A DNA stretch of 64,000 nt from Candidatus Hodarchaeota archaeon. GTDB lineage: Archaea; Asgardarchaeota; Odinarchaeia; Odinarchaeales; JBHLKK01. The DNA is taken from positions 9,378 to 73,377 of the forward strand of contig JBHLKK010000002.1 in NCBI GenBank assembly GCA_048886745.1. The letters run 5' to 3'. Shown in pieces: positions 1 to 64,000 of the stretch. How positions within the stretch are numbered: the stretch's first letter is position 1; each line of letters starts with the position of its first letter. A model generated the notes under the pieces. That model saw only the letters and a list, made by a program, of their open reading frames with translations. It made no database searches and had not been told where the DNA came from. Both the position numbers and the translations under genes were made by a program.

Positions 1-206
1 GAGGAGAATTCTTGGCCAATGGCCTGTTGCACCCTGATACCCAACTCTGCGGAGCAATTTGCGGTTAGTAAACAAAAACAGAGCTCAGAGAACCAACATT
101 CACTATCCTGATCATGCAGGCTAATGAATTCCTCTATCCGTTCTCTAATTACTCTTCCTGTTTTTGAACTCTTCAGTCTTTTAATTTCATCAACCAATCT
201 TTCCAT
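1..206 (-). CDS. Partial CDS (N-terminal part; continues past the window start): Ogg2-type 8-oxoguanine DNA glycosylase/lyase (HhH-GPD)
   Basis: The reverse strand read from the ATG at 206 gives MERLVDEIKRLKSSKTGRVIRERIEEFISLHDQDSECWFSELCFCLLTANCSAELGIRVQQAIGQEFS... The WFxELCFC(I/L)LTAN...AE.GIR.Q motif is the N-terminal signature of archaeal Ogg2 / AGOG-like glycosylases as I recall it. It is absent from the ORF track because the ORF has no stop inside the window. Confidence 0.5.
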   Translation of the reverse strand, partial: MERLVDEIKRLKSSKTGRVIRERIEEFISLHDQDSECWFSELCFCLLTANCSAELGIRVQQAIGQEFS

Positions 207-448
207 AGATGTATCAAAATATATCGTCTTTTAATTCTATCGACGGGAAAGTACAATGTGAAAGCCGGGGGAAGGTCACTTATTCAAATAGTGAAGGTTT
301 ACGTAAAGGTCCTGCCCGAGGAATAAAGCAAATGCTTATGATTTTCTGAGTTCCTCTAGGAACTTCTTTCTTCTGGTGGTAGATCTCTTATTTCTTCAAT
401 GAGGACCAGCTTTTCTTCTTGTCATGAATAAAAAGAATGGTAAGAATG

Positions 449-970
449 TTACCACGGGACTTCTATGATTCCTGCCCAAGGAATAATTCCTTCTGCCATC
501 ACTAGGAATATCCCTGCCCAAATAAGGCACATTACACCCGACCAGACAAGAAGCGGTTTTTCCCATTTCTCTGGAACTCCTCTTATGTCCCCCGGTGTAT
601 ATTCCTTAAAAACCCCTGCAACTCGTCTGAATATTGAGGCATTTGATGGATATATGTCTAGAAGCAAGTGTGACGAATAGCCTAGAAAGAAAACAGCAAG
701 AAATCGATACGTAGCTGGTTCAGGAACTATCAGAATATAGAATATGAAGAACAGGGTAGGGATCAAGGCACTATGTGTTATGGGACTCCTATGATATTTT
801 GCACCGAATCCTAGATCCAGATCTGGGAAAATCGAGCCAAATATGCAGACGAATAGCGCTGGCCAGAATAGTACTTGAAACAGCTGTAGAAAACGTTCTA
901 TCAGCAGGTAGTATACTGAGAAACCGATTACCGCCCAAATATGGTGTTCAACGGATTGAACCAATTTCAT
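449..970 (-). CDS. Membrane-bound metal-dependent hydrolase, DUF457/YdjM-like
   Basis: Polytopic hydrophobic 173-aa protein carrying FPDLDLGFGAKYHRSPITHS, which matches the PD.D...HR..THS motif of the YdjM/DUF457 family. Confidence 0.45.
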   Translation of the reverse strand: MKLVQSVEHHIWAVIGFSVYYLLIERFLQLFQVLFWPALFVCIFGSIFPDLDLGFGAKYHRSPITHSALIPTLFFIFYILIVPEPATYRFLAVFFLGYSSHLLLDIYPSNASIFRRVAGVFKEYTPGDIRGVPEKWEKPLLVWSGVMCLIWAGIFLVMAEGIIPWAGIIEVPW

Positions 971-1118
971 TCAACCTGGTTTTCTCTTTGCAAATAAGAC
1001 ATTTTACTCATAGAATATTGGTACAAGAATAAAAAATCTTCCTATGAGTTGGATCAAGTTCTCCCCCATAATCTAAAAGCTTTGCTCTTTTGATATATGA
1101 AATTGTCTGTTTGACAAC

Positions 1119-1706
1119 TTGCTAATATCACCATTAATCTTAAATACTAGGAAAAAACTTTTCGCATCGGGGCCAAGTTGGGTGATGACAAGAAAGGAAG
1201 TTGGAACCATGGTTGAGCATGATGAAGAAGATGTTTTGCTTTTTCGTCAAGAATTGTGCACCGGCTGCCTTTACTGCTATTTGGCTTGCTCCTATGAGCA
1301 TTTTGGGGTTTTAAGCCTATCACTGTCTCATATTAAAATAATACCTGACGAGTCAAAACCTGGCTATTTCATTGGAATACATTGTGCACATTGTCATGAT
1401 CCAATATGTGAGGCCTCCTGTCCTCAAGACGCAATCACAAAAGATGAGAAAACTGGGTGGGTCAGCATCAACAAAATGAGATGTATTGGCTGTAAAACAT
1501 GCAATATAATGTGTCCCATTTCCATTCCTTGGCGTCACCCTGTTCAAAAGCTCTCACACAAATGTGATTTCTGTGATGGGGATCCCAAATGCGTTAAGTT
1601 CTGTCCAACTTCAGCCATTATCGTGACAACAAGACGCGAGGCCGAAGAATACGTTGAGAAGAAACTGGGAATCAAAGTACATGATTCTCGGAAAATCAAG
1701 AAATAA
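1119..1706 (+). CDS. Poly-ferredoxin-like protein with four 4Fe-4S CxxCxxCxxxCP motifs (HycB/HydN-type electron-transfer subunit)
   Basis: CTGCLYCYLACS, CAHCHDPICEASCP, CIGCKTCNIMCP and CDFCDGDPKCVKFCP. The true start may be internal (MTRKEV at 1182 or MVEHDE at 1206). Confidence 0.75.
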   Translation: MLISPLILNTRKKLFASGPSWVMTRKEVGTMVEHDEEDVLLFRQELCTGCLYCYLACSYEHFGVLSLSLSHIKIIPDESKPGYFIGIHCAHCHDPICEASCPQDAITKDEKTGWVSINKMRCIGCKTCNIMCPISIPWRHPVQKLSHKCDFCDGDPKCVKFCPTSAIIVTTRREAEEYVEKKLGIKVHDSRKIKK

Positions 1707-1723
1707 GGCGGGAAATAACCAAA

Positions 1724-2014
1724 ATGAGCAAGAAAACGGATAAGAAAAAGGTCGTTCCGCTCTATCCTCTTAGAAAAGATAAAGAGTTCATACCCAGTAC
1801 CTATCGCGCTGGATTTGAGAACATTCTGGGGTTAGCAATGAATAGAGAACTTCCTGAGTATTTCCTGGAAGAACGTGATATGCTGGGTCTTGAGGAAATC
1901 CTTGCAGCTTGGAAAAATGAGAAGGCACAAAAAGATATTCAGAAACTAGCAAAAGAGCTTGGTCTGGATAAAAAGGTAGGATTTGATTGGGAAAAGAAGA
2001 AAATCAAGTACTAA
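1724..2014 (+). CDS. Hypothetical small lysine-rich protein
   Basis: 96-aa ORF with no conflicting ORF, lying between the ferredoxin gene and the CCG-domain gene. No recognisable motif. Confidence 0.35.
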   Translation: MSKKTDKKKVVPLYPLRKDKEFIPSTYRAGFENILGLAMNRELPEYFLEERDMLGLEEILAAWKNEKAQKDIQKLAKELGLDKKVGFDWEKKKIKY

Positions 2015-2028
2015 GAGTGATCTCATTA

Positions 2029-2885
2029 TGACAAAAAGACTTGCATTTTTTCTTGGATGCGCTCTGCCCTCAGCACATCTATTTGCCGAAGCATCAACTA
2101 GATTAAGCATGGAAAATCTAGGTGTGGAAATAGTTGACCTTGAGGGCGCTACGTGCTGTCCTGATCCAGAAATCTCTCGGACTCTAGGTCCTGAACTATG
2201 GATTCGAATGGCTGCCAGAAATCTGGCTCTGGCTGAAGCTGCTGAAGCAGATATGTTTACTGTCTGCAATGGTTGTTGGGAAACTCTTAGCGATGCTAAG
2301 GAAATGCTTGCAGAAGATCAGAAGTTGAGAGAAGAGATTGGCCAGGATTTAGAAAAGCTTGGATTGCGTTATACAGGAAAATATAGCCTATATCATGCAA
2401 TAGAAGTATTCCATGATGTTGTTGGAATCGAGAAGATAAAATCCAGCATAAAGCGGACATTCAACGGTACAAAAATGGCACTTCAGCCCGGATGCCGTAT
2501 ATACAAAAGGTCAGAAAAAGAACTCCCTAAAAAGATGCAAGAATTGGTGGAAATTCTGGGTTGTGAAGTAGTAGAACTCCAATTTGATAGACTGTGCTGT
2601 GGGGTTCCTCTGATGTATACTGATGCTGAATACTCTCTGATTGAACGAACCAAGGTAAAACTTGATGAAATCAGATCGAAATCCTTACAGGGCATTGTTA
2701 CGTTCTGCCCTGCTTGCTACGACCGAATCGAGAAAGGTCAACTGGAATTGAATATGCGTGAAGAGAACTATAATATTCCTGTCTTCAGCTATTCTGAACT
2801 CTTGGCTTTCGCATTAGGTCATGAACCTGATGATTTCGGAGCTTATTTGCATAAACTAGACTATAGCAGGGTATTTTCGATGTGA
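2029..2885 (+). CDS. CCG-domain (cysteine-rich) protein of the HdrB/GlcF/SdhE family
   Basis: Two cysteine-rich repeats: (CCPDPE...CNGCW) and (CRIYK...LCCGVP...CPACYD). This fits the CXnCCGXmCXXC pattern of heterodisulfide-reductase subunit B-like domains. Start chosen at the ATG at 2029 (MTKRLAFFLGC, a typical HdrB N-terminus). The stop overlaps the GTG start of the next gene. Confidence 0.6.
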
Positions 2886-4330
2886 TAAATGTGGCTCTAG
2901 AAGGTCTTATCCCGTTATTCCTTATCCTATTGGGCGCAGCCCTAGTTATACCTGTGAAAACCATTTCCGACAAAGGCATGAAAGGCATGCTCTTAATGCT
3001 TTTCGCGGTAGCACTAGGTTTTAACACATGGTTATTATGGAATATTGTATTTGGGGCAGTCGATAGCTATTCGGTAAATGTATTTGTAGCGGATGGTGCC
3101 TCACTCTTTGTAACTGAGGTTATATTACTGATAGGCCTGATGTCCCTGATATATTCTATCAAATATATGGCCAAGACTCCACTCAAAACAGGAGTGTATT
3201 ATGGTATATTCGCTCTCTTTATTGCATCGATGATAGGAACAACTCTGGCTACCGAAGCAGTTGCTCTTTATGCGTTCCTGGAAACTATCACGGTGACTTC
3301 TGCTGTCTTGATTTTATATGGGCGGGGAGCCGCTTTGAGATCGACAATGATCTATCTTGTAATTGCTATTTTTGGTGCCATCCTTGTATTGGTGGGAATA
3401 TTCTTTATGTATACTTTCACTGGTACAACGCTGATTACGGGTGCAAGCGACTTGCCTTTTCTCACAGACTTTCAAAGGCTTTTGATATCTTCCTTCTTCT
3501 TCGTAGGTTTTGGAATAAAAGCTGGGGTGGTTCCTTTCGGATTACTGTGGCTTCCACCTGCACACAGTGATGCACCCACTCCAATAAGCGCAATCCTGTC
3601 CGGTATTATGATTAAAGTTGGAGCATTTGCCATGGTGAGGACAATCTATATATTCTATCCAGGGTTGGATATACTTATTCTTACGGTATCCAGCATAGGC
3701 ATAGCAAGTGTTTTGATTGGCGGTATTCTGGCCTTCTTCCAAAATGACATAAAGAGATTATTGGCGTTCAGTAGCATTTCCCAAATAGGATACATCATTC
3801 TCAGTTTTGGTCTGGGTACACTTGTAGGCATAGAAGGAGGTTTATTCCATCTGCTGAACCACGCCATCTTCAAGAGTCTCCTCTTTCTTACAGCAGGTAA
3901 TGTGATTTTACGCGTGAATACAAGGAACATACGAGAGATGGGAGGCCTATGGAATCGCATGCCAATAACATTATTTGTTTTTCTCATAGGTATGTTTTCA
4001 ATAATCGGTTGGATTCCGGGCTTCAGTGGGTATCAGAGCAAAACGATAATTCACCACGCTACCATAGCAGCGGGTTTTCCGATTTTTGGAATACTTGCGG
4101 ACATAGGAACTATAATAACGATCCTCTACTTGGGGCGAGCGATAATAGAGATATTCATAAAAAGGCCCAAGAATCCATCTCCCATAAAAAATGTCAAGGA
4201 GGCTCCTGTAACCATGCTAATTCCTACAATTATCCTCGCCTTGCTCTGTATTGTAATAGGTGTATTTCCAGGACTTGTATCCAGCATCCTGGAAATAGCT
4301 TCTAATGTTCTCGGGGGGTTGATTAGCTAA
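2882..4330 (+). CDS. NuoL/M/N-MrpD-type antiporter-like membrane subunit of a group 4 hydrogenase
   Basis: 482 aa, about 14 predicted TM helices. The conserved core (GFGIKAGVVPFGLLWLPPAHSDAPTPISAILSGIMIKVGAFAMVR) is typical of proton-pumping complex I / Mrp antiporter subunits. GTG start overlaps the upstream stop. Confidence 0.8.
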   Translation: MINVALEGLIPLFLILLGAALVIPVKTISDKGMKGMLLMLFAVALGFNTWLLWNIVFGAVDSYSVNVFVADGASLFVTEVILLIGLMSLIYSIKYMAKTPLKTGVYYGIFALFIASMIGTTLATEAVALYAFLETITVTSAVLILYGRGAALRSTMIYLVIAIFGAILVLVGIFFMYTFTGTTLITGASDLPFLTDFQRLLISSFFFVGFGIKAGVVPFGLLWLPPAHSDAPTPISAILSGIMIKVGAFAMVRTIYIFYPGLDILILTVSSIGIASVLIGGILAFFQNDIKRLLAFSSISQIGYIILSFGLGTLVGIEGGLFHLLNHAIFKSLLFLTAGNVILRVNTRNIREMGGLWNRMPITLFVFLIGMFSIIGWIPGFSGYQSKTIIHHATIAAGFPIFGILADIGTIITILYLGRAIIEIFIKRPKNPSPIKNVKEAPVTMLIPTIILALLCIVIGVFPGLVSSILEIASNVLGGLIS

Positions 4331-4669
4331 ATGAGTAATGAAGAGAAAGAACCCAACTTCAAAGGTAAGAAACTTAGCAAGATTTGGCAAAAGGATGTTC
4401 TTCCTCTGGCAGTGGCCATGATATTGCTTTCTTTAGGCGGTTTAGGATTTGTCTTTGCCAGAAACCTGATAGAGTTCTTTCTATTAGCGGAGCTTGTAGC
4501 TGTATCCGCTTTCTATATACTCTTCAGTGTATTGATTCCATCGCTATTCCCAAAACAAGTAAAGGTTGGAGATATATTTACCGGCGGTGTTTCCAAACCT
4601 CCATATATCCGTGATGATGAAATTCTCAGACCTGTCGTACCATTCCTGGAAGAAGAGGAAGAAGAATAG
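4331..4669 (+). CDS. Small membrane subunit, NuoK/MrpC/MbhG-like, with an acidic tail
   Basis: ARNLIEFFLLAELVAVSAFYILFSV resembles the NuoK core (RRNLI.ML..ELM.NA.N). The C-terminus ends in EEEEEE. Confidence 0.45.
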   Translation: MSNEEKEPNFKGKKLSKIWQKDVLPLAVAMILLSLGGLGFVFARNLIEFFLLAELVAVSAFYILFSVLIPSLFPKQVKVGDIFTGGVSKPPYIRDDEILRPVVPFLEEEEEE

Positions 4670-4677
4670 GGTGAATA

Positions 4678-6420
4678 ATGATGTCTTCAAAGAGAAAGGT
4701 AACTAAGAAGCGAAATATCGTGGCCAGAATCCTTAATTACCTAAAAAAAACACTTGGAGAAGATTATCTGGAAGAATATACAACTGGTCGAAACCGAGTA
4801 TTTGTAAGAACTACTGCTAATCATATCACAGATACAGCCAATTATATGTTAGAAAATGATGCCAGACTTGCCCATATAACAACGTCTGATTTGGGTACTT
4901 ATGGATTCGATGTTCTATACCATTATGCATTAGATCATATTGAGAAGAACCTACACATAGTTGTAAAGGTTAGGACTGAGAGGGAAAAACCTGAACTCCC
5001 ATCAGTAACCCCAATAACTTGGCAAGCATCCTTTGCGGAAAGAGAAAGCATGGATTTAATGGGGATGAAATTTCTAAATCACCCTGATCCAAGACGTCTC
5101 TTCCTGCCCTATGAATGGCCAGAGCCGGTAGAAGGGGGGAAGTTTGACAAGAGTCAAGTAGTTGGGAGAACCGATCTCTCGAAAGAAGAAATCCGTGAAA
5201 AGACTGGTAAATGGGTTCCACTATCCATTACTCCAAAGGATGCCAAGCTTACGCTAATACCAATCGGCCCTTATCATCCAATGCTTATTGAAAGTGAATA
5301 TTTCAGGCTCAAAGTAAATGGGGAAGAAGTGGTTGATGCTGACCTAAAGCTAGGCTTCAACCATAGGGGCGTAATGAAGTTAGCTGAGGAAAGAACATTT
5401 TGGAGAGATATATACTTAGTGGAGAGAACCTGTGGAATCTGCAACGCAACTCACTCGACAGCATATTGCAATGCTGTAGAGGAAATAATGGGTGTGGATC
5501 TCCCTGATAGAGCTAGGTACATCCGAACCTTAATACTGGAGCTCGAACGCCTTCATAGTCATCTCCTGTGGCTAGGAGTTGCAGGGGACCTTATAGGCTT
5601 CAAGACACTATTCATGTGGGCCTGGCGAGACCGTGAACATGTACTTGATGTTTTTGAAATCATTACAGGCGGTCGTGTATATCATTGCATGAATATCCTT
5701 GGTGGTGTTAAACACGATCTGAAAGAATCTTGGTATCCGAAGATTGAGAAAGCCATCAAAATTGCAAGAGATGCTACCCTGAAGTACGTCGAAATGGCCT
5801 ATGACCATCCCATTTTGAAAGCCAGAACCGAGGATCTCGGCGTGATGTCTACCGCTACTGTTAAAGAAGTGGGAGCGGTGGGTCCAACTGCAAGGGGAAG
5901 CAATTGGAAAATCGATGCCCGGTGGTCGGACCATCATGCAGCCTATGCTCCAGAATATACATCCTGGGAACCAATCGTTGAATCAGGTGGTGATGTATGG
6001 GCAAGGGTAGTAGTAAGACTGAAGGAACTTCTAGTTTCCGCAGAGCTCTGCGACCAAAGTCTGGACGCACTAAAGCGAACAGGTGGACCAATAAAATCGG
6101 AATTAGATGAGATTCCTGAGGGTGAAGGCATTGGTAAAACAGAAGCACCTAGAGGAGAATTATACTATTATGTGGCTTCAAACGGCACTCCAGTACCGCA
6201 GACGGTGAGAATCAGAACACCCAGCTATCGAAATAATGCATGTCTTTCGTTCATGGTTAAGGGATACACATTGGCTGATGCCCCGATTATCATTGGAAGC
6301 ATAGATCCTTGCTTCTCATGTACCGATAGAATGGTGGTCATAGAAGATGAGCGAACAGGAGAGATCAAGAGAGACCTACTAGGAAATCTTGCACAGAGGC
6401 TCAATAAGAAAAGGATGTGA
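4678..6420 (+). CDS. Group 4 [NiFe]-hydrogenase large subunit, fused NuoC-NuoD-like (HycE/EchE/MbhL type)
   Basis: N-terminal NuoC-like domain of about 150 aa, then RTCGICNATHSTAYC (RxCGxCxxxH N-terminal Ni ligand motif) and C-terminal DPCFSCTDR (DPCxxCxxR). All four Ni-binding cysteines are present. Confidence 0.85.
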   Translation: MMSSKRKVTKKRNIVARILNYLKKTLGEDYLEEYTTGRNRVFVRTTANHITDTANYMLENDARLAHITTSDLGTYGFDVLYHYALDHIEKNLHIVVKVRTEREKPELPSVTPITWQASFAERESMDLMGMKFLNHPDPRRLFLPYEWPEPVEGGKFDKSQVVGRTDLSKEEIREKTGKWVPLSITPKDAKLTLIPIGPYHPMLIESEYFRLKVNGEEVVDADLKLGFNHRGVMKLAEERTFWRDIYLVERTCGICNATHSTAYCNAVEEIMGVDLPDRARYIRTLILELERLHSHLLWLGVAGDLIGFKTLFMWAWRDREHVLDVFEIITGGRVYHCMNILGGVKHDLKESWYPKIEKAIKIARDATLKYVEMAYDHPILKARTEDLGVMSTATVKEVGAVGPTARGSNWKIDARWSDHHAAYAPEYTSWEPIVESGGDVWARVVVRLKELLVSAELCDQSLDALKRTGGPIKSELDEIPEGEGIGKTEAPRGELYYYVASNGTPVPQTVRIRTPSYRNNACLSFMVKGYTLADAPIIIGSIDPCFSCTDRMVVIEDERTGEIKRDLLGNLAQRLNKKRM

Positions 6421-7532
6421 AGATTGTGGTCTTAAAGATTCTATTAACCATTGCTGCGTGCATAATAATCCCCATAATTGCATTCCTCGGTGGAGTGCTA
6501 TGCTGGTTTGTCATTAGGAAGCTCACTGCAAGGATGCAGGCCAGACTGGGGCCTTTATTATCTGTCCCAAAACCACTAAGACCTGTGGTTGGTTCAACTC
6601 GTCTGCTACAACCTTTCTGGGATATTCTGAAGCTCTTCTATAAAGAGACTGTAGTACCTGCGACCGCCAGAAAGAGGCTATTTGTAACAATGCCTTATAT
6701 CGCCTTAATTTGCATTATTTTGGCGACCTGGTTTATTCCAATAGCTGGAGTTTCTCCCTTTGATCAATTCTCGTTCAGTCTATTGGTTGTTATGTATCTA
6801 GTCCTGGTGATTCCCTTAGCATTCGTTGTTGGGGGTGTCGCTAGTTCTTCTCCATGGGGTGTACTGGGAAGCTCAAGGGAGGTTAAGCTAGTTTTGGCTT
6901 ATGAAATCCCCTTTGTACTCGGTGTGTTTTCAGTAGCCCTGATGGCTGGTTTTCCAGCTGCTAGCGGTGGCATTTTACCTAGCCTTCCCGGCACACTCTC
7001 CCTCGCTGAATTGGTGGTATTCCAAACCACACATCAACTGAACTTCTTTGGAGTCGCATTGCCAGCATGGTTTATCATACTCAATCCATTCTCTGCAATT
7101 GCCGTCTTCCTTAGCTTGATTGGGAAAATCGGATTAAAACCTATGGATATTTCAGATGCTGACGTAGAAATAGTAGCCGGAGCTTACACCGAATATAGTG
7201 GGAGGTTGCTAGGGATTCACGAAATGGTCCGCACATTCCTCCTATTCTTGTCAACAACACTGTTTGTAGATCTCTTCCTTGGAGGGGGTGTGGTTCGTAT
7301 ATCATTCTTTGGAATACCCGCTTTGGTATGGTCGATAATCATCTATGCAATAATGACGACAGTAGTTCTTCTCTTCCTATCAATTGCAAATACAGCAAAT
7401 CCTAGGTATAGAATTGACCAAGCTTTCAAATGGTATCTGAAACTTCCTCTAGCACTGGCAATCATCGGGTTGGCTTGGACCTATTTCTTGGCTAGTCCCC
7501 TGATAAATATCCCAGGTATAAGCATAACTTAG
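6417..7532 (+). CDS. NuoH-like (HycD/EchB/MbhM) membrane subunit
   Basis: GPLLSVPKPLRPVVGSTRLLQPFWDILKLFYKE matches the GLLQP.AD.IKL..KE motif of subunit 1 (ND1/NuoH). Polytopic. Confidence 0.8.
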   Translation: MKIVVLKILLTIAACIIIPIIAFLGGVLCWFVIRKLTARMQARLGPLLSVPKPLRPVVGSTRLLQPFWDILKLFYKETVVPATARKRLFVTMPYIALICIILATWFIPIAGVSPFDQFSFSLLVVMYLVLVIPLAFVVGGVASSSPWGVLGSSREVKLVLAYEIPFVLGVFSVALMAGFPAASGGILPSLPGTLSLAELVVFQTTHQLNFFGVALPAWFIILNPFSAIAVFLSLIGKIGLKPMDISDADVEIVAGAYTEYSGRLLGIHEMVRTFLLFLSTTLFVDLFLGGGVVRISFFGIPALVWSIIIYAIMTTVVLLFLSIANTANPRYRIDQAFKWYLKLPLALAIIGLAWTYFLASPLINIPGISIT

Positions 7533-7544
7533 GAGAAATGAAAG

Positions 7545-8156
7545 ATGGTTAAAGGAAAACTCAAGCTTCTCAAAGAGGCAATCAAGAGCCTATTCAACCC
7601 AGTAACTATAGGGTATCCTGCTGGAGATCCTAATCTAGATTATACGGAACCTCACTTTGGGAAGGATGCTAAATATAGCATCGTAGCCGAAGAGCTTCGT
7701 GGAAAACATAAGTGGGATCCCGAGAAGTGCACCGGATGCGGAGCTTGTAGCTCTTGCTGTAGCAGCTCCTGTCTTCTTTATGAAGACAGAGAAGACGGAA
7801 AACGTCATCTCTGGGTCCACCTAGGTAAATGTATTTTCTGCAGTCGATGTGAATATATCTGTCCGGATGAGGCTCTTGATCTTACACCCGAATTCGAATT
7901 AAACTATGTAGGAGATAGAGAAAGCGAAGAATCATTTGTTAGACACGATGTAGAGCTTGAGGTATGTGGTAGTTGCGGACATTATGTTGGACCAAAACTA
8001 CAGGTTGAGAAGTACTCGCAAAGAGTTCTGGAAGAAATCCATTCTGCTGTAAAGGATGCTGTTAAGGAAGATCTAGACAAAACTTCTAAGCTTTGCATTG
8101 ATTGTAGAAGAAAGCTCGCCTATGAACTAAATCTTCATACGCGAAAGTACTATTGA
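7545..8156 (+). CDS. NuoI-like 2x[4Fe-4S] ferredoxin subunit (HycF/EchF type)
   Basis: CTGCGACSSCCSSSC and CIFCSRCEYICP cluster motifs. Position between the H-like and B-like subunits. Confidence 0.7.
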   Translation: MVKGKLKLLKEAIKSLFNPVTIGYPAGDPNLDYTEPHFGKDAKYSIVAEELRGKHKWDPEKCTGCGACSSCCSSSCLLYEDREDGKRHLWVHLGKCIFCSRCEYICPDEALDLTPEFELNYVGDRESEESFVRHDVELEVCGSCGHYVGPKLQVEKYSQRVLEEIHSAVKDAVKEDLDKTSKLCIDCRRKLAYELNLHTRKYY

Positions 8157-8611
8157 AGGGAAAAAAAATGGGCTTGAAACAAAAAGCAAGAATCTACTCT
8201 CCGTGGGTATTCCATGCCCACTGCGGCGGATGTAACGGTTGTGATATAGAGATTGCCGCTCTTTTTAATCCAAGATTTGACGTAGAGAGGTTTGGTATTC
8301 AGCTTAAGAACAATCCCCGTCACGCAGATATACTCGTTGTAGACGGCATACTTCCAAAGCAAACGGCATACTTTCTTAAGCGAGTATATAATCAGACACC
8401 TAATCCCAAGGCAGTGGTCGCGATAGGTGCTTGCGCGATTACCGGTGGAGTTTTTGCTGGTGATGAAGAAACCGAACCAAACTATTCTCAAGGAGGACCT
8501 GCAGATGAAATACTCCCTGTTGATGTTTACGTTCCCGGATGTCCGCCAAAACCCGAGGCAATAATAGAAGGTATTGTACGGGCGATAGTAGCCCTGAGCA
8601 AGAAGAAATAA
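8153..8611 (+). CDS. NuoB-like hydrogenase small subunit (HycG/EchC/MbhJ)
   Basis: CGGCNGCDIEI, GACAITGG and PGCPPKPE supply the four cysteines of the proximal [4Fe-4S] cluster of NuoB/20 kDa subunits. Confidence 0.85.
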   Translation: MKGKKMGLKQKARIYSPWVFHAHCGGCNGCDIEIAALFNPRFDVERFGIQLKNNPRHADILVVDGILPKQTAYFLKRVYNQTPNPKAVVAIGACAITGGVFAGDEETEPNYSQGGPADEILPVDVYVPGCPPKPEAIIEGIVRAIVALSKKK

Positions 8612-8736
8612 CCTTTCAATGATAGATACCGCCGCTCCCCAACACCTATCAAAAACCCGAATTCGTTAATCTTTTATCCCTTCATGTTAAGATTAAAGCA
8701 AAGTTTAAACAGTCGATTCAATAGGTGGCGTGAAAT

Positions 8737-9351
8737 ATGCGTCTAAATTTGGGGGAAGGCGAATATTTAATCAGACTTGCAAGAAAGAGCATAGAAACGT
8801 ATTTAGAAAGCGGAGAACGCCCGAAGGCTCCTAAAGAGGCCCCGAAGATACTTTTTGAAAAACGTGGCGTATTTGTCACTCTCCAAAGAATAGTTGAAGA
8901 TGAGAAGCGACTCAGAGGCTGTATAGGTTTTATCATTCCTCAATATTCACTACTAGATGCCACAATTCGCTCTGCCATAAGTGCTGCTGTGGATGATCCG
9001 AGATTTCCGCCTGTAGAATCCAGTGAATTGAAAAAACTCTCAATTGAAGTAAGTGTTCTGACACCTGCCCAACTTGTAAGAGTAGATACGCCCAGAGAAT
9101 ATGCATCGAAAATAAGGGTTGGTCGTGACGGTCTAATAGCGAAATTAGGATGGAAGACTGGAGTATTATTGCCCCAGGTACCCGTAGAATATGGCTGGGA
9201 TGAGGAGAAATTTATAAAACAAACATGTATTAAGGCTTTTTTGCCGCAAGACGCCTGGAATGAGGATGGATTTGAATTATATTCCTTTCAATCCCAGATC
9301 TTTGAGGAAAAATCTCCTGATGGCGAAGTAGAAGAACGCAGCATAAGTTAA
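8737..9351 (+). CDS. AMMECR1 domain protein
   Basis: GVFVTLQR...LRGCIGF is the AMMECR1 hallmark. 204 aa. Confidence 0.8.
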   Translation: MRLNLGEGEYLIRLARKSIETYLESGERPKAPKEAPKILFEKRGVFVTLQRIVEDEKRLRGCIGFIIPQYSLLDATIRSAISAAVDDPRFPPVESSELKKLSIEVSVLTPAQLVRVDTPREYASKIRVGRDGLIAKLGWKTGVLLPQVPVEYGWDEEKFIKQTCIKAFLPQDAWNEDGFELYSFQSQIFEEKSPDGEVEERSIS

Positions 9352-9410
9352 ATAAACTCCCCTGAAAAAACGGTTGAAAAATCTTAAATATTAGTGGTAG
9401 ATATTACTGT

Positions 9411-9776
9411 TTGCTTCGAGTCTCGTACATGTTAAAGAGGCGAGCAAAAATGAGTTTAATACTTGCTGTTCCTATTGCATTCATAGTTTGTCTGATAGTA
9501 GTAGGAATAATCTATATTTTTGGAGCAAGAATTGCTCCTCCAAGCAGGAAAGAGGGTGAAGCTGTTCTAACCTACGCGTGCGGGGAAGACATGGATCAAG
9601 AGAAAATCCAATTTAGAATTAATTGGTTATACTATGCAGTTTATTTCGTTATCTTTGACATCATTGCTTTTACCCTTTCTCTATCCATTCAACTTGGGGT
9701 TCTTGAATCGGCATTATTAGCAGTTGCCTATTCCTTTGTTTCGCTTGTAGCGATACTCGTGCTCCTGAGACGATAG
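9411..9776 (+). CDS. NuoA-like small membrane subunit (3 TM)
   Basis: LTYACGEDMD...FRINWLYYAVYFVIFDIIAFTLS matches the NuoA signature (Y-E/A-CG ... F-x3-YY-x4-F-[IV]-IFD-[IV]). Three hydrophobic segments. The real start is probably the internal Met at about 9450 (MSLILAV). Confidence 0.55.
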   Translation: MLRVSYMLKRRAKMSLILAVPIAFIVCLIVVGIIYIFGARIAPPSRKEGEAVLTYACGEDMDQEKIQFRINWLYYAVYFVIFDIIAFTLSLSIQLGVLESALLAVAYSFVSLVAILVLLRR

Positions 9777-9789
9777 AGGTGAAAAAAGA

Positions 9790-10242
9790 ATGGGATTGTT
9801 AAAAAGACTGGTCGATTGGTCTAGACGTAAATCACCTTGGCTACTCCACATGAACACAGGAAGCTGCAATTGTTGCGATATAGAAATCCTTGCTGCTCTG
9901 ATGCCTCGATTCGACATAGAACGATTTGGAGCCCTTCTTAAAGCCAGTCCGAGACATGCTGATGTATTGGTGTGCACAGGACCTGTTACTTTACAGCAGG
10001 CAAAGCGTTTGAAAAGAATCTATGAGCAAACACCGGCCCCGAAGTTTGTCATGGTAGTGGGCACATGTGGAAGTACGGGAGGAGTATTCAGAGGTTGCTA
10101 TCATGCTCATCAGGGAATCGATAATATCATTCCAGTTGATGTTTATGTTCCAGGCTGTCCTGCGAGACCTGAATCCATATTATTCGGGGCAGTAAGATTA
10201 CTTCAGAAATTAGAAGCGATTCAAAAGGGTGAAAGCGCATGA
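9790..10242 (+). CDS. NuoB-like hydrogenase small subunit, second paralog
   Basis: CNCCDIEI, GTCGSTGGVFRGCY and PGCPARPE. RBS GAGGTGA upstream. Confidence 0.85.
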   Translation: MGLLKRLVDWSRRKSPWLLHMNTGSCNCCDIEILAALMPRFDIERFGALLKASPRHADVLVCTGPVTLQQAKRLKRIYEQTPAPKFVMVVGTCGSTGGVFRGCYHAHQGIDNIIPVDVYVPGCPARPESILFGAVRLLQKLEAIQKGESA

Positions 10243-11972
10243 CTGTAGAAACTGAAATTAGTGAGGAAGTATTGTTTAAGCAATTCCCTGAAGAAGGTGA
10301 GATAGTACAATCGCTGCGTGAAGCGCTTGGTGATAAGTTTATTGACAGCAAGATTGTTAGAAAACGCAGAGTATATATTACAGTCGCAGAGGGAGCTCAT
10401 CGCGAGGCAGCTAGCAAGCTTAAGGCAATGGGTATATGGTATACTCCTACCATTGTTGGGTTGGATCAAAAAGAGAGATTCGAGATTCTCTTCCAGTTCT
10501 TCGATAAGAAGAGAAACCTACACATCACAATCAGAGCCCCGGTCGCGAAAGACGAACCAGAGCTGGAAACAATAACGGATCTCTTTCCAGGAACCGCACT
10601 CTATGAACGAGAAATACACGACATGTTTGGCATTGTTTTTAAAAACCATCCTAATTTGACAAAGTTCTTATTGGCTGATATTTGGCCTCCAGACGAATAT
10701 CCTCTGAGGAAAGACTGGCAGCCTACAGGCAAAAAGGTCAAGTCTCGAAGAAAGACATCCTTGGTTGCAGAAGGAGAATACCTAATTCAAGTTGGCCCTC
10801 AGATTCCGACATTGAAAGAACCTATGAACTTCGAGGTTATTGCAGACGGAGAAATTGTAGTTAATATAATTCCTCATCTAGAGTACAATCATCGTGGCAT
10901 AGAAAAAGCCATGGAGCAAAGAACCTTCACGCAAGGGATCTACCTAAGTGAACGGGTTTGCGGAATTTGCAGCCAGCCTCATGCATTCACCTACTGCAGT
11001 GCAGTTGAAAGACTATTGGACATTGACGTTCCAAGGCGGGGACAATACCTCAGGACAATGGTTTATGAAATGAATAGAATTCACAGCCACCTTTTGTGGA
11101 TTGGCGTTGCAGGTCACCTGATCGGTTGGGATACTCTATTTATGTATACATGGCGAGACCGTGAGGTTATTCTAGATCTTACAGAACTTGTAACCGGGGG
11201 ACGGTTAACAGGTGCAATAAACACCATTGGTGGAGCTAGAAGGGACATAAATAGTGATCAAATACATAAACTTCGTAAAGGACTAGATGTACTGGAAGAG
11301 CGAACCAAAGCATACAAGAAGATCGCGCTTAAAGAAGACACTCTGATAAAGAGGTGTCTGGGCGTAGGCATTATGAAACCAGAACTAGCCAGGGATTATG
11401 CTGCGGTTGGACCGACCATTAGAGGATCTGGAATAAGTGCTGATCTACGCTGGGATGATCCAGAACATGGATGCTATGATGAGATTACAGATGTTTTTGA
11501 TCCTATAACATCCGATTTATGCGATGTCGCTGGAAGATTGATTGTTCGTGCAGATGAGACACTCGAATCAGTTAACATGATTCGTTGGATCCTTGACCAT
11601 TTGCCAAGCGGACCGGTGCGAAAGAGAGTACCTAGGAGGATTCCGAGGGCTGAATCTGTGGGAAGGACTGAAGCTCCTCGCGGAGAAGTATATTATTATA
11701 TGATGTCTAATAACACAGACAAGCCAGAACGGGTAAAAATCAAGACGCCAACGCTTGCAAATATTCCTGCGTTCATCGAATCCACAAAGGGACTATACAT
11801 CGCAGACTTCGTGATCAACTTTGGCAGTATTGATCCCTGCATTGCGTGTACGTGTAGGACAACAATTACCGATATAAGCCACCCAAACAAGCCAAAACAT
11901 AGCGTTATGTCACATGAAGAATTAAGGCAGTATGGGATTAAATGGTACAAAGAAAGGAAATGGAGGAAGTAA
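10239..11972 (+). CDS. Group 4 [NiFe]-hydrogenase large subunit, fused NuoC-NuoD-like, second paralog
   Basis: RVCGICSQPHAFTYC near the N-terminal part of the D domain and DPCIACTCR at the C-terminus. Both Ni-ligand CxxC pairs are retained. 4-bp overlap with the upstream gene. Confidence 0.85.
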   Translation: MTVETEISEEVLFKQFPEEGEIVQSLREALGDKFIDSKIVRKRRVYITVAEGAHREAASKLKAMGIWYTPTIVGLDQKERFEILFQFFDKKRNLHITIRAPVAKDEPELETITDLFPGTALYEREIHDMFGIVFKNHPNLTKFLLADIWPPDEYPLRKDWQPTGKKVKSRRKTSLVAEGEYLIQVGPQIPTLKEPMNFEVIADGEIVVNIIPHLEYNHRGIEKAMEQRTFTQGIYLSERVCGICSQPHAFTYCSAVERLLDIDVPRRGQYLRTMVYEMNRIHSHLLWIGVAGHLIGWDTLFMYTWRDREVILDLTELVTGGRLTGAINTIGGARRDINSDQIHKLRKGLDVLEERTKAYKKIALKEDTLIKRCLGVGIMKPELARDYAAVGPTIRGSGISADLRWDDPEHGCYDEITDVFDPITSDLCDVAGRLIVRADETLESVNMIRWILDHLPSGPVRKRVPRRIPRAESVGRTEAPRGEVYYYMMSNNTDKPERVKIKTPTLANIPAFIESTKGLYIADFVINFGSIDPCIACTCRTTITDISHPNKPKHSVMSHEELRQYGIKWYKERKWRK

Positions 11973-11975
11973 GAT

Positions 11976-13022
11976 ATGGTGTTGGAAGCAATTCTCGATA
12001 TACTTCAAATCATACTTTTCCCAGGAATATTCTTCTGTCTGACTTTAGCACTTTTCTATTCATGGATAGACAGAAAATACCATGCCGATCTTCAGAACAG
12101 AATGGGACCGACTTATACAGGGTGGCGAGGGATCCTTCAGCCTTTTGCAGATTTCATAAAACTCTTAGCCAAAGAAGATATCACCCCGGCAGCAGCCGAT
12201 AGGAGGAGTTTCGCCGCTGTACCAATCATAATGCTGGCAGTTCCTCTGACTGCTCTTCTGCTTATACCGATCAGCAGCGTGTCTGGAATAATCACTTTTC
12301 CTGGTGATATCGTGTTTCTGATGTTCTTATCCACAATAATTGCGATTCTTATCTTTCTTGCTGGATGGTTTTCAACAAATGTATTCAGCGACATTGGAGC
12401 CACAAGAGCTGTCCTGCAACTCATTGGATATGAGATACCTTTTATGATTGCAGTGTTCTCTCCGGCTATTCTGGCCGGTTCACTTACGCTTGCACAGGTT
12501 GTTCAGTATCAAGCCGCCAACGGTATGATGCTTTTCCAATTCCCAGCCTTATTTCGAAGCATTCCGATGTGGATTGCCTTTGGCATTTACATGATAGCTT
12601 TGATGGCTGAACTTGAAAAGATCCCGTTAGACATTCCGGAAGCTGAAACTGAAATCGTTGCTGGATGGCAAACTGAATACTCAGGTAAGAAGTTTGCATT
12701 TCTGGTTCTATCAAATGATCTTCACATGCTTTTCGGTGCAGGCTTAGCTGTAACGCTATTCCTGGGTGGACCCTTTGGAATCGAGAAGTTGCCAGGACTA
12801 GCCTGGCTGGATGCCTTTATTTCGACAACACCGGTGGTTAGAGAAATCTGGTATACAACTTGGTTTATATTAAAGACTGCAATAATTGTGCTGATAATTT
12901 CAAACATCAGAACTCTGTTTGCACGATATAGAGTTGATCAGATGGTTCGTGGCTCGTGGAAATATCTGGCACCGATTGCCTTGGTTCAAGTGATGTTAAT
13001 TCAACTAGTAAGTCTGATCTAA
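11976..13022 (+). CDS. NuoH-like membrane subunit, second paralog
   Basis: RMGPTYTGWRGILQPFADFIKLLAKED is the NuoH motif. Polytopic. Confidence 0.8.
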   Translation: MVLEAILDILQIILFPGIFFCLTLALFYSWIDRKYHADLQNRMGPTYTGWRGILQPFADFIKLLAKEDITPAAADRRSFAAVPIIMLAVPLTALLLIPISSVSGIITFPGDIVFLMFLSTIIAILIFLAGWFSTNVFSDIGATRAVLQLIGYEIPFMIAVFSPAILAGSLTLAQVVQYQAANGMMLFQFPALFRSIPMWIAFGIYMIALMAELEKIPLDIPEAETEIVAGWQTEYSGKKFAFLVLSNDLHMLFGAGLAVTLFLGGPFGIEKLPGLAWLDAFISTTPVVREIWYTTWFILKTAIIVLIISNIRTLFARYRVDQMVRGSWKYLAPIALVQVMLIQLVSLI

Positions 13023-13026
13023 GAAG

Positions 13027-13419
13027 GTGATGTTAATGCCTTTCCCTGGAGCTATGCAAGGTGAACTGTTAAAACATCTTACTAAGAAGAGGGCAACTGT
13101 GCTCTATCCATTTGAGAAGTTGGAGTTAGCCGAAGCGTATAGGGGTCGATGGTCTCATAATATGGCCAAATGTACTGGTTGCGGTCTCTGTGCGAAGGAC
13201 TGCCCGAGTGAGGCCATACAGCTAGTCCAAACCGATATAACTCCTGGTGGCAGGTATCCTGTTTGCTATTTGAGTCGATGTATGTTCTGTGCTCAATGTG
13301 AAGATACTTGTCCGACAGGCGCTATCCAACTCACAAGTGAATATGAGCTTGCTGATTATCAGAAAAGGATTATCGATAGTGCCGAACCTGAAGGATTTAG
13401 ATACGAAAAAGGTAAATAA
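13027..13419 (+). CDS. NuoI-like 2x[4Fe-4S] ferredoxin subunit, second paralog
   Basis: CTGCGLCAKDCP and CMFCAQCEDTCP. Confidence 0.75.
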   Translation: MMLMPFPGAMQGELLKHLTKKRATVLYPFEKLELAEAYRGRWSHNMAKCTGCGLCAKDCPSEAIQLVQTDITPGGRYPVCYLSRCMFCAQCEDTCPTGAIQLTSEYELADYQKRIIDSAEPEGFRYEKGK

Positions 13420-13560
13420 ATTAATCACTTCTTTATTTATTTTAACATTTTACTTGCGTTTATCCATATCTTTTCAGTATTCTTTCTGTTAAGTAAATAA
13501 AACAAGATTACTGATTCCTACCTATTCTTTTTTGTTTTCAGAAAGATTTAAAAGAAACAA

Positions 13561-13606
13561 GCATAAATACTAAGTGCAAATGGTTTAGTATATTAAATCG
13601 GAGGAT
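13561..13606 (+). promoter_or_regulatory. Candidate archaeal promoter (A/T-rich TATA-like cataaatact, then tttagtatattaaa) plus a GGAGGA RBS for the histone gene
   Basis: A 190-bp AT-rich intergenic stretch precedes it. GGAGGA lies at about 13600-13605, 7 nt before the ATG at 13613. The TATA assignment is tentative. Confidence 0.3.
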
Positions 13607-13612
13607 AAAAAA

Positions 13613-13834
13613 ATGGCTACAAAGTTAACGAATGCTCGTGTCGAGAGAATAATGAGGGAGACAGGGAAGAAGGAAGGGATTCCTCGTGTGTCTGCGGATG
13701 CAGTTGTTTCGATGAACGATGCTGCGACAAAGTTCATCCGTAGCGTCTGTGCAACTGCAGCCGGTTTAGCAAAGAAGGACCGACGGAAAACCGTCCTGCC
13801 ACGAGACATTGATCAAGCTGTAAAACAAGCATAA
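13613..13834 (+). CDS. Archaeal histone-fold protein
   Basis: 73 aa. RVERIMRE...ISVDAVV..NDAATKFIRSVCATAAGLAKKDRRKTVLPRDIDQAVK has the three-helix histone-fold layout (HMf/CBF-NFY type) with the conserved RKT..DI loop. An oligo-T tract follows the stop. Confidence 0.7.
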   Translation: MATKLTNARVERIMRETGKKEGIPRVSADAVVSMNDAATKFIRSVCATAAGLAKKDRRKTVLPRDIDQAVKQA

Positions 13835-14073
13835 AACTCCCTTCTACTCCTTTTTTAGGATATCATCTTTTTGGATCTCACGTAGCTGGCCACAGGCCGG
13901 CATGGAAAATAGCTATTGCGATTTTCACGAAAAATAACATATTTTTCGTCTTTTTTGAAGATTTCTTTTTATGAAAATCACAATCATGTTTAAACTTATG
14001 TGCGGAATCCTTAAATGTTATTTTACCCAATAATCTATCAGGAGCGCAAAAGAATGCCGCGGGAGACTGTGAA

Positions 14074-14634
14074 ATGCTACTGAACAATGCGTTGTTTAAG
14101 GTAATAGTCACTGGAGAGGGTGGTGTTGGAAAGACCTGCCTTGTTCAACGCTATACTAGGGGCACTTTTTATCACACAAGAACAACCATTGGAGTAGGAT
14201 TTGCCACAGCTGACGTTCATCTCAATGGAAGGGATATAAAACTCCAGATTTGGGACTTTGGTGGCGAAGAACGTTTTAGAAGACTTCTTCCCTCTTTCTG
14301 CAAAGGAGCAAGCGGCGCATTAGTCCTATTTGACTTGACTAGATTTCCCACTTTTCTTCATCTCAACGAATGGTTGGATCTCATAAGAGATAACACCAGC
14401 AATATCCCGCTGGTTCTGGCGGGATCAAAGGCCGATCTTGCCAATATGAGAGTTGTTGACAGGGAACAGATCGCAGAACTAACGAGGAAATACAATATCG
14501 AGCACTATTACGAAGTCTCCGCGAAAGATGGAATGAACATAGAGGTGGTTTTTACTCAAATTGCTGAACTAATAGTTAACTCAATTGAAACTACCAGCAT
14601 GAATGATGAACACGGCATAATGAGAATACAATAG
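14074..14634 (+). CDS. Rab/Ras-like small GTPase (divergent)
   Basis: G1 GEGGVGKT, switch-II WDFGGEERF, G4 AGSKAD, G5 EVSAKDG. Size and motif spacing are Rab-like. Confidence 0.8.
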   Translation: MLLNNALFKVIVTGEGGVGKTCLVQRYTRGTFYHTRTTIGVGFATADVHLNGRDIKLQIWDFGGEERFRRLLPSFCKGASGALVLFDLTRFPTFLHLNEWLDLIRDNTSNIPLVLAGSKADLANMRVVDREQIAELTRKYNIEHYYEVSAKDGMNIEVVFTQIAELIVNSIETTSMNDEHGIMRIQ

Positions 14635-14647
14635 GAGGTTTAATCTG

Positions 14648-15631
14648 TTGAGTGTTACTGATCAAAACTTCTTGGAGACCAAGCAGCCCGTTACATGCGA
14701 AATGTGTGGTGAGAAGTTTAACATAAAAATTGAGAGAGAATATCTTAATGATGTCAAGCGTTTTCCGTTCTCTTACACATTTGTACACGGAGCACCACCA
14801 CATGCGGTTGTTGTATATCTTGATAAGGATCTGAACGTTAGGGGAACAGAAACATCTGATCTAACAAGTATAAAGAGCGGTGAACTGCACACTCCTGCTG
14901 TAGATGTTACGCCTGATACTCGTCCTGTCCTTTCAGCAAGGGATATCGGAAAGCTGGAAATGGACGGAGATACAGTTTTTATACTTAGGGAGATCGACGG
15001 TGTGGCAACTGTTAAGGAAATCGCTGAGAAAACTAAAATGGATTTAGAAAAGGTCTGTCAAAAAGTCCAATATTTGGTTGACTGCGGTGTTCTAATGCCG
15101 CTACTGCCTGTTGATCTCTGTGACGTGGACTATCATCGTATTTATGAACTCGTACCCCCCTATAATCCAAACAATGTAACAATGACCGCGGGTGCCCAAA
15201 GAAGTTCTGCAACCTGCACAATTCTCAGCAATCTTGATAAGGACTACACTGTTCTGGAGATTGCTCGAGGCCTCGAAAAAGCCGGCTTTGATAAATCTCC
15301 TAGAGAAGTCCTTGATACTTTGGAATACTTCAGGGCCAGGGATGTAGTTCGAGTAAAAGGCTTGACTAAGACTGATATACCTGAAGAGTGGAATGATCCA
15401 AAATTCAATCAAGTACCAAGATTCGCAGATGGCATAGAAGAAGAAAGCATACTTAAGAAGGTACCAATTCCTGATAAAACACACTACTTCATTATCAAGA
15501 ACATTGGAAAAAGGAGTATACTAGATACCACATTAGGTTTAATTGGGCTAGGCATAGAGACAAATCCCAGAAAAGTACTAGAGATTATAAGGAAGTATCA
15601 AAAACAAGGCTTGGTATATGCTACATTTTAG
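14648..15631 (+). CDS. Hypothetical protein: N-terminal zinc-ribbon/'HGxPPH' module followed by about three winged-helix-like repeats
   Basis: CEMCGEKF...FVHGAPPHAVVVYLDKDLNVRG N-terminal module. Then repeated segments (e.g. REIDGVATVKEIAEKTKMDLEKVCQKVQYLVDCGVL and LEIARGLEKAGFDKSPREVLDTLEYFRARDVVRV) with an H-T-H-wing character. Immediately downstream of the Rab-like GTPase. Confidence 0.5.
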   Translation: MSVTDQNFLETKQPVTCEMCGEKFNIKIEREYLNDVKRFPFSYTFVHGAPPHAVVVYLDKDLNVRGTETSDLTSIKSGELHTPAVDVTPDTRPVLSARDIGKLEMDGDTVFILREIDGVATVKEIAEKTKMDLEKVCQKVQYLVDCGVLMPLLPVDLCDVDYHRIYELVPPYNPNNVTMTAGAQRSSATCTILSNLDKDYTVLEIARGLEKAGFDKSPREVLDTLEYFRARDVVRVKGLTKTDIPEEWNDPKFNQVPRFADGIEEESILKKVPIPDKTHYFIIKNIGKRSILDTTLGLIGLGIETNPRKVLEIIRKYQKQGLVYATF

Positions 15632-15749
15632 GCATACACCTTCTCTCTCCTTTTTCGGCTTTCTTTGTTCAATAATGCTTAATAGCAAATGGTACCATAA
15701 TCTAATCTGTCAATATTAATCATTACGCCATATAGAGGAGGTAGAAATA

Positions 15750-16022
15750 GTGACAAAGCCTGAAACCATAAGATCCAGGTGTAAGTTATGTGATAGCATC
15801 ATTGATATTCCTGTGCCTGAAGATTTCGATGCTAGTGAAGGCGGCGTCGCTCCGATAGTCTATGTACACGGCAATCCTCCTCACACAATAATCGTATATG
15901 TGGATGTCAATCTATCGGTCAGAAGCAATTTCGTTGTTAGAACCACTGATCCCAAAAAAGCATTAAGCGAGCTGCGAAAGAATACACTCAAAAGAATGAT
16001 GAAACGTGTTAAATCGCTCTGA
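15750..16022 (+). CDS. Small protein: stand-alone copy of the zinc-ribbon/'HGxPPH' module
   Basis: CKLCDSIIDIPV...YVHGNPPHTIIVYVDVNLSVRS aligns with the N-terminus of the 14648 product (C-x2-C, about 20 aa, HGxPPH-x3-VYxDxxLxVR). Confidence 0.45.
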   Translation: MTKPETIRSRCKLCDSIIDIPVPEDFDASEGGVAPIVYVHGNPPHTIIVYVDVNLSVRSNFVVRTTDPKKALSELRKNTLKRMMKRVKSL

Positions 16023-16076
16023 ATCTGCTGCTATCTATGTTAAGATGCTAGAAGAAGTGGAAAGGAAAAACTAGCG

Positions 16077-17042
16077 CTACTTCTCGCCACATCGCTCTAT
16101 CATTAGTTCCCAGTTCTTATCAATATGCCCTTGAATCTGATCGATAATATCGTTGCGTCTTTCCGGTCTGAATAGATGTCTGAACCTACCTTGAATCTTA
16201 AGAAACTCTTCAACGGGTTTCTTTTTTTCTGGCTTTCTGACTATGATCTTGCTTGGTGTAGATAGCCTGTAAACGATCTTTCCGTTTTCCAAAACTGCCT
16301 CCCAAAGCGGGAAGAAACAAGTTTCAACTGCTATTCTTGAAATCTTTATTGATATGGCTGGATCATGCCTCCACCCTCTCTGACATGAAGCAAAGAAGTG
16401 TAGGAATGCTGGACCTTGTGCATCATACGCCCTCTGGGCCTTTTGCATCAAGTCTCTCCAATAGGCTGGTGATGCAGTTGCTACATAAGGTATTTCATGT
16501 TCCACTGCAATCCTTGCAATGGGTTTTTTCCATTCAACCTTTCCAGGGATGACTTTCCCTGCAGGGCTTGTTGTCGTCCAAGCGTATCGAGACGTACCGC
16601 CGCTTCTCTGGATACCAGTATTCATGTATGCTTCATTATCAAGCAATACATACACAAAATCATGTCCTCGTTCTAGAGCTCCAGAAAGGGCTTGAATTCC
16701 GATATCTATTGTGCCGCCATCTCCAGCCAGTGCAATAACATTGATATGTCTTTTCAATTTACCACGTCTTCTAAAGCTTTTGAGAGCAGCCTCAATACCA
16801 CTCGCTGTAGCAGCTGCATTTTCAAATGCATTATGAATCCATGGTATTTTCCAAGAAGTATATGGATAGATGCTGGTTGAGACTTCGAGACAGCCTGTAG
16901 CGCTGACAGCTATAATAGGATCCTTGCTTGCTTTCAATAGAAGTCTTGTTGCGGTTCCTTCTCCACATCCAGGACACAATCTGTGACCTCCAGAAAGCAA
17001 TTCCTCTGGAGATTTTGCCAGTTCCTTGGCATTCAACGACAT
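16077..17042 (-). CDS. porB: Pyruvate/2-oxoacid:ferredoxin oxidoreductase beta subunit
   Basis: LCPGCGEG N-terminus. TPP-binding GDGGTIDIGIQALSGALERGHDFVYVLLDNEAYMNTGIQ. Confidence 0.85.
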   Translation of the reverse strand: MSLNAKELAKSPEELLSGGHRLCPGCGEGTATRLLLKASKDPIIAVSATGCLEVSTSIYPYTSWKIPWIHNAFENAAATASGIEAALKSFRRRGKLKRHINVIALAGDGGTIDIGIQALSGALERGHDFVYVLLDNEAYMNTGIQRSGGTSRYAWTTTSPAGKVIPGKVEWKKPIARIAVEHEIPYVATASPAYWRDLMQKAQRAYDAQGPAFLHFFASCQRGWRHDPAISIKISRIAVETCFFPLWEAVLENGKIVYRLSTPSKIIVRKPEKKKPVEEFLKIQGRFRHLFRPERRNDIIDQIQGHIDKNWELMIERCGEK

Positions 17043-17046
17043 CTTA

Positions 17047-18270
17047 CTATCTCACCCCCAGATATTGAATTCTTTCTTTAACCTTGCCAGTCTTGGCAAT
17101 TCTCAGTCCATCCTTAAACGCTTTTCTGATGAGTTCTTGGGGCACGTCACGACCACCCAGGCCATAAATATAATTTACTACAATTGGCTTTTCTTCTTTT
17201 TCGTAAAAGATCGCTCTCAACTCGTTAAATACCGGACCTCCGTATCCTCCTGGAACCGAGCTTCTATCCAGAACTGCGACAACCTTGATGCCCTCCAGTG
17301 CTTCTGACAATTTCTCGTATGGGAATGGTCTAAATACTCTAAGCTTCAGTGATCCGACTTTTGCTCCTTCATCTTGCATACTCTTTGCCACGTATCTAGT
17401 CGTACCTGCTGTCGAACCCAGACTCAAGATCGCCACATCGGCATCTTCCAGTCCTTGCTGTTCGATCATACCATAGGTTCGCCCTGAGATCTCGCCATAC
17501 TCCTTATCGATATCTTCGATGGCTTTCTCAACGTTGTTCATTGCCAAGATTTGCTGCATCTTAATTTCGAAATAATAGTCTGTCAATGCGAGATCGCCAA
17601 AACTCAGCGGATTGTCTGGATCTAGTACATATGGAACTTCCTTGCCCCCAGCATTTACCTTGGGAGTTACTTTCTCTCCTATGAAGTCTCTGACTGCTTC
17701 ATCTGGAAGCACGCTCACGTTTTCCAATGTGTGGCTTAGTACAAAACCGTCCAGCGTATCCATAATCGGTAATTGGACCTTAGGATGTTCAGCTATCCTC
17801 CATGCTTGGATTGTGGTATCATAGGCTTCTTGGCTGTTCTCACAGTAAATTTGTATCCAACCGCTATCTCGAGCCCCCATACTATCTGAATGGTCACAAT
17901 GAATATTGATGGGTGCTGAAAGCGCACGATTGACAACCGTCATAACTATTGGCAGACGTAATCCTGCAGCTATGTAGAGAATCTCCCACATTAATGCCAA
18001 ACCCTGACTAGCAGTTGCGGTGTATGCTCTTCCTCCTACAGCGGCCGCTCCCACGCATGCAGATAAAGCCGAATGTTCAGATTCAACAGCTACGAACTCA
18101 GTATTAACTTCTCCATCGGCAACATATTCTGAGAATCTCTCAACAATTATCGTCTGGGGTGTTATTGGATAAGCTGCCACGACATCTGGGTCGCATTGTT
18201 TTGCAGCAAAGGCTGCAGCCTCGTCGCCATTTAGAGCTAAAATCTTTTTCTTCACGGCCATATCGATCAC
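17047..18270 (-). CDS. porA: Pyruvate/2-oxoacid:ferredoxin oxidoreductase alpha subunit
   Basis: ILALNGDEAAAFAAKQCDPDVVAAYPITPQT N-terminus is typical of POR alpha. 407 aa. Confidence 0.85.
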   Translation of the reverse strand: MIDMAVKKKILALNGDEAAAFAAKQCDPDVVAAYPITPQTIIVERFSEYVADGEVNTEFVAVESEHSALSACVGAAAVGGRAYTATASQGLALMWEILYIAAGLRLPIVMTVVNRALSAPINIHCDHSDSMGARDSGWIQIYCENSQEAYDTTIQAWRIAEHPKVQLPIMDTLDGFVLSHTLENVSVLPDEAVRDFIGEKVTPKVNAGGKEVPYVLDPDNPLSFGDLALTDYYFEIKMQQILAMNNVEKAIEDIDKEYGEISGRTYGMIEQQGLEDADVAILSLGSTAGTTRYVAKSMQDEGAKVGSLKLRVFRPFPYEKLSEALEGIKVVAVLDRSSVPGGYGGPVFNELRAIFYEKEEKPIVVNYIYGLGGRDVPQELIRKAFKDGLRIAKTGKVKERIQYLGVR

Positions 18271-18554
18271 TCCTTAATCATGGTTATTGCTTCAACAGGA
18301 CATTCCTCTGCACAAACACCGCACCCTTTGCAGAAATCATAATCAAAAGAGATCTTTTCTCCATCCCACTTCACCGCTATATCTGGACAGTAAAGCCAAC
18401 ATAACATACAAGTCGTACATTTTTCATGATCTATTATTGGTTTGAATGTACGCCAATCACCTGTGTGATACTCTTCACTAGATTTCCAGGCAACTCCACC
18501 AATGGGTATTTCTTTCCAGCTCTTCTTCTCAGTCACTTGCTTTTGCCTCCTCAT
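18267..18554 (-). CDS. porD: POR delta subunit (2x[4Fe-4S] ferredoxin)
   Basis: CTTCMLCWLYCPD and CKGCGVCAEECP. 4-bp overlap with porA. Confidence 0.8.
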   Translation of the reverse strand: MRRQKQVTEKKSWKEIPIGGVAWKSSEEYHTGDWRTFKPIIDHEKCTTCMLCWLYCPDIAVKWDGEKISFDYDFCKGCGVCAEECPVEAITMIKE

Positions 18555-19104
18555 ATGCTCTCTTAATCAGTTCAACATTCATTTCGCCAACCTTTCCTCT
18601 AAATCTCTCTTTGGTTGCTTTCAGCACACTCTCCAGCTTTGTATACCCTGTTGCCTTTACTAGGGTACCAACCATGGCTGTACTGGTTATCTCCCGTCCA
18701 AGAATCTCTATAGAGAGATCAGTGGCCGGTATTGTCCAGACTCTTTGTGATTTGGCCATTTTGATTTTCTTCTTTAAGTCCGATGGAGAATCTCGCGAAT
18801 TTATCACTATTATGCCATTTTGAATCAATCCGTCAGAAACATCTACAGCATCAAGTAACGTGGGATCTAAGACTACAACGCTTTCCGGCTCATAAATGCC
18901 ACAATGCAAATCTATTGGACTATCCGAAATACGAACATATGCCTCCACGGGAGCACCGCTTCGCTCAGGTCCAAATGCTGGGAAGGACTGAGTATATCGC
19001 CTTTCATGGATCACTGCCTTTGCCAATATCTGTGTCGCGGTCCAAGCACCTTGACCACCTCTGCCATGAAATCTTATCTCTATAATCTTGTCCGCAGACA
19101 CCAC
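18529..19104 (-). CDS. porG: POR gamma subunit
   Basis: IRFHGRGGQGAWTATQILAKA is the signature of the gamma subunit. Operon order gamma-delta-alpha-beta. Confidence 0.8.
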   Translation of the reverse strand: MVSADKIIEIRFHGRGGQGAWTATQILAKAVIHERRYTQSFPAFGPERSGAPVEAYVRISDSPIDLHCGIYEPESVVVLDPTLLDAVDVSDGLIQNGIIVINSRDSPSDLKKKIKMAKSQRVWTIPATDLSIEILGREITSTAMVGTLVKATGYTKLESVLKATKERFRGKVGEMNVELIKRAYEEAKASD

Positions 19105-19215
19105 ATCGCCTCCAGATCATTAGATTAACCATACAACGTGAAATTAGAAGATAGATATAATAGTTATGCCCAAAAAAGGCATGAAAATTGCCAATTAGTT
19201 GTACCATCGGGGGTC

Positions 19216-20088
19216 TCACGGGCCATCTTTTGACAGATGGCTCTTAATAAGCTCCAAACTCAGGCTAAGTGCCTTGACTGAATGCGTTAAGCTTCCCATT
19301 GAGATTACATCAACACCGGTTGCTGCATACTCGTCGACGTTTTCGAATGTGATTCCTCCCGATGCTTCGATAATAACCTTTTCCCTTAATCCTTGATCTC
19401 TTAGCTCAATTATAGTTTGTCTAATCTGATTTGGCTTCATATTATCCAACATAATTATATCTGCCTTCGCTTTAGCTGCCCTCAAGCAGTCTTTGGTATT
19501 CTCGACCTCAATTTCCACCTTCTTGGAGAAGCTAGCCTTGGTTCGAGCGATTGTTATTGCAGTTTCGACATCTCCAACGAGAGTAAGATGATTATCTTTA
19601 ATTAATATGCAATCATCAAGCCTGAATCTATGAGTGTCTCCACCTCCAATCTCTGCGGCCCTTTTATCAAAGTATCTGAGAAGAGGAGCTGTCTTTCTGG
19701 TAACAGCAATCCGAATCCCCGGGTTAATCTTTTTTGCTTTTTCGATGGTTTCGTGAATTGCAGTGGCTATTCCACTCATTCGCATCAGGAAATTGAGTGC
19801 AGTTCGCTCACACGTGAGTATGGCTTTTGCGGATCCTTCGATAATCATAACGGTAGCTCCTTTTTTTTCGACCCTATCGCCATCATTCATTTTGAGTGTA
19901 ACTTCTAATCCCATTTGCTCAAAAAGGGTTTTTGCCTCTCTAATTCCGGCCAGGACGCCGAGCTCTTCGGCTACTATTCTGGCTTTGCCCTGCTCATCTC
20001 CAATTAGTATTTCTGTTGTTATGTCACCAAAACCTACATCTTCATTTAGAGCATGAATAACTCGCTCCTCAAAATCAAAACCCTTCAA
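19216..20088 (-). CDS. nadC: Nicotinate-nucleotide pyrophosphorylase (quinolinate phosphoribosyltransferase)
   Basis: 290 aa with KDNHL...DIIMLDNM...IEASGGI motifs of type II PRTases. Confidence 0.8.
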   Translation of the reverse strand: MKGFDFEERVIHALNEDVGFGDITTEILIGDEQGKARIVAEELGVLAGIREAKTLFEQMGLEVTLKMNDGDRVEKKGATVMIIEGSAKAILTCERTALNFLMRMSGIATAIHETIEKAKKINPGIRIAVTRKTAPLLRYFDKRAAEIGGGDTHRFRLDDCILIKDNHLTLVGDVETAITIARTKASFSKKVEIEVENTKDCLRAAKAKADIIMLDNMKPNQIRQTIIELRDQGLREKVIIEASGGITFENVDEYAATGVDVISMGSLTHSVKALSLSLELIKSHLSKDGP

Positions 20089-21021
20089 TCATGACAACTC
20101 CATCATACGTTCTATGGCCATTCTTGCCCTAGCTGCAATCTTATCGGGGACTTTCACTACGGGGGATTTATTTCTCAATGCAAGAAAAGCCTTCTCCAAG
20201 GTGATATGTTTCATTTGCTTACACACGGCTTCTTCGTTGGCGCAGATAAATGTTTTTCCAGGGATTTCCCGTCTCATTCTTTCAATCAATCCAATCTCAG
20301 TAGCAACTATGAATTCCTTAAAACCTGATTCTTGGGCATGTTTATACATTTGGCCAGTACTACCAACGAAATCTGCTGCTTTTTGAATTTCTGGATCACA
20401 TTCAGGGTGAACCATAAACTCTGCCTGTGGATATTGTTCCTTCTTCATAATGGATTCTCCGCCAAACATTGTATGAACGTAGCAATACCCATCTCTGGGA
20501 ATCGGTATTATTTCTTTATCTGAGATTTTACTTTGAACATACCATGCCAAATTCTTGTCGGGTCCAAAAAGAATCTTATCAGAATCAAGCTTTCTCACAA
20601 CATCTACCGCGTTAGCTGACGTACACATGATATCTGCTTCAGCCTTCGCTTCAGCTAGTGTATTAACATAAAGAACTACAATGGCATCAGGGTGCTGTTT
20701 CTTTGCTTCAACTACTTTGTCCGCGGTAAGCATAGCGGCCATTGGACATCTCGCCTCTATTGCCGGTAGAACCACTCTTTTGTTGGGGTTAAGAATTGAA
20801 GCAGTCTCGGCCATGAAATCAACTCCACAAAAGACGATGTAGTTTGCATCTTCAACTTCGGTGGCCTTGATTGAAAGCTGGAGGGAGTCTCCTATGAAAT
20901 CCGCTATCTCCTGTATCTCAGTTACTTGGTAGTTGTGGATGAGCATTACAGCGTTTTCTCTTTTCTTTAGTTCTAATGTCTTCCTCTGTAACTTACTTAA
21001 CGGAGACATAGTGATCCCCAA
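20089..21021 (-). CDS. nadA: Quinolinate synthase
   Basis: MLIHNYQ and HPECD motifs, 310 aa. Directly abuts nadC. Confidence 0.85.
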   Translation of the reverse strand: MGITMSPLSKLQRKTLELKKRENAVMLIHNYQVTEIQEIADFIGDSLQLSIKATEVEDANYIVFCGVDFMAETASILNPNKRVVLPAIEARCPMAAMLTADKVVEAKKQHPDAIVVLYVNTLAEAKAEADIMCTSANAVDVVRKLDSDKILFGPDKNLAWYVQSKISDKEIIPIPRDGYCYVHTMFGGESIMKKEQYPQAEFMVHPECDPEIQKAADFVGSTGQMYKHAQESGFKEFIVATEIGLIERMRREIPGKTFICANEEAVCKQMKHITLEKAFLALRNKSPVVKVPDKIAARARMAIERMMELS

Positions 21022-21024
21022 TAA

Positions 21025-21870
21025 TTAAGTTCCAATTTGTACGTGTTCACCAATTTTCCTTAATGTTCTTATAACTGAGAGTGCTGCAAGATAGCTTGTT
21101 TTGGGATTGTATAAGGAAGGCACATTCTCTACATGGATATATATGGTGCCAAAATCGCCCTTTGCAGCAATCTCGTGCACATTCTTATGTACCGTTGGAT
21201 CCGCGACTATTCTAACTCTCGTTCTTTCGGCACCAATCCCTGCTAAACTCAAAACCGCAGCAACATTAATATTCTGTGGAAACATTCTTGCTCCCTCTTC
21301 TGCATCCCCCTCATAAACCACGGTTGGCTTGTTGATTGACTCTAAATCAATTTCATGTTGAACGATGTAGGGTGCTCCCTTTAGCGTATTGGGAGGCTTA
21401 CGTGATGTCAGTGTCACTTCGGTAAGATTAGCAGTCGAAGCAGATTTTACTCCGTCCAAACCAGCTATTGCTCCAGATGGAAGATAGACCATCTTATCAT
21501 TTCTCTCTGCGGTTTCTTCAATTTCTTTCAGCAACTGTTTATCTACAAGGGCTCCTATGCTTAGTATTAGCAGGTCTTTGCCTGAGTTTAGAATTTTGAT
21601 TGCATATTCTTTGACAACTTCCTGAGAAGCTGCTTCTATAATCAGGTTAATTTGATCGTTTACAATAAGTTCATCTGGCGTTTTAGCGACCTCGGGTTTT
21701 TTGACCATTCTCTGAATACACTTCTCCGCGTTCTCCTTTATTACGTCATATACCATGACTAATTCTGTGTCTCCTGCTTTGCCATCTTTGATTGCATCAG
21801 AGATAATATATCCAATTGCTCCGCACCCAATCAAACCTACTTTGAGTTTTGCCATCTGTTTCGCCAGCAC
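21025..21870 (-). CDS. nadX: L-aspartate dehydrogenase
   Basis: N-terminal Rossmann motif VGLIGCGAIG. 281 aa. First gene of a nadX-nadA-nadC operon. Confidence 0.75.
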   Translation of the reverse strand: MLAKQMAKLKVGLIGCGAIGYIISDAIKDGKAGDTELVMVYDVIKENAEKCIQRMVKKPEVAKTPDELIVNDQINLIIEAASQEVVKEYAIKILNSGKDLLILSIGALVDKQLLKEIEETAERNDKMVYLPSGAIAGLDGVKSASTANLTEVTLTSRKPPNTLKGAPYIVQHEIDLESINKPTVVYEGDAEEGARMFPQNINVAAVLSLAGIGAERTRVRIVADPTVHKNVHEIAAKGDFGTIYIHVENVPSLYNPKTSYLAALSVIRTLRKIGEHVQIGT

Positions 21871-22353
21871 ACTATTTTCTAGAATTGAAAAATAAGGATT
21901 ATGATTTATAAATCAACCGATAGTATAATTAGTTCGATCTTGTGAGATTCTGGCCTATATGATTTCCTATCTGAAGATAGGTCAGCTCAAAACTAATCCC
22001 TGCCACAGTTCCAAAAAGAGTCCTAGTTTCAAGACTTTTTCTAACCCAGAGATGTTCAGAATCAAGTACAGACTTGCGTTGGCTTTTTCGGTAGGAGTGC
22101 TCTTTCAATCTGCCATCAATAAGTCTCTCTACAGATTGAGAATCAATAACGGCATGAACTCCCTTCAATTTGCTGTCATTCAACCAATAATGCTTAAATG
22201 CAGCCCCTAAATCGACTCTTTATTTCCTTACCTCTGGAACAGAACTTATTGATTTGGGCCCAGACTTCAAATATGCGGCGAGACTAAAGAAAAGATAGTG
22301 CCCTCAAACATCAATTTCTAATCTTCCATCTCGAGCAGCACCTTCGTTTGCCA

Positions 22354-23199
22354 TTATTCTAGAATTATCCTCTCCAAGAGTTCCAGAAGATTGTTTCGTT
22401 GCGATTTCTCTATCGCCACCAGTCCATAGGTCTTAATACCAAGTATCTTTTCAATTTCTTCGGGAGGAAGCGCATTTCCACGATCCTGTTTGTTCGCAAC
22501 TCCTATGATTTTTGCATATGGGGCTTTGCTCTTGACCAGTGGAAGGATTTTCTCTCTTGTCAGCTTTATATTATCCAGTGTAGAGTCACAGATTATGGCA
22601 ATGACTTCTGTTCCCTTAACAAGTATGTCCCACGCAGACATGAATTGCTCCTGACCTGCGAAGTCGAATATCATGACATAATATACTCCTACTGTAACTG
22701 TAAGTGGTTCTCTATCAGCGAAGATCGTAGGGACATATTTCATTGGAATTTCTTCTTTTCTCAAGAGACGAAGTATAGTTGTCTTCCCAACACCTCCAAA
22801 TCCGACCAAAGACAATTTTACAGGAAGCTTGCTTATAATATCTATCACAACGCTGTCAAATCCATCCCCTAGCTTGGAGCTATTCTCAGTCTGATTCTCC
22901 GGACCAAACTTCTTAATGAATGAGGTCGTTATTTCCAACAGAATATCCTGAACTTCTCGTTCTGAATTTGTTCTATCGCTTAATATAGCGAATATATTCC
23001 CGTTTGACTTGAGATAGGAGAACCTGAAACGGACAATGTTCGTGTGCTCAATATTACCCATCTCCATCCTTTCGGAGGCACCCAAAATTGTAGGCAGTAT
23101 TGCATCCACTGAAATCTCCTTCGATTTCGTGTATGCTTTGTGGAAAACCTTACCTCCTGTTTTGTTGAGTATTAGTACCTCTCGTATCAACTGCGCCAC
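22354..23199 (-). CDS. Fusion protein: N-terminal longin/roadblock-like domain plus C-terminal Arf-family small GTPase
   Basis: The first 110 aa or so are a small alpha/beta regulatory-type domain (IREVLILNKTGGKVFHKAY...NGNIFAILSDRT...ILLEITTSFIKKF). Then G1 GFGGVGKTTI, G3 FDFAGQEQF and G4 VANKQD (the NKQD variant typical of Arf/Sar/SRbeta). Confidence 0.7.
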   Translation of the reverse strand: MAQLIREVLILNKTGGKVFHKAYTKSKEISVDAILPTILGASERMEMGNIEHTNIVRFRFSYLKSNGNIFAILSDRTNSEREVQDILLEITTSFIKKFGPENQTENSSKLGDGFDSVVIDIISKLPVKLSLVGFGGVGKTTILRLLRKEEIPMKYVPTIFADREPLTVTVGVYYVMIFDFAGQEQFMSAWDILVKGTEVIAIICDSTLDNIKLTREKILPLVKSKAPYAKIIGVANKQDRGNALPPEEIEKILGIKTYGLVAIEKSQRNNLLELLERIILE

Positions 23200-23476
23200 C
23201 CGGGATTCTGCTCAATCTAAAATATCGTATCTAAACATTTAATGCTTTCGCAATACTGATACGCATCTTTGTGATAATCGCAAAGCACCAAGAGCAAAAT
23301 CAGAAGAAATCTATGGAAGGACCTATCATCCGAGTCAATATGATAATTTTATTATATTCAAAATCTCTAATATTATATACGAAAAGAAAAGAATATACAC
23401 CCCCTGATTAATAAAGAAAAGACAAGAAAAGCGATATTATGTTATCGTAAAGGGGTATATTAAGGGGGAAGATGAG

Positions 23477-25315
23477 TTGCCCAAGACCGCGAAATATATG
23501 TTTAAGATAATTACTGTCGGGGATGGGATGGTTGGCAAAACCAGTCTTATTCTACGATTCACTGAAAATACCTTCAAGGAAACCTATAAGAAAACAATCG
23601 GGGCCGATTTCGCCATCAAGAATGTTGATATTGACGGGACCATAGCCAAGCTCCAAATCTGGGATTTAGGCGGTCAGGATACTTTTAAGGATCTTCGCAA
23701 GATATTCTATCCTGGAGCCCGTGGAGCTATATATGTTTTCGATGTCTCTAACAGACCATCCTTCGAGAACATCAGACACTGGTTTAAAGATATAGATGCA
23801 GTAGTTGGGGATGTTCCCAGACTATTGGTTGGTAATAAGATAGATCTAGAGAGAGAAATAAGCTATAAAGAAGGGAAACAACTGGCCGATGAGTTAGGTA
23901 TGGATTATCTTGAGACCAGCGCTAAAACTGGAGAAAAGGTAGTGGATATATTTAAGATCATGGCAAGAGTGACAGTTGGCGAGAAAGCTGAAGGAATTCC
24001 TTCTGAGGTTCCCGCTCAAATACCTGCAAAAGTCCCTGGAATCTCTGTAGATACTTCATTTGCTATAGGTCCAGAAGCTGAACTGGAATCTGATATTCCC
24101 GCAACACCTGCTGATCTGCTACCCGCTGAACCAGCAATACTCCCTGAGGTTGTTATGGATGTCTATGAATGGATTGAATCACACAGAAACGATTTCATAG
24201 ATTTACTAAAACGGCTCGTAAGCGCTGATACAACCAATCCTCCTGGACATGAATTCAGAGCAGCTAGAATAATACTGGAAGAATTACTGAAAGACAATAT
24301 CAGATTCAGGGTTTATGAAAGCGAGAAGGATAGAACGAATGTTGTTAGTTGGTCTGGTAAAGCTGAGAACCCCTCTGTTATGCTGGTTTGTCATCATGAT
24401 GTCGCACCGCAAGTTGAGGGATGGAAACATCCGCCACTTGATGCTCTTGAAAAAGAAAATAGGATATACGGGTTAGGAGCCTGTTGTAGTAAAGGTCCCC
24501 TAGTTTCTGCCATAATGGCTCTTAGAGCGATCCACGTTCTTAATGTAGAACTAAACGGACAAGCAATGGTTGTCGCAGCATCCGATGGACTTGGAGATGG
24601 GACAATTGGATTAAGGCATCTGATAGAGGAGGTAGGACTCGCTCCAAATCATGCAATTGTAGCTAGTCCTACAAACTGTACAACAATAAAGACCGTAGAA
24701 CTGGAGACACTGGCCTTCAGACTTACGAGCAGAGGACGAGTGTTTGAACCTTCATTTAAGGACATCAATGCTGCCGAAAAACTCGTTAAGGTGCTAGCGG
24801 GATTCAATGATTCAGACCAAAGCGAATATCCAATGCTAGCCAAATGTTCAATTAACATAAGGGAGATCAGAGGAATGCCTGGTGTTGGTGGAATTCCTGA
24901 ATGGGCAGAGGCAACTATAGATATTCGTCATCTATTCAAAGAGAACAATGAAAAGATACTCGATGAGGTTCGGAAACTCATTGATAATGTCAGGATATTG
25001 GATTCCGATGTTGATGTGACCATCGAGGAATTGCCCGAACCTCTAAAGATTGCTTCTTCAGTCGATGCTCCTGTGGTCATGGCGGTTCGAGACGGCCTAT
25101 ACAATACTATCAACAAAGAACCCTCTTTTACTGAAACCAAAGAGAATATCTTGGCGAAGATACTGGTTCAGAGCAAAATACCCGTGTGCATATTTGGTCC
25201 TGGGAATGAAGAGAAATGCAACAGTCCAAACGAGTATATTGAGATTGATGATATGATTGAGGGTGCTAAGGTTTTTGCTGCGTCCCTAATTACTTTGCTA
25301 GGTATTAAAGACTGA
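23477..25315 (+). CDS. Fusion protein: Rab-like small GTPase, Pro-rich linker, then a divergent M20 (ArgE/DapE-like) peptidase domain
   Basis: N-terminal 170 aa: GDGMVGKTS (G1), WDLGGQDTF (G3), GNKIDL (G4), ETSAKTG (G5). Linker PSEVPAQIPAKVPG...PATPADLLPAEPAILPEV. C-terminal domain with M20 landmarks (VCHHDVAPQVEGWKHPP, IYGLGACCSKG, GPGNEEKCNSPNEYIEIDD). TTG start at 23477 preceded by AAGGGGG; an alternative ATG lies at 23498. Confidence 0.75.
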   Translation: MPKTAKYMFKIITVGDGMVGKTSLILRFTENTFKETYKKTIGADFAIKNVDIDGTIAKLQIWDLGGQDTFKDLRKIFYPGARGAIYVFDVSNRPSFENIRHWFKDIDAVVGDVPRLLVGNKIDLEREISYKEGKQLADELGMDYLETSAKTGEKVVDIFKIMARVTVGEKAEGIPSEVPAQIPAKVPGISVDTSFAIGPEAELESDIPATPADLLPAEPAILPEVVMDVYEWIESHRNDFIDLLKRLVSADTTNPPGHEFRAARIILEELLKDNIRFRVYESEKDRTNVVSWSGKAENPSVMLVCHHDVAPQVEGWKHPPLDALEKENRIYGLGACCSKGPLVSAIMALRAIHVLNVELNGQAMVVAASDGLGDGTIGLRHLIEEVGLAPNHAIVASPTNCTTIKTVELETLAFRLTSRGRVFEPSFKDINAAEKLVKVLAGFNDSDQSEYPMLAKCSINIREIRGMPGVGGIPEWAEATIDIRHLFKENNEKILDEVRKLIDNVRILDSDVDVTIEELPEPLKIASSVDAPVVMAVRDGLYNTINKEPSFTETKENILAKILVQSKIPVCIFGPGNEEKCNSPNEYIEIDDMIEGAKVFAASLITLLGIKD

Positions 25316-25337
25316 TGGATAATCTTAAAACTCAGAA

Positions 25338-26897
25338 GTGTTTACATACTTAGCCCTGGTAATTGCTGGGGGGAGTAACTTGGATATTATTACTGTTGAA
25401 GAGATGAGGATTGCAGACAGGAATTCCGGCTATCTAGGCGTTTCACCTCATATCTTGATGGAAAACGCAGGAAGAGGAGTCGCGGATGTCATCAACAACT
25501 CTCATAAGGTTGAAGGCAAGAAAATCGTTGTATTCTGTGGGCTAGGAAATAATGGTGGAGATGGATTTGTAGCTGCCAGGCACCTGGCTGGCTTGGGAGC
25601 CACCGTATGCCTTATCCTAATGGGTCACCCTGATCGGATTCACACACCTGAGGCCCTAAGGAATTGGATAATTCTGGACAGGATGCGGTTAACCGTTAAT
25701 AAGGTGATTTTCGCAGATTTCTCGGAAAGCTCCAAGGTTAAGGATCTAGTATCTGATGCAGACATAGTTGTAGATGCTATTCTTGGAACAGGATTCTCTG
25801 GAAAGCTTAAGGATCCTATTACTACAGCCGTTAACATAATCAATAGTTCCACTGGATTAAAGGTTGCTGTTGACGCACCAACAGGAGTTGATGCATCTAC
25901 CGGAAAGATATCTGATGGAGCGGTTGAAGCAGATCTGACAATAACATTCCACAAAGCTAAACCCGGATTACTTAAAGCGCATAAACATGTAGGTCAACTT
26001 ATAGTGACTGGAATTGGTATTCCGCCAGAAGCAGAGATTATTGCAGGACCTGGAGATGTGGAAGTAATCCAGAAAAGCCGTGGCCCATATGCCAAGAAAG
26101 GGGAATTTGGAAAAATACTGGTTATTGGGGGAGGCAGTTATTATCATGGGGCTCCCATATTTGTCGCTTTCGCAGCCCTTAGAGCTGGAGCAGACCTCGC
26201 AATCATCGCTACTCCAAGCAGTGTAGTGGACGCGGTAAGAAGTTTTTCTCCGAATCTGATTGTCCGTAGCCTACCTGGGGATGTTCTTACGGAGGATGCG
26301 ATCCCATCGTTGAAAGGACTTATTGACTGGGCATCCTGCGTTGCCATCGGCCCTGGTTTGGGCGTTGAAGCAGAAACAACGGACGCTGTACTTCAAATCC
26401 TTGATCTTATCAAAGAGTCCAATAAATCGACGCTGGTTGATGCCGATGCAATAAAGGCAATGGCAGAAAAGAAGACGATCTTGAATGGAGTTCCTGCTGT
26501 ATTAACACCCCACGCTGGCGAATATGCCAAACTTACTGGCGAAATCTTACCTCCCCCTGAGGAGCTTGAGAAAAGAATTGACAGAATAATGAAAACAGCA
26601 AGAGAACTTGGTGTAGTTTTGCTTCTTAAAGGTCATGAAGATATTATTTCTGATGGAAAACGCTACAAAATCAACACTACTGGCAATCCTGGTATGACTG
26701 TGGGGGGTACAGGTGACGTTCTCAGTGGTGTCGCCTCAACGTTTCTTTCGCAAGGTTCCAATCCATTTAGAGCAGCGATTTCAGCTGCCTTCATAAATGG
26801 CCGAGCCGGTGATTTAGCTGTGGATAAATTGGGCCATCATATTGTTGCTACGGATGTCATAGAGATGATTCCAAAGGCCATAAGGGAATGCTTGTGA
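25338..26897 (+). CDS. nnr: Bifunctional NAD(P)H-hydrate repair enzyme (YjeF-N epimerase plus ADP-dependent dehydratase)
   Basis: VFCGLGNNGGDGFVAARHL (YjeF_N) and C-terminal GTGDVLSG carbohydrate-kinase-like motif. Confidence 0.8.
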   Translation: MFTYLALVIAGGSNLDIITVEEMRIADRNSGYLGVSPHILMENAGRGVADVINNSHKVEGKKIVVFCGLGNNGGDGFVAARHLAGLGATVCLILMGHPDRIHTPEALRNWIILDRMRLTVNKVIFADFSESSKVKDLVSDADIVVDAILGTGFSGKLKDPITTAVNIINSSTGLKVAVDAPTGVDASTGKISDGAVEADLTITFHKAKPGLLKAHKHVGQLIVTGIGIPPEAEIIAGPGDVEVIQKSRGPYAKKGEFGKILVIGGGSYYHGAPIFVAFAALRAGADLAIIATPSSVVDAVRSFSPNLIVRSLPGDVLTEDAIPSLKGLIDWASCVAIGPGLGVEAETTDAVLQILDLIKESNKSTLVDADAIKAMAEKKTILNGVPAVLTPHAGEYAKLTGEILPPPEELEKRIDRIMKTARELGVVLLLKGHEDIISDGKRYKINTTGNPGMTVGGTGDVLSGVASTFLSQGSNPFRAAISAAFINGRAGDLAVDKLGHHIVATDVIEMIPKAIRECL

Positions 26898-26970
26898 GTT
26901 ATTATTGTGCGGGCGGTTGCTCACATTATTCGAAGGCTTTTGTATCAGAGTTGTTGCGGTTTATTAACAG

Positions 26971-27924
26971 TTGAAGGAAAAGTTAAATTATAGGAAAATA
27001 ATAATAAAGACTGAGACCAAAACGCATGAAAAAGATGTGTTAGTCATGATACTTTACGGTGTATCGGATACTGGTGATCTGAACGAATTGAAAGGGGACA
27101 AACCAATTAAGGATTATTTGGTTAGCGACAAGGTTCTTATTTTAATAGATGACGACTTGAAGAAAATTTGGATATGGAAAGGTAAAAGCGCCCCTGTCCG
27201 ACAGAAATTTATTAGTGCGCGAGTGGCAAATCAAATAAGGCAAGAAAGAGGATTGACCTACAAAACTCTAAGCATTGATGAAGGTGATGAATCGCAAGAG
27301 TTTCTTGATTCATCAGGAGCCAAACCAAAGAAAGCCCCCCATCCTCCCCTTCCAGCTGAGCCCAAGCCTCCCGCTCCTGTTCCGGCTCCTGAGTCTGTTC
27401 CAACACCGGCTGCTTCAGCTCCCAAGCCCTTGGCCAAACAGCCTGAAGCACCAAAAACTCCAATGACGTCAAAAGCCACTTCACCTGTGCCCTCCCCCGC
27501 CACAGCAATCGTTACACCTCTTGAAGCGGAGGTGATATCAAAACTTGAAAGAGTTGAAATCCCTCGTGGATATGAAAGAGAGTTGGTTATCGTTGGCAAT
27601 GAGGTGTATGCAATCACAGAATACAGAACGATTTTTCTGGGGGAGAAGAAGGTTGAAACAAAGCTGGAAAAAGCTGCCAAGCTGCCAGAGGGGATATTTT
27701 TCGCAGAAGGTTACACACCCAGGGTAATAGTGGACAAAGGTCGCGTTCTGGCTGTTGAATTCTTGAAAACGGGTAAGGGGGTTGAAGTTCCTACCACGGA
27801 TGCTGCTGCCCGTTCATTGCGAGATGAAATGAAACTACATCTGAGCGACCTAGTCGATTTCTTCAAAATAGATATCCCTAAGAAAGAGAAGAAGCAGAAG
27901 AAGGAAAAGAAGGGAAAGAAATAG
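26971..27924 (+). CDS. Gelsolin-domain protein: N-terminal gelsolin/villin-type domain, polyproline linker, C-terminal domain with a Lys-rich tail
   Basis: VSDKVLILIDDDLKKIWIWKGKSAPVRQKFISARVANQIRQERGLTYKTLSIDEGDESQEFLD aligns motif-for-motif with gelsolin/villin G1 (..DCFILD....I..W.G..S...E...A......IRD.ER.G.A...V..EG.E...ML.). Then PHPPLPAEPKPPAPVPAPESVPTP. It ends KKEKKQKKEKKGKK. Confidence 0.6.
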   Translation: MKEKLNYRKIIIKTETKTHEKDVLVMILYGVSDTGDLNELKGDKPIKDYLVSDKVLILIDDDLKKIWIWKGKSAPVRQKFISARVANQIRQERGLTYKTLSIDEGDESQEFLDSSGAKPKKAPHPPLPAEPKPPAPVPAPESVPTPAASAPKPLAKQPEAPKTPMTSKATSPVPSPATAIVTPLEAEVISKLERVEIPRGYERELVIVGNEVYAITEYRTIFLGEKKVETKLEKAAKLPEGIFFAEGYTPRVIVDKGRVLAVEFLKTGKGVEVPTTDAAARSLRDEMKLHLSDLVDFFKIDIPKKEKKQKKEKKGKK

Positions 27925-27973
27925 CGGAACACTAAGATAGATTGTAATTGACACATTATTTGATTCGGGGGAT

Positions 27974-37886: not shown

Positions 37887-38510
37887 ATGCTCTTGATAAG
37901 TCTTTATCAACTAAAGATTAATTTATTACTTCCCCCTATCGATTCAAAGGAGAAGATAGTGTTGCCAGAAGAAGATGTTGAAATTCTTGCAGAACTAAAA
38001 GCTTTCATAGAGAAAGAGATTGAAAGGAAGCAGGAAGAGGCAAATACACTTAGGCGATTTCTCAAGGCTGTTGATGCATTTCTCGTAAAAAGCAGTTTCA
38101 AGACTGCAGATAAGTTCACCGGCAAGAGGGAAGAACTTAAAGTTGAAATGATGGGGGAGACTCTCTCCATAAAATCAGGCAATATCGAGTTAGCTACGAT
38201 GTATATTGACAATAAAGAAATTCGAATAATCCCTGTGCCGGAACATCGATTCGATCCAGGAATACCTCCTTTTGATTCATTCTTTGTAAATAGGATAATG
38301 AACAATATGAAAGACGAAGATCAGGCCAAAGTAGAAGCTGGCGAATTAACCCAAGAAGATGCTTTCGCATTTGAGGTCAAGATTGAAGACGGGATCTTAG
38401 AGGAGATAATCATCAGAAACGCAGGAAGTCAAGAAAGAAATAGAGAAATACAGAGGACAATAAGATGGACTTTGGAAAAGATGTGGGAAAAGAAAGAGTC
38501 CAAATCATAG
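37887..38510 (+). CDS. Hypothetical protein (N-terminal coiled-coil-like region)
   Basis: 207-aa ORF diverging from the zinc-ribbon/winged-helix pair. No recognisable motif. The N-terminal 20 aa may not be translated (possible start at about 37953). Confidence 0.35.
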   Translation: MLLISLYQLKINLLLPPIDSKEKIVLPEEDVEILAELKAFIEKEIERKQEEANTLRRFLKAVDAFLVKSSFKTADKFTGKREELKVEMMGETLSIKSGNIELATMYIDNKEIRIIPVPEHRFDPGIPPFDSFFVNRIMNNMKDEDQAKVEAGELTQEDAFAFEVKIEDGILEEIIIRNAGSQERNREIQRTIRWTLEKMWEKKESKS

Positions 38511-38514
38511 TAGC

Positions 38515-38934
38515 GTGAATCCAAAGGAGGTATTAATGATTCAGGATCTAATCAGGGAGTTTGTTAACAAGAAGAATGTTTATGCTGTCATAGGAGTGAG
38601 TAGAAATCCAGAAAAATATGGTCATAGAGTTTACAAGGATTTGCGGAGTGCAGGTTACAAAGTCTATCCAATTAATCCAAAAATAGATGAGGTCTTGGGA
38701 GATAAGGTCTATCCCGATCTGGGAAGTCTACCTGAAAAACCCGATGTCGTAGATGTAGTGGTCCCTCCCAAGATAACTGAAGAAGTTGTTAAAACATGCA
38801 AACAGCTTGGAATTACAAAAATCTGGCTGCAGCCAGGTTCAGAATCTAATTTGGCAATTAAATTCTGCCAGGAAAACGGCATAGATGTTGTGTACGGAGT
38901 ATGCGTAATGAAAGAAAGATTAGTACATCATTAA
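38515..38934 (+). CDS. CoA-binding domain protein (YccU/YneT-like)
   Basis: NVYAVIGVSRNPEKYGHRVYKDLRSAGYKVYPINPK...VVDVVVPPK...KIWLQPG is the CoA_binding_2 pattern. Confidence 0.7.
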   Translation: MNPKEVLMIQDLIREFVNKKNVYAVIGVSRNPEKYGHRVYKDLRSAGYKVYPINPKIDEVLGDKVYPDLGSLPEKPDVVDVVVPPKITEEVVKTCKQLGITKIWLQPGSESNLAIKFCQENGIDVVYGVCVMKERLVHH

Positions 38935-38983
38935 ATCTTGCTGTCTTCCCCTCATTAATCAATAACCATAGGTTGAGAGTATC

Positions 38984-39418
38984 TTGTCCAAGAGTTCAGC
39001 ATTTGAATTAAAGGCCATCGGTATTGTAGAAAGCTCTGGACCCACATCTGAAATAAGCGTCTTTCCGGAGTATTGCTCAGGTCTACAGAGTCTTGTAGAA
39101 TTTTCGCATGCCATCATATTATACTGGTTTCATCTCAGAGATAGCAGAGAGGAAAGAAGTGTATTGAGTGTAATTCCTAAAAAACATCCTGGGGCACCCC
39201 CGGTCGGAGTGTTTGCATCCAGAAGTCCTAGTAGGCCAAACCCAATTGGTTTGTGTGTTGCCAAGATAATAGGAGTAGTTAATTGTACTCTTACTGTGAA
39301 AGGTCTAGATGCGTTTGAAGGATCTCCGATAGTCGACATAAAACCCTACCTTTCGGGGAATGATGCTGTCCTTGGGACCAGGGCTCCCGAATGGGCATTG
39401 CATAAATCCCCAACTTAG
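38984..39418 (+). CDS. TsaA/TrmO (YaeB)-family SAM-dependent tRNA methyltransferase
   Basis: IGIVESS...FSHAIILYWFH....GVFASRSPSRPNPIGLCVAKI...GLDAFEGSPIVDIKPY matches the UPF0066/TrmO signature. Confidence 0.75.
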   Translation: MSKSSAFELKAIGIVESSGPTSEISVFPEYCSGLQSLVEFSHAIILYWFHLRDSREERSVLSVIPKKHPGAPPVGVFASRSPSRPNPIGLCVAKIIGVVNCTLTVKGLDAFEGSPIVDIKPYLSGNDAVLGTRAPEWALHKSPT

Positions 39419-39556
39419 AGTCGAAAGCATTTTAGAAAGCGACAGAAATACTCGTTCTCTTCACTGCAAGAATAGGGTACGGTCTTACCTCTACTCTTGA
39501 TAAGTTTCTAAGACTTAGCAGCTTCTTTAAGCCTTCAGCTTCAATCCTGTATTTAT

Positions 39557-39844
39557 CTATTGATGCGTCTGTGCCTCTTCAACAACTCTATGACCTGCAA
39601 CTACCTGATCGATACTGTGAATAGAACCCCCAAGTTCTTCCAACTCCTGCTTGATCAAATCAAATTTTAAGTCAGGACCTACAATGGTTATTTTGATGCT
39701 CTCTGTTTCGGCGTCGACTTCGATCAAAGAGATATTCACTCCACTTACTCCATCTAGTCTCGCTATTCTGTCTGCCAGTGTGTGTAGTTGAGGATTATGT
39801 GGCTTGAGAACGTCTAGCACAAGACGTTTGATGCCATAACTCAT
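39557..39844 (-). CDS. Small conserved archaeal protein (possibly DUF211-like)
   Basis: 95 aa, RLVLDVLKPHNP...GVSGVNISLIEVDAETESIKITIVG. The family assignment is from memory only. Confidence 0.35.
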   Translation of the reverse strand: MSYGIKRLVLDVLKPHNPQLHTLADRIARLDGVSGVNISLIEVDAETESIKITIVGPDLKFDLIKQELEELGGSIHSIDQVVAGHRVVEEAQTHQ

Positions 39845-39907
39845 TTATGTGGCGACACCTCAAAACTTTAAGGCTATACTCGATAATCTTTTGGAATTAT
39901 TTAAGTT

Positions 39908-40600
39908 TTATTGTTCTGGCTGATAACACATGTTATCTAGAAAATCTGTCAACTCTGATACCACTCCGATGGTGTGATCGGCTCCCCCTTTCTTTAATTC
40001 TTCTGCTGTCTTCATGGAAGTCTCAACGCCGATAGTTAATACTCCAATACTGTTGGCCGCTTGAAAATCTACTGGATGATCGCCAACAACTATTGTTTTT
40101 TCTGGTGCTATTCCCAGAAGTTCGATCACCTTGCCCAAATGCTCGATACTGGGTTTTGGTTTAATAACATCATCTCGGGTCACGACAACATCAAAGAATC
40201 TTCTAATATTGGTTTTTTCAAGGACGTAGTTGGCAATCAGGTCCCTATTTAGCGTGAAAATTCCAAGCTTAAATCCTCTCCTCTTGAGCTCCTCCAGGGT
40301 TTCTATGACTCCGGGAATCAGCGAGGTCATCTCGGCACCATCAAGCTCATATTTTTCGATTGCACGATCTACTGCCTGTCTTATTTCCTTTAACTCCGTC
40401 TCTTTTGCCCCTTTTTTCTTGAGATAATCAAATACTTTGCCTACGGTGGTGAAGATCGGTTCAGTTGTTGATAAAAGCTCGGGGTCTATGTTATGTTCTC
40501 GAAGTCGGTCTAAGGCCTTTTTTCGTGCGCTCATATAATCAATCTTAAACCACACTAGAGTTCCATCGAGATCGAAAATGATAGCTTTGAATTTGCGCAT
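39908..40600 (-). CDS. HAD-superfamily hydrolase (phosphatase/phosphomutase subfamily IA)
   Basis: N-terminal FKAIIFDLDGTLV (motif I, DxDG) and downstream GDHPVD (motif IV). Confidence 0.8.
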   Translation of the reverse strand: MRKFKAIIFDLDGTLVWFKIDYMSARKKALDRLREHNIDPELLSTTEPIFTTVGKVFDYLKKKGAKETELKEIRQAVDRAIEKYELDGAEMTSLIPGVIETLEELKRRGFKLGIFTLNRDLIANYVLEKTNIRRFFDVVVTRDDVIKPKPSIEHLGKVIELLGIAPEKTIVVGDHPVDFQAANSIGVLTIGVETSMKTAEELKKGGADHTIGVVSELTDFLDNMCYQPEQ

Positions 40601-40633
40601 CTCGGTACTCCTCGGTACATATTATTGAGATGA

Positions 40634-41752
40634 TTACTCGACTTCCATAGTAAGAGGCTTGGAAACAAAATCAAAGAATTTCTGCGGGATAAAACTCTCG
40701 AATCTTACCTTCGCTCTTATCCCGTCAAACCTCAGGTATTTGGTTCCTTCTGTCAAAGTGAATACATATTTGAATTCTCTTTCATCCTCGGGCTTAAGAT
40801 CCTTGACTTCCCAGAATTTTCGTCTTCTATCCTCAGAACCTTCCCAGACCATATCTGATATTATTGCTTGAGTGACTTCTTGGTCTGATTTATTTGAAAT
40901 AATGACCTTAACAACATTCTCTCCATCTCGGTTGATGGGCAATTGCACTTCACGCTCTACACCGACATTGGGACAAACAAAGATCGGCCCTACTCGGACC
41001 TTGGTTCTGCCTATGCCAAGATATATTTCGTCGAATTTGTAGTTCATATCTGCCATCAAATGCATCTCACCAATCTCTTTTGCCTTGATTATCAATTCAC
41101 CATTCCTAGGTGCATTCACAAACGGAGAGTGAAAATCAAAGTCGACCCCTCGAGTATGCGGCTCAATCTCACAAGGTGTATCGGCATACCAGTCAAACCG
41201 TATCTCGCAACCTTCAGGCCTAGGATTCCTAACGGAGTAAGGAATTTCTGTTCGCTCTCCTTGCCTGATGGCTACTGTGTAGAAAACAAACCTTGGAAAT
41301 ACATTTGCAGTCAAGGATGATATTTCCCGCTTTGGATGAACCAGGCTTTCGCCGCACTTAACGCAAAAAAGCTTAATTGCTTCAAACAAACGTTCCTGAT
41401 GTAGCTCCTTTCTGGCTATTGCTTTCAGTTCTTCCTCCGAAGACCCTTCTATTCTAAGACTAGTGGTTCTTGAATCCCATCTGCAGTATGGACAGCGGAG
41501 GAGGTATTTCTTTCCAGCTTCTACCTCTAAGTCACTGCTGCAGATAGGACATTCAAAGCAATTTGGGCATTCTGTAAAGTACTCTCTAGCGGTCTTAACA
41601 TCCGTTGTCCAGCCGCATCGATAACATTTGTAGCTCACAGGTACTCTATGTGCACATTTCTCGCATACAACTTCCTGACAAGGCAAACAAAAAAAGCTGC
41701 GGTATCCAGATTTGAATTCTCCGCATCGGGAGCAAATGTACTCTACCGGCAA
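40634..41752 (-). CDS. Multi-zinc-ribbon protein with a dynactin subunit 4 (p62)-like N-terminal cysteine pattern
   Basis: N-terminal 100 aa: CSRCGEF...CLPCQEVVCEKCA...CYRCGW...ECPNCFECPICSSDLEVEAGKKYLLRCPYCRWDSRT. From memory, the CxNCF(D/E)CPxC ... Y(Y/L)LxCx(F/Y)CRW(T/D)SR spacing matches the dynactin p62 zinc-binding N-terminus. C-terminal 250 aa is beta-rich. Confidence 0.4.
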   Translation of the reverse strand: MPVEYICSRCGEFKSGYRSFFCLPCQEVVCEKCAHRVPVSYKCYRCGWTTDVKTAREYFTECPNCFECPICSSDLEVEAGKKYLLRCPYCRWDSRTTSLRIEGSSEEELKAIARKELHQERLFEAIKLFCVKCGESLVHPKREISSLTANVFPRFVFYTVAIRQGERTEIPYSVRNPRPEGCEIRFDWYADTPCEIEPHTRGVDFDFHSPFVNAPRNGELIIKAKEIGEMHLMADMNYKFDEIYLGIGRTKVRVGPIFVCPNVGVEREVQLPINRDGENVVKVIISNKSDQEVTQAIISDMVWEGSEDRRRKFWEVKDLKPEDEREFKYVFTLTEGTKYLRFDGIRAKVRFESFIPQKFFDFVSKPLTMEVE

Positions 41753-41762
41753 TTATCATCAC

Positions 41763-42311
41763 CTATTTGGTCTTTTCAAAAGTCTCTACAAATCGAATAT
41801 ATGCTTCTATGAATTCTTCATGTCTTTCCTGTTCGCCCAGACCTAGCTTTCTTATCAAGTTGGCTGGATTTCCCGCCATAACGGATTCTGGTGGGACTAC
41901 GGCCTTATTCGGAACTACCGAACCAGGCAGAATTACATCACCCTGGTTAAGCTGGGACTCACGCTCTATTACTGCATTATTGCCCACAAAGCAATAATCT
42001 GCAATATATGATCCCTGAACAACCGCTCCTTTTCCAATAAAAACATAGTTACCGATTATTATGCTTCCGTGGTTTAGTGTACCATCAATAAAAACCTCTG
42101 GGGGATAAATAATGGCATTATCTTGTATAACCACATAGTTTCCCATAGTGACTCTACCTAGATCCCCCCTAATGATAACCCCTTGACCTATGTACGTATG
42201 CTCACCTATTCTTACATCACCTACAATTCTTGCAAGATCATCGATATATGCACTCTTATGAACCTCAGGTTCCACACCCTTATGTTTCAAAATAGGACAC
42301 ACGATCTCCAC
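41763..42311 (-). CDS. Gamma-class carbonic anhydrase / hexapeptide-repeat (left-handed beta-helix) protein
   Basis: Repeated [LIV]-G-x4 hexapeptides and the metal-ligand His pattern of the CamH/PaaY/YrdA family. 182 aa. Confidence 0.8.
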   Translation of the reverse strand: MEIVCPILKHKGVEPEVHKSAYIDDLARIVGDVRIGEHTYIGQGVIIRGDLGRVTMGNYVVIQDNAIIYPPEVFIDGTLNHGSIIIGNYVFIGKGAVVQGSYIADYCFVGNNAVIERESQLNQGDVILPGSVVPNKAVVPPESVMAGNPANLIRKLGLGEQERHEEFIEAYIRFVETFEKTK

Positions 42312-42506
42312 GCTCTTGAAAAATCATTCATTGCAAAGATGTAAATAAAGCTATTTGTTTTCAGAACCAGCAAATCCTCCGGTAGATGATCAAATGAAGA
42401 TAGGTAATAAGCTTCAAATAGCTAACCTTCTATGAGATTGTTCTCTGACATTCACTCAGAGAAAAATCGCTTCATTGAGCTCCCAAAGGCAATCACAAAT
42501 TCTGAG

Positions 42507-43703
42507 CTATTCTACATGAACTCTGAATAAGTCGATATCGCTCCAGTATTTCATTTCTTCAAAGGTCTTCAAGAACTCTCTAACCGCTCTCTCAACATCC
42601 AGAGATTGTGTAATATATCTTCCTACTATCAGGATGTCCGCACCACTCTTCAAAGCCAAGCTTGCTGTTTCAGGAACCACGCCGCCAGCAACAGCTACCA
42701 ATACTTTCTTCTTCTTGTAGAGCCCCCTAATCTCTTTGATGAAATCCCACCGGGGTTTTTCAGAAGCTTCTACATCTATGGCACGATGCAGAATTACGAC
42801 GTCTGGTTTCTCCTTAAGACCCGTAAGCTTCTCAACAGGATCTTCAACGTTCATCATGTCTACTACTGCATAAATGCCGAGTCTTTGTGCCTCATAGATG
42901 AATTTGTCAAGTGTTTCCTTTGCTGCTAGACCTGAAGCTACTACTGCATCTGAGGTTGCCTCGTAAGCCATATCAACTTCAACTTTTCCTACGTCAAGAG
43001 TCTTAAGGTCACAAGTTATGAATACGTCTTTCGCGACCTCTCTCATTTTTCTAACAACATCAACTCCATATCTTTTAACCAAAGGCGTACCTGCCTCAAG
43101 CAGGATCCTATCACTATGAGGAACCTGTTTCATAATTTCCAATGTCTTCGTGAATGAGGGAATATCTAACGCTATTTGCAGGTAAGGAGGTCTCCACAGC
43201 CTTGGAACTCTGAATCCCATAATGGGATGTGTGGCTCTATCCTTATCATATAATATCTTGTCTATGGACGGATAGCCTATCATTGCACGCTTCAAGGCAA
43301 GCTTTGTTGCACCGTAATTATAATGATATATCTTGCGGAAATCTTGAGCATTTGGATGGATAAATACGCTACATATTACTACCCACTCGTCAATCTTGTC
43401 TTTCGGTATGATCTCCTCCTCGACAGCATCTGCTATCGCCTTTGCAACTGCTGATTGTGCTGGTCCAAATATCTTTGATGCTTGTTCCAGATTTTTCACA
43501 GTAACCTTTGGTATTACTAAAGTCATGGGTTTTGAGGGAAGATTCGGTCTGATTACTGCCAGTAGAGGAGTGTGTCCCACTGAAAGCTGAGCTAAGCTGT
43601 TAGCAAAAGCTTGCCCAACAGGGCCTTCCTTATCTCCAATTATCAAATCTACATGAGCAACTTCGTCTCCCTTACCAATCAATGCTTCACCAATCAAATA
43701 CAT
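42507..43703 (-). CDS. fae-hps: Bifunctional formaldehyde-activating enzyme / 3-hexulose-6-phosphate synthase (Fae-Hps)
   Basis: N-terminal Fae domain ([33 protein letters not shown]). C-terminal OMPDC-family HPS domain (LQIALDIP...ILLEAGTPL...ADILIVGR). Confidence 0.85.
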
Positions 43704-43929
43704 TTAAGCTCTCACTCCCAACAAACAGCTTATTCTTCTCCACATATACATCTTGTTTCTATAATAATTTAAGTATTTACTAATACGACCTGATCATTTT
43801 CAAAGAATAATGATTGTTATCATTCATTTTCTGCGGCCCCGGATTGACTATTGGTCAACCTCTAGAAGTTTAAGACTTATAAGCTAGATGACAGTTATAC
43901 GTTTCAATTCATGATTTGGAGGAGAATCC

Positions 43930-44889
43930 ATGTTAAGCGTTAATAGCGAGGCCTTAAAGATTGCAAAGAACATGATCAAGAATGCAGAGCAACTCAATAT
44001 TGATGTTCAAGAATTGGACAACGGTGCAAAGGTGATAGATGCAGGAGTCCAAGCCTCAGGTGGACTCGAGGCAGGTGTTTTGACTGGAAAAATCTGTCTG
44101 GGAGGTCTAGGAGAAATTTCTCTATTCTCTTATTGGCTCGATGATATTTTGCTTCCTGCTGTAAATGTGTACAGCGACCAACCCATTGTTGCTTGCTTGG
44201 GTTCCCAATTTGCTGGCTGGAGAATCAAAGTCGGAGATTATTTTGTGATGGGTTCTGGTCCTGCTAGAGCTTTAGCTCAGGTTGAGGAAAAACTGTTCAA
44301 AGAGATCGGTTATTCAGATGAAGCAGATTCAGCAGTAATAGTTCTAGAAACTAGAAAACTTCCTGAAGAAGAGGTTATGCAGTTCATAGCTGATAAATGT
44401 GGTGTTGACGTCTCCAAAACTTATGCTATCGTGACTCCAACGGCAAGCATTTCTGGCTCAGTTCAGATCGCTGCGAGAGTAGTTGAAACAGGCATACACA
44501 AGATCACGAAGGTAGGATTGGACCCCGATCGTATTTTGCACGGATTTGGAAGCTGTCCAATAGTGCCTGTTGAGAAAAAAGACTCAAAAGCTATGGGGAC
44601 AACTAATGATGCAATACTTCTCGCCGGTTCAGTGATTCTTGGTGTCCGAAGCAAAGAAGAAGATGAACTGAAGAATATAGTAGATCAAACTCCTTCATCT
44701 GCATCAAAAGACTATGGCAGACCATTCTCTGAAATCTTTAAATCAGTAGGTGGAGACTTTTATAAGATAGATCCTGGAATCTTTGCTCCGGCTTTGATTG
44801 TAGTCAATGATGTGCGAACGGGGATAACCTACAAGGCCGGACGTATCAACAGCGAAATGTTGAAGAAAAGCCTGGGTTTTAAAGAATAA
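43930..44889 (+). CDS. mch: Methenyltetrahydromethanopterin cyclohydrolase
   Basis: MLSVNSEALKIAKNMIKNAEQLNIDVQELDNGAKVIDAGVQASGGLEAGVL... matches the Mch N-terminus (VN..A...V..MI..AE.LN..V.EL.NG..VID.GV.A.GG.EAG). About 320 aa, typical Mch length. Confidence 0.85.
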   Translation: MLSVNSEALKIAKNMIKNAEQLNIDVQELDNGAKVIDAGVQASGGLEAGVLTGKICLGGLGEISLFSYWLDDILLPAVNVYSDQPIVACLGSQFAGWRIKVGDYFVMGSGPARALAQVEEKLFKEIGYSDEADSAVIVLETRKLPEEEVMQFIADKCGVDVSKTYAIVTPTASISGSVQIAARVVETGIHKITKVGLDPDRILHGFGSCPIVPVEKKDSKAMGTTNDAILLAGSVILGVRSKEEDELKNIVDQTPSSASKDYGRPFSEIFKSVGGDFYKIDPGIFAPALIVVNDVRTGITYKAGRINSEMLKKSLGFKE

Positions 44890-44956
44890 ACTTAAATACT
44901 TTTACCAAACTAGAAATCTAATCCAGGGAGTAGGAAACTTATCGGGGAGACCGCCG

Positions 44957-45535
44957 TTGGATAGATATATTGATGCATTAAAAAAGCTCAGGGAGATACT
45001 AGCCACATTCACCCAGAAACTCTTCAATGTCTTCCCGTTCATAGTGGATGGAGAGAGCCTTAAGGAGCGAATGGCTAGCGCCGATAAAACATCCAAACGC
45101 ATTGAAGAAGCCTTAAACGCTCTAAAAACGTGGCTCAGTGAGATACTACTTCTTCTGACTGCAGCCAGATCCTTACTGTGGCATCTAGAAACATCTGCCG
45201 AGGAGTCTGAAAGCGTAAAAGAAGTCAAAGACAGAATAAGGATATTCCTAATCCCCGAATTTGAACGCTATGTCGACAGCTTGATGCGCGAAACAGAAAT
45301 AATCGATAGCCGTATCGTGCCTCTAATAGACGTTTTTGAGCGGCTTGAAGCAACATCAGGAAGTGTACATGAAAGAGCTAAGTACTTCAAGAGAATCACC
45401 CAATTTGATGAAAAAAGTGGAGAAAGCGACATAACCAGGCTATTTAGGTTTATTCTGACGGACAACATGAAAGCATTTGAGAAGCTTGAAAAGGAAGTAA
45501 AGAATCGCCTAAATGCATCCTCCAAGAGCGAATAG
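44957..45535 (+). CDS. Hypothetical alpha-helical protein
   Basis: 192-aa ORF with good coding character. No motif recognised. Confidence 0.35.
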   Translation: MDRYIDALKKLREILATFTQKLFNVFPFIVDGESLKERMASADKTSKRIEEALNALKTWLSEILLLLTAARSLLWHLETSAEESESVKEVKDRIRIFLIPEFERYVDSLMRETEIIDSRIVPLIDVFERLEATSGSVHERAKYFKRITQFDEKSGESDITRLFRFILTDNMKAFEKLEKEVKNRLNASSKSE

Positions 45536-45661
45536 TTCGCTTATAATAGCTTGAATAGCAACAATCATATAGATCAAGTCGCTTTGTCTTTTGACTAAGA
45601 TGTCGACTCAAACAGAATTTGAAGATGTTTGTACAATCTCAAATTCAAGGAGGTAATGATA

Positions 45662-46159
45662 ATGGAAGTTATTGACTCCATAAAGGAGAGAAGAAGTATC
45701 AGAAGATTCAAGCAGAAAAATATAGAAGAAGAGAAGATCTCAATCTTACTAGATGCCATGAGATGGGCTCCATCTGCCGGAAACAGGCAACCTTGGGAGT
45801 TCATAATCGTAAGGAACAAAGAGTCACTCTCGAAGATTGCCACTGAAGCTCCCTACGGGGCTTTTATAGCTGATGCTCCCCTGGCAATAGCAATTGTAAC
45901 GGATCCGAAAACCTCCAGATGGCATGTTGTTGATGGTAGCTTGGCCTCTCAGAACTTCCAATTGGCAGCCTGGGCTTTGGGTCTGGGAACCTGTTGGATA
46001 GGTAGCATGAATCGGGAATCTGTTAAAAAGATTCTGGGTATACCTGAGGAGAAGTATCTGTTAACTATTTTTCCTTTAGGATATCCTGATGAGAAACCTG
46101 TCAAAAATAGAAAATCTCTTGATTTACTAATTCACAATGAGAAATACTCATCTGATTAA
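45662..46159 (+). CDS. Nitroreductase-family flavoprotein, second paralog
   Basis: MEVIDSIKERRSIRRFKQKNIEEEKISILLDAMRWAPSAGNRQPWEFIIV. GGAGG lies 8 nt before the ATG at 45662. The listed ORF start at 45629 is probably upstream read-through. Confidence 0.75.
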   Translation: MEVIDSIKERRSIRRFKQKNIEEEKISILLDAMRWAPSAGNRQPWEFIIVRNKESLSKIATEAPYGAFIADAPLAIAIVTDPKTSRWHVVDGSLASQNFQLAAWALGLGTCWIGSMNRESVKKILGIPEEKYLLTIFPLGYPDEKPVKNRKSLDLLIHNEKYSSD

Positions 46160-46340
46160 AGCGGACGAAGAAACATATCCCACAACTGACTTCTGCCTAC
46201 TAATAAATCCCCCACTATAATAGTTATTGCTGTAGCTTGATCTGAAGCATTGCCACTGGACTTCTGGCAAAATTGGACTATCACCTAATTGTACAGAAAA
46301 GATCATTCATAGGGCTGCTTTTGGAGACAGTCTAATGTGC

Positions 46341-46736
46341 CTAGTCAAAAACTTTCTTCATTAAGTCTAGGAGAAGACCCTTGGCCATTTTCATTGATTC
46401 CTGACCCCGCTGGGTAATACGATAATACTTTCTGTCCTGTCTTTTTGTTTCATTTTTCTCTAGACTTACTTCGACCAAACCATCCCGTTTCATTTTGTAT
46501 AGAATGACATAGCCTGTGACTATTGCTGGAGAGAATCCAAACCTCTTTCTTATTTCGTTTTTGATTTCATAGCCATATCTTGGACGCTCTTGAAGAAGAC
46601 GCAGAATGTATAACCACAGATTTTCTTTAGTCAGCATCTTCCTAAGTCTCTTAAATGCTTTGGTTTCACTCTCTTCAGAAGTTGAAGACTCTGAACTCAC
46701 CTTCGCTAACCTCTTCAGATAATATGGTTGAATCAT
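46341..46736 (-). CDS. PadR-family winged-helix transcriptional regulator
   Basis: LYILRLLQERPRYGYEIKNEIRKRFGFSPAIVTGYVILYKMKRDGLVEV is the PadR signature (HGYEI...SPGTLYP.L..LE..GLV). Confidence 0.75.
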   Translation of the reverse strand: MIQPYYLKRLAKVSSESSTSEESETKAFKRLRKMLTKENLWLYILRLLQERPRYGYEIKNEIRKRFGFSPAIVTGYVILYKMKRDGLVEVSLEKNETKRQDRKYYRITQRGQESMKMAKGLLLDLMKKVFD

Positions 46737-46807
46737 GCTTTTGCTTTGGTGGATATGTTCTCCTTCTATAATAGTTTAACTCAAACTAATAATAGATTTC
46801 GCTAATT

Positions 46808-47404
46808 TCACAGCTTCCAGTCCAGCTCTTCATGTACAAGCGTAATACATTGACTTGCCAGATAAGTCAAAGGACCGACGCTAATTTGAATAGCCCCCAA
46901 TCCTCGAAGTACATTTTCATCAGCTTTACCTAAGCCCATGTGGTCCCCCATTACGAAAACCAAATGATTGTCCCTGGGGAAGTCAAAATCACGAATATCT
47001 TGCCCTTTTTGATGCAAATAGAATAGAGCTCCCTCACCTTTCAATTCATCCGTGATTCTATTGAAGTTTTTGGGACATATGCTAATGCCTGGCCATTCAT
47101 CCAATACCTTTTCAACTTCTGAGGGTTTTCCCAACAATTGACTCATAATCTTGGCTACTTCGAATTCATCATCAGGAAGACGTTGCAGTCTTCTGCCTTC
47201 GACCGCTATAAGTCTGGGTGGTAATGGTTCCCCCTCTAGCAGACCATAGAAATCTGTATTTTGCTTTTCTCTCTTTTTTCCGAATGCAGAAATCAGACAC
47301 CGACACACTACATCCAGTCTACCGCTGGTTCCAGGTATATCTTTTATTGAAAAATCAGGAATTGTGTGCGCGGTTCCAGATTTTACGACAAATATCCGCT
47401 TCAA
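46808..47404 (-). CDS. trmY: tRNA (pseudouridine54-N1)-methyltransferase TrmY-like SPOUT protein
   Basis: FVVKSGTAHT...FSIKDIPGTSGRLDVVCRCLISAF...LLEGEPLPPRLI matches the DUF358/TrmY pattern (LPG.GR.D..CR....AF). Confidence 0.65.
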   Translation of the reverse strand: MKRIFVVKSGTAHTIPDFSIKDIPGTSGRLDVVCRCLISAFGKKREKQNTDFYGLLEGEPLPPRLIAVEGRRLQRLPDDEFEVAKIMSQLLGKPSEVEKVLDEWPGISICPKNFNRITDELKGEGALFYLHQKGQDIRDFDFPRDNHLVFVMGDHMGLGKADENVLRGLGAIQISVGPLTYLASQCITLVHEELDWKL

Positions 47405-47502
47405 TCCAAAGCACCATCATTTAATGACAAATGAACACTCAATATTGCCCTCCTCTACTAGCCGTGATGATTTCTTAGTAAGCTCATTAATTGCATCCAT
47501 CG

Positions 47503-47772
47503 TCATTTTCTGGTGTCTCTTGATCGAATTTTAACCACACCTCTATGAACAGCACAGCTTACGCATGCAAACTTTGTTACTCGTTCTCTAGGAATGAATG
47601 TTCCCTTTTGTCTCAGTTCCCGAGCAATTGTCGGTTCAACGAAACTAACATATTTTGTTACTCGTTTAATCTTATCTCTCGGTACTCGCTTTCCACAAAA
47701 TGAACACTGAACCATACTTTTTTTCCCAGATGAACCTTTGGCTCTTCCTCGACTTTTCCTTTTCTTAGGCAA
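47503..47772 (-). CDS. rps26e: Ribosomal protein eS26
   Basis: (L)PKKRKSRGRAKGSSGKKSMVQCSFCGKRVPRDKIKRVTKYV...FACVSCAVHRGVVKIRSRDTRK is the eS26 pattern (KKRRN.GR.K.GRGHV..IRC.NC.RCVPKDKAIK...YCVSCAIH..VVR.RSRE.RK). Probable TTG start at 47772; the tracked ORF extends to 47826. Confidence 0.7.
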   Translation of the reverse strand: MPKKRKSRGRAKGSSGKKSMVQCSFCGKRVPRDKIKRVTKYVSFVEPTIARELRQKGTFIPRERVTKFACVSCAVHRGVVKIRSRDTRK

Positions 47773-47847
47773 ATATTGCACCCCAATGAACAGATAATAA
47801 TTCACGTTATAAGTTTTTGGAATCAATAATGATCGATATGGACTCGC

Positions 47848-48756
47848 CTATTGATGGAGAAGGTTTTCGTTCCTTCTTTTGACCTCCTCAAGTCTCATTG
47901 GAAACTCTGGACCTGTGTATTCAACCATTATGGACGCCGCTGCTGATGCGAAGTAGCCAGATCGAAAAACATCACCAGTCCTCAAGTATTCAAAGACGAA
48001 TGATCCTGCATAAGTGTCGCCCGCTCCTGTCGGATCTCGAGCAAGAGTCTTATATGCGGGAATTCTGATGATGTTCTTTCCATCATATATGACTGAACCT
48101 CTCTCTGCAAGCGTAACTATACCAACATCTGCTCCCCAGTCTACAAGCTTTTTGGCAGATTCCTGCGGTTTTTCTATTCCAGTCATAACCAAGGATTCAT
48201 GTTCGTTTGGCTTTACAAAGTGTACAAGATCCACGATCTTTTTTATCTCATCGCGGCTGCAAGCACGTTTAACTCTGCCTCCATCTCCTATTATCCTGGT
48301 TATCCCTTGAGGATCCAGGAATAAGATAGCGTCGCTCTCTTTACGTAGAAATGAAATCAAATCGTAATCAACTTCTTGGAGTATCGGTCCTATAATAATC
48401 GCTTTGGCATCTAGGCATTCTCTCGGAAAGCTCTGAATAGTAATCTTGTCAGCTATTCCGAGCACATCCAGTGTCCTGTCACCTTTTTCATCATAAACGA
48501 GCTTGAAGCCTCCTGTCTCCTCTGATATCATCAATTTAGGTATTTCTACACCAAATCTCTCTACGTCCTCAGTAAATACTGCCTTGAAGTCTTTTCCAAT
48601 GTAGCCGACTAGCGCCGCTCTCCTAATGCCGAGCTTTTTGGCAGCTAAACACGCATTAGTACTGCACCCTGACAGAACACGTTTCTTGGTTGACAGATAG
48701 GGAGTTATTATTATGTCATATACCGGATTTCCCACGGCAACAATATCATAAGTCAT
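47848..48756 (-). CDS. PfkB-family carbohydrate/nucleoside kinase
   Basis: MTYDIVAVGNPVYDII N-terminus and C-terminal DPTGAGDTYAGSF (ribokinase anion-hole motif). AAGGAG RBS before the ATG at 48756. The upstream 31 codons of the tracked ORF overlap the next gene and are probably untranslated. Confidence 0.75.
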   Translation of the reverse strand: MTYDIVAVGNPVYDIIITPYLSTKKRVLSGCSTNACLAAKKLGIRRAALVGYIGKDFKAVFTEDVERFGVEIPKLMISEETGGFKLVYDEKGDRTLDVLGIADKITIQSFPRECLDAKAIIIGPILQEVDYDLISFLRKESDAILFLDPQGITRIIGDGGRVKRACSRDEIKKIVDLVHFVKPNEHESLVMTGIEKPQESAKKLVDWGADVGIVTLAERGSVIYDGKNIIRIPAYKTLARDPTGAGDTYAGSFVFEYLRTGDVFRSGYFASAAASIMVEYTGPEFPMRLEEVKRRNENLLHQ

Positions 48757-49381
48757 CTGCTTCTCCTTCTTTTTGCTTAATTCCCTCTGTCTTTCTCCAA
48801 GTATAATGAAGGCGCTGTAACACTGTAATTTGAGAAAGGACCCCAACAAGAATAATACAGACTTCCAAGATGTTTTGGCCTAGAAAAAGAATAGTTGGCC
48901 ACAGATAAACGAATATGATACCAACTATAATTAGAATCAGTTTTTCCTGACGCTCTGCGATTCCCACGGTACACTTCTCCAATCGTCCTACTGACTCGGC
49001 TTTAGCTCTGACAAAGCTAGCCATTACCATGCTAAAGAAAGCAAAAAATCCCCAAACCCACCATACGAAGCCGCCAAAAACCAATCCGAGGATAATTAGG
49101 AACTCAGTATACCTGTCAAGCAGATGATCCAGAACAGCTCCAAATCTTGTGGTAGCACCGGTCGCTCTTGCAATTGCACCGTCAAGCATGTCAATGAAAC
49201 CAGTCAGCAGAATCAGGATGAGCCCCCAGATTAATGCTCCGAGAGCGAGTAATATACAACAAAAAACACTAACGACAAGGCTGATTACTGTTACTATATT
49301 GGGTGTTAGGCCAATCCTAGATAGCCGCCTTCCTACTGGCAACATTAATTTTTCATACCTTTCTCTAAGTTTGCCTAACAC
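48746..49381 (-). CDS. CDP-alcohol phosphatidyltransferase (archaeal phospholipid head-group synthase type)
   Basis: DGAIARATGATTRFGAVLDHLLDRYTE is the D-G-x2-A-R-x8-G-x3-D-x3-D motif. Polytopic. Confidence 0.8.
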   Translation of the reverse strand: MLGKLRERYEKLMLPVGRRLSRIGLTPNIVTVISLVVSVFCCILLALGALIWGLILILLTGFIDMLDGAIARATGATTRFGAVLDHLLDRYTEFLIILGLVFGGFVWWVWGFFAFFSMVMASFVRAKAESVGRLEKCTVGIAERQEKLILIIVGIIFVYLWPTILFLGQNILEVCIILVGVLSQITVLQRLHYTWRKTEGIKQKEGEADDL

Positions 49382-49517
49382 TGCCCATCACGCTCGACGC
49401 ATCTTTTCTGGAACTCTTAGTTTTAAACCTTTTGCTCTTATTAAAAGGTTTATAAACGATTTTGACCTCCAATCTTAAGAGGTTCAATCCATACCCTAGA
49501 CGGGGGATTACTACTAG

Positions 49518-51167
49518 ATGATACACTCTCACTGGTTGGAAGAAATACTTCAAAAACTATATGATAGAGAAGCTGACCCGGTGGTCCTAAACACCGGCAA
49601 ATCAACTAGTGGAGAATTCCATATGGGAATTTTCCGTGAGCTTCTGATCTGTGATAGCCTTGGCCGTCTGCTTACAAGTGGAAATACCAATTGGGATTTC
49701 TATTTAATTATGGATGATTTTGATGCTGCAAAACGTTTTCCAGACTATATCCCCAAAGAGTTTGAAAAATACATAGGTACCCCATTTTCGGACATCCCAT
49801 GTCCTGATAATGATTGTGAGAGTTATGCGCGTCACTATGCAATGAACCTGATCAAAACATTCGATGATTTTGGAATAGACCCAAAGATCGTCTGGAGTTC
49901 AAAGCTTTATGAATCGCCAGAGATGAAAGATGCTATACGTATCGCCCTCAAGAACGTGGAATTGATAAGAAAGATTCTAAAGAAATACATCGCCCCAACG
50001 TTAAGAGAAGAGGAAGTTGAGGATTACTTAATAGAGATGGAGGAGAGATGGCCCGCCACCATAATCTGCGAGAAGTGTGGGAAGCTACAGGCAAAAGCAG
50101 AAGGTAGGATTCAACCGAACAGAATTACCTCCTTCGATCCAGTAGCTGACAGAGTGACTTATGTATGCCCGGCTTGTGGTTATGAGGGAGATACAACTAT
50201 TGCCAAAGCGAGAATCAAATTGACATGGAGAATAGATTGGCCAGCAAAATGGTTCATTTATTGTGTGACGTGTGAGCCGGCTGGAAAAGATCATACTGTA
50301 AAAGGCGGTGCTTATGACACAGGGCTGGAGATTTGTCAAAAGATCTACGGATATGAAGGACCAGTGAAGGTAGTGTATGAATGGGTCAGATTCGGTGAGG
50401 CAGACATGAAAACTTCTAGAGGTATAACCTTCACCCCACGTGAATTCCTCCGTATATGCTTTCCCGAAGTATTCAGATACCTAATTCTCCGAACTCACCC
50501 CTCAAAGCACATAAGTTTCAGACCGGAGCTTTTGGTTCAACTAGTAGACGAGTATGATCGGTTTGAGAGGATCTATTATGATCTGGAAGAGGCAGATGAA
50601 GAAGAAAAGAACGAGGCGAAGTTCCTTTATCCCCTGTGTCAGATTAAAGAGGTTTCCTCAGAGATTCCGAAACGCCTTCCATACCGTTTTGCAATCATAT
50701 TCTCACAACTGAAGAATCTTCTTACAAAGGAGAAGGTATTGGAAAAAGCAATTGACGTGGTCAAAAAAAGCTATCAAATAGACAAAGTTACGGATGATAC
50801 AATTAAGACCATTCAAATGACCCTCCAGCGTGCCGAAAACTGGACGAAGTCATATGGTCCTCCTGAGTTCGTATTGGATATTCCAAAAGAAGTTACAAAC
50901 GAAATAAAAGAAAAGTTGAGCGATAAGCAAAGAGAAGGCTTAAGACTGCTTGCAGAATTCCTTGAATCTGAAGATTTGGATGAGGAAACCCTTCAAAACA
51001 GAGTATTCACTTTAGGAAAAAAAGAGCTAGGAATAGGGGCAAAGAAAATGTTTCAAGCCATATACTTAGCAATTATAGGGAAGAAATTCGGTCCAAGGAT
51101 GGCCCCCTTTCTACTTTCGTTGGAACGAACTTGGGTAATAGAAAGGCTTCTGGATGCAGCAAAATAG
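49518..51167 (+). CDS. lysK: Lysyl-tRNA synthetase, class I
   Basis: SGEFHMGIFRELL (HIGH-type motif of class I LysRS, H-[IVM]-G-N/I-FRE). MKTSRG (KMSKS variant). Internal zinc-binding CEKCGK...CPACGY. 549 aa. Confidence 0.8.
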   Translation: MIHSHWLEEILQKLYDREADPVVLNTGKSTSGEFHMGIFRELLICDSLGRLLTSGNTNWDFYLIMDDFDAAKRFPDYIPKEFEKYIGTPFSDIPCPDNDCESYARHYAMNLIKTFDDFGIDPKIVWSSKLYESPEMKDAIRIALKNVELIRKILKKYIAPTLREEEVEDYLIEMEERWPATIICEKCGKLQAKAEGRIQPNRITSFDPVADRVTYVCPACGYEGDTTIAKARIKLTWRIDWPAKWFIYCVTCEPAGKDHTVKGGAYDTGLEICQKIYGYEGPVKVVYEWVRFGEADMKTSRGITFTPREFLRICFPEVFRYLILRTHPSKHISFRPELLVQLVDEYDRFERIYYDLEEADEEEKNEAKFLYPLCQIKEVSSEIPKRLPYRFAIIFSQLKNLLTKEKVLEKAIDVVKKSYQIDKVTDDTIKTIQMTLQRAENWTKSYGPPEFVLDIPKEVTNEIKEKLSDKQREGLRLLAEFLESEDLDEETLQNRVFTLGKKELGIGAKKMFQAIYLAIIGKKFGPRMAPFLLSLERTWVIERLLDAAK

Positions 51168-51227
51168 AATACAAAATCTAAGTCTTTTAAAGAAGATGTG
51201 AGTGTAATTATGGAGGAGGAGATTTGA

Positions 51228-51461
51228 ATGAGTTCTGAAGTTGTTGCATGTCTTCTATTGGTTGTGAAAATGGGAAAGGAACACGAGGTAGCCGAAAAAA
51301 TAAAGCGAATTGAGGACGTAGTAGAAGTGCTGATTGTATACGGACAGTGGGACGTTCTCATAAGAATTGAAACAGAAGCTCTCGGAAAGCTTGACTACAT
51401 AGTTACTGAGATTCGAAGAATAGATGGTGTAGAGCAAACAACAACATTGATTGCTTCCTAG
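51228..51461 (+). CDS. Stand-alone RAM (Lrp/AsnC C-terminal ligand-binding) domain protein
   Basis: 77-aa beta-alpha-beta-beta-alpha-beta pattern (VVACLLLVVKMGKEHEVAEKIKRIEDVVEVLIVYGQWDVLIRIE) typical of the AsnC_trans_reg domain. Confidence 0.55.
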   Translation: MSSEVVACLLLVVKMGKEHEVAEKIKRIEDVVEVLIVYGQWDVLIRIETEALGKLDYIVTEIRRIDGVEQTTTLIAS

Positions 51462-51498
51462 AAGTCTTTAGTCGGCAGAATCGGTAAGAGGGACCAAA

Positions 51499-52050
51499 AT
51501 GTCAGAAGGAATCCTCAAAACACAATACAGAAAAACCATTTTGGAAGCGCATCGTGGGGATATTACTGAAGTCGCAGTAGAAGCAATAGTGAACCCGGCT
51601 AATAGCTTTCTAATTATGGGTGGAGGAGTTGCTGGAGCCATAAAGCGGAAAGGGGGCTCGAACATTGAGACTGAAGCTCAAAGATCCGCTCCTATGCCTA
51701 TTGGTCAATCGATTGCTACATCAGCGGGCAAATTGAATGCAAAGTATGTTATACATGCTCCAACCATGGAAACCCCAGCCCAAAGAACTTCCTTGAAGGC
51801 CGTGTCAAAGGCATTAAAAGGGGCTCTGAAATGTGCCGATGAGAAGCATGTAGAAAGCATAGCAATTCCAGGGCTTGGAACGGGTGTCGGTGGCGTAGAT
51901 GAGAACAACGCTGCCCGAATAATGATTCGTGAAACACTAAGACATATAGACGGTGGCACAGGGATTCAAAGAATCGTTTTTATTGGCTACAGCGTTGAAC
52001 TAGCCAACGCCTTTGCGAAGGAACTGGAAGATATTGAACCCATTGGCTAG
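51499..52050 (+). CDS. Macro-domain protein (ADP-ribose / O-acetyl-ADP-ribose binding or hydrolase)
   Basis: GDITEVAVEAIVNPANSFLIMGGGVAGAI and later HAPTM...AIPGLGTGVGG are macro-domain motifs. Confidence 0.8.
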   Translation: MSEGILKTQYRKTILEAHRGDITEVAVEAIVNPANSFLIMGGGVAGAIKRKGGSNIETEAQRSAPMPIGQSIATSAGKLNAKYVIHAPTMETPAQRTSLKAVSKALKGALKCADEKHVESIAIPGLGTGVGGVDENNAARIMIRETLRHIDGGTGIQRIVFIGYSVELANAFAKELEDIEPIG

Positions 52051-52114
52051 ACTGGAAAGGGAAATCCCAAAACCTTTTATATGCAATTTTTTTAAGATAC
52101 AGTGGGGAGCTGTG

Positions 52115-52741
52115 ATGGGTAAAATAAGTATGGAGAGTTTTAGACCGGATCCCAGACTGAGAACCCTCTGGTACTTCGACCTCCTTATCGGCATTATCGT
52201 ATACCTCTTGATTATAGCACTTCCAGCGATAGGCGTGGTACACCTTATCAATCTGACAGGCCCACCTACTTTTGATCTGACAACCGTTTATTACTGGATA
52301 TTTGGCATCTTGTTTCTCTGGGCTGTTCCAGCAGCTGTATGGATTCCATTCTACTACAGATCGATAGAGTATCAAATACTTCCTGAGGAAATTGTAGCCA
52401 AAAGGGGAGTAATTTGGAAGAATGAACAGCGCATACCGTATTTCAAAGTAACAAATGTAAATGTGAGACGTGGACCATTGGAAAGAATATTTGGGCTAGG
52501 GAGGGTAGGTATCCAGACAGCTGGTTTTGGTGCGACAAGTCTGGCTGAAGAGAGAATCGCAGGACTCAGAGACCCTGAAGAGGTCAGAGAGGTAGTAATG
52601 GAAAGGATCAGAAGGTTTGGAAAGGAGCCAGTGGCAATAACGGAAGCTCCAACGCCAAGAGCAGCTATAAGATCTGTGGCTGAAGAAGAACTCCTGAAAC
52701 AAATACTAGAAGAACTGAAGAAGATCAGAGAGAAACTATAA
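52115..52741 (+). CDS. Membrane protein with a bacterial-type PH (bPH_2/YdbS-like) domain
   Basis: Two TM helices followed by YQILPEEIVAKRGVIWKNEQRIPYFKVTNVNVRRGPLERIFGLGRVGIQTAG (DUF304/bPH_2 pattern). GGGAG RBS before the ATG at 52115. Confidence 0.65.
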   Translation: MGKISMESFRPDPRLRTLWYFDLLIGIIVYLLIIALPAIGVVHLINLTGPPTFDLTTVYYWIFGILFLWAVPAAVWIPFYYRSIEYQILPEEIVAKRGVIWKNEQRIPYFKVTNVNVRRGPLERIFGLGRVGIQTAGFGATSLAEERIAGLRDPEEVREVVMERIRRFGKEPVAITEAPTPRAAIRSVAEEELLKQILEELKKIREKL

Positions 52742-52779
52742 TATCCATTCTTTTTTATTATCTTTTTTTCTTGATTTGG

Positions 52780-52818
52780 TATTTTCACATTTCAATAGTA
52801 TATTTTCACATTTCAATA
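52780..52818. repeat. Perfect 18-bp tandem direct repeat TATTTTCACATTTCAATA x2 with a 3-bp spacer (21-bp period), 50 bp upstream of hutU
   Basis: Seen directly in ...ggTATTTTCACATTTCAATAgtaTATTTTCACATTTCAATAatatttt. The 21-bp periodicity equals two helical turns. Confidence 0.8.
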
Positions 52819-52868
52819 ATATTTTATAGGGCTGAGTCTAGTAAAATGAATAGAACAGCATTTTTGAA

Positions 52869-54581
52869 ATGACTGTTTGGGGGAGACATTATTTGGGTAA
52901 CGAATCTAAACAGATCCTAGGAATACGTGGTCCCCGAGTTGTTAGGGCAAATACGGGCAACAAACTGATATGTAAAGGGTGGCAACAGGAGGCGGTTTTA
53001 AGACTTCTGAAAAATAACCTCGACCCCGAAGTGGCAAAGGATCCAGATAATCTGATCGTTTATGGCGGAGCAGGAAAAGCAGCAAGGAATTGGGAATGTT
53101 TTGATAAGATTATCGCATCGCTCAAAGAATTGGAACATGATGAAACCTTGCTAATTCAGTCTGGAAAACCTGTTGGTATAATAAGAACTCACCGAGCTGC
53201 TCCTCGTGTTTTGATCTCAAATGCTATGGTAGTGCCCAAGTGGGCAACACTGGACGAGTTCAGAAGACTTGAAAATCTGGATCTGACAATGTATGGGCAA
53301 ATGACTGCAGGAAGCTGGATATATATCGGAACCCAAGGGATATTACAAGGAACCTACGAAACTTTTGCTGCAGTAGCCAAAAAGCACTTTGGCGGGAGTC
53401 TAAGAGGTAGATTGGTGCTCACAGCCGGCACAGGTGAGATGGGAGGAGCCCAACCACTTGCGATAACGATGAATGAAGGAGTAGCGCTAGTCGTCGAAGT
53501 CGACAAAGACCAAATTGAAAAAACGATAAGAAAAGAGTGCTGCGACATGATTGTTGAAAACCTCGATGAAGCTATCTCTATAGCGAATGAAGCTATTGAC
53601 AAAAAAGAGGCAAAATCAATAGCTCTCCTCGGCAATGCTGCAGAGACTCATCCAAAACTGCTTGATATGGGAGTAAAGCCCGATATAGTAACCGACCAAA
53701 CTGCAGCTCACGATCCGCTTAATGGGTATATTCCAATGGGGATCAATCTAAAAGAAGCAGCAGAATTCAGAGAAGAAGATCCTGAAAAATACATCAAGAA
53801 GGCCAAGAAATCTATGGCAATTCAGGTAAAAGCCATGCTAGGATTTCAACGTAGAGGAGCAATAGCGTTCGACTATGGTAACAACATCCGTCAACAAGCT
53901 TTTGATGAAGGAATAAAGAACGCGTTCAATATACCAGGATTTGTCCAGGAATATATCCGTCCGCTGTTCTGCGAAGGGAGAGGTCCATTTAGATGGGTGG
54001 CGTTATCAGGGGATCCTGAAGACATCTATAAGCTTGACCATGTTGTCAAAAGGGAATTTGCCTACAATGACCAACTGGTTAGATGGATAAGACTTGCAGG
54101 AGAAAGGGTGAAGTTTCAGGGTTTGCCAGCAAGAGTTTGCTGGTTGGGCCTAGGTGAAAGAGCGAAATTTGGAAAGATAATCAATGATATGGTCCGAAAA
54201 AAAGAACTCAAAGCCCCGATTGCTATCGGCAGGGATCACCTTGATTCAGGTTCTGTTGCTTCGCCAAATCGTGAAACCGAGGGAATGATTGACGGTAGCG
54301 ATGCCATAGCGGACTGGCCAATCTTAAATGCGTTACTTAATGCCGTTTCCGGTGCAACATGGGTATCGGTTCATCATGGTGGCGGTGTTGGGATTGGCTA
54401 TTCAATACATGCTGGAATGGTTATTGTGGCAGACGGAACAGCTGAAGCGGAAGAGAAGCTTGAAAGGGTATTGACGGCGGACCCGTGGAGCGGAGTCATA
54501 AGACATGCAGATGCCGGATACAAGGAGGCCATAAAAACGGCGAAAGAATTCGAACTGAGAATACCAATGGAAAAAGAATAA
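52869..54581 (+). CDS. hutU: Urocanate hydratase
   Basis: 570 aa. N-terminal [48 protein letters not shown] matches the urocanase N-terminus. Internal [13 protein letters not shown]. Confidence 0.9.
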
Positions 54582-54649
54582 GACCAGCAGGAATCAGTTT
54601 TCCCTCCTAATCTGCCCAAATAAACCCTCAGAGTCTTCACTAGGGAGGA

Positions 54650-56197
54650 ATGGGCCGAATGAATGAAGTGATTATCTCTCTTCAAGGTTTAAGCTTGAAT
54701 GATGTCATAGACGTCGCTCGTAATCTAGCCAAGGTAGATTTGTCAGACAAAGTTTTGGAAAGAGTAGAAAGATCTCGAAAAACAATCGAGAGAGCGATTT
54801 CTGAGGAAAAGATCATCTATGGAGTCAATACAGGTTTTGGTGCATTAAGTGATAGAATCATTCCAAGAAAAGACGTGGAAAGATTGCAGATAAACCTCAT
54901 TAGAAGCCATTCTGCTGGGGTGGGAAAACCACTTGCTAATGAAATTGTGCGAGCAACAATGCTTCTCAGGATTAATGCATTGACAAGAGGGTATTCTGGC
55001 GTTTCACTTGATGTTGTTCAGATACTTGTTGAGATGCTAAACAAGCAGATTCATCCTTTAGTCCCCGAGAAAGGCTCTGTGGGGGCTAGTGGTGATCTCG
55101 CCCCCCTAGCTCATATCGCGCTTACCATGATTGGTGAAGGACAGGTCGAGGTCGGGGACAAGATCCTACCCTCTGGAGAGGCCTTGAAATCTGCTAATCT
55201 GAATCCCGTTAGATTAGGTCCAAAGGAAGGATTAGCACTTATTAATGGATCGCAATTGATTACCGCCATTGGGGCATTGACTGTTTTCGATGCTGAGAAC
55301 ATACTGAAGGCCTCTCAGATATCGACTGCCTTGTCATTGGAGGCACTCAATGGGCGGATAGATCCCTTTGATAAAAGAATTCACAGTGCAAGACCTTTCA
55401 AAGGACAGATTGCAGTAGCAGAGAATATTTCGAGACTTGTCGAAAACAGTCGAATTATCTCAGATGCAACCAGCAAAAGAATTCAAGATGCCTATTCCCT
55501 AAGGTGCTCTCCTCAAATCATCGGAACTTCAAAGGATACCATCGACTACGTTAGAAGGACAATCGAAGTTGAAATCAATTCTGCAACAGATAACCCGTTG
55601 GTCTTTCCTGAGAATGGAGATATAGTATCTGGTGGTAATTTCCATGGTCAACCAATAGCAATGGCTTTGGATTTTCTATCGATTGCAATGTGTAATATTG
55701 GTAATATTTGTGAACGTAGGGTCGCCAGGTTAATTGATGACAAATTGAGCGGAGGATTGCCTCCGTTTCTGGTGAAACAAATGGGCGAAGAAGGGCTAAG
55801 TAGTGGGTTTATGACAGCCCAATCCACAGCTGCATCCTTGGCTGCTGAAAACAGATGCCTATCCAACCCCTCAAGTGTAAACTCTATTTCAACAAACGCC
55901 AATCAAGAGGATCTTGTAAGTATGGGTATGACGGCGGCTGGAAAAGCCAAAGACATCCTGAGAAATACTGAGTACATAATCGCAATTGAGCTTCTGTGTG
56001 CAGCACAGGGACTCGAGTTCAGAGGTGTAGATAAAGCTGGTGTAGGCACATTAGCAGCATATAATTTAATTAGAAAAGTAGCACAAAGCTTAGAAGAAGA
56101 TGCTGAACTATCTCCCCTTATTGAAAACGTAGCGAGACTTGTTCAAGGGGGTGAACTGGTAGCTTCTGTTGAGAAAAGAATTGGCCGACTAGTTTAA
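54650..56197 (+). CDS. hutH: Histidine ammonia-lyase
   Basis: GSVGASGDLAPLAHIA contains the ASG triad that forms the MIO cofactor. 515 aa. Confidence 0.9.
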   Translation: MGRMNEVIISLQGLSLNDVIDVARNLAKVDLSDKVLERVERSRKTIERAISEEKIIYGVNTGFGALSDRIIPRKDVERLQINLIRSHSAGVGKPLANEIVRATMLLRINALTRGYSGVSLDVVQILVEMLNKQIHPLVPEKGSVGASGDLAPLAHIALTMIGEGQVEVGDKILPSGEALKSANLNPVRLGPKEGLALINGSQLITAIGALTVFDAENILKASQISTALSLEALNGRIDPFDKRIHSARPFKGQIAVAENISRLVENSRIISDATSKRIQDAYSLRCSPQIIGTSKDTIDYVRRTIEVEINSATDNPLVFPENGDIVSGGNFHGQPIAMALDFLSIAMCNIGNICERRVARLIDDKLSGGLPPFLVKQMGEEGLSSGFMTAQSTAASLAAENRCLSNPSSVNSISTNANQEDLVSMGMTAAGKAKDILRNTEYIIAIELLCAAQGLEFRGVDKAGVGTLAAYNLIRKVAQSLEEDAELSPLIENVARLVQGGELVASVEKRIGRLV

Positions 56198-56389
56198 CCA
56201 TCTTCATCCCAAACTATGATTCTATTTCTCTCGACCGCAACATCAATCAAATTTGCTTAAGAATAATATGTAGGTACCAATGATCTGATATGCTGTAATA
56301 AGCTAGAGCTTCAGGAAATCCTTACATTTGCTTATCCAGATAAAGAAGAGCAAGACCAAGTTTGAAACAAGGAATAGCGTGATAAGAGT

Positions 56390-57301
56390 TCACTTAGTCT
56401 TTGATCTGAATAAATCGTGAAGAAAAATCTTTCCTTTCCCCAGGGTCCCCCCATAGTTTGTTGCAGTTATCATTAATACACCGGGGATCTCTGTGGCATT
56501 TTCTATTCCAATCCTTAATGCATTATGTAAATCTTCTTGCCTTAATCCACTTACTATTACTTCATAAATGCATTTTACATTCTCAGAGATTCTACTCCCT
56601 TTCTGATGTCTTAGAACTGGACAGTATGCATCGTTGGTTGTGGCTATTGCCTCTTTATATCTTTTCCCTCCGACTTTGCTCCCGGAGGCCGCGAATTTTC
56701 CCACAACGTAAGGGATAGTTGCTATGCCTTCAAGTGCCCTTTCCGCGGATTCTAATGCAGCTTTGTCTGAATTCGCCAAGATTAAAAACATTCCACCAGT
56801 TATACCTTTAATAATTCCAAATCTTTTTTCCACGTAAAACCAACCATCCATCTTGGGTATTTTGAAGACTTCTCTTCCAAATGCTTCAGTCTCCTGTTCA
56901 AATCCATCTCCAAACTTTTGCACCATGGTACCCTTGATATCTATGAATTCCTCGGCCAGTTCCCTGGGTAAGGCATCGAAAACACTGGTCTTGGGATATG
57001 GTACAACACCTTTCCTAATTCTAACTATGAGCCAGTGTTTTAGTTGCTTGTATCTTCTGTCGATCACTTGGATTATAAAACCTGGTCTTCCGTCGGGAGC
57101 TTTATTGGGTTTCACTTCTGATTCCATTGAAGCTTCTGAAGGGGGGATAGTAGCTGACCTACCCAATCCTTTGGCTTCCAGAGCAGCTTCAAGGGCCCAT
57201 TTTCTATTTATAGAAGTTATGAGTATCCTTGCAATGTATGCATCAAAGGTTTCACAAAACGTATCCTCGATAATGACTTCATTAATCCTGAATTCTACCA
57301 T
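56390..57301 (-). CDS. ftr: Formylmethanofuran:tetrahydromethanopterin N-formyltransferase family protein (Ftr/FhcD-like)
   Basis: VIIEDTFCETFDAYIARILITSINRKWALEAALEAKGLGRS...APDGRPG...FGDGFEQETEAFGREVFKIP...AASGSKVGG...YCPVL...IYEVIVSGL...TNYGGTLGKGKIFLHDLF. These match Ftr landmarks (EIEDTFAE.FD...AR.LITA...KWA..AA.EA.G...PDGRPG..FGDGY...FGR...ASGSKVG..YCPTL..YEIVING..NYGGKLG..KI.LHDLF). Confidence 0.8.
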   Translation of the reverse strand: MVEFRINEVIIEDTFCETFDAYIARILITSINRKWALEAALEAKGLGRSATIPPSEASMESEVKPNKAPDGRPGFIIQVIDRRYKQLKHWLIVRIRKGVVPYPKTSVFDALPRELAEEFIDIKGTMVQKFGDGFEQETEAFGREVFKIPKMDGWFYVEKRFGIIKGITGGMFLILANSDKAALESAERALEGIATIPYVVGKFAASGSKVGGKRYKEAIATTNDAYCPVLRHQKGSRISENVKCIYEVIVSGLRQEDLHNALRIGIENATEIPGVLMITATNYGGTLGKGKIFLHDLFRSKTK

Positions 57302-57531
57302 TGAATATCTCCAATCCTTTAAAATTCTATGAATTCTTATTCTGGTAATTTATCAGAATAATTATGCCTGAACAATTCGAGCTAAAAAGCTTTCACATAT
57401 TTGAAGAATGAGATGAAATATCGGATTTTCGAACACAAGACCGTTAACTATATAGGAATGAAAATAGGTTCTCGTACATGAAGCAGAAAAGAATTGACAA
57501 GAAGAGGATTCTGATAAGGGGAGAGATAATT

Positions 57532-58857
57532 ATGCCGGAAGTTGCCGAGCTTATTCAAAAGGAAAACGTAAAAGAAGTACTGCTACAGTTTACAGATATA
57601 TTTGGTACATTGCGATCTCTTTGGGTCTCTTCCAAACTCTTCCCAAAGATAGCAGATGATGGCATACATGTAGATGGATCATCGTTGGGGGGCGTGGTAG
57701 ATGTTGGCAAAAGCGATTTGAAGTTGTTGCCAGCTTTAGATACATTTCTAGTTTTACCTTCAAATCTTTTTCCCCAGAAAGTTGCAAGGGTTGTATGTGA
57801 TATTTACGAGCCAGAATCAAGCAAACCTTTTGAATTCGATACACGATTCATCCTCAGAAAAACATTAGATGTTGCTAAGGAGGACTTGGGTCCATCTGTT
57901 GGATTTTACACTGCGAGTGAAGTAGAATTCTTCCTGTTTGAAAGGGAGGAAGATGGAACGATCAGACTAATTGATGAGGGGAGATATTTAGATACTCCCC
58001 CTGCAGATCGAGCCGCCAATTTACGACTTGAGATTGCTGAAACTCTTAGAAATATGGATATCTCTATTGAGAAACATCATCATGAAGTTCCTCACGGAAA
58101 GAGTGAGTTCAATCTAGCTTACTCAGAAGCATTAAGGATGGCTGATACTGTCTACCTAGTTAAGTTTCTCGTGAAACTTATGGCAGCCAGAAGAGGACTA
58201 GTTGCCTCTTTTATGCCAAAACCATTTCATCACGAATATGGCGCTGGTCTGCACACTCATCTCAGCCTTATCGATGATGAAAGGAATCAAAACATTTTCT
58301 CTGATCCAGATGGACGTTATGGGCTGAGTGAAATTGCCTTGAACTTCGTGGCCGGTATCTTAACTCATGCAAAGGCGCTGGCAGGAATAACCAACCCCTC
58401 AGTTAATTCTTATAAGAGGCTCGTACCTGGCTGGGAAGCTCCAGTCTATATTTCCTGGGCTCGATATAACCGATCGGTCCTCGTAAGGATTCCTCCAGGA
58501 AAGGGGAAAGAAACCCGGCTGGAGTATAGACCTACGGATGGGTCCTGCAATTTCTATATTGCGTATGCTGCTCTTCTTTCCGCCGGATTAGATGGTATTC
58601 GAAAGAAAATCAGACCTGTGGCACCGGTGGAAGAGAACATCTACAAGATGAGTGAGTCAGAACGACTCAAAAGAGGCATTGGGGTGCTCCCAGCGAATCT
58701 AGGAGAAGGCCTAAGAGAACTCTCTAAAGACTCATATCTTCAGGGGAGCTTGGGAAATGCATTTCACAAGAAGTTTTTGGAGCTCAAAATGAAAGAATGG
58801 AGAGATTATAGCGTTACGGTCCACGAATGGGAGAGGAAAAAGTATCTGGATGTCTAG
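57532..58857 (+). CDS. Glutamine synthetase-family protein (GlnA-like, divergent ATP/ammonium-site motif)
   Basis: N-terminal beta-grasp (VKEVLLQFTDIFGTLRS). Catalytic domain with NPSVNSYKRLVPGWEAPVYISWARYNRSVLVRIPP (classic GS motif). FMPKPFHHEYGAGLHTHLSL sits where GS-I has FMPKP.FGDNGSGMHCH.SL. GGGGAG RBS before the ATG at 57532. Confidence 0.75.
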   Translation: MPEVAELIQKENVKEVLLQFTDIFGTLRSLWVSSKLFPKIADDGIHVDGSSLGGVVDVGKSDLKLLPALDTFLVLPSNLFPQKVARVVCDIYEPESSKPFEFDTRFILRKTLDVAKEDLGPSVGFYTASEVEFFLFEREEDGTIRLIDEGRYLDTPPADRAANLRLEIAETLRNMDISIEKHHHEVPHGKSEFNLAYSEALRMADTVYLVKFLVKLMAARRGLVASFMPKPFHHEYGAGLHTHLSLIDDERNQNIFSDPDGRYGLSEIALNFVAGILTHAKALAGITNPSVNSYKRLVPGWEAPVYISWARYNRSVLVRIPPGKGKETRLEYRPTDGSCNFYIAYAALLSAGLDGIRKKIRPVAPVEENIYKMSESERLKRGIGVLPANLGEGLRELSKDSYLQGSLGNAFHKKFLELKMKEWRDYSVTVHEWERKKYLDV

Positions 58858-58918
58858 TTTTGGGCTAGTTAATAGATCATATTCTCTCAAGGATGTTACC
58901 CAAATCGGAGGAAAAATC

Positions 58919-60211
58919 ATGGGAATGAAAGCCGATTTCACGATAGTTAACGCCAATGAGCTTGTAACTCTGAAAGGCTCAAGTGACAGACCCAAAGTCA
59001 AAGATGCTATGAATGACCTAGGTATTGTTCAAGGGGGGGCTATTGCGGTAAAGGAAGGACGCATAGTGGCTGTCGGATCTACAAACAAAGTACTAGGAGA
59101 TCTTGAAAAAGGCTTTGAAATCGTAGATGCCTCAGGCAAACTTGTTACACCAGGGCTTGTTGACCCACATGTCCACTTGGTATTCGCCGGTACTAGAGAG
59201 CAAGAACTCGAAGCTATGGCTGTGAAAGGTGTACCCTATTTGGAAATTAAGGCTCAGGGAGGAGGAATGCCAACATCACTTAAAAAAACTGCAGAGACAA
59301 GCTTTCAGGATCAACTCAAGATAACTACCAGAATACTCGATAAGATGCTCATTCATGGTACAACAACAATCGAGGCGAAAAGCGGCTATGAGATGACTTT
59401 TCAGGGTGAGATAAGGCAGTTAGAGGTCATTCATACCCTCAATAAAGCTCATCCAATCGATCTTATTCCAACCTTCTGTGCCCAAGGCATTCCTCCTGAA
59501 TACGAGAACAGAGTAGATGAACTTACGGATGAGATCGTGGAAAAATGGATTCCAGAAATAGCCAAAAGAAACCTTGCAGAATACGCGGATGTATTTTGTG
59601 AAAAAGGTTATTTTAACCTTGAACAAACAAAAAGAATCTTAGAAGCAGGAAGAAAACATGGCATGAAACTGAGAAATCACTGTGATTGGCTTGTTCACAG
59701 CGGTGGTGCCAGACTGGCTGCAGAGATAGGAGGAGTGGTTTCGGCAGACCATCTCATCTATACTCCGATGGAAGATGTCGATGCATTAAGAGAACAAGGC
59801 ACAATAATAGTATTTTTACCAACTTCTCCATTCTGCTATGTAGGAACATATGCCAAAGCTCGGGACATCATTGATAGGGGAGCAGCAGTTGCTTTAGCAA
59901 CCGATGTGAGTGCAGCAAACCTCTGTGAATCTATGCAGATGATGATGACGCTCGCGGTTCTTCGGATGAAGATGACGACTGCTGAAGCTCTCACCGCTGC
60001 TACCATTAACGCGGCGCACTCAATAGATCGGGGACACGATATTGGGTCACTAGAGGTAGGGAAGAGAGCGGATATTGTGATTTTTGACGCTCCAAATCAC
60101 ATGTTCTTCGCATACAATTATGGAATCAATCTCGCAGAAAAGGTGTTCAAGAATGGAAAGCTGGTCGCAGAAAGAGGAAGACGGATTAACGCTCTTCCTG
60201 GCCAAAGTTGA
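58919..60211 (+). CDS. hutI: Imidazolonepropionase
   Basis: GLVDPHVHLVFAGTRE and LIHGTTTIEAKSGYEM match the HutI signature (HGTTT.E.KSGYGL). GGAGG RBS before the ATG at 58919; the tracked ORF start at 58850 is upstream read-through. Confidence 0.85.
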   Translation: MGMKADFTIVNANELVTLKGSSDRPKVKDAMNDLGIVQGGAIAVKEGRIVAVGSTNKVLGDLEKGFEIVDASGKLVTPGLVDPHVHLVFAGTREQELEAMAVKGVPYLEIKAQGGGMPTSLKKTAETSFQDQLKITTRILDKMLIHGTTTIEAKSGYEMTFQGEIRQLEVIHTLNKAHPIDLIPTFCAQGIPPEYENRVDELTDEIVEKWIPEIAKRNLAEYADVFCEKGYFNLEQTKRILEAGRKHGMKLRNHCDWLVHSGGARLAAEIGGVVSADHLIYTPMEDVDALREQGTIIVFLPTSPFCYVGTYAKARDIIDRGAAVALATDVSAANLCESMQMMMTLAVLRMKMTTAEALTAATINAAHSIDRGHDIGSLEVGKRADIVIFDAPNHMFFAYNYGINLAEKVFKNGKLVAERGRRINALPGQS

Positions 60212-60345
60212 ATACTCATGCTGCTAGCTTTTTTTGTCTTCTTGGCTCTTCTTGCGGCAGCCACAGTAATCCCTATAACACTTGAAATCTCTCTTCTTTT
60301 GAGACGCAAATCCATAAAAACCCAAGGATAACCTTGTAGAGGCTC

Positions 60346-61057
60346 CTACAAAGGAGTCAATACTAATCGATAGCCAGCAAAGTATTCCATTCTAATCTGT
60401 TCCTTGGATATGCCAATCTCTTCAAACAACCTCTCCATTGCCTTAATCATTGCGGGCGGACCTTCGGTGTAAAAAAATCTTTCCAAATAGTCTGGAATCT
60501 CTTTCTTTACCATTTCAGATGTAATATACCCAGTTAGGCCACCCCAGTCCTTGCCAGGTTTGCTGAGAGCAAATACCACCCTAAGGTTCTTATTCTGTTT
60601 CTGCATTTCGATGAGTTCTCCTCTGAAAGTGGTGTCTTTTTCAGTCACATTACCATAAAGAATCGTGATCTTCGTATCTAGCTTCATATCGGTAGCGTAT
60701 TTACACATGCTCATGAAGGGTGTTATTCCGATACCGCCTGAAAGCATTGTTATCTTATCAAATTCACCCTCGAAAGTAAAACTGCCGTAAGGCGCATCGA
60801 TTTTGCTCCAGTCTCCAATTTCCAAGAGATCCAATGCGTTGGAGAATTCGCTTCCTGTGAGTTTCTTAGTAAATTCTATGAAGTCACTTTCGGTCGGACT
60901 GCTTGAAATACTGAAATGCTTCCTCATTTCCTCATTTAATGGTGACAAACATGAATTGCCCAGCTTTGTAGCCGAAGATTTCAGGTCTAGCAAACCTGAA
61001 GCTTTTGACATTATGTGTTCGGGATATGATATCTATTACTTCTGTTTCAAACTTCAT
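60346..61057 (-). pseudogene. FNR-like FAD/NAD(P)-binding oxidoreductase interrupted by a +1 frameshift (pseudogene or sequencing error)
   Basis: Frame A from the ATG at 61057 (GGAGG RBS) reads MKFETEVIDIISRTHNVKSFRFARPEIFGYKAGQFMFVTIK*, a typical FAD-binding N-terminus ending in TGA at about 60932. The tracked ORF 60346-61011 is in the next frame and continues ...EEMRKHFSISSSPTE...MLSGGIGITPF (RxYS and GGxGxxP motifs). Deleting one A from the AAA run (plus-strand TTT at 60935-60937) joins the frames as GQFMFVTINEEMRKHFSISSSP. Confidence 0.55.
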
Positions 61058-61121
61058 TACCTCTGCCTCCAATAATACATGTGGGGAAGGGAATCATGAA
61101 GAAATCGAGCAATCGGTAAGA

Positions 61122-62330
61122 TCAAATCTCCAGTTCTTTATGGAATGTTGACATATTCGTTATCCTATTCTTTCTGACAATCACAACATCTTCTATTCTT
61201 ACTCCAAATTCGTCGGGGAAGTATAGTCCAGGTTCAACCGTTGTAATGGCTCCCTCCGCTAAGATGTCTCTTGAAGTCAGACCCAGATAAGGCGGTTCGC
61301 CTATCGTTAACCCAACTCCATGACCCAATCCGTGAATGAACCCTTCGGTCATTGGAATCTTTTTCTCGGTATAATAGACGGGCGTCTTATATCCCTTTGC
61401 TTCAAAGAATTCACAAACCTTTAACATTGCCTCATTTGAAGGAATTCCCGATTTTATGATGTCTAAAGCCAGTTGCTGAGACTCGAGAACATCCATATGA
61501 ATTCTCTTCGCCTTTTCTGAGGCTTTTCCGATAACGAAGGTCCTTGTTGTATCGAAGCAATACCCCCCAACTTCCTGAGGGAAAATATCGAACACAATCG
61601 GAGTGTTTGTTTTTAGGACTGTGTCTTCTCCACCAGTATTGTGTGGATCTGCCCCTTCATGTCCCACTGCGAAAATCGTATCCTCCGAAGCTATTAGATT
61701 CTCTTCTGCTAGCTTCACACGTATGAACGCTTTAACATCTCCCACCGTGAGATCGTTTCCTTCTTCAGTCTTCAGTCTATTGTCTTTATCCACTTGGCGT
61801 TCCGAAAGCATACTTAGGGTAGCACCCATAACTTTCTCGGTTCTTCTTCCTACACTTCTTATTTTCTCGATTTCAATATCATCCTTTGTCATTCTTACTC
61901 TATCGATCAGTTCTTCATCGATTGAAATTGAGAATCCGCTTTTTTCCAGCCATTTCGCCCAGCTCAGGGCGACGCCTGCCTCAACTTTGCCGGCGATAGC
62001 AATATTTCCCTTTATATCGAGTTCCTTCAGAGCTCGAACCCCAACCTCCATTCTTGCCTTGCTTCTACCTAATTTTTCTGCAAGTTCTAAATAACCGAAC
62101 TCAGAGTAAGATCTGATATCCTTAACATAGCCCTGTTTTGCGGTTCCAACATCTATATCGGCAACAATGAGGGTCGGCTCTCTTCTAACGTTCTTAATGT
62201 ATATTCCTCCTCTAGCGGCTACTGCTCCAATAACATACGCCAGAGAAGGATTTTCATAAGTTGAATCCCCAATAACAACAATTGCGTCTATTCCTGCCTT
62301 GGATAATTCCCCATCAAAATCTTGAATCAT
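61122..62330 (-). CDS. M24-family Xaa-Pro aminopeptidase / prolidase
   Basis: Pita-bread fold motifs, C-terminal HGLGHGVGLTIGEPPYL and upstream metal ligands. Start at the ATG at 62330 with AGGAGG RBS; the tracked ORF start at 62378 overlaps the upstream gene. Confidence 0.8.
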   Translation of the reverse strand: MIQDFDGELSKAGIDAIVVIGDSTYENPSLAYVIGAVAARGGIYIKNVRREPTLIVADIDVGTAKQGYVKDIRSYSEFGYLELAEKLGRSKARMEVGVRALKELDIKGNIAIAGKVEAGVALSWAKWLEKSGFSISIDEELIDRVRMTKDDIEIEKIRSVGRRTEKVMGATLSMLSERQVDKDNRLKTEEGNDLTVGDVKAFIRVKLAEENLIASEDTIFAVGHEGADPHNTGGEDTVLKTNTPIVFDIFPQEVGGYCFDTTRTFVIGKASEKAKRIHMDVLESQQLALDIIKSGIPSNEAMLKVCEFFEAKGYKTPVYYTEKKIPMTEGFIHGLGHGVGLTIGEPPYLGLTSRDILAEGAITTVEPGLYFPDEFGVRIEDVVIVRKNRITNMSTFHKELEI

Positions 62331-62343
62331 TTTAACCCTCCTC

Positions 62344-63135
62344 CTACTTGCCTTTGAATTTTGGTTGTCTCTTTTCAAGAAAAGCCTTTATTCCCTCAAC
62401 GTGATCTTCCGAGGAAAATGCTGAGGCAAAAATCTCTCTCTCATACGCCAGCCCAGTGTCTAAATCCACCTCGAGGGCCCTATTAACTGCATCTTTCGTT
62501 AGACTTAGTGCGACCGGGCTTTTGCTCATCAACTTTCTACATAGTTCCTCTGCAGCCTCGTCCAGTTTCTCAGACGGGACAACCTTGTATATCAGGCCGA
62601 ACCTTTCTGCCTCCTTAGCATTGACATGATCGCCTAGCAAACACCATTCTTTGGCTTTATTTCTTCCCATCATTCTGGGGAGCCTTTGTGAACCCCCCCA
62701 TCCAGGCACGATAGCCAAATTGATCTCAGGCTGACCAAATCTTGCATTTTCCGAAGCAATAATGAAGTCACACGCCAATGCAATCTCGCATCCTCCACCA
62801 AGAGCAAAACCATTCACCAGTGCTATGACCGGCTTGCCAAGTGATTCAATGAGTTGGGTGATTTTTTGCCCAGATTTCGCGAACTCTCTGGCCATCAAAG
62901 GGCTTAGTCTGGGAAACGTCTTTATATCTGCTCCTGCAATGAAAGCCTTTTCTCCCGAACCTCTAATCATGAGGACCCTTATTTCATCATCCTTGTCAAC
63001 TTCTTCTATTGCATTTATGATTTCTTGCATGGTTTCAGGACTTAGTGCATTGTAAACTTCAGGTCTATTAATGGTTAGTCTGGCAACTCCGTTCTTTTTT
63101 TCAAGGATTATATGGTTGTATGATTTTGATGACAA
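62344..63135 (-). CDS. Enoyl-CoA hydratase/isomerase (crotonase family)
   Basis: [17 protein letters not shown]...[18 protein letters not shown] is the crotonase oxyanion-hole signature. 263 aa. Confidence 0.85.
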
Positions 63136-63321
63136 AACATGTCAAACCTCCTTTTCTTCCAGGTTACATAGCCTTCTTCTCTAATATTAATTATTCTTTG
63201 GGGCGGTCATACTCTTGTCCAGTGAGACTAACCTAACTAATAAATACAACAAATGAATAAGATGAATTGCTGCAATGAAAATGTGGAGTTGATTGATTGA
63301 TCTTTCTTCTTCTAAGTTACC

Positions 63322-64000
63322 ATGGGAGGAGGTTTTCCTCAATTGCCTAGCTTGGGAGATCAAGTGAAAGAAATCAGAGCTTCCGCTATTCGTCGAACGG
63401 CTGCATGGCTGGCTTTGGCAAAGAACAAGAAATCCATCATAAGTTTCGGAGGGGGGGCACCTAGTCTTCCGCCTCCAAATGAGCTTGCTATGAAACTTAA
63501 GGAAGCTCTAAATGAGCCATGGATGGCTGTTTCCTATGGGGCGACTCGTGGTATGATGGAACTGCGCCAAGCCATACTCAAAGATCTCCATAAATATGGA
63601 AATGTGAAGCTGGAAAGCCCTGACAATATTATAGTCACAAACGGGGGGACTTTAGGTATCTTCGCATGCTTCAAGGCTCTTCTTAATCCTGACGAGGAAG
63701 TGATAATAACCGATCCAACTTATCTTGGATATCCCGAAGTCGTGAAATTAATGAATGCTAGAACAGTGACTCTACCGGTATATGTCTCAGACGGGTTCCA
63801 ACCTGATATCGAAGCTCTGAAAGAGATAATCAACAAACGTACAAAAATCTTCCTCCTTCTTTCACCAGACAATCCAACCGGAAGAGTAATCAAAAGGGAG
63901 ATTGCCAAGGCAATTGTTGATCTTGCAGTTGACCATGATTTTTGGATAGTCTGCGATGATGTTTACAAGCACATAGTCTTTGAAGGAAATCATGTCTGGG
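63322..64000 (+). CDS. Partial CDS (N-terminal 226 codons; continues past the window end): PLP-dependent aminotransferase class I/II
   Basis: Open frame from the ATG at 63322 to the window edge: ...SFGGGAPSLPPP...NIIVTNGGTLGIFACFKALLNPDEEVIITDPTYLGY...LSPDNPTGRV... (NPTG and TNGG are aspartate-aminotransferase-fold motifs). It is absent from the ORF track because no stop lies within the window. Confidence 0.65.
   Translation, partial: MGGGFPQLPSLGDQVKEIRASAIRRTAAWLALAKNKKSIISFGGGAPSLPPPNELAMKLKEALNEPWMAVSYGATRGMMELRQAILKDLHKYGNVKLESPDNIIVTNGGTLGIFACFKALLNPDEEVIITDPTYLGYPEVVKLMNARTVTLPVYVSDGFQPDIEALKEIINKRTKIFLLLSPDNPTGRVIKREIAKAIVDLAVDHDFWIVCDDVYKHIVFEGNHVW

What the first reader, a model, noticed from the sequence alone, without database searches (positions are those of the whole stretch)
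2029..13419. Two paralogous group-4 [NiFe]-hydrogenase / complex-I-like modules side by side, separated only by an AMMECR1 gene
Module 1 (2029-8611) has, in order: a CCG-domain HdrB-like protein, a NuoL/M-like antiporter subunit, a NuoK-like subunit, a fused NuoCD large subunit, NuoH-like, NuoI-like and NuoB-like subunits. This is an Mbh/Hyf-type energy-converting hydrogenase with an ion-translocating arm. Module 2 (9411-13419) is a stripped-down NuoA-B-CD-H-I set with no antiporter-like subunit. Both large subunits keep the RxCGxC and DPCxxCxxR Ni-ligand cysteines (RTCGIC/DPCFSC and RVCGIC/DPCIAC). Both NuoB-like subunits keep the four proximal-cluster cysteines. So both look like real hydrogenases rather than cysteine-less complex I, Fpo or Ehr relics. 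Two distinct respiratory-type hydrogenases in tandem, one apparently unable to pump through an antiporter arm, suggests functional specialisation, for example ferredoxin-dependent H2 evolution versus a second electron partner. The ferredoxin-like gene at 1119-1706 and the CCG protein hint at coupling to a thiol/disulfide or heterodisulfide-type acceptor.
Basis: partly seen in the sequence, partly recalled or inferred. Interest (0 to 1): 0.7.

Follow-up and report, generated by a model that had tools for sequence, protein, structure and literature searches.

The report
Two Asgard membrane hydrogenase gene clusters
An Asgard archaeon carries two different, already described kinds of membrane-bound nickel-iron hydrogenase gene cluster side by side, and the second, which looked stripped of its ion pump, most likely has its pump subunits encoded elsewhere in the genome.

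Summary
Bases 1119-8611 and 9411-13419 hold two tightly packed gene sets for group-4 [NiFe]-hydrogenases, separated by an AMMECR1 gene. Both large subunits keep all four Ni-ligand cysteines at the HycE/MbhL positions. Both NuoB-like subunits keep their cluster cysteines.

The two sets are not recent duplicates (large subunits 35% identical). They belong to two different subfamilies.

Set 1 is an "Ehd-like", HdrB-coupled hydrogenase. It has a formate-hydrogenlyase-like core, one antiporter subunit, a four-cluster ferredoxin, a small protein resembling the C-terminal tail of HdrC, and a full HdrB with all ten cysteines.

Set 2 (NuoA-B-CD-H-I) belongs to the complex-I-like hydrogenases of Asgard archaea. 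Its nearest relatives sit in operons that continue with NuoJ-x-K-L-M-N. Odinarchaeia with the same tandem carry a J-x-K-L-M-N operon about 6 kb from set 1. The MAG closest to the window that could be checked has an unlinked NuoL/NuoM pair. So "unable to pump" is probably an artefact of viewing one window.

Both kinds are already published (Kohtz 2022; Valentin-Alvarado 2024; Appler 2024 preprint). The conserved tandem and the split operon are modest additions: a new member of known kinds, of moderate-to-low interest.

The parts
1119..1706 (+). Four-cluster [4Fe-4S] ferredoxin-like electron-transfer subunit (HycB/AorA/WOR5-FeS type). The real start is probably the ATG at 1185 or 1209.
   Evidence: Pfam Fer4_11 1e-15. 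Four CxxCxxCxxxC-type motifs are read directly in the translation. Best PDB matches are 8c0z_C 8e-27, 6x6u_B and HycB 7z0s_B 4e-14. Conserved at the head of set 1 in Odin and H2M.186 loci.
1724..2014 (+). 96-aa soluble protein resembling the C-terminal, HdrB-binding tail of HdrC
   Evidence: No Pfam hit. A family profile (A6) hits residues ~110-183 of HdrC chains 8rvu_c, 8rvv_C and 5odc_C at E 1e-5. It always sits between the ferredoxin and HdrB genes.
2028..2885 (+). HdrB-like subunit with two CCG domains (disulfide reductase catalytic subunit)
   Evidence: Pfam CCG 4.6e-23, two stretches. Full-length match to HdrB 5odc_B at 1e-50. Cysteines C11, C43, C44, C80, C83 and C156, C190, C191, C227, C230 are all present. 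TIGR03288 scores 215 bits, below its 345-bit cut-off.
2882..4330 (+). Antiporter-like subunit (NuoM/N / MrpD / HycC class, 482 aa). It is the only one in the window.
   Evidence: Pfam Proton_antipo_M 1.7e-58. tblastn with Odin and H2M.186 L/M/N proteins hits only this gene in the window. At 482 aa it has no room for a NuoL-type lateral helix (inference from length).
4331..4669 (+). 112-aa two-helix membrane protein with conserved glutamates E48 and E54; possibly a truncated NuoK/MbhG-like subunit
   Evidence: No Pfam hit and no PDB hit with the family profile. hhalign against Asgard NuoK gives only E 0.008, probability 5%, over 'ARNLIEFFLLAEL' versus 'KRNLIKILIGIEL'. Conserved next to the antiporter in all set-1 loci, but placed before the antiporter in Odin.
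4678..6420 (+). Large subunit 1: fused NuoC-NuoD-like [NiFe] catalytic subunit (HycE-like), with a 29-aa C-terminal extension after DPCFSCTDR
   Evidence: Pfam. HycE 7z0s_E at 7e-86 and MbhL at 2e-79, with the Cys pairs aligned. Relatives are 50-62% identical in Odinarchaeia, Bathyarchaeia and Methanomethylicia.
6417..7532 (+). NuoH/HycD-like membrane subunit of set 1
   Evidence: Pfam NADHdh 7e-58, 197 bits.
7545..8156 (+). NuoI/HycF-like 2x[4Fe-4S] subunit of set 1 (203 aa, with an extra C-terminal CxxC...CxxC)
   Evidence: Pfam Fer4 families. Best PDB match is HycF 7z0s_F at 2e-14.
8153..8611 (+). NuoB/HycG-like small subunit of set 1 (a likely start is the ATG at 8168)
   Evidence: Pfam Oxidored_q6 2e-34. 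C27, C30, C94 and C130 are read from the sequence.
8737..9351 (+). AMMECR1-domain gene. It is a spacer between the two sets and probably not part of either enzyme.
   Evidence: Pfam AMMECR1 8e-54. Present between the sets in H2M.186 and H2M.176 but replaced by unrelated genes in Odin loci.
9411..9776 (+). NuoA-like three-helix membrane subunit (alternative starts at ATG 9429 and 9450)
   Evidence: Pfam Oxidored_q4 5.6e-8. 53-87% identical in relatives.
9790..10242 (+). NuoB-like small subunit of set 2
   Evidence: Pfam Oxidored_q6 1e-29. MbhJ 6cfw_J at 1.8e-50, with SCNCCDIE aligned to SCNGCDIE.
10239..11972 (+). Large subunit 2: fused NuoC-NuoD-like [NiFe] catalytic subunit, with a conserved 37-aa HycE-like C-terminal extension after DPCIACTCR
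   Evidence: Pfam. HycE at 1e-86, with the Cys pairs and the extension aligned. Narrow clade: 2 Promethearchaeota plus 3 Odin species representatives. Groups with the Asgardarchaeia large subunit P0138 in a neighbour-joining tree.
11976..13022 (+). NuoH-like membrane subunit of set 2. It is closer to canonical NuoH than the set-1 copy.
   Evidence: Pfam NADHdh 4e-86, 289 bits, against 197 bits for the set-1 copy.
13027..13419 (+). NuoI-like 2x[4Fe-4S] subunit of set 2 (130 aa, canonical size)
   Evidence: Pfam Fer4 families.
16077..19104 (-). Four-subunit 2-oxoacid:ferredoxin oxidoreductase. This is context: a likely source of reduced ferredoxin.
   Evidence: Pfam TPP_enzyme_C, POR_N + PFOR_II, Fer4 and POR. 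The same neighbours follow set 2 in Odin loci.

Best explanation
The region encodes two different energy-converting [NiFe]-hydrogenases of an Asgard archaeon. They are not a duplicated pair.

Set 1 (1119-8611) looks like a complete, self-contained "Ehd-like" enzyme. Its core matches formate hydrogenlyase: a large subunit, HycD-like, HycF-like and HycG-like subunits, one antiporter-like subunit and a small two-helix subunit. Where E. coli FHL carries formate dehydrogenase, this enzyme carries a four-cluster ferredoxin, an HdrC-tail-like adaptor and HdrB. It therefore most likely connects H2/H+ at the Ni-Fe site to a disulfide/dithiol couple at HdrB through a chain of Fe-S clusters, coupled to ion translocation. 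The thermodynamically easy direction is H2 oxidation with disulfide reduction.

Set 2 (9411-13419) is the catalytic head plus NuoH/NuoA hinge of the complex-I-like hydrogenase found in Asgard archaea. Its membrane arm (split NuoJ, NuoK, a NuoL with a lateral helix, and NuoM/N) is encoded in another operon outside this window. It most likely oxidises reduced ferredoxin, for example from the neighbouring 2-oxoacid:ferredoxin oxidoreductase, makes H2 and pumps ions.

Shown here: gene content, motifs, homologies, and synteny in relatives. Inferred: subunit assembly, direction of electron flow, identity of the disulfide, and pumping.
For: Gene content and domains.

Catalytic residues: Ni ligands aligned to HycE and MbhL. 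Small-subunit cysteines.

Two subfamilies: the large subunits are 35% identical. Each falls in its own large clade in a neighbour-joining tree of 241 sequences.

Set 1:
- HdrB match at 1e-50 with all ten Cys.
- HdrC-tail match at 1e-5.
- Ferredoxin of HycB/AorA type, and HycF as best match for the NuoI-like subunit.
- The same 9-gene set occurs in Odinarchaeia and in loci L011 and L012, found through large-subunit hits of 48-52% identity among mostly Bathyarchaeia-labelled relatives.
- Kohtz et al. 2022 (PMC9723716) describe Ehd/Ehd-like HdrB-interacting group-4 hydrogenases with exactly this core.

Set 2:
- Nearest outgroup operon is B-C-D-H-I-J-x-K-L-M-N-A.
- Baldrarchaeia have a split J-x-K-L-M / A-B-C-D-H-I arrangement.
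- An Odin-type contig shows J-x-K(-L-M-N), set 1 and set 2 within about 25 kb.
- H2M.186 has a NuoL-like protein (710-737 aa, with a lateral-helix-like tail) plus NuoM. Its NuoL is 60% identical to the Odin NuoL, the same divergence as large subunit 2.
- The C-terminal extension of large subunit 2 is shared with the Asgardarchaeia, Baldrarchaeia and Jordarchaeaceae enzymes.
- NuoH2 scores much closer to canonical NuoH than NuoH1 does.

Literature: complex-I-like, Ni-cysteine-retaining hydrogenases of Asgard archaea are described in PMC11291895 and bioRxiv 10.1101/2024.07.04.601786. The latter also places two new subgroups (4l, 4q) in Odinarchaeia, with an Hdr module.

Context: the POR genes lie next door.
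Against: - No NuoJ/K/L/M/N genes other than 2882-4330 are in the 64-kb window, so the membrane arm of set 2 is inferred from relatives and not seen in this genome.
- In H2M.186 only L and M were found together. J, x and K of that lineage were not located.
- The five-gene A-B-CD-H-I operon without pump genes is itself conserved in six loci. That would also fit a stand-alone enzyme. An antiporter-less HdrB-linked hydrogenase (Drh of Methanocellales) is a published precedent.
- Assignment of the Odin J-x-K-L-M-N operon to set 2 rather than set 1 rests on comparative gene order only.
- No reference sequences of the published subgroups (Ehd, 4l, 4q) were available for a direct tree.
- HdrB scores below the TIGR03288 equivalog cut-off, and the organism's disulfide is unknown.
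- No maturation genes (hyp, hycI) are in the window.
Confidence: 0.68

Rival explanations
1. One reading: set 2 is a self-contained, minimal five-subunit hydrogenase (NuoA-B-CD-H-I) with no antiporter arm. It either does not pump or moves ions through NuoH alone, and it is specialised for a different electron partner than set 1.
For: The operon ends after NuoI in the window and in all six related loci. T-rich sequence and a 650-bp gap follow it in the window. No other antiporter gene lies within 64 kb. A published precedent exists for an antiporter-less membrane hydrogenase, Drh of Methanocellales.
Against: - NuoA is present. In complex I it packs against NuoH, J and K (established structure knowledge).
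- The closest outgroup operons carry J-x-K-L-M-N in line or adjacent.
- Genomes with the tandem do encode orthologous L/M(/N) and J/K genes.
- Set 1 already has its own antiporter, so the extra membrane-arm operon otherwise lacks a catalytic partner.
Confidence: 0.2
2. The two sets, together with the separate membrane-arm genes, work as one unit. Either they form a physical supercomplex sharing membrane subunits, or they form an obligate two-step chain. In the chain, ferredoxin electrons become H2 at set 2 and are recaptured at set 1 to reduce a disulfide, giving two coupling sites.
For: The tandem is conserved between Odinarchaeia and the H2M lineage, whose orthologues are only about 60% identical. 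This holds even though the spacer genes differ. In Odin the J-x-K-L-M-N operon, GcvH, set 1 and set 2 form one island. Baldrarchaeia place HdrB/HdrC-like, GcvH and lipoate ligase genes between the two halves of the complex-I-like cluster. Appler et al. report an Hdr domain on these Asgard complexes.
Against: Wider synteny (POR, NadA/NadC) is also conserved here, so adjacency may simply be inherited gene order. TATA-like AT-rich boxes lie before 1119 and 9411, and gaps of 125 and about 60 bp flank AMMECR1. These suggest separate transcription units (inference only). Set-1-type clusters occur alone in Bathyarchaeia. There is no direct evidence of interaction.
Confidence: 0.1
3. One of the two large subunits no longer makes or uses H2. 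This would resemble Mbx/MBS or complex I, where the site reduces sulfur compounds or quinone.
For: NCBIfam's best-scoring models are NuoD and FpoD, though all fall below their cut-offs. Complex-I-like gene order in set 2.
Against: All four Ni-ligand cysteines are kept in both proteins. They are invariant in the 8-sequence clade of large subunit 2 and present in all full-length relatives inspected. Both keep a HycE-type C-terminal extension, which is the substrate of the Ni-dependent maturation protease. The Pfam NiFeSe_Hases N-terminal segment matches in both.
Confidence: 0.03

Closest known systems
Ehd / 'Ehd-like' HdrB-interacting group-4 [NiFe]-hydrogenases (proposed by Borrel et al. 2019 for Methanomethylicia; extended by Kohtz et al. 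2022, PMC9723716, to Culexarchaeia, Bathyarchaeia, Nezhaarchaeia and Methanocellales)
   Same: Set 1 has the same core: a group-4 large and small subunit, NuoH-like and NuoI-like subunits, one antiporter subunit, and HdrB with an HdrC-type Fe-S partner in one cluster. Relatives of large subunit 1 come from Bathyarchaeia and Methanomethylicia.
   Different: The host is a non-methanogenic Asgard archaeon, so CoM-S-S-CoB is an unlikely substrate. The HdrC role appears split into a four-cluster HycB-type ferredoxin plus a separate 96-aa HdrC-tail-like protein. No direct tree with published Ehd sequences was possible.
E. coli formate hydrogenlyase-1 (HycBCDEFG + FdhH; group 4a; PDB 7z0s)
   Same: Best solved-structure match for both large subunits and for the set-1 NuoI-like subunit. 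Shared features are a fused NuoC/NuoD large subunit with a cleavable C-terminal extension, a HycB-type polyferredoxin, and a single antiporter-like subunit.
   Different: There is no formate dehydrogenase. HdrB occupies the donor/acceptor position. The antiporter is 482 aa, accompanied by a separate two-helix protein. Identity to HycE is only about 36-38% over the D domain.
Complex-I-like group-4 [NiFe]-hydrogenases of Asgard archaea (Freyarchaeia/Atabeyarchaeia, Valentin-Alvarado et al. 2024, PMC11291895; subgroups 4j-4q of Appler et al. 2024, bioRxiv 10.1101/2024.07.04.601786)
   Same: Set 2 has nuo-like gene order with NuoA, a Ni-cysteine large subunit, a canonical-size NuoI and a NuoH close to the complex I family. 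Its large subunit groups with Asgardarchaeia, Baldrarchaeia and Jordarchaeaceae enzymes and shares their C-terminal extension.
   Different: Here NuoC and NuoD are fused, and the membrane-arm genes are not in the operon. They lie about 6 kb from set 1 (about 19 kb from set 2) in Odinarchaeia and are unlinked in H2M.186. They were not seen for the window's own genome.
Pyrococcus furiosus membrane-bound hydrogenase Mbh (group 4d; PDB 6cfw)
   Same: Second-best structural relative of both large subunits and best relative of NuoB2. It is a ferredoxin-dependent, H2-evolving, ion-pumping enzyme, which is the proposed working mode of set 2.
   Different: No MbhA-C (MrpEFG-type) or MbhD/E/F/I genes are in the window. 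Gene order and NuoA differ. MbhL is unfused.
Respiratory complex I / Fpo
   Same: Homologous NuoA, B, C, D, H and I subunits and gene order in set 2.
   Different: NuoD of complex I and Fpo lacks the Ni ligands. Both large subunits here keep them. There are no NuoEFG/FpoF genes, and all NCBIfam NuoD/FpoD scores are below their cut-offs.

Membership tests
Group 4 (energy-converting) [NiFe]-hydrogenase | Large subunit with L1 (CGxC) and L2 (DPCxxC) Ni-Fe ligand cysteines at the conserved positions | tested here: met
   Both large subunits align their four Cys to HycE and MbhL. The Cys are invariant in the 8-sequence clade of large subunit 2.
Group 4 (energy-converting) [NiFe]-hydrogenase | NuoB-like small subunit with four Cys for one [4Fe-4S] cluster, plus NuoI-like and NuoH-like subunits | tested here: met
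   Pfam Oxidored_q6, Fer4 and NADHdh in both sets. Cys positions.
Group 4 (energy-converting) [NiFe]-hydrogenase | At least one antiporter-like (NuoL/M/N/MrpD) subunit | tested here: inconclusive
   Met for set 1 (2882-4330). For set 2 there is none in the operon or the window, but orthologous genes exist elsewhere in related genomes.
Ehd-like HdrB-interacting hydrogenases | HdrB and an HdrC-type Fe-S protein co-located with the hydrogenase core and one antiporter gene | tested here: met
   Genes 1119-8611 are tightly packed (gaps of 17 bp or less, or overlaps). HdrB match at 1e-50. HdrC-tail match at 1e-5.
Ehd-like HdrB-interacting hydrogenases | Large subunit falls in the published Ehd/Ehd-like clade | not testable with these tools
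   No published Ehd reference sequences were available. Indirect support only: relatives at 42-62% identity are labelled Bathyarchaeia or Methanomethylicia. Two loci found through such relatives carry the same gene set (L011, L012).
HdrB (CoB-CoM heterodisulfide reductase subunit B) | Two CCG domains with ten Cys binding two non-cubane [4Fe-4S] clusters | tested here: met
   All ten Cys are present and aligned to 5odc_B.
HdrB (CoB-CoM heterodisulfide reductase subunit B) | Reaches the equivalog score of TIGR03288, and the organism makes CoM/CoB | tested here: not met
   215 bits against a cut-off of 345. CoM/CoB biosynthesis was not examined. The protein is HdrB-like, with its substrate unknown.
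Formate hydrogenlyase (group 4a) | Formate dehydrogenase H partner attached through HycB | tested here: not met
   No molybdopterin or FdhF-type gene lies in or beside the cluster.
Mbh (group 4d, Mrp-linked) | Mrp-type module (MbhA-I homologues) in the cluster | tested here: not met
   The membrane genes present are one antiporter and one two-helix protein in set 1, and NuoH and NuoA in set 2.
Complex-I-like Asgard group-4 hydrogenase | Ni-cysteine large subunit inside a nuo-type gene set including NuoA, H and I, related to the Asgard enzymes | tested here: met
   Gene order A-B-CD-H-I. Groups with the Asgardarchaeia operon large subunit in a neighbour-joining tree. Shared C-terminal extension.
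Complex-I-like Asgard group-4 hydrogenase | Membrane arm with split NuoJ, NuoK, a NuoL carrying a lateral helix, and further antiporter subunits in the same genome | tested here: inconclusive
   Present in an Odin-type genome with the same tandem. L and M are present in H2M.186. The rest of the window's own genome is not available.
Respiratory complex I / Fpo | NuoD without Ni ligands; a quinone or methanophenazine site; an NADH or F420H2 input module | tested here: not met
   Ni ligands are retained. No NuoEFG/FpoF genes in the window. NCBIfam NuoD and FpoD scores are below their cut-offs.

The most novel reading that the evidence does not exclude
The conserved island (a separate J-x-K-L-M-N operon, the HdrB-coupled hydrogenase, and the complex-I-like hydrogenase head) might encode one integrated respiratory unit. 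This could be a two-headed supercomplex sharing a membrane arm. Or it could be an obligate internal H2 relay in which ferredoxin electrons pass through H2 to a protein-bound disulfide such as lipoyl-GcvH, with ion pumping at both steps. That would be a ferredoxin:disulfide respiratory chain in non-methanogenic Asgard archaea.
Probability: 0.1. Interest if true: 0.65.

Novelty: new member of a known kind. Interest (0 to 1): 0.3.

Why it matters
Membrane hydrogenases of Asgard archaea bear on hydrogen-based models of how the eukaryotic cell arose, and on how complex I evolved from hydrogenases. This window gives a clean example of the two Asgard enzyme types lying next to each other.

It also gives a caution. 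A complex-I-like hydrogenase can look "pump-less" when its membrane arm is encoded in a different operon. Subunit counts taken from a single gene cluster, including inputs to multimer modelling, can therefore understate the complex.

Two small additions came out of the analysis. The tandem is conserved between Odinarchaeia and a second Asgard lineage. In the HdrB-coupled enzyme, the HdrC role seems to be divided between a HycB-type polyferredoxin and a separate short HdrC-tail-like protein.

Tried and rejected
- **Small membrane protein (4331-4669), PDB.** A profile search of the solved-structure sequences found nothing, even at E 10.
- **Small membrane protein, profile comparisons.** hhalign against Asgard NuoJ-like and 'x' proteins gave nothing. 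Against NuoK it gave only a weak match, and a larger alignment did not improve it. The NuoK label therefore stays tentative.
- **NCBIfam naming.** No large-subunit, NuoH or HdrB model reached its curated cut-off.
- **Frame error.** My first synteny table used 2029 as the HdrB start, so that query was out of frame and its identities were too low. It was redone from 2028.
- **Promoter/terminator scanner.** Not used, because it models bacterial sigma-70 sites and this is an archaeon. AT-rich TATA-like boxes and oligo-T runs were read by eye only.
- **Borrel et al. 2019.** The original Ehd proposal is not held in the library, so Ehd is cited through Kohtz et al. 2022.
- **Left edge of the window (1-448).** It was translated in six frames to look for a truncated NuoJ/K or MJ0043-like gene. 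No open frame was found.
- **Recent tandem duplication.** Rejected, on 35% large-subunit identity and separate clades.
- **Cysteine-less relic.** Rejected.
- **Structure prediction.** Not run. Only single chains can be modelled here, and the open questions concern subunit assembly.

Full report
**What is there.**

The + strand from 1119 to 13419 carries fifteen tightly packed genes. Within 1119-8611 the genes overlap or are at most 17 bp apart. A 125-bp gap follows, then an AMMECR1 gene (8737-9351), then a gap of about 60 bp. Five more genes from 9411 to 13419 are 3-13 bp apart or overlapping. A 650-bp T-rich spacer with a histone gene comes after them.

The one exception is the 112-aa protein at 4331-4669, which has no hit. 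The CCG gene starts at ATG 2028, one base before the stated 2029.

**The host.**

The surrounding window is typical of an Asgard archaeon. It has several Ras/Arf-family GTPases (one fused to an M20 peptidase, one with a weak longin match), a weak Roadblock match, a histone, and H4MPT-dependent C1 enzymes. The closest public records are "Promethearchaeota archaeon" MAGs H2M.176 and H2M.186 (93% and 86% identity for large subunit 2).

**Are they real hydrogenases?**

Yes, as far as sequence can show.
- Both large subunits are fused NuoC-NuoD proteins. Their best solved relatives are E. coli HycE (about 1e-86) and P. furiosus MbhL.
- The cysteine pairs RTCGIC/DPCFSC (C252, C255, C545, C548) and RVCGIC/DPCIAC (C241, C244, C534, C537) sit in the same alignment columns as the Ni-Fe ligands of HycE and MbhL.
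- Both proteins continue past the DPCxxCxxR site with a HycE-like extension of 29 and 37 residues. In HycE this extension is the part removed by the maturation protease (established knowledge).
- The extension of large subunit 2 is conserved in its clade and in related Asgard enzymes.
- Both NuoB-like proteins keep CxxC...C...C.

**Not a duplication.**

The two sets share 35% (large subunit), 51% (NuoB), 30% (NuoH) and 41% over 75 residues (NuoI). In a neighbour-joining tree of 241 large subunits, each falls in its own clade of about 120 sequences. This tree is rough, with no bootstrap and only HycE and MbhL as named references.

**Set 1.**

- The CCG protein is a full-length HdrB homologue (1e-50 to 5odc_B) with all ten cysteines of the two non-cubane clusters. 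It scores below the methanogen HdrB equivalog cut-off.
- The gene at 1119-1706 encodes a four-cluster ferredoxin of the HycB/AorA/WOR5 type.
- The 96-aa ORF between them has no Pfam hit. A profile of its family matches the C-terminal 70 residues of HdrC at E 1e-5.
- The NuoI-like protein is HycF-like.
- The antiporter-like protein (482 aa) shows the usual charged residues when read by eye: a Glu in 'FLE', and Lys residues in 'GIKAGVVPF', 'IMIKVGAF' and 'HAIFKSLLF'. This comparison rests on my own knowledge of the family.
- The two-helix protein has two conserved glutamates. It matches NuoK helices 1-2 only weakly (E 0.008, probability 5%).
- The same nine genes, in nearly the same order, occur in Odinarchaeia and in two further loci, L011 and L012. 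Those loci were found through large-subunit relatives of 48-52% identity.

This matches the "Ehd / Ehd-like HdrB-interacting group-4 hydrogenases" of Kohtz et al. 2022. It also matches the Hdr-bearing Mbh-like complexes that Appler et al. report for Odinarchaeia and other deep Asgard classes.

By analogy with formate hydrogenlyase, electrons would run between HdrB and the Ni-Fe site through the ferredoxin, the HycF-like subunit and the HycG-like subunit, with the membrane subunits coupling this to ion movement. Direction and substrate are inferred. H2 to disulfide is exergonic for known disulfides. In Odin a GcvH gene lies nearby, echoing the lipoyl-protein idea of Kohtz et al.

**Set 2.**

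The large subunit belongs to a narrow clade.
- A scan of one genome per species found only two Promethearchaeota and three Odinarchaeia. The scan used two clade-specific peptide patterns.
- In the protein search, identity drops from 56-63% straight to about 46%.

The next relatives are unfused large subunits of Asgardarchaeia, Baldrarchaeia and Jordarchaeaceae (53-55% over the D part).
- The Asgardarchaeia gene sits in one operon: NuoB-C-D-H-I-J-x-K-L(713 aa)-M-N-A.
- In Baldrarchaeia, A-B-C-D-H-I is separated from J-x-K-L-M by HdrB/HdrC-like, GcvH and lipoate-ligase genes.

A search with the Baldr NuoL found NuoL homologues labelled Odinarchaeia and Promethearchaeota.
- On one Odin-type contig, J-x-K-L-M-N lies 5.6 kb upstream of the set-1 ferredoxin gene and is divergently oriented. 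Set 2 follows set 1 on the same contig.
- In H2M.186, the MAG carrying an 84-92% identical copy of the tandem, another contig has a NuoL-like gene with a long C-terminal amphipathic tail, followed by a NuoM-like gene. Its NuoL is 60% identical to the Odin NuoL. That is the same divergence as large subunit 2 (61-63%).

Set 1 already has its own antiporter, and set-1-type clusters occur without any J-K-L-M-N genes. The extra membrane arm is therefore most simply assigned to set 2.

Set 2 also has NuoA and a NuoH much closer to the complex I family (289 against 197 bits).

I therefore read set 2 as the head and hinge of a split complex-I-like hydrogenase. This kind is described for Freyarchaeia/Atabeyarchaeia and for Asgard classes generally, and is predicted there to oxidise ferredoxin and evolve H2 while pumping. 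A four-subunit 2-oxoacid:ferredoxin oxidoreductase lies 2.7 kb downstream here, and next to set 2 in Odin.

**What remains open.**

- The window itself contains no membrane-arm genes.
- J, x and K were not located in the H2M lineage.
- Assembly is inferred from gene order in relatives.
- The five-gene operon without pump genes is conserved, so a stand-alone enzyme cannot be excluded (I give it about 0.2).

**The tandem.**

Set 1 followed by set 2 is conserved in every related locus with enough flanking sequence:
- two Promethearchaeota MAGs, one of them (H2M.176) only from the AMMECR1 gene onward;
- Odinarchaeia MAGs;
- JGI and ENA metagenome contigs of Odin type.

Orthologues in these loci are only about 60% identical and the spacer genes differ. 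AMMECR1 is the spacer only in the H2M lineage, so it is unlikely to be a subunit. Wider synteny is conserved too (POR, NadA/NadC), so adjacency by itself does not prove functional coupling.

**Novelty and score.**

Both enzyme kinds, their presence in Asgard archaea, the retained Ni ligands and the Hdr link are already in the literature. What this analysis adds is modest:
- the tandem is conserved across two Asgard lineages;
- the complex-I-like gene set is split, with the arm elsewhere;
- the HdrC function looks divided.

I rate it a new member of known kinds, interest 0.3. The most novel reading still open, an integrated two-hydrogenase unit, gets about 0.1.

Noticed in passing
window 13613-13834 (+): Small archaeal histone gene (CBFD_NFYB_HMF, 1.5e-15) in the spacer after set 2.
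   Followed up: partly
window 14074-14634, 14648-15631, 15750-16022 (+): A Ras-family GTPase is followed by a 327-aa protein with no solid Pfam hit. A 90-aa ORF then repeats the larger protein's N-terminal CxxC...PH..VVY.D segment. The GTPase plus 327-aa pair is 87% and 92% identical in MAG H2M.176 (locus L005).
   Followed up: partly
window 23477-25315 (+) and 22354-23199 (-): A Ras-family GTPase fused to an M20 peptidase (612 aa), and an Arf-like GTPase with a weak N-terminal longin match. Both are eukaryote-like signature proteins typical of Asgard archaea.
   Followed up: no
window 26971-28372 (+): A 317-aa protein with a long Pro/Ala-rich linker and no Pfam hit, followed by a weak Roadblock/LC7 match (132 aa).
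   Followed up: no
window 40634-41752 (-): A cysteine-rich 372-aa protein with a weak, sub-threshold Dynactin_p62 match (E 0.003).
   Followed up: no
window 36600-37787 (-): Two adjacent DUF1922 zinc-ribbon proteins (239 and 147 aa) that look like paralogues.
   Followed up: no
window 42507-44889 and 56390-57301: H4MPT-dependent C1 enzymes: a Fae-Hps fusion, Mch and Ftr. A histidine-utilisation set lies at 52869-60211 (urocanase, histidine ammonia-lyase, an amidohydrolase).
   Followed up: partly
L011 13257-15876: In one set-1-type cluster the ferredoxin, small protein and HdrB genes lie after the hydrogenase genes. They are followed by a GlcD-like FAD oxidase and an Fe-S + CCG (HdrD/GlcF-like) protein, hinting at a 2-hydroxyacid-linked variant.
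   Followed up: no
L014 5388-8512 and L020 3948-4373: GcvH lies next to the hydrogenase clusters in Baldrarchaeia and in an Odin-type contig. In Baldrarchaeia it is joined by a lipoate-protein ligase and HdrB/HdrC-like genes. No GcvH is present in the window.
   Followed up: partly
L018 1247-2664 and L019 939-2356: Other Promethearchaeota MAGs split the nuo-like set differently. L018 has NuoA-B-C on one strand facing J-x-K-L-M-N on the other. In L019 only NuoA and NuoC were called on that strand. NuoD, H and I are not in either locus.
   Followed up: no
relatives of large subunit 1 (P0087-P0108): A subgroup, in which the named members are labelled Methanomethylicaceae, has DQC instead of DPC in the C-terminal Ni-ligand motif.
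   Followed up: no

What the first reader, a model, noticed from the sequence alone, without database searches (positions are those of the whole stretch)
14074..16022. Rab-like GTPase with non-canonical catalytic motifs, followed by two genes sharing a novel zinc-ribbon/'HGxPPH' module
Motif deviations in the GTPase at 14074:
- G1 is canonical (GEGGVGKT).
- Switch II reads WDFGGEE, so the Ras Q61-equivalent catalytic glutamine is Glu.
- G4 is AGSKAD instead of NKxD, so the guanine-contacting Asn is Ser.
These changes predict altered hydrolysis and possibly altered nucleotide specificity or GAP dependence.

The shared module:
- The next two genes (14648-15631 and 15750-16022) each begin with a block of about 60 aa: C-x2-C, about 20 residues, [FY]VHG[AN]PPH[AT][IV][IV]VY[LV]D.[DN]L.VR[GS].
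- I cannot assign this block to any known family.
- In the larger protein it is followed by about three winged-helix-like repeats.

Conserved paralogous modules next to a small GTPase are the usual footprint of GTPase effectors or GAP/GEF-type regulators. This could be an undescribed GTPase-partner domain.
Basis: partly seen in the sequence, partly recalled or inferred. Interest (0 to 1): 0.75.

Follow-up and report, generated by a model that had tools for sequence, protein, structure and literature searches.

The report
Asgard GTPase with zinc-module partner proteins
In an Asgard (Hodarchaeota) archaeon, a Rab-like GTPase gene is followed by two genes that share an unannotated zinc-binding domain, and across Asgard metagenomes this domain is repeatedly encoded beside, or fused to, small GTPases, which makes it a good candidate for a new GTPase-partner domain.

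Summary
Three co-directional genes, all under purifying selection, encode:
- a Rab-like GTPase (Glu at the Ras-Q61 position, SKAD in G4);
- a 327-aa protein;
- a 90-aa protein that shares a ~60-aa N-terminal module with the 327-aa protein.

The module is not a chance paralogy.
- An HMMER scan of 1.84 billion representatives finds 307 proteins, and all named ones but one are Asgard.
- The signature is C-x2-C…H-G-x-P-x-H…D…R, with C/C/H/D/R at 98% or more and the second His at 91%.

In 91 independent metagenome loci, 15% of the genes directly beside a module gene are small GTPases, against 1.1% further away (p = 1e-9). Most are upstream in operon-like spacing. Two proteins fuse the module to a Ras domain.

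The 327-aa protein's three winged helices match only NPRL2/NPRL3 (GATOR1) significantly. Its paralogues carry a probable Roadblock domain where it carries the zinc module.

Caveats:
- An Odin-like orthologue follows ubiquitin, not a GTPase.
- The GTPase motif "deviations" are clade traits.
- Binding and GAP/GEF activity are untested.

Verdict: a real, apparently undescribed GTPase-associated domain. The mechanism is inferred.

The parts
14074..14634 (+). Rab-like small GTPase, 186 aa, with no C-terminal Cys for prenylation
   Evidence: Pfam Ras 7e-42 and Roc 2e-26. Best PDB relatives are Rab11B/Rab43/Rab2 at about 1e-36. dN/dS 0.12-0.18. A 57%-identical orthologue that keeps both motif variants is at L135:310-822.
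14113..14136 (+). G1/P-loop GEGGVGKT (res 14-21), canonical
   Evidence: Sequence read directly.
14251..14271 (+). Switch II WDFGGEE (res 60-66). E65 occupies the Ras Q61 / Rab catalytic Gln position.
   Evidence: HMMER alignment to Rab11B and Rab43. hmmalign against HRAS shows the same Glu in 8 of 23 module-adjacent GTPases.
14425..14436 (+). G4 SKAD (res 118-121). Ser replaces the Asn of NKxD and the Asp is retained.
   Evidence: T or S at this position in 15/23 module-adjacent GTPases.
14634..14638 (+). GGAGG Shine-Dalgarno-like motif overlapping the GTPase stop codon, 9 nt before the TTG start of the next gene. The 13-nt gap implies a GTPase + P327 operon.
   Evidence: Sequence read directly. 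Same arrangement in L003, L004, L007 and L008.
14648..15631 (+). P327: zinc module, acidic linker, then three winged-helix domains
   Evidence: 100% identical to a Hodarchaeota MAG protein, with 84% and 49% (Odinarchaeia) homologues. AF2 pLDDT 79.6. dN/dS 0.06-0.07.
14681..14875 (+). Zinc module of P327 (res 12-76): C17-x2-C20 ... H47-G-A-P-P-H52 ... Y57-x-D59 ... V64-R65. Predicted beta-meander.
   Evidence: Module HMM hit at res 12-76. Conservation over 147 representatives: C17 99%, C20 100%, H47 99%, G48 90%, P50 86%, H52 91%, D59 99%, R65 98%.
14948..15103 (+). Winged helix 1 (about res 101-152), acidic, PqqD/Lrp-like ('DG..T..EIA' motif)
   Evidence: AF2 secondary structure. Faint Pfam hits to NPR2, HTH_47 and MarR_2. 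In the paralogue family this domain hits PqqD and Lrp chains at E about 3e-4. Net charge -5.
15125..15367 (+). Winged helix 2 (about res 160-240), including the Y-x-R-[IV]-Y-E-L-x-P-P motif shared with permuted wH+module proteins
   Evidence: AF2 model. The motif is shared with P0009, P0010, P0011, L060 and L087.
15419..15622 (+). Winged helix 3 (about res 258-325)
   Evidence: AF2 model. Conserved in P0003, P0009 and P0010.
15640..15669 (+). Pyrimidine/T-rich tract just after the P327 stop. Possibly an archaeal oligo-T terminator, so P90 may be transcribed separately here.
   Evidence: Sequence only; inference. In the Odin-like locus the two genes are only 12 nt apart.
15737..15741 (+). GGAGG Shine-Dalgarno-like motif 8 nt before the GTG start of P90
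   Evidence: Sequence read directly.
15750..16022 (+). P90: zinc module plus a C-terminal basic helix
   Evidence: Homologues at 80-89% identity. Odin-like orthologue P0008. A 75-aa orthologue P0089 lies directly after a GTPase. AF2 pLDDT 84.2. dN/dS 0.05-0.10.
15762..15941 (+). Zinc module of P90 (res 5-64): C11-x2-C14 ... H40-G-N-P-P-H45 ... Y50-x-D52 ... V57-R58. Five predicted beta strands.
15951..16016 (+). C-terminal helix of P90 (res 68-89). Net charge +7 for res 65-90. Only moderately amphipathic.
   Evidence: AF2 model. Charge and hydrophobic moment 0.25-0.37.

Best explanation
What it is: a small-GTPase switch cassette of an Asgard (Hodarchaeota) archaeon.
- A Rab-like GTPase is co-transcribed with P327. 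P327 carries an N-terminal Cys2-His2-type zinc-binding beta-module and an NPRL2/NPRL3-like array of three winged helices.
- P90 follows. It is a minimal paralogue consisting of the same module plus a basic helix.
- The module belongs to a large, unannotated, essentially Asgard-specific domain family.

Shown here:
- The three genes are real.
- The module family exists, with a conserved C/C/H/(H)/D/R signature.
- The module is statistically coupled to small-GTPase genes and is sometimes fused to a Ras domain.
- The winged-helix array resembles GATOR1 subunits.

Inferred function:
- The module is a GTPase-docking platform. It plays the role that Roadblock/longin domains play in MglB, Ragulator and NPRL2/3, and it occupies the position of a probable Roadblock domain in paralogues that have the same winged-helix array.
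- P327 and P90 bind the neighbouring GTPase, each alone or as a module-module pair. They act as its dedicated regulator (GAP or GEF) or as a nucleotide-state-dependent effector or scaffold.
- The winged helices (wH1 is acidic and PqqD-like, so probably protein- or peptide-binding) and the basic P90 helix recruit further partners.
- The Glu at the catalytic Gln position suggests hydrolysis chemistry that differs from canonical Rabs and may depend on the partner.
- The near-invariant Arg (R65 in P327, R58 in P90) could be an arginine finger, or it could simply form a hairpin salt bridge with the invariant Asp.
For: 1. Real genes and an operon.
- dN/dS is 0.05-0.18.
- A 13-nt gap with GGAGG separates the GTPase and P327.
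- The arrangement is conserved in four related contigs.

2. The module family.
- 307 proteins at E of 1e-3 or less among 1.84 billion representatives. 144 of the best 150 carry the module, in many architectures.
- Signature conservation was measured.
- 12 of the 13 named cluster members are Asgard.

3. GTPase linkage.
- In 91 metagenome loci, 23/151 immediate neighbours are small GTPases against 4/358 at gene distance 2 or more (OR 15.9, p = 1.1e-9).
- After 60% dereplication, 12 of 47 module-protein clusters have an adjacent GTPase. Most are upstream on the same strand with gaps of -4 to 115 nt.
- Pfam Ras is the most frequent family among 119 dereplicated neighbours, with 18 members.
- The linked GTPases are divergent, 28-46% identical to the window GTPase.
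- In four contexts chosen without regard to neighbours, two have an adjacent GTPase.

4. Fusions. L042 and L123 encode the module followed by a Ras domain (Pfam 1e-28 and 3e-26).

5. A third lineage (L135, L136) has the same POR/NadA synteny. Its GTPase is a 57%-identical orthologue that keeps WDLGGEE and GSKAD, and a P90-like gene follows 26 nt downstream.

6. The winged-helix array.
- The 12 best Foldseek PDB hits are all Npr2, NPRL2 or NPRL3 chains (E 1.7e-5 to 5e-3). The next hit is at E 0.055.
- Faint Pfam NPR2 hits fall on the same profile region in P327 and in P0014.

7. Domain displacement.
- P0009 and P0010 share the full winged-helix array (E 1e-54 and 4e-53); P0014 (E 6e-15), P0042 and P0059 match its first two winged helices and P0156 only the second. 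All six carry a different N-terminal domain in place of the zinc module.
- That domain has an alpha-beta-beta-alpha pattern and gives a weak but full-length match to a Roadblock chain (E 0.55).

8. P327 is acidic (pI 5.45, wH1 net -5), which is atypical for a DNA-binding wHTH.
Against: - No direct evidence of binding or of any effect on nucleotide turnover. No multimer prediction could be run.
- The only orthologue of P327 outside the Hod group (Odin-like L001, L002) follows RING and ubiquitin genes at the edge of an E2/ESCRT-II/Vps4 cluster, with no GTPase nearby.
- The downstream POR/NadA synteny is shared by all three lineages. Part of the adjacency could therefore be inherited gene order rather than function.
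- Most module families, including the largest one (19 loci, ~103-aa solo proteins), have no GTPase neighbour.
- The Roadblock-plus-3wH paralogue examined has no GTPase neighbour either.
- The genome is GTPase-rich: three GTPase genes lie within 11 kb of each other in the window.
- The NPRL2/3 resemblance is structural only. TM-scores are about 0.2 and the AF2 alignment had 5 sequences. Pfam NPR2 is far below its threshold (14.2 against 27.5 bits).
- Zinc binding is inferred from conserved ligand-type residues, and 9% of members lack the second His.
- Neighbour statistics rest on my own simple gene caller and on loci selected with a pattern that requires both His residues.
Confidence: 0.6

Rival explanations
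1. P327, and module proteins in general, are transcription regulators. A Zn-ribbon-like N-terminus and winged helix-turn-helix domains bind DNA and control nearby genes, and the GTPase is only a regulated or neighbouring gene.
For: - Apart from GATOR1 subunits, the structural neighbours are wHTH regulators such as Lrp/AsnC, Fur, MarR and ArsR.
- The module co-occurs with wHTH and with the ligand-binding V4R domain (8 of 150), as in one-component regulators.
- The P90 tail is strongly basic (+7).
- Zn-ribbon plus HTH is a common archaeal transcription-factor layout (general knowledge).
Against: - P327 is acidic overall and wH1 has net charge -5.
- wH1 is closest to PqqD/RRE-type peptide-binding winged helices.
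- GATOR1 subunits, which do not bind DNA, are the only significant Foldseek hits.
- The hypothesis does not explain the 14-fold GTPase enrichment restricted to the directly adjacent gene, the tight co-directional spacing, or the fusions to a Ras domain.
- Many members are ~90-110-aa solo modules with no HTH at all.
Confidence: 0.12
2. The P327/P90 pair belongs to the ubiquitin-ESCRT sorting machinery. P327 (a zinc-binding head plus tandem winged helices) would be a Vps36-like ESCRT-II-type adaptor, possibly the 'undiscovered partner' of monomeric Odin Vps22. The GTPase adjacency in Hodarchaeota would be secondary.
For: - In the Odin-like contigs the co-directional order is RING-like gene, ubiquitin, P322, P103, directly beside E2, EAP30 (Vps22/36), Vps25 and Vps4.
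- ESCRT-II subunits are built from tandem winged helices, and yeast Vps36 uses zinc fingers to bind ubiquitin and Vps28 (PMC10936438, PMC9192718).
- Odin Vps22 is monomeric and may need an unknown partner (PMC9192718).
- One module protein is fused to a RING finger (P0058).
Against: - There are no EAP30 or ESCRT-II Pfam hits.
- Hodarchaeia are reported to lack ESCRT components (PMC10936438), yet they keep the pair under strong purifying selection.
- The pair sits at the edge of the Odin cluster and shares its other flank (POR/NadA) with the Hod loci, so the adjacency may be incidental.
- Ubiquitin or ESCRT families were not among the 25 most frequent Pfam families in 119 module-gene neighbours.
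Confidence: 0.1
3. In this particular locus the three genes are neighbours without a shared function. The GTPase landed by chance next to a conserved P327-P90-POR block in a GTPase-rich genome, and the module has some other role, or several roles.
For: - Three small-GTPase genes lie within 11 kb of each other in the window.
- The Odin-like orthologous block lacks the GTPase.
- Most module families show no GTPase neighbour.
- The module occurs with very diverse partner domains: TPR, DegV, V4R, RING, and a helicase as neighbour.
Against: - The 13-nt spacing with a ribosome-binding site overlapping the stop codon argues for co-translation.
- An orthologous GTPase with the same E/SKAD variants is again directly upstream of a P90-like gene in a lineage that lacks P327 at that site.
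- The family-wide adjacency enrichment (p = 1e-9) and the fusions make chance an unlikely explanation for a GTPase neighbour of this domain in particular.
Confidence: 0.15

Closest known systems
NPRL2/NPRL3 (yeast Npr2/Npr3), the GAP core of GATOR1/SEACIT for RagA/Gtr1
   Same: - Two related proteins are encoded or used as a pair.
- There is a link to a small GTPase.
- NPRL2/3 are described as a longin domain plus two or more wHTH repeats (PMC3747258).
   Different: - The N-terminal longin domain, which carries the catalytic Arg of NPRL2, is absent. It is replaced by a ~60-aa zinc beta-module.
- P90 has no winged helices at all.
- The neighbouring GTPase is Rab-like, not Rag-like, and has no Roadblock C-terminal domain.
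- No DEPDC5 equivalent is known.
- Sequence similarity is sub-threshold (Pfam NPR2 14.2 bits against a cut-off of 27.5).
Asgard 'NPRL2-like' and Roadblock/longin multidomain proteins (Liu et al., bioRxiv 10.1101/2020.10.19.343400)
   Same: - P0009 and P0010 share the full winged-helix array of P327 (E 1e-54 and 4e-53); P0014 (E 6e-15), P0042 and P0059 share its first two winged helices and P0156 only the second. All come from the same kinds of organisms.
- They have an N-terminal alpha-beta-beta-alpha domain with a weak Roadblock match.
   Different: - P327 carries the zinc module instead of the Roadblock/longin-type domain.
- I could not confirm that these paralogues are the asCOG family described in that paper.
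ArvA-ArvB-ArvC operon of Euryarchaeota/DPANN (vesiculating GTPase; PMC10927574)
   Same: An archaeal small GTPase is encoded in an operon with two small accessory proteins, one of which (ArvC, DUF2072) is a Zn-ribbon protein of unknown function.
   Different: - P327 and P90 give no Pfam DUF2072 or DUF2073 hit at E up to 1.
- The ligand pattern differs: C-x2-C plus H-x4-H.
- The GTPase is closest to Rab11/Rab2, and the paper reports ArvA as rare in Asgard.
MglA/MglB, Ragulator and other Roadblock/longin GTPase platforms
   Same: - A small, often paired, non-enzymatic-looking domain is encoded next to or fused with a small GTPase.
- The proposed role is the same: docking and regulation.
   Different: - The relationship is functional analogy only.
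ArfGAP zinc-finger domain
   Same: A zinc-stabilised small domain that acts on a small GTPase and presents an invariant Arg shortly after the metal ligands (from general knowledge and reference 72 of PMC10927574).
   Different: - ArfGAP has four Cys (C-x2-C-x16-C-x2-C) in an alpha/beta fold.
- There is no sequence or fold match to the module.
Eukaryotic Rab GTPases (Rab11/Rab2/Rab43) and Asgard Rab-like GTPases
   Same: - Best sequence matches at about 1e-36.
- WDxxG, the TIGV switch I and G5 SAK are all present.
   Different: - Glu replaces the catalytic Gln and Ser replaces the Asn of NKxD.
- There is no C-terminal prenylation Cys.
- Both variants are common in the module-linked clade.

Membership tests
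Ras-superfamily small GTPase (Rab-like) | G domain with G1 GxxxxGK[ST], switch-I Thr, G3 DxxG, G4 [NT]KxD and G5 SAK | tested here: met
   Pfam Ras 143 bits against a cut-off of 21.6. All motifs are readable. G4 is the SKxD variant.
Ras-superfamily small GTPase (Rab-like) | Catalytic Gln after DxxG (Ras Q61) | tested here: not met
   Glu65 aligns to the Gln of Rab11B, Rab43 and HRAS. The same Glu is found in 8/23 module-adjacent GTPases and in the L135 orthologue.
Ras-superfamily small GTPase (Rab-like) | C-terminal Cys motif for prenylation (eukaryotic Rabs) | tested here: not met
   The C-terminus reads ...NDEHGIMRIQ, with no Cys.
New C2H2-type zinc beta-module family (defined here) | C-x2-C, 24-30 residues, H-G-x-P-x-H, x4, [YF]-x-D, x4, [VI]-R | tested here: met
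   Both P327 (res 17-65) and P90 (res 11-58) carry every signature residue. Module HMM scores are 110 and about 115 bits.
New C2H2-type zinc beta-module family (defined here) | Actual zinc binding | not testable with these tools
   Inferred from the conserved Cys/Cys/His/His and from the predicted knuckle plus beta-turn geometry.
Classical zinc ribbon | Two CxxC (or CxxH) knuckles on beta-hairpins, with fold similarity to known ribbons | tested here: inconclusive
   [not shown]
NPRL2/NPRL3 (Pfam NPR2/NPR3) | N-terminal longin domain | tested here: not met
   The N-terminus of P327 is the ~65-residue all-beta zinc module.
NPRL2/NPRL3 (Pfam NPR2/NPR3) | C-terminal array of winged helices resembling the solved GATOR1 subunits | tested here: met
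   [not shown]
NPRL2/NPRL3 (Pfam NPR2/NPR3) | Sequence membership (Pfam gathering score) | tested here: not met
   NPR2 scores 14.2 bits, E 0.019, against a cut-off of 27.5.
NPRL2/NPRL3 (Pfam NPR2/NPR3) | GAP activity toward a Rag-type GTPase within a DEPDC5-containing complex | not testable with these tools
   Needs an experiment. The neighbouring GTPase is Rab-like, not Rag-like.
ArvC (DUF2072) / ArvB (DUF2073) | Pfam DUF2072 or DUF2073 match | tested here: not met
   No such hit for P327 or P90 at E up to 1. Neither family is among the 25 families listed (of 30 with any match at E <= 1e-3) for the 150 module-family members scanned.
ESCRT-II (Vps22/Vps25/Vps36) | EAP30 or Vps25 Pfam match, or specific fold similarity to ESCRT-II tandem winged helices | tested here: not met
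   [not shown]
ESCRT-II (Vps22/Vps25/Vps36) | Location in the ubiquitin/ESCRT gene cluster | tested here: inconclusive
   True for the Odin-like orthologue. Not true in the window or in L003, L004, L007, L008 or L135.
DNA-binding wHTH transcription factor | Match to a regulator family and a basic DNA-contacting surface | tested here: inconclusive
   Only sub-threshold wHTH Pfam hits. P327 has pI 5.45 and wH1 has net charge -5. DNA binding itself is not testable here.
Known anti-phage defence systems (PADLOC) | Match to a defence-system protein model | tested here: not met
   Only faint hits with E above 0.004, to a P-loop and to a CARF-associated wHTH.

The most novel reading that the evidence does not exclude
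The C2H2 beta-module is a previously unrecognised class of small-GTPase-binding platform that arose in Asgard archaea and can stand in for Roadblock/longin domains. P327 and P90 would form a GATOR1-like (NPRL2/NPRL3-like) regulatory pair for a Glu-type Rab-like GTPase, with the near-invariant Arg after the zinc site acting as an arginine finger. This would be a new, zinc-scaffolded GAP mechanism at the root of eukaryote-like GTPase regulation.
Probability: 0.15. Interest if true: 0.85.

Novelty: new variant of a known kind. Interest (0 to 1): 0.68.

Why it matters
Asgard archaea encode dozens of eukaryote-like small GTPases, but almost none can be paired with a regulator or effector. A structural study of Asgard GTPases, Roadblock and TRAPPC3 proteins notes that GTPase genes are generally not in operons with such partners, which makes matching hard (PMC10933270).

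This work points to an unannotated domain family of at least 300 clusters that is enriched about 14-fold directly beside GTPase genes. It is sometimes fused to a Ras domain, and it replaces a probable Roadblock domain in proteins with an NPRL2/3-like architecture.

That yields concrete, testable GTPase-partner pairs. The window trio is one, and at least a dozen other operon families are available.

If the module binds or regulates GTPases, it adds a new element to the pre-eukaryotic GTPase toolkit. It would also bear on the origin of GATOR1-type regulators. If it does not, the family still needs a name and a function.

Tried and rejected
Searches that gave little or nothing:
- Word-indexed homologue searches found only 3-5 close relatives each. 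They greatly underestimated the family, which the exhaustive HMMER scan then revealed.
- The scan of GTDB species genomes with the family alignment returned only two close relatives, because its pattern was too narrow.
I replaced it with a hand-made degenerate DNA pattern. That returned 120 loci, 29 of which were chance hits and were discarded.
- The afdb50 fold library was unavailable, so no AlphaFold-database neighbours were obtained.
- Literature searches found no description of the module. The held library is partial, so this is not proof of novelty.

Ideas rejected:
- ESCRT-II/Vps36 identity: there is no fold or HMM support.
- ArvC/DUF2072 identity: no HMM hit.
- A defence-system role.
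- A structured RNA in the region.
- The P90 helix as a membrane-targeting amphipathic helix: the hydrophobic moment is only 0.25-0.37.
- A profile of the Roadblock-like paralogues did not reach NPRL2 by sequence in PDB.
- The antisense 127-aa ORF at 15101-15484 lies inside P327 and is treated as an artefact of the sense-strand constraint.


Full report
**Observation**

The window is from an Asgard archaeon. The 327-aa protein is 100% identical to a protein of a Candidatus Hodarchaeota MAG.

- The first is a bona fide Ras-superfamily G domain (Pfam Ras 7e-42). It is closest to Rab11, Rab43 and Rab2 among solved structures (about 1e-36).
- The printed alignments confirm that Glu65 (WDFGGEE) takes the place of the catalytic Gln and Ser118 (GSKAD) the place of the Asn of NKxD. 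G1, the switch-I TIGV, the G4 Asp and G5 SAK are canonical. There is no C-terminal Cys.
- The GTPase stop codon overlaps a GGAGG 9 nt ahead of the TTG start of the 327-aa gene (P327), so these two are almost certainly co-translated.
- The 90-aa gene (P90) follows after 118 nt. It has its own GGAGG, and a T-rich tract lies between the two genes.
- All three genes are under strong purifying selection against two related contigs (dN/dS 0.05-0.18).
- No Rfam family and no defence-system model matches the region.

**The shared module**

P327 and P90 align over 51 residues (E 2e-8 for the pair). Adding orthologues leaves C, C, H, G, P, H, Y, D, V and R invariant. The ligand pattern is therefore C-x2-C, 25-26 residues, then H-x4-H, a Cys2-His2-type site rather than a four-Cys ribbon.

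Word-indexed searches found only a handful of close relatives. An exhaustive HMMER scan of 1.84 billion cluster representatives found 307 proteins at E of 1e-3 or less. 144 of the best 150 carry the module.

Conservation over 147 representatives is C17 99%, C20 100%, H47 99%, G48 90%, P50 86%, H52 91%, D59 99% and R65 98%.

The module occurs in many arrangements:
- alone (75-115 aa);
- with one winged helix (about 150 aa);
- with several winged helices (about 320 aa);
- with V4R (8 of 150), TPR, DegV or RING domains;
- in tandem;
- at the C-terminus of larger proteins.

Of the 13 named cluster members, 12 are Asgard (Hod-, Hermod-, Odin-, Loki-, Wukong-archaeota and 'Promethearchaeota') and one is labelled Korarchaeota.

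**Association with GTPases**

I scanned JGI metagenome contigs with a back-translated pattern for HGxPxH-x4-[YF][LIV]D-x4-[VI]R. Of 120 loci, 91 carry a true module gene. I then used a simple gene caller and a GTPase HMM built in the sandbox.

- 23 of 151 genes directly adjacent to a module gene are small GTPases, against 4 of 358 at gene distance 2 or more (odds ratio 15.9, Fisher p = 1.1e-9).
- After dereplication at 60% identity there are 47 module-protein clusters. A GTPase lies directly upstream in 8 of the 40 clusters that have an upstream neighbour, and directly downstream in 5 of 42.
- These GTPases are mostly on the same strand, with gaps of -4 to 115 nt.
- An independent Pfam scan of 119 dereplicated neighbours puts Ras first, with 18 members.
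- The linked GTPases are diverse, 28-46% identical to the window GTPase. This is not one recent operon copied around.
- Two proteins (L042, L123) are direct fusions of the module to a Ras domain (Pfam 1e-28 and 3e-26).
- Of four further contexts fetched without regard to neighbours, two have an adjacent GTPase.
- A third lineage (L135, L136) shares the downstream POR/QRPTase/NadA synteny. It has a 57%-identical GTPase that keeps WDLGGEE and GSKAD. A 75-aa P90-like gene follows 26 nt later, with no P327 in between.

The association is not universal. The largest cluster (about 103-aa solo proteins, 19 loci) never has a GTPase neighbour. It accounts for most of a Hel308-like helicase signal among the neighbours.

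**The GTPase motifs**

Among 23 module-adjacent GTPases, 8 have Glu and 15 have Gln at the Q61 position. At the first G4 position, 14 have Thr, 6 Asn and 1 Ser.

The 'deviations' are therefore traits of this clade. They are conserved in the orthologue and so are presumably functional.

From general knowledge:
- The G4 Asp, not the Asn, sets guanine specificity.
- Thr at this position is normal in Rho-family proteins.
- A Q61E change in H-Ras has been reported to retain, or even increase, intrinsic hydrolysis. This last point is recalled from memory and was not checked here.

Altered specificity is thus not predicted, and the direction of any effect on hydrolysis is open.

**The rest of P327**

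The AF2 model (pLDDT 79.6, pTM 0.69, 5-sequence alignment) shows the beta-module, a linker and three winged helices.
- The 12 best Foldseek hits are all Npr2, NPRL2 or NPRL3 chains (E 1.7e-5 to 5e-3). The next hit is at E 0.055.
- TM-scores are low, so the similarity lies in the succession of domains, not in their relative placement.
- Faint Pfam NPR2 hits fall on the same profile region in P327 and in the paralogue P0014.
- NPRL2/3 are described as a longin domain followed by two or more wHTH repeats (PMC3747258). NPRL2-like proteins have been reported in Asgard archaea (bioRxiv 10.1101/2020.10.19.343400).

Six representatives share all or part of the winged-helix array of P327 but lack the module. 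P0009 (E 1e-54) and P0010 (E 4e-53) cover the whole array, P0014 (E 6e-15), P0042 and P0059 its first two winged helices, and P0156 only the second. All six instead have an N-terminal alpha-beta-beta-alpha domain with a weak, full-length match to a Roadblock chain (E 0.55). The zinc module and a probable Roadblock domain thus occupy the same position in homologous proteins. This is the main reason I propose that the module is a GTPase platform.

P327 is acidic (pI 5.45). wH1 has net charge -5 and resembles PqqD-type peptide-binding winged helices. The P90 tail is strongly basic.

**Counter-evidence**

- The only P327 orthologue outside the Hod group (49% identity, labelled Odinarchaeia) keeps the P327-P90 pair and the POR/NadA flank. 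Upstream, however, it follows a RING-like gene and ubiquitin, next to E2, EAP30, Vps25 and Vps4, with no GTPase nearby.
- This supports an ESCRT/ubiquitin-adaptor reading. Odin Vps22 is monomeric and may need an unknown partner (PMC9192718).
- Against that reading, no ESCRT-II structure appears among the fold hits. Hodarchaeia are also reported to lack ESCRT (PMC10936438), yet they conserve the pair.
- A paralogue of the Roadblock-like type has no GTPase neighbour.
- The window itself holds two further GTPase genes within 10 kb, so chance adjacency is not negligible for any single locus.

**Conclusion**

The module is an apparently undescribed, Asgard-wide zinc-binding domain that is genomically, and occasionally physically, coupled to small GTPases. 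In this locus it comes in a protein with a GATOR1-subunit-like winged-helix array, plus a minimal paralogue.

Whether it binds the GTPase, and whether it acts as GAP, GEF or effector, is inference.

Known analogues:
- Roadblock/longin platforms;
- GATOR1;
- the euryarchaeal ArvABC operon, whose ArvC is a Zn-ribbon protein (PMC10927574);
- ArfGAP zinc fingers.

Membership in each of these families was tested and is not met.

Noticed in passing
window 23477-25315 (+); also L007 17084-18922: A 612-aa protein fuses an N-terminal Ras-family GTPase domain (Pfam Ras 9e-52) to a peptidase M20 domain with its dimerisation domain. This is an unusual GTPase-peptidase architecture, and it is conserved in a related contig.
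   Followed up: no
window 22354-23199 (-): A 281-aa Arf/Roc-like GTPase with an N-terminal extension of about 125 aa that has no Pfam match. It is divergently oriented to the Ras-M20 fusion gene.
   Followed up: no
window 13613-13834 (+): An archaeal histone gene (73 aa, CBFD_NFYB_HMF 1.5e-15) lies directly upstream of the GTPase. The histone-GTPase order is kept in L003 and L004.
   Followed up: partly
L001 5351-5572 and 5667-5936 (also L002): In the Odin-like contig, a RING-H2-like 73-aa ORF and a ubiquitin gene sit immediately upstream of the P327 orthologue, co-directional with it. They are next to E2 (UQ_con), EAP30, Vps25 (ESCRT-II) and Vps4.
   Followed up: partly
window 16077-21870 (-); L001 7290-12969; L135 1137-6076: The block POR (four subunits), QRPTase, NadA, and Asp dehydrogenase where the contig reaches that far, is syntenic downstream of the module gene(s) in three lineages that are only 36-57% identical in the upstream proteins.
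   Followed up: partly
Metagenome loci such as L027, L029, L044, L073, L101, L124: The most abundant module family (about 103-aa solo proteins, 19 loci) never neighbours a GTPase. It appears to account for much of a strong neighbour signal from a Hel308-like helicase: DEAD 15, ResIII 14 and Helicase_dom4_arc 7 of 119 neighbours.
   Followed up: no
P0058, P0027/P0031/P0045, L026/L122, P0092/P0111, P0021/P0034/P0046/P0066: The module is also fused to a RING-H2 finger (P0058), V4R domains (8 of 150), DegV (2) and long TPR arrays. It also occurs as a tandem pair in front of a conserved ~230-aa C-terminal domain. P0066 adds a ~430-aa N-terminal region of unknown type.
   Followed up: no
P0077, P0078, P0099, P0115, P0121, P0134, P0135, P0142, P0147, P0151: One subfamily places the module at the extreme C-terminus of larger proteins and ends in a distinctive LDHDFQVRRRR motif. 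P0069 (939 aa) combines a large N-terminal region, a probable membrane segment, a segment that looked Roadblock-like by eye (untested) and a C-terminal module.
   Followed up: no
L130 1449-2894 (-) and 3921-4466 (-): Next to module protein P0016 lies a 481-aa Ras/Arf-type GTPase fused to a response-regulator receiver domain. A TIR_2-domain protein and a PAS/HATPase/receiver hybrid kinase are nearby.
   Followed up: no
window 9411-13419 (+): Upstream lies a complex-I-like / group-4 [NiFe]-hydrogenase-like module that includes a 577-aa fused 30-kDa/49-kDa (NiFeSe_Hases) subunit, an NADHdh subunit and a ferredoxin subunit. The Pfam labels come from the syntenic L003.
   Followed up: no
window 15101-15484 (-); L003 5354-5734 (-): A 127-aa antisense ORF lies inside P327 and is also open in the related contig. 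It is most likely a by-product of the conserved sense frame rather than a gene.
   Followed up: no

What the first reader, a model, noticed from the sequence alone, without database searches (positions are those of the whole stretch)
22354..23199. Longin/roadblock-like domain fused N-terminally to an Arf-family GTPase
The C-terminal half has the NKQD G4 motif, DxxGQ switch II and GxGxxGKTT P-loop of Arf/Sar/SRbeta-type GTPases. It is preceded by a compact regulatory-type alpha/beta domain of about 110 aa, the longin / roadblock / SRX class of fold that regulates small GTPases in eukaryotic trafficking. In eukaryotes the Ragulator-Rag GTPases place the roadblock after the GTPase, and SRalpha places SRX (longin) before an SRP-type GTPase. 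A longin-like domain in front of an Arf-like G domain is an unusual order. It may illuminate how GTPase and regulator modules were combined before eukaryogenesis.
Basis: partly seen in the sequence, partly recalled or inferred. Interest (0 to 1): 0.6.

Follow-up and report, generated by a model that had tools for sequence, protein, structure and literature searches.

The report
Longin domain fused to Arf-like GTPase
This is a real gene of an Asgard archaeon that joins a longin domain directly to an Arf-like small GTPase, but the same fusion has been reported in Asgard archaea since 2016, so it is a new member of a known family.

Summary
Window 22354..23199, on the minus strand, is one uninterrupted ORF of 281 codons; the likely start is TTG 23190, giving 278 aa. 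It is identical to MFX0096260.1 from a Hodarchaeota MAG. Residues about 4-122 fold as beta-beta-alpha-beta-beta-beta-alpha-alpha. Their best structural matches are VAMP7, AP sigma, zeta-COP, Sec22b and Ykt6, so the domain is a longin, not a roadblock. Three residues later a complete small-GTPase domain begins (GFGGVGKTT, T158, DFAGQ, NKQD).

The G domain is closest to Asgard ArfR and to Arf1, but it is not a core Arf. Over the same 131 residues it scores 55 bits on Pfam Arf, against 139 bits for a genuine ArfR. It has no N-terminal amphipathic helix and no lipidation site.

The fusion is conserved in about 100 Asgard homologues. Of the 80 longest representatives that carry this longin type, 74 have the G domain right after it.

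The claim of an "unusual order" is true only against eukaryotes. Longin fused to Arf-like GTPases was reported for Lokiarchaeum (Klinger 2016), for many Asgard genomes (Liu 2020), for MK-D1 (Tran 2024) and for the AArfs (Zhu 2025).

The most likely function is a soluble GTP switch with a built-in longin platform for dimerisation or partner binding. This is inferred, not shown.

The parts
22354..23199 (-). Whole ORF: 281 codons from GTG 23199, with the stop at 22354-22356. The probable true start is TTG 23190, giving 278 aa beginning MIREV.
   Evidence: Identical to the 278-aa MFX0096260.1.
22834..23190 (-). Longin domain, residues 4-122: beta1 5-12, beta2 17-22, alpha1 31-43, beta3 50-55, beta4 58-65, beta5 68-75, alpha2 80-98, alpha3 107-122.
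   Evidence: AF2 pLDDT 83. Foldseek top hits are VAMP7, AP sigma, zeta-COP, Sec22b, Ykt6 and SEDL. Family profile against PDB sequences: AP-2 sigma E 2.3e-4. Pfam Longin is below threshold, 18-20 bits against a cut-off of 26.2.
22825..22833 (-). Three-residue linker (SKL, residues 123-125) between longin helix alpha3 and G-domain strand beta1.
   Evidence: In 66 of 74 related representatives the gap between the longin and G-domain matches is 1-5 residues.
22357..22824 (-). Small-GTPase (G) domain, residues 126-281, Arf-like.
   Evidence: Pfam Arf 56 bits, Roc 41, Ras 40. TIGR00231 small_GTP 55.6 bits against a cut-off of 42.5. Family profile against PDB: GerdArfR1 76 bits, Arf1 70, RhoA 59. 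Foldseek finds small GTPases at about 1e-10.
22777..22803 (-). G1 / P-loop GFGGVGKTT (residues 133-141).
   Evidence: The stretch GGVGKTT (135-141) and G133 are invariant in the subfamily; F134 is not.
22726..22728 (-). G2 / switch I threonine T158, within YVPTIF.
   Evidence: Invariant. The region 149-163 has pLDDT below 50, as expected for a mobile switch.
22651..22665 (-). G3 / switch II DFAGQ (residues 179-183), including the catalytic-type Gln183. It is followed by EQFMSAW, with W190 invariant.
22483..22494 (-). G4 NKQD (residues 236-239).
   Evidence: NKQD is present in 88 of 94 family members.
22411..22419 (-). G5-like VAI (residues 261-263); A262 is nearly invariant.
   Evidence: A262 conserved in at least 90% of 94 sequences. 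The assignment to G5 is by position and is an inference.
23218..23225 (-). TATA-like ATATTTTA, 26 nt upstream of GTG 23199 and 35 nt upstream of TTG 23190. Possible archaeal promoter element.
   Evidence: This is a sequence match only; its function is inferred.

Best explanation
What it is: the gene encodes a two-domain cytosolic signalling protein of a Hodarchaeota-type Asgard archaeon. An N-terminal longin domain is joined rigidly, by a 3-residue linker, to a complete and probably catalytically competent small GTPase domain. The G domain belongs to the Asgard-specific 'Arf-like' group. It is closest to ArfR/Arf in sequence but lies outside the core Arf family. The protein is the shortest form (longin-G, about 275 aa) of a superfamily. 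In that superfamily this longin type is almost always followed at once by this G-domain type, with C-terminal extensions of 0 to about 480 aa.

How it most likely works (inferred): it cycles between GTP and GDP states like other small GTPases. It cannot anchor to membranes the way Arf or Rab does, because it has no amphipathic helix, no Gly2 and no C-terminal Cys. The longin domain sits where the Arf N-terminal helix would be. It probably serves as a built-in protein-protein platform for homo- or heterodimerisation or for docking a regulator or effector. That is the same logic as the roadblock domain of Rag/Gtr GTPases, MglB-MglA, and SRX bound to SRbeta.

Shown here: the gene, the fusion, both folds, the motifs, the conservation and the Asgard-only distribution. 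Inferred: GTPase activity, dimerisation or partner binding, and cytosolic location.
For: The ORF is intact and is a deposited protein.

Longin fold: the AF2 model has longin topology (pLDDT 83, pTM 0.81/0.78). Foldseek gives VAMP7 longin TM 0.80 and rmsd 2.4, followed by AP sigma, zeta-COP, Sec22b, Ykt6, SEDL and Bet5. The family profile hits AP-2 sigma at E 2.3e-4, then VAMP7 and AP-2 mu.

G domain: all G motifs are invariant. Pfam Arf is the best family hit. The family profile ranks GerdArfR1 at 76 bits, Arf1 at 70 and RhoA at 59.

Outside the core Arf family: Pfam Arf scores 54.8 bits here against 138.8 for GerdArfR1 over the same core. Ras-like proteins score 41.5-56.1 bits on the Arf model.

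No lipid anchors: none of the 94 members has a Cys in its last five residues, and 3 of 94 have Gly at position 2.

The fusion is conserved. About 100 homologues keep the N-terminal domain in front of the P-loop. All homologues that carry an organism name are Asgard. The N-domain profile finds 289 cluster representatives among 1.84 billion proteins. Of the best 150, 80 are at least 270 aa long, and 74 of those have the G domain straight after the longin.

Literature describing the same architecture: PMC4917890, 10.1101/2020.10.19.343400, PMC10933270 and PMC11914678.
Against: No experiment or interface model supports the dimerisation or platform role. The tools returned no coordinates or PAE, so the longin/G interface could not be inspected. 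Both switch regions have low pLDDT, so the model neither shows nor excludes a cis contact between longin and switches.

Placement in Klinger's ArfL clade, rather than Zhu's AArf clade or Tran's 'Rag-like' class, was not tested by phylogeny. The published groupings themselves disagree.

The Pfam Longin model is below its gathering score.
Confidence: 0.8

Rival explanations
1. The G domain is a genuine Arf-family (ArfR/AArf) member, so the protein is a direct relative of the ancestor of eukaryotic Arf, Sar and SRbeta that happens to carry a longin domain.
For: The best PDB matches are GerdArfR1 and Arf1/Arl5/Arl8. Pfam Arf is the top family. It has NKQD, GKTT, PTI and the tryptophan after switch II. 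Larger sister subfamilies have WDFAGQ and the Arf-like 19-residue spacing from the switch I Thr to the G3 Asp (the Arf1 spacing is from my own knowledge). Zhu et al. state that some AArfs have longin N-termini (PMC11914678).
Against: Over the same 131-residue core the Arf HMM score is 54.8 bits, against 138.8 for a true ArfR. The margin over Ras/Roc is only about 12 bits, against about 90-100 bits for ArfR. Ras-like GTPases reach the same Arf score. The P-loop is GFGGVGKTT, not the Arf-type GLDxAGKTT (own knowledge). The Thr-to-Asp spacing in this subfamily is 21. There is no N-terminal amphipathic helix. Vargova et al. find that the earlier 'Arf-like' (ArfL) Asgard group is not directly related to Arf.
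Confidence: 0.12
2. It is a Rag/Gtr-type GTPase in which a longin on the N-terminal side replaces the C-terminal roadblock, and it works as an obligate dimer like RagA/C.
For: Tran et al. class the longin- and roadblock-fused MK-D1 GTPases as structurally 'Rag-like, but also close to Arf' (PMC10933270). [quoted passage not shown] Zhu et al. place Arfl near Rag and Rup2. Relatives give weak Gtr1_RagA hits of 20-29 bits.
Against: This protein has no Gtr1_RagA hit at E<=1. No Rag chain appears among the top 60 PDB profile hits, so any Rag scores below 54.8 bits. Its G4 motif is NKQD, whereas Rag has HKxD (own knowledge). It has no C-terminal roadblock: the protein ends with the G domain.
Confidence: 0.1
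3. The N-terminal domain is a roadblock/LC7/MglB-type domain rather than a longin.
For: The two folds share a core. A Ragulator subunit appears in the Foldseek list at rank 35 with TM 0.53.
Against: There is no helix before beta1, and two helices follow beta5, which is the longin order. The top 34 Foldseek hits are all longins. No roadblock protein appears in the PDB profile hits. No Robl_LC7 hit was found in 27 family members.
Confidence: 0.02
4. The ORF is an assembly or annotation artefact that merges two genes.
For: None was found.
Against: There is no internal stop. The same architecture occurs in about 100 homologues from NCBI, JGI, ENA and Logan assemblies of several Asgard classes. The linker is 1-5 residues in 66 of 74 representatives.
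Confidence: 0.01

Closest known systems
Asgard 'Arf-like' GTPases with an N-terminal longin domain (Lokiarchaeum, Klinger et al. 2016, as cited in PMC4917890; MK-D1 L-G architectures, Tran et al. 2024, PMC10933270; AArfs with longin N-termini, Zhu et al. 2025, PMC11914678)
   Same: The same domain order (longin then small GTPase), the same 'Arf-like by annotation' G domain, the same restriction to Asgard archaea and the same lack of lipid anchors.
   Different: This copy comes from a Hodarchaeota MAG deposited after those papers (accession MFX0096260.1). It belongs to the shortest (about 275 aa) subfamily, which has a switch I-to-G3 spacing 2 residues longer.
ArfR / eukaryotic Arf family (GerdArfR1 8OUN/8OUM; Arf1)
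   Same: These are the best sequence matches. Shared features are GKTT, PTI in switch I, DxxGQ followed by a conserved Trp, and NKQD.
   Different: There is no N-terminal amphipathic helix; a longin takes its place. The P-loop is Ras-like (GGVGKT). The Arf HMM score is 55 bits against 139 over the same core.
Rag/Gtr GTPases (G domain plus C-terminal roadblock dimerisation domain)
   Same: The logic is the same: a small GTPase covalently joined to a domain of the longin/roadblock superfamily, which in Rags mediates dimerisation and docking (own knowledge; PMC10933270).
   Different: The order is opposite (regulatory domain at the N-terminus), the domain is a longin and not a roadblock, and there is no Gtr1_RagA HMM match.
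SRX (longin-type domain of SRalpha) bound to SRbeta (an Arf-related GTPase)
   Same: It pairs a longin-type domain with an Arf-related G domain (own knowledge of the SRX-SRbeta complex). Vargova et al. place SRbeta inside the Arf family.
   Different: In SR the two parts are separate polypeptides, and SRbeta has a transmembrane anchor. The SRPRB HMM scores only 13.3 bits against a cut-off of 25. SRX is not among the top 50 structural hits of the N domain.
Sigma/mu adaptin and zeta/delta-COP longin subunits of Arf-recruited coats
   Same: These are the best sequence-profile and top structural matches of the N domain. The shared N-terminal M-[IL]-R start is aligned from residue 1.
   Different: They are separate subunits of heterotetrameric coats and are never fused to a GTPase. 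The similarity is weak (E 2.3e-4, 11-20% identity).

Membership tests
Longin domain | Topology beta-beta-alpha-beta-beta-beta-alpha-alpha, with no helix before beta1 | tested here: met
   DSSP of the AF2 models: E5-12, E17-22, H31-43, E50-55, E58-65, E68-75, H80-98, H107-122.
Longin domain | Best structural matches are solved longin domains | tested here: met
   Foldseek against PDB: VAMP7 TM 0.80 and rmsd 2.4, then AP sigma, zeta-COP, Sec22b, Ykt6, SEDL and Bet5; 67 hits at E<=1e-3.
Longin domain | Sequence-profile similarity to known longin proteins | tested here: met
   Family profile against PDB sequences: AP-2 sigma E 2.3e-4, VAMP7 longin 0.03-0.06, AP-2 mu N-terminal domain 0.03.
Longin domain | Pfam Longin (PF13774) above its gathering score | tested here: not met
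   18.3-20.3 bits against a cut-off of 26.2. Only 4 of 27 family members hit at E<=1. The model is built on SNARE-type longins.
Roadblock/LC7/MglB | N-terminal helix before beta1, Robl_LC7 HMM match, and roadblock proteins as best structural match | tested here: not met
   No N-terminal helix. No Robl_LC7 hit in 27 members. The first roadblock hit is at rank 35 with TM 0.53.
Ras-superfamily small GTPase | G1 GxxxxGK[ST], G2 Thr, G3 DxxG(Q), G4 NKxD and the Rossmann-like G fold | tested here: met
   GFGGVGKTT, T158, DFAGQ and NKQD are invariant. TIGR00231 scores 55.6 bits against a cut-off of 42.5. Foldseek finds small GTPases at about 1e-10.
Arf family sensu stricto (Arf/Arl/Sar/SRbeta plus Asgard ArfR) | N-terminal amphipathic helix (or TM in SRbeta) that couples nucleotide state to membrane binding | tested here: not met
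   The N-terminus is the longin beta1 strand, and the G domain follows longin helix alpha3. Gly2 occurs in only 3 of 94 members.
Arf family sensu stricto (Arf/Arl/Sar/SRbeta plus Asgard ArfR) | Arf HMM score comparable with members and clearly above Ras/Roc | tested here: not met
   54.8 bits (Ras 41.9, Roc 43.2), against 138.8 bits (Ras 39.9) for GerdArfR1 over the same core. Ras-like proteins reach 41.5-56.1 bits on the Arf model.
Arf family sensu stricto (Arf/Arl/Sar/SRbeta plus Asgard ArfR) | Short interswitch: 19 residues from the switch I Thr to the G3 Asp, as in Arf1 (own knowledge) | tested here: not met
   The spacing is 21 in this subfamily. It is 19 in 67 of 94 members of the wider superfamily.
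Arf family sensu stricto (Arf/Arl/Sar/SRbeta plus Asgard ArfR) | Phylogenetic placement inside the ArfR plus eukaryotic Arf clade | not tested
Asgard longin-fused Arf-like GTPases (ArfL-type; Klinger 2016) | N-terminal longin followed directly by an Arf-like G domain | tested here: met
.
Asgard longin-fused Arf-like GTPases (ArfL-type; Klinger 2016) | Restricted to Asgard archaea | tested here: met
   All named homologues are Hod-, Prometh/Loki-, Thor-, Odin-, Hermod-, Ran-, Atabey- or Freyarchaeota-type. Unnamed metagenome hits could not be assigned.
Asgard longin-fused Arf-like GTPases (ArfL-type; Klinger 2016) | Clusters with the reference ArfL sequences in a tree | not tested
   Klinger et al. 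2016 is not held in the library. No reference sequences could be obtained.
Rag/Gtr GTPases | C-terminal roadblock dimerisation domain and a Gtr1_RagA HMM match | tested here: not met
   The protein ends with the G domain. There is no PF04670 hit at E<=1. No Rag chain is in the top 60 PDB profile hits.
SRbeta | SRPRB HMM above threshold and an N-terminal transmembrane anchor | tested here: not met
   SRPRB scores 13.3 bits against a cut-off of 25. The N-terminus is a soluble longin domain.

The most novel reading that the evidence does not exclude
The N-terminal longin is specifically akin to the small and medium chains of Arf-recruited coats; AP sigma/mu and zeta-COP are its best sequence-profile hits and among its top structural hits. 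It is almost obligately fused to an Arf-like G domain. In this reading the covalent longin-GTPase unit preserves an ancestral state of the Arf-coat-adaptor partnership (or of SRX-SRbeta), which eukaryotes later split into separate subunits. In other Asgard lineages the same unit is coupled, by operon or by fusion, to a coiled-coil protein. That would make it a primitive GTPase-plus-tether/effector module.
Probability: 0.07. Interest if true: 0.75.

Novelty: new member of a known kind. Interest (0 to 1): 0.25.

Why it matters
Longin/roadblock platforms and small GTPases are the core logic of eukaryotic membrane traffic, for example Rag-Ragulator, TRAPP, Mon1-Ccz1, SR and the Arf coats. Asgard fusions show which pairs were already physically coupled before eukaryotes arose. 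This gene adds a cleanly modelled member from Hodarchaeota, an Asgard lineage.

The analysis also shows that this longin type is almost always fused to this G-domain type. In addition, the G domain is Arf-like but not a core Arf, which limits how directly it can be read as an ancestor of eukaryotic Arf systems. It does not open a new question, because the architecture has been in the literature since 2016.

Tried and rejected

2. Word-indexed search. Searching the word-indexed protein database with the N-domain alignment returned a single fragment and was uninformative. The exhaustive representative search replaced it.

3. Domain interface. No coordinates or PAE are returned for models, so the longin/G interface, and any resemblance to SRX-SRbeta or MglB-MglA docking, could not be examined.

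4. Arginine-finger idea. Some eukaryotic longins (FLCN, NPRL2, SMCR8) are GAPs, described with a GP motif in the beta1-beta2 region and an arginine finger (PMC12290439). Here that loop is KTGG, with no conserved Arg or GP. The near-invariant Arg of M-I-R-E is shared with sigma-adaptins and is more likely structural. The idea was rejected as unsupported.

5. C-terminal extensions. The extensions of about 70 and about 170 aa in larger relatives gave no roadblock Pfam hit, only weak TPR or nothing. Whether they match Tran's L-G-R class is left open.

6. Operon partners. Partners seen in other lineages were searched for in the window by tblastn, and none was found. A test of whether the upstream protein of about 365 aa starts with a longin gave only 4-6 bits and is inconclusive.

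7. Literature and phylogeny. Klinger et al. 2016 could not be read directly and is cited through PMC4917890. A G-domain phylogeny was not attempted, because there were no reference sequences and no ML software.

Full report
OBSERVATION. Window 22354..23199 holds one ORF on the minus strand: 281 codons from GTG 23199 to a stop at 22354-22356, with no internal stop. An identical 278-aa protein is deposited as MFX0096260.1, 'ADP-ribosylation factor-like protein [Candidatus Hodarchaeota archaeon]'. It and most homologues begin MIRE.., so TTG 23190 is the likelier start. A TATA-like ATATTTTA lies 26-35 nt upstream (inference only). The gene stands alone. It is transcribed divergently from a Rab-like GTPase-M20 peptidase fusion gene. 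About 480 bp downstream come nadX-nadA-nadC and 2-oxoacid:ferredoxin oxidoreductase genes. A 91%-identical orthologue has the same synteny.

THE N-TERMINAL DOMAIN IS A LONGIN. AlphaFold2 was run with a 94-sequence alignment and gave pLDDT 83.1 and pTM 0.81 for the whole protein. For residues 1-122 alone it gave pLDDT 83.0 and pTM 0.78. The secondary-structure order is beta(5-12), beta(17-22), alpha(31-43), beta(50-55), beta(58-65), beta(68-75), alpha(80-98), alpha(107-122). No helix precedes beta1 and two helices follow beta5. That is the longin order; roadblock has a helix first (the topology comparison is described in PMC10933270).

Foldseek of the isolated domain against the PDB returned 67 hits at E<=1e-3. 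The list is led by AP-1/AP-2 sigma, VAMP7 longin (TM 0.80, rmsd 2.4 A), zeta-COP, Sec22b, Ykt6, SEDL and Bet5. The first roadblock protein (Ragulator) is rank 35 with TM 0.53.

A profile of 27 diverse N-domains, searched against PDB sequences, found AP-2 sigma (E 2.3e-4, aligned from residue 1 of both). It also found VAMP7 longin and the AP-2 mu N-terminal domain, and no roadblock protein. Pfam's Longin model stays below its gathering score (18-20 bits against 26.2), and Robl_LC7 never hits. The fold assignment therefore rests on structure prediction plus profile similarity, not on a curated Pfam call.

THE C-TERMINAL DOMAIN IS A COMPLETE, ARF-LIKE SMALL GTPASE BUT NOT A CORE ARF. G1-G4 and the switch I Thr are invariant across the subfamily, and the Gln of DxxGQ is present. 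Pfam ranks Arf (56 bits) above Roc (41) and Ras (40). The family profile ranks the Asgard ArfR structure GerdArfR1 (8OUN, 76 bits) and Arf1 (70) above RhoA (59). No Rag chain is in the top 60.

The Arf signal is nevertheless weak. Over the same 131-residue core, GerdArfR1 scores 138.8 bits on Pfam Arf and 39.9 on Ras. The GerdArfR1 sequence was copied from the alignment printed. This protein scores 54.8 on Arf and 41.9 on Ras. Ordinary Ras-like GTPases from the window and from a related locus score 41.5-56.1 bits on the Arf model as a cross-hit.

Other features point the same way. The P-loop is GF[GSA]GVGKTT, which is Ras-like. The Arf-type GLDxAGKTT used for comparison comes from my own knowledge. 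The spacing from the switch I Thr to the G3 Asp is 21 in this subfamily and 19 in 67 of 94 superfamily members. There is no N-terminal amphipathic helix, essentially no Gly2, and no C-terminal Cys.

This profile fits the Asgard-only 'Arf-like' (ArfL) group of Klinger et al. 2016. Vargova et al. find that group not directly related to eukaryotic Arfs, and Zhu et al. place it near Rag and Rup2. Zhu et al. also note longin N-termini inside their AArf clade, and Tran et al. call the longin- and roadblock-fused MK-D1 proteins 'Rag-like, but also close to Arf'. Exact clade membership needs a proper phylogeny, which I could not run.

THE FUSION IS REAL, OLD AND NEARLY OBLIGATE. A database search gave 101 homologues, and every one that carries an organism name is Asgard: Hod-, Prometh/Loki-, Thor-, Odin-, Hermod- or Ranarchaeia-type. 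A scan of species-representative genomes added Atabeyarchaeia and Freyarchaeota. Nearly all homologues keep 111-136 residues before the P-loop (one, P0097, has 86). They fall into length classes of about 275 aa (no extension), about 344 aa and about 450 aa.

An exhaustive HMMER search of 1.84 billion cluster representatives with the N-domain profile found only 289 at E<=1e-3. Of the best 150, 80 are at least 270 aa long. 74 of those carry the G domain, and in 66 of them the two domain matches are 1-5 residues apart. C-terminal extensions range from 0 to about 480 aa. Within the 64-kb window there are two other small GTPases, both Ras-like, and no second longin of this type.

MECHANISM (INFERRED). 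The intact catalytic motifs suggest a working GTP/GDP switch. Both switch regions are modelled with low confidence (residues 149-163 have pLDDT below 50), as expected for mobile switches. The protein lacks every known membrane-anchoring device of Arf and Rab proteins.

The longin's last helix runs straight into G-domain strand beta1, where Arf has its amphipathic helix. Longin and roadblock domains generally work as dimeric platforms that dock or regulate small GTPases. Examples are Rag-Ragulator, MglB-MglA, TRAPP and SRX-SRbeta (own knowledge, and PMC10933270). My best guess, at roughly 40%, is therefore a soluble GTPase. It would dimerise or recruit a partner through its longin domain, with nucleotide state gating that interaction. 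I could not inspect the predicted interface, because no coordinates or PAE are returned.

An arginine-finger GAP role for the longin, as in FLCN, NPRL2 and SMCR8 (PMC12290439), is unsupported. The beta1-beta2 loop (KTGG) has no conserved Arg or GP motif.

COMPARISON WITH WHAT IS KNOWN. But the architecture is documented for Asgard archaea:
[quoted passage not shown] This gene is therefore a new member of a known kind.

VERDICT. Interest is low to moderate (0.25).

The more interesting material is in the side observations. In other lineages orthologues sit in a conserved operon with a wHTH protein and a coiled-coil protein. The same coiled-coil tail is fused to longer relatives, and one relative has this longin type fused to a prenyltransferase domain.

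Noticed in passing
L005:3905-6331, L006:638-3727, L007:3353-5924, L002:6001-7463, L003:3710-5190: In Ranarchaeia- and Odin-type orthologues the longin-GTPase gene overlaps by 4 bp a downstream ORF of 166-220 aa. That ORF encodes a coiled-coil, Pro/Glu-rich protein ending in a conserved motif (..ERxIxDLEFxxxxGFxDxxEY..). In three loci the GTPase gene is also preceded by a conserved protein of 361-371 aa with a C-terminal winged-helix (weak TrmB/MarR hits). Neither partner is found in the 64-kb window.
   Followed up: partly
Proteins P0115, P0120, P0123, P0129, P0140 (590-750 aa relatives): Long relatives carry longin-G, then a low-complexity linker, then a C-terminal coiled coil (weak CdvA-like hit). 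The tail motif (..DLE[ML]xNxxGxxxDxx[FY]..) resembles the C-terminus of the separate operon partner. This is a Rosetta-stone-like hint that the coiled-coil protein is a functional partner. BLAST support is weak, about 1e-5 in a small database.
   Followed up: partly
Protein P0255 (425 aa, metagenomic): The same longin type is fused to a prenyltransferase alpha-alpha toroid domain (PF00432, 105 bits) in place of a GTPase. This is curious, because Asgard small GTPases lack prenylation motifs.
   Followed up: no
window 23477-25315 (+): A 612-aa protein has an N-terminal Rab/Ras-like GTPase (Pfam Ras 175 bits) fused through a Pro/Ala-rich linker to an M20 peptidase with its dimerisation domain. 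It is transcribed divergently from the longin-GTPase gene and is conserved in the 91%-identical relative.
   Followed up: partly
window 26971-27924 (+) and 27974-28372 (+): Two adjacent genes may encode eukaryotic-signature-type proteins. The first is a 317-aa protein with a weak gelsolin-repeat hit (15 bits), a Pro-rich middle and a Lys-rich tail. The second is a 132-aa protein with a sub-threshold Roadblock/LC7 hit (20.4 bits against a cut-off of 23).
   Followed up: no
window 14074-14634 (+): A stand-alone 186-aa Ras-like small GTPase (Pfam Ras 143 bits) lies about 650 bp downstream of NADH-dehydrogenase subunit H-like and 4Fe-4S ferredoxin genes, and is followed by a 327-aa ORF with no Pfam hit. 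This makes three small GTPases in 64 kb.
   Followed up: no
L006:4571-5572 (+) and L006:3766-4311 (-): Within about 2 kb of the P0019 orthologue lie two further GTPase genes. One is a second longin-GTPase paralogue of 333 aa, with a weak Fuz/Mon1/HPS1-type longin hit plus Arf-like G. The other is a 181-aa Ras-like GTPase. Together they form a local cluster of GTPase genes.
   Followed up: no
window 36600-37787 (-): Two adjacent ORFs (239 and 147 aa) both begin with a DUF1922 zinc-ribbon-like domain.
   Followed up: no

What the first reader, a model, noticed from the sequence alone, without database searches (positions are those of the whole stretch)
23477..25315. Rab-like GTPase fused via a proline-rich linker to a divergent M20 peptidase-like domain in which catalytic Asp/His positions are cysteines
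The GTPase half has a complete canonical Rab-like motif set: GDGMVGKTS, WDLGGQD, NKID, SAK. The C-terminal 400 aa or so is recognisably M20/ArgE/DapE-like (HHDVAPQVEGWKHPP; C-terminal GPGNEEKCNSPNEYIEIDD where M20 enzymes have G.G....aHspdE). The GRGAxDxKG motif is GLGACCSKG, where the metal-binding Asp is Cys. The EE(G)G general-base/ligand pair reads SDGLGDG. The C-terminal metal-ligand His is Cys. This could be a pseudo-enzyme acting as a GTPase-regulated scaffold or effector domain, or a Cys-ligated metal site with new chemistry. I am not aware of this architecture from eukaryotic Rab biology.
Basis: partly seen in the sequence, partly recalled or inferred. Interest (0 to 1): 0.7.

Follow-up and report, generated by a model that had tools for sequence, protein, structure and literature searches.

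The report
Rab-like GTPase fused to dead peptidase
An Asgard archaeon encodes a Rab-like molecular switch permanently joined to a metal-dependent hydrolase domain that has lost nearly all of its catalytic residues yet is still strictly conserved, so an enzyme seems to have been turned into a non-catalytic part of a GTPase signalling module.

Summary
Window 23477-25315 (+) is one uninterrupted 612-aa gene. It has a Rab-like G domain (residues 1-170, all five G motifs), a disordered Pro-rich linker (171-224) and an ArgE/DapE-type M20 domain (225-612).

Residue-level alignment confirms Asp100->Cys337 and Glu134/Glu135->Gly371/Leu372. It corrects one claim: the C-terminal ligand His is Asn582, and the Cys (581) is its neighbour. 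It adds Glu163->Ser397 and the oxyanion His194->Glu424. Only 1 of 5 metal ligands survives, so this is a pseudoenzyme rather than a Cys-based metal site.

The dead domain is under purifying selection as strong as the GTPase (dN/dS about 0.06 against about 0.05; linker 0.4).

The fusion is rare: 4 clusters among 1.84 billion representatives. It is also old. Jord/Freyr-archaeia copies keep every catalytic residue, one Jordarchaeial subclade has lost one or two, the Hod-type (this window) has lost most, and Odinarchaeia have lost all. The G motifs are invariant throughout.

Hod and Odin share the gene order fusion | Nnr | gelsolin-domain protein | Roadblock.

Most likely function: a non-catalytic dimerisation or docking module for a Rab-like switch. 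I found no published description. It is a new variant of known kinds, of moderate interest.

The parts
23477..25315 (+). Whole fusion gene, 612 codons plus stop; TTG start preceded by a purine-rich AAGGGGGAAGATGAG stretch
   Evidence: ORF list and translation. Upstream sequence. The N-terminus MPKxxxY.FKI is shared with all orthologues, which supports the TTG start. Identical to NCBI MFX0096261.1.
23477..23986 (+). Rab-like G domain (residues 1-170): P-loop G15-S23, switch I T40, D63xxG66Q67, N120KxD123, S148AK150
   Evidence: Pfam Ras E 8.7e-52. Best solved relatives are human Rab1A (E 4.4e-44), Rab8A, Sec4, Ypt1 and Thorarchaeota Rab 7ezb. The G-motif residues are invariant in all 13 fusion proteins. 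Codons verified.
23987..24148 (+). Pro-rich flexible linker (residues 171-224; 10 Pro in 54)
   Evidence: AF2 pLDDT below 50 for 175-209. dN/dS 0.17-0.70 over the six pairs (0.40 and 0.70 in the two least saturated), against about 0.05 in the flanking domains. Much shorter in Jord/Freyr orthologues.
24149..25312 (+). ArgE/DapE-type M20 domain without a functional metal centre (residues 225-612). The catalytic subdomain is split by the lid/dimerisation subdomain at about residues 404-512 (nt about 24686-25012).
   Evidence: Pfam Peptidase_M20 and M20_dimer. TIGR01910 160.6 bits, below the 217.6 cut-off. AF2 pLDDT mostly above 90. Foldseek top hits are DapE 7uoi (E 2.7e-26) and ArgE 8uw6/7rsf. 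hhalign E 1.7e-53. dN/dS 0.03-0.07.
24392..24400 (+). H306-H307-D308: retained His67 ligand and Asp69 of the HxD motif
   Evidence: Alignments. Codons. HiDapE residue roles from PMC13058870 Table 2.
24482..24487 (+). C336-C337 in GLGACCSKG: C337 replaces the bridging ligand Asp100
   Evidence: Identical in all four Hod-type sequences.
24587..24592 (+). G371-L372 replace the general base Glu134 and the ligand Glu135
   Evidence: One phmmer alignment shifts this by one residue, but in no alignment is either Glu present.
24665..24667 (+). S397 replaces the ligand Glu163 (VASPT for xEPT)
24746..24748 (+). E424 replaces the lid His194 (oxyanion hole, supplied in trans in DapE dimers)
   Evidence: Residue role.
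24926..24928 (+). R484 of the D-I-R motif is retained. It is probably equivalent to the alpha-carboxylate-binding Arg258 of HiDapE.
   Evidence: Alignment. The equivalence to R258 is inferred from residue counting in the 7uoi alignment, not tested directly.
25217..25222 (+). C581-N582: Asn582 replaces the ligand His349; Cys581 is the neighbouring residue
22354..23199 (-). Divergently transcribed longin-like plus Arf/Rag-like GTPase (281 aa), conserved next to the fusion in all Hod-type contigs
   Evidence: Pfam Arf E 4.6e-15 and a weak Longin hit at E 0.002. Synteny in L004-L006.
25338..26897 (+). Bifunctional NAD(P)HX epimerase/dehydratase (Nnr), 22 nt downstream
   Evidence: Pfam YjeF_N and Carb_kinase. 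Same position in Odin loci.
26971..27924 (+). Gelsolin-domain protein: N-terminal gelsolin repeat, Pro-rich middle and a conserved C-terminal domain with no family
   Evidence: phmmer to Lokiarchaeota 2DGel 7whg, E 2.6e-9. Pfam Gelsolin at E 0.017 here and 1.6e-4 for the Odin orthologue. 46% identical to the syntenic Odin gene.
27974..28372 (+). Roadblock/LC7-like protein (132 aa), candidate regulator of the GTPase
   Evidence: Pfam Robl_LC7 E 4.3e-4, below the cut-off. 70% identical to the syntenic Odin gene.
30285..33104 (-). Leucyl-tRNA synthetase-like gene, the shared synteny anchor of the fusion locus in Hod, Odin and Jord/Freyr
   Evidence: Pfam. BLAST synteny table.

Best explanation
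The gene encodes a two-module protein of an Asgard (Hodarchaeota-labelled) archaeon.

The N-terminal module is a complete Rab-like GTP switch. A disordered Pro-rich linker of about 50 residues tethers it to an ArgE/DapE-type M20 domain. That domain keeps its two-lobed fold (catalytic lobe plus lid/dimerisation lobe) but has lost the di-zinc centre.

Of the ligands His67, Asp100, Glu135, Glu163 and His349, only His67 (H306) remains. The general base Glu134 and the oxyanion His194 are also gone. It therefore cannot hydrolyse amide bonds by the M20 mechanism and is a pseudoenzyme (shown).

The fusion arose once, from an active deacylase that still exists in fused form in Jord/Freyr-archaeia, and then lost catalysis in the Hod and Odin lines (inferred from the alignment series and shared synteny).

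The dead domain is retained under strong purifying selection, and its lid/dimerisation lobe is still recognisable. The most likely present role is therefore non-catalytic: a dimerisation and docking platform that pairs two G domains and/or presents them to partners. The co-oriented downstream Roadblock protein (the MglB/LAMTOR type of GTPase regulator) and the gelsolin-domain protein are the leading candidate partners (inferred, not shown).

The confidence of 0.6 is for the whole statement. The pseudoenzyme part alone is about 0.9, and the specific dimerisation/docking role about 0.4.
For: - Uninterrupted ORF and domain calls.
- Residue-by-residue ligand mapping against solved DapE/ArgE and against 20 or more homologues, with residue roles from PMC13058870.
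- AF2 gives a confident M20 fold with a disordered linker and pTM 0.60, which indicates two loosely coupled bodies. Foldseek top hits are DapE and ArgE.
- dN/dS is 0.063 for the M20-like domain, 0.047 for the GTPase and 0.40 for the linker, in the least saturated pair.
- G motifs are invariant in all fusions, while M20 ligands vary by clade.
- TIGR01910 scores fall in steps: 279.9 and 267.5 (Jord/Freyr), 160.6 and 162.6 (Hod), none (Odin).
- Only 4 clusters at 50% identity among 1.84e9 representatives cover the whole fusion.
- It is present in 2 further Hod-type, 8 Jord/Freyr and 3 Odin species genomes.
- The string fusion | Nnr | gelsolin-domain | Roadblock | PGM(-) is conserved between Hod and Odin, with LeuRS(-) as the anchor in all three clades.
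Against: - No experiment or complex prediction supports dimerisation or binding to Roadblock or the gelsolin-domain protein. Gene order is the only link.
- In Jord/Freyr the fusion lacks these neighbours.
- AF2 output gave no inter-domain error map and no coordinates, so docking of the G domain on the lid could not be assessed.
- The lid lobe is only marginally better conserved than the catalytic lobe between clades.
- Retained R484, H306 and D308, together with a cluster of Cys residues, leave room for residual ligand or metal binding.
- All Hod-type sequences are at least 83% identical, so conservation of individual residues within that clade says little.
- The NJ tree is rough (68% support for Hod with Jord/Freyr), and the position of Odin is unresolved.
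Confidence: 0.6

Rival explanations
1. Ligand-sensing pseudoenzyme. The M20 pocket no longer cleaves but still binds an amino acid or N-acyl amino acid. Lid closure on ligand binding changes the state or partner choice of the tethered Rab-like switch, in the way pseudoenzyme sensors feed the eukaryotic Rag/Ragulator system.
For: - The lid Arg of the DIR motif (R484, probably the alpha-carboxylate-binding Arg258), H306 and D308 are retained.
- Purifying selection covers the catalytic lobe as strongly as the lid.
- Roadblock and longin-GTPase genes flank the locus.
Against: - The conserved Asn of GGxxxNxVP is Gly471, and His194 is Glu424.
- The Odin orthologues lost the Arg as well and deleted the GRGAxD loop, yet keep the same operon. 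The function shared between clades therefore cannot depend on this pocket.
- No ligand is known.
Confidence: 0.2
2. A remodelled Cys/His metal site with new chemistry. H306, C337 and neighbouring cysteines (C305, C336, C581) bind a single metal or form a redox-active site.
For: Cys337 sits exactly at the bridging Asp position, and three more Cys and a second His lie in the former active-site motifs. All are identical in the four Hod-type sequences.
Against: - C305, C336 and C581 each occur at the same positions in canonical M20 enzymes that keep all ligands (P0026 FACHLD and VCHKPDEY; P0089 GRGACDMKG). They lie within normal family variation.
- The His349 position is Asn, not Cys.
- Glu135, Glu163 and the general base are Leu, Ser and Gly.
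- The four sequences are at least 83% identical, so identity at these sites is weak evidence.
- The sister clades with the same architecture have either the normal site or none.
Confidence: 0.08
3. It is still an ordinary M20 hydrolase, and the apparent substitutions are alignment errors.
For: Public annotation calls it an 'M20/M25/M40 family metallo-hydrolase'. The fold and several motifs (HxD, GxGA..KG, GPG..NEY) are recognisable.
Against: Independent alignments agree that no Asp, Glu-Glu, Glu or His is available at or next to the ligand positions. These are phmmer to three solved enzymes, three MAFFT alignments and hhalign. The flanking motif residues align without gaps. The score is below the NCBIfam family cut-off.
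Confidence: 0.02
4. Artefactual fusion: a frameshift or assembly error joined two adjacent genes.
For: None beyond the general possibility in MAG data.
Against: The same continuous ORF is found in independent assemblies. These are NCBI MAGs H2M.176 and H2M.186, Logan run SRR34261174 and further cluster members on 5 contigs. It is also found in Jord/Freyr, including a closed chromosome (CP147778.1), and in Odin genomes. The linker is in frame and conserved in position.
Confidence: 0.01
5. Functionless remnant: the M20 part is decaying after loss of catalysis, and only the GTPase matters.
For: Between clades the M20 part diverges far more (13-35% identity) than the GTPase (47-55%).
Against: Within the Hod-type clade, dN/dS of the M20 part is 0.03-0.07, equal to the GTPase, whereas the linker shows 0.17-0.70. 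The domain is retained at full length in every clade, including Odin.
Confidence: 0.03

Closest known systems
Jord/Freyr-archaeial Rab-M20 fusion proteins (e.g. P0004, P0005, P0007; annotated 'ArgE/DapE family deacylase')
   Same: Same architecture and order: Rab-like G domain, linker, M20 with lid. They are 35% identical over 99% of the length, and the LeuRS gene lies nearby. The G motifs are identical.
   Different: - They keep all five metal ligands, Glu134 and His194, and pass the TIGR01910 cut-off.
- Their linker is short.
- Their neighbours are a NikR-like gene and a class II aaRS rather than Nnr, gelsolin-domain and Roadblock.
Odinarchaeial orthologues (P0011-P0014; annotated 'Rab family GTPase' or 'GTP-binding protein')
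   Same: Same architecture. The operon fusion | Nnr | gelsolin-domain | Roadblock | PGM(-) is the same. The G domain is 55% identical.
   Different: The M20 part is degenerate beyond Pfam/NCBIfam detection: the GRGAxD loop is deleted and no ligand is left. It is recognisable only by profile-profile and fold comparison.
DapE/ArgE/LysK M20 deacylases (PDB 7uoi, 7rsf/8uw6, 3ic1/5vo3, 5xoy)
   Same: Two-lobed fold with lid/dimerisation domain. HxD, GxGA..KG and GPG...NEY motif scaffolds. These are the top Foldseek and phmmer hits.
   Different: No di-metal centre, no general base and no oxyanion His. About 16-20% identity. Fused to a GTPase.
Eukaryotic Rab1/Rab8/Sec4/Ypt1 and the solved Thorarchaeota Rab (7ezb)
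   Same: About 40-46% identity across the G domain. All G motifs, the catalytic Gln and a KLQIW (RabF2-like) motif are present.
   Different: There is no C-terminal hypervariable tail with prenylatable cysteines. Instead the chain continues into a 440-residue extension. Switch II reads WDLGGQ rather than WDTAGQ.
Transferrin receptor and other non-peptidase homologues of clan MH (M28/M20) metallopeptidases (own knowledge, not tested here)
   Same: A co-catalytic zinc peptidase fold that lost its ligands and was kept as a dimeric binding scaffold.
   Different: Different family (M28), eukaryotic, membrane-anchored, and not linked to a GTPase.
Roco proteins (Roc-COR) and Rag GTPases (G domain plus C-terminal roadblock dimeriser)
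   Same: A Ras-like G domain followed by a C-terminal domain whose job is dimerisation. This is a model for how the M20 lobe might be used here. Asgard longin/roadblock-GTPase fusions are documented (PMC10933270).
   Different: The fused domain here is neither COR nor roadblock. Dimerisation is inferred only from M20 family behaviour.

Membership tests
Ras-superfamily small GTPase, Rab-like (Pfam PF00071) | Profile match above the curated threshold | tested here: met
   175.4 bits against a cut-off of 21.6. TIGR00231 small_GTP 95.4 against 42.5.
Ras-superfamily small GTPase, Rab-like (Pfam PF00071) | G1 GxxxxGK[ST], G2 Thr, G3 DxxGQ, G4 NKxD, G5 SAK | tested here: met
   G15-S23, T40, D63-Q67, N120-D123 and S148-K150. 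Invariant in all fusion orthologues.
Ras-superfamily small GTPase, Rab-like (Pfam PF00071) | Closest solved relatives are Rabs rather than Ras/Rho/Arf/Ran | tested here: met
   Top 60 phmmer hits are all Rab/Ypt/Sec4, with Rab1A at E 4.4e-44.
Eukaryotic Rab family sensu stricto | C-terminal Cys prenylation motif (CC, CXC, CAAX) after a hypervariable tail | tested here: not met
   The G domain runs into the linker and the M20 domain, and the protein ends ...LLGIKD.
Eukaryotic Rab family sensu stricto | RabF1-5 motifs (IGVDF, KLQIW, RFrsiT, YYRGA, LVYDIT; from own knowledge of Pereira-Leal and Seabra 2000) | tested here: inconclusive
   Read directly: IGADF and KLQIW match. TFKDLR, FYPGA and YVFDVS match only partly.
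M20 metallopeptidase/deacylase fold (Pfam PF01546 + PF07687) | Profile matches to the catalytic and dimerisation domains; M20 fold | tested here: met
   66.1 and 33.2 bits, both above cut-offs. Foldseek DapE E 2.7e-26.
ArgE/DapE family deacylase (NCBIfam TIGR01910) | Score at or above the curated cut-off | tested here: not met
   160.6 against 217.6 bits. Jord/Freyr orthologues score 279.9 and 267.5.
ArgE/DapE family deacylase (functional enzyme) | Five metal ligands His67, Asp100, Glu135, Glu163, His349 (HiDapE numbering, PMC13058870) | tested here: not met
   The five positions read H306, C337, L372, S397 and N582, so one of five is kept.
ArgE/DapE family deacylase (functional enzyme) | General base Glu134 and oxyanion-hole His194 | tested here: not met
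   G371 and E424.
ArgE/DapE family deacylase (functional enzyme) | Metal content and hydrolytic activity | not testable with these tools
   Needs recombinant protein.
Dimerisation-dependent G proteins (Roco/Rag-like logic) | C-terminal domain mediates homo- or heterodimerisation of the G domains | not testable with these tools
   The M20_dimer lobe is present. No multimer prediction or coordinates were available.
Rag GTPase family | C-terminal roadblock domain in the same chain | tested here: not met
   The C-terminal domain is M20. Roadblock is a separate gene at 27974-28372.

The most novel reading that the evidence does not exclude
The Rab-M20 fusion is an ancient Asgard signalling device in which a metabolic deacylase was captured by a Rab-like switch and then converted, more than once, into a metabolite-sensing or scaffolding pseudoenzyme. 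Together with the co-encoded Roadblock and gelsolin-domain proteins, it would couple nutrient or amino-acid status to the actin cytoskeleton or membrane. That would be a prokaryotic counterpart of Rag/Ragulator-type nutrient sensing, built from different parts.
Probability: 0.12. Interest if true: 0.85.

Novelty: new variant of a known kind. Interest (0 to 1): 0.5.

Why it matters
Asgard small GTPases are studied as forerunners of eukaryotic membrane-traffic and signalling switches, but almost nothing is known about what they act on. Here the effector-like domain is covalently attached, so the pairing is unambiguous.

Comparison across three Asgard lineages captures an enzyme-to-pseudoenzyme transition at residue resolution, with an invariant GTPase. 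The conserved neighbours (Roadblock and a gelsolin-domain protein) name concrete candidate partners that can be tested in vitro.

It also corrects public annotation. The Hod-type proteins are labelled metallo-hydrolases although they lack the metal site, and the Odin ones are labelled plain Rab GTPases although they carry a hidden M20 domain.

The limits are clear. The family is rare, both domains are well-known kinds, Asgard genomes are already known for domain shuffling (bioRxiv 10.1101/2020.10.19.343400), and the mechanism is inferred.

Tried and rejected
- Bacterial-type promoter/terminator scan of 23100-28500 found counts equal to shuffles. It is uninformative for an archaeon.
- A metagenome-contig scan with the C-terminal domain, run to enlarge the Hod-type clade and test Cys337 conservation, found only M20 proteins at about 25% identity. 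A second protein search with the C-terminal half alone also added no Hod-type members.
- Other Rab proteins of about 500-600 aa from the representative search (P0197, P0199, P0224, P0178) were checked as possible further degenerate fusions. They are a different family, with a Rab domain, a long Pro-rich region and a C-terminal zinc ribbon. P0016 is Roadblock-Rab-other.
- Hermodarchaeota locus L078 has an unfused Rab-like gene and a near-canonical M20 gene (four of five ligand positions canonical; the Glu163 position is Asp or unresolved) about 620 nt apart. An opposite-strand membrane-protein gene lies between them, and that M20 groups with standalone enzymes, so I do not treat it as a split form.
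- The standalone M20 P0106/P0245, which nests with the fusion M20 domains, has no GTPase neighbour.
- Literature searches for the fusion in the held library found nothing. I searched Asgard + GTPase + M20/ArgE/deacylase, domain architecture, and gelsolin/roadblock operon. The main Asgard GTPase papers mention only longin and roadblock fusions.
- I could not obtain model coordinates or inter-domain error estimates. Cys-Cys distances and G-domain docking on the lid therefore remain untested.
- Reading the fusion as a G3E-type metallochaperone was considered and rejected, because the G domain is Rab-like and not SIMIBI class.
Full report
**1. What is there**

Window 23477..25315 on the + strand is a single 612-codon ORF with a TTG start and no internal stop. 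A purine-rich stretch, AAGGGGGAAGATGAG, lies directly upstream. The N-terminal peptide MPKxxxY.FKI is shared by all orthologues, which supports that start.

The identical protein is in NCBI as MFX0096261.1. It comes from a MAG labelled Candidatus Hodarchaeota (an Asgard archaeon) and is annotated 'M20/M25/M40 family metallo-hydrolase'.

Profile scans give:
- Pfam Ras at residues 10-164 (E 8.7e-52).
- Peptidase_M20 at 303-603 (E 5.3e-18).
- M20_dimer at 429-504 (E 5.3e-08).
- NCBIfam TIGR01910 (ArgE/DapE family deacylase) over 241-599 at 160.6 bits, below its curated cut-off of 217.6.

An AlphaFold2 model (mean pLDDT 86) has two confident bodies joined by a segment (175-209) with pLDDT below 50. 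The pTM is 0.60, as expected for loosely coupled domains. Foldseek against the PDB puts DapE (7uoi, E 2.7e-26) and E. coli ArgE (8uw6, 7rsf) on top. The G domain's best solved relatives are human Rab1A (E 4.4e-44), Rab8A, Sec4, Ypt1 and a Thorarchaeota Rab. The linker 171-224 has 10 prolines in 54 residues.

**2. The catalytic positions**

I use the HiDapE roles tabulated in PMC13058870:
- Metal ligands: His67, Asp100, Glu135, Glu163, His349.
- Asp69 orients His67.
- Glu134 is the general base.
- His194 from the partner subunit forms the oxyanion hole.

The mapping rests on phmmer alignments to solved DapE/ArgE and on MAFFT alignments with orthologues and canonical standalone M20 enzymes. Codons were verified.

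| HiDapE residue | Window protein | Status |
|---|---|---|
| His67 | H306 | kept |
| Asp69 | D308 | kept |
| Asp100 | C337 | lost |
| Glu134 | G371 | lost |
| Glu135 | L372 | lost |
| Glu163 | S397 | lost |
| His194 | E424 | lost |
| His349 | N582 | lost |

In addition, the conserved Asn of the GGxxxNxVP motif is G471. The lid Arg of the D-I-R motif is kept as R484. By residue counting in the 7uoi alignment this is probably Arg258, the alpha-carboxylate binder. That equivalence is an inference.

Cysteines at positions 305, 336 and 581 each occur in canonical M20 enzymes with intact ligands (P0026: FACHLD and VCHKPDEY; P0089: GRGACDMKG). They are therefore not evidence for a new Cys-based site. 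With one of five ligands and no general base, the M20 hydrolytic mechanism cannot operate, and the domain is a pseudoenzyme.

**3. It is not decaying**

Four Hod-type genes are available from independent assemblies: the window, L004 (a Logan assembly), and L005 and L006 (other MAGs). They are 83-91% identical.

Nei-Gojobori estimates for the least saturated pair (window against L005, dS about 0.63) give:
- dN/dS 0.063 for the M20-like domain.
- dN/dS 0.047 for the GTPase.
- dN/dS 0.40 for the linker.

The pair L004 against L006 gives 0.071, 0.084 and 0.70. The ligand-less domain is thus constrained as tightly as the switch itself.

**4. The fusion elsewhere**

A word-indexed search of 5.8 billion proteins found full-length relatives in three groups:
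- The Hod-type.
- Jord/Freyr-archaeia: about 576 aa, 35% identity, annotated ArgE/DapE family deacylase.
- Odinarchaeia: 552-581 aa, about 30% identity, annotated Rab or GTP-binding protein, with no Pfam M20 hit.

An exhaustive HMMER search of 1.84 billion cluster representatives with a profile of the fusion found only four clusters covering the whole profile in one stretch. All other top hits were multi-Rab proteins, standalone Rabs or standalone M20 enzymes.

In one genome per GTDB species, the fusion is present in 2 further Hod-type genomes, 8 Jord/Freyr genomes (including the closed chromosome CP147778.1) and 3 Odin genomes. About 65 other Asgard loci matched only through the roughly 170-200-residue Rab domain (up to about 270 aa in three loci). 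This rules out an assembly artefact.

**5. A graded series**

At the eight functional positions:
- The main Jord/Freyr clade (L007-L012) has every canonical residue.
- A second Jordarchaeial clade has lost Glu163 (L013), or Glu163 and Glu134 (L014 = P0010).
- The Hod-type has lost everything except His67.
- Odin proteins have lost all of them and have deleted the GRGAxD loop.

TIGR01910 scores follow the same order: 279.9 and 267.5 bits, then 160.6 and 162.6, then no hit.

The Odin C-terminal half is still homologous to M20:
- hhalign gives probability 94.8% and E 5e-8 over 340 columns.
- One caveat: the modelling alignment contained canonical M20 sequences.

By contrast, all G-motif residues are invariant in every fusion protein. 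The G domain is 47-55% identical between clades, against 13-35% for the M20 parts.

A rough NJ tree groups the Hod-type M20 domain with the Jord/Freyr fusion domains and one standalone enzyme, P0106 (68% bootstrap). I read this as one ancient fusion of a Rab-like switch to an active deacylase, followed by loss of catalysis in some lines. The number of independent losses is not settled.

**6. Genomic context**

In the window the gene order is:
- longin-like + Arf/Rag-like GTPase (22354-23199, minus strand, divergent);
- the fusion;
- Nnr, the NAD(P)HX epimerase/dehydratase (25338-26897, 22 nt downstream);
- a 317-aa protein (26971-27924);
- a Roadblock/LC7-like protein (27974-28372);
- phosphoglucomutase (minus strand);
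- LeuRS (minus strand).

The 317-aa protein has an N-terminal gelsolin repeat, a Pro-rich middle and a conserved C-terminal domain with no family. The gelsolin repeat matches Lokiarchaeota 2DGel 7whg at E 2.6e-9 by phmmer, and Pfam Gelsolin at E 0.017 here and 1.6e-4 in the Odin orthologue.

The other Hod-type contigs share this order. So do the Odin genomes: fusion | Nnr | gelsolin-domain (46% identical) | Roadblock (70% identical) | PGM(-), with gaps of 3-45 nt.

Jord/Freyr loci instead have a NikR-like gene and a class II aaRS downstream, but share the nearby LeuRS(-).

Roadblock proteins are the MglB/LAMTOR class of small-GTPase regulators. Asgard roadblock and longin GTPase partnerships are documented (PMC10933270; bioRxiv 10.1101/2020.10.19.343400). 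The context therefore suggests, but does not show, that the fusion works with Roadblock and perhaps with the gelsolin-domain protein.

**7. Mechanism**

Shown:
- A complete Rab-like switch.
- A flexible tether.
- An M20 fold without a metal centre, under purifying selection.
- Conservation of the fusion across three Asgard lineages.

Inferred: the dead domain serves as a non-catalytic platform. M20 enzymes of this subfamily dimerise through the lid lobe, and the lid is still detected by Pfam here. I therefore favour a dimerisation and docking role that pairs two G domains or presents them to partners, by analogy with Roc-COR and Rag C-terminal dimerisers.

Rivals:
- A ligand-sensing pseudoenzyme. 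R484, H306 and D308 are kept. However, the Odin orthologues lost the pocket yet keep the operon.
- A Cys/His metal site. This is unlikely, for the reasons in section 2.
- A residual enzyme, an artefact, or a functionless remnant. All three are contradicted by the evidence above.

**8. Novelty and score**

I found no description of this architecture in the held literature, including the main surveys of Asgard GTPases. The absence of a hit in a partial library is not proof.

Both domains are well-known kinds, and Asgard ESPs are known for lineage-specific domain shuffling. I therefore class it as a new variant of known kinds. Interest is moderate (0.5). It offers a clean, testable case of an enzyme turned into a GTPase-attached pseudoenzyme in the archaeal lineage nearest to eukaryotes, with named candidate partners. 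It is also rare, and its mechanism is only inferred.

Noticed in passing
window 26971-27924 (+); orthologue L002:9331-10191: 317-aa protein with an N-terminal gelsolin repeat (PDB 7whg Lokiarchaeota 2DGel, E 2.6e-9), a Pro-rich middle and a conserved C-terminal domain of about 120 aa that matches no family. It always lies between Nnr and Roadblock in Hod-type and Odin genomes.
   Followed up: partly
window 25338-28372 (+); L002, L005, L006, L015-L017: The co-oriented, tightly spaced string fusion | Nnr (NAD(P)HX repair) | gelsolin-domain | Roadblock is conserved between two distant Asgard classes. The Roadblock protein is 70% identical between them, far more than the fusion protein (about 30%). 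Why a metabolite-repair enzyme sits in this string is unexplained.
   Followed up: partly
window 22354-23199 (-): Longin-like plus Arf/Rag-like GTPase (281 aa), divergently transcribed from the fusion across a 277-bp AT-rich spacer. It is conserved next to the fusion in all Hod-type contigs but absent from the Odin and Jord/Freyr loci.
   Followed up: partly
L001:7754-8185 and the same position in L007-L012: In Jord/Freyr-archaeia, where the fused M20 domain keeps its metal ligands, a NikR-like gene (ribbon-helix-helix plus NikR_C metal-binding domain) starts roughly 10-20 nt (or overlapping) after the fusion gene's stop. A class II aaRS follows. A possible link between a metal-responsive regulator and the metal-dependent form of the fusion was not tested.
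   Followed up: no
L013:5787-7598 and L014:2377-4149 (P0010): A second Jordarchaeial subclade shows partial ligand loss: Glu163->Gly in both, and Glu134->Gly in L014. It still passes the ArgE/DapE cut-off (P0010, the L014 protein, 267.5 bits; L013 not scored). This looks like an intermediate stage of pseudo-enzymisation, or an altered metal stoichiometry.
   Followed up: partly
L078:728-1297 and 1921-3141 (Hermodarchaeota YT1_014): An unfused Rab-like gene and a near-canonical M20 gene (the Glu163 position is Asp or unresolved) lie about 620 nt apart, separated by an opposite-strand membrane-protein gene. This is probably coincidental.
   Followed up: partly
proteins P0197, P0199, P0224, P0178: Another family of long Rab-like proteins (487-612 aa): an N-terminal Rab domain, a low-complexity Pro/Ser/Thr-rich region of several hundred residues, and a C-terminal CxxC...CxxC zinc ribbon. 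It is unrelated to the M20 fusion.
   Followed up: no
window 16077-21870 (-): A 2-oxoacid:ferredoxin oxidoreductase gene set (three of its subunit genes listed, 16077-19104) is followed by a de novo NAD cluster: quinolinate phosphoribosyltransferase 19216-20088, NadA 20089-21021, and aspartate dehydrogenase 21025-21870. It lies on the opposite strand, a few kb upstream of the Nnr gene.
   Followed up: no
whole window 1-64000: ARAGORN finds no tRNA gene in the whole 64 kb window.
   Followed up: no
public annotation of P0001, P0250 and P0011-P0014: Annotations are misleading. The Hod-type proteins are named metallo-hydrolases although 4 of 5 metal ligands are missing. The Odin orthologues are named Rab or GTP-binding proteins although about 370 residues are a degenerate M20 domain.
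   Followed up: yes
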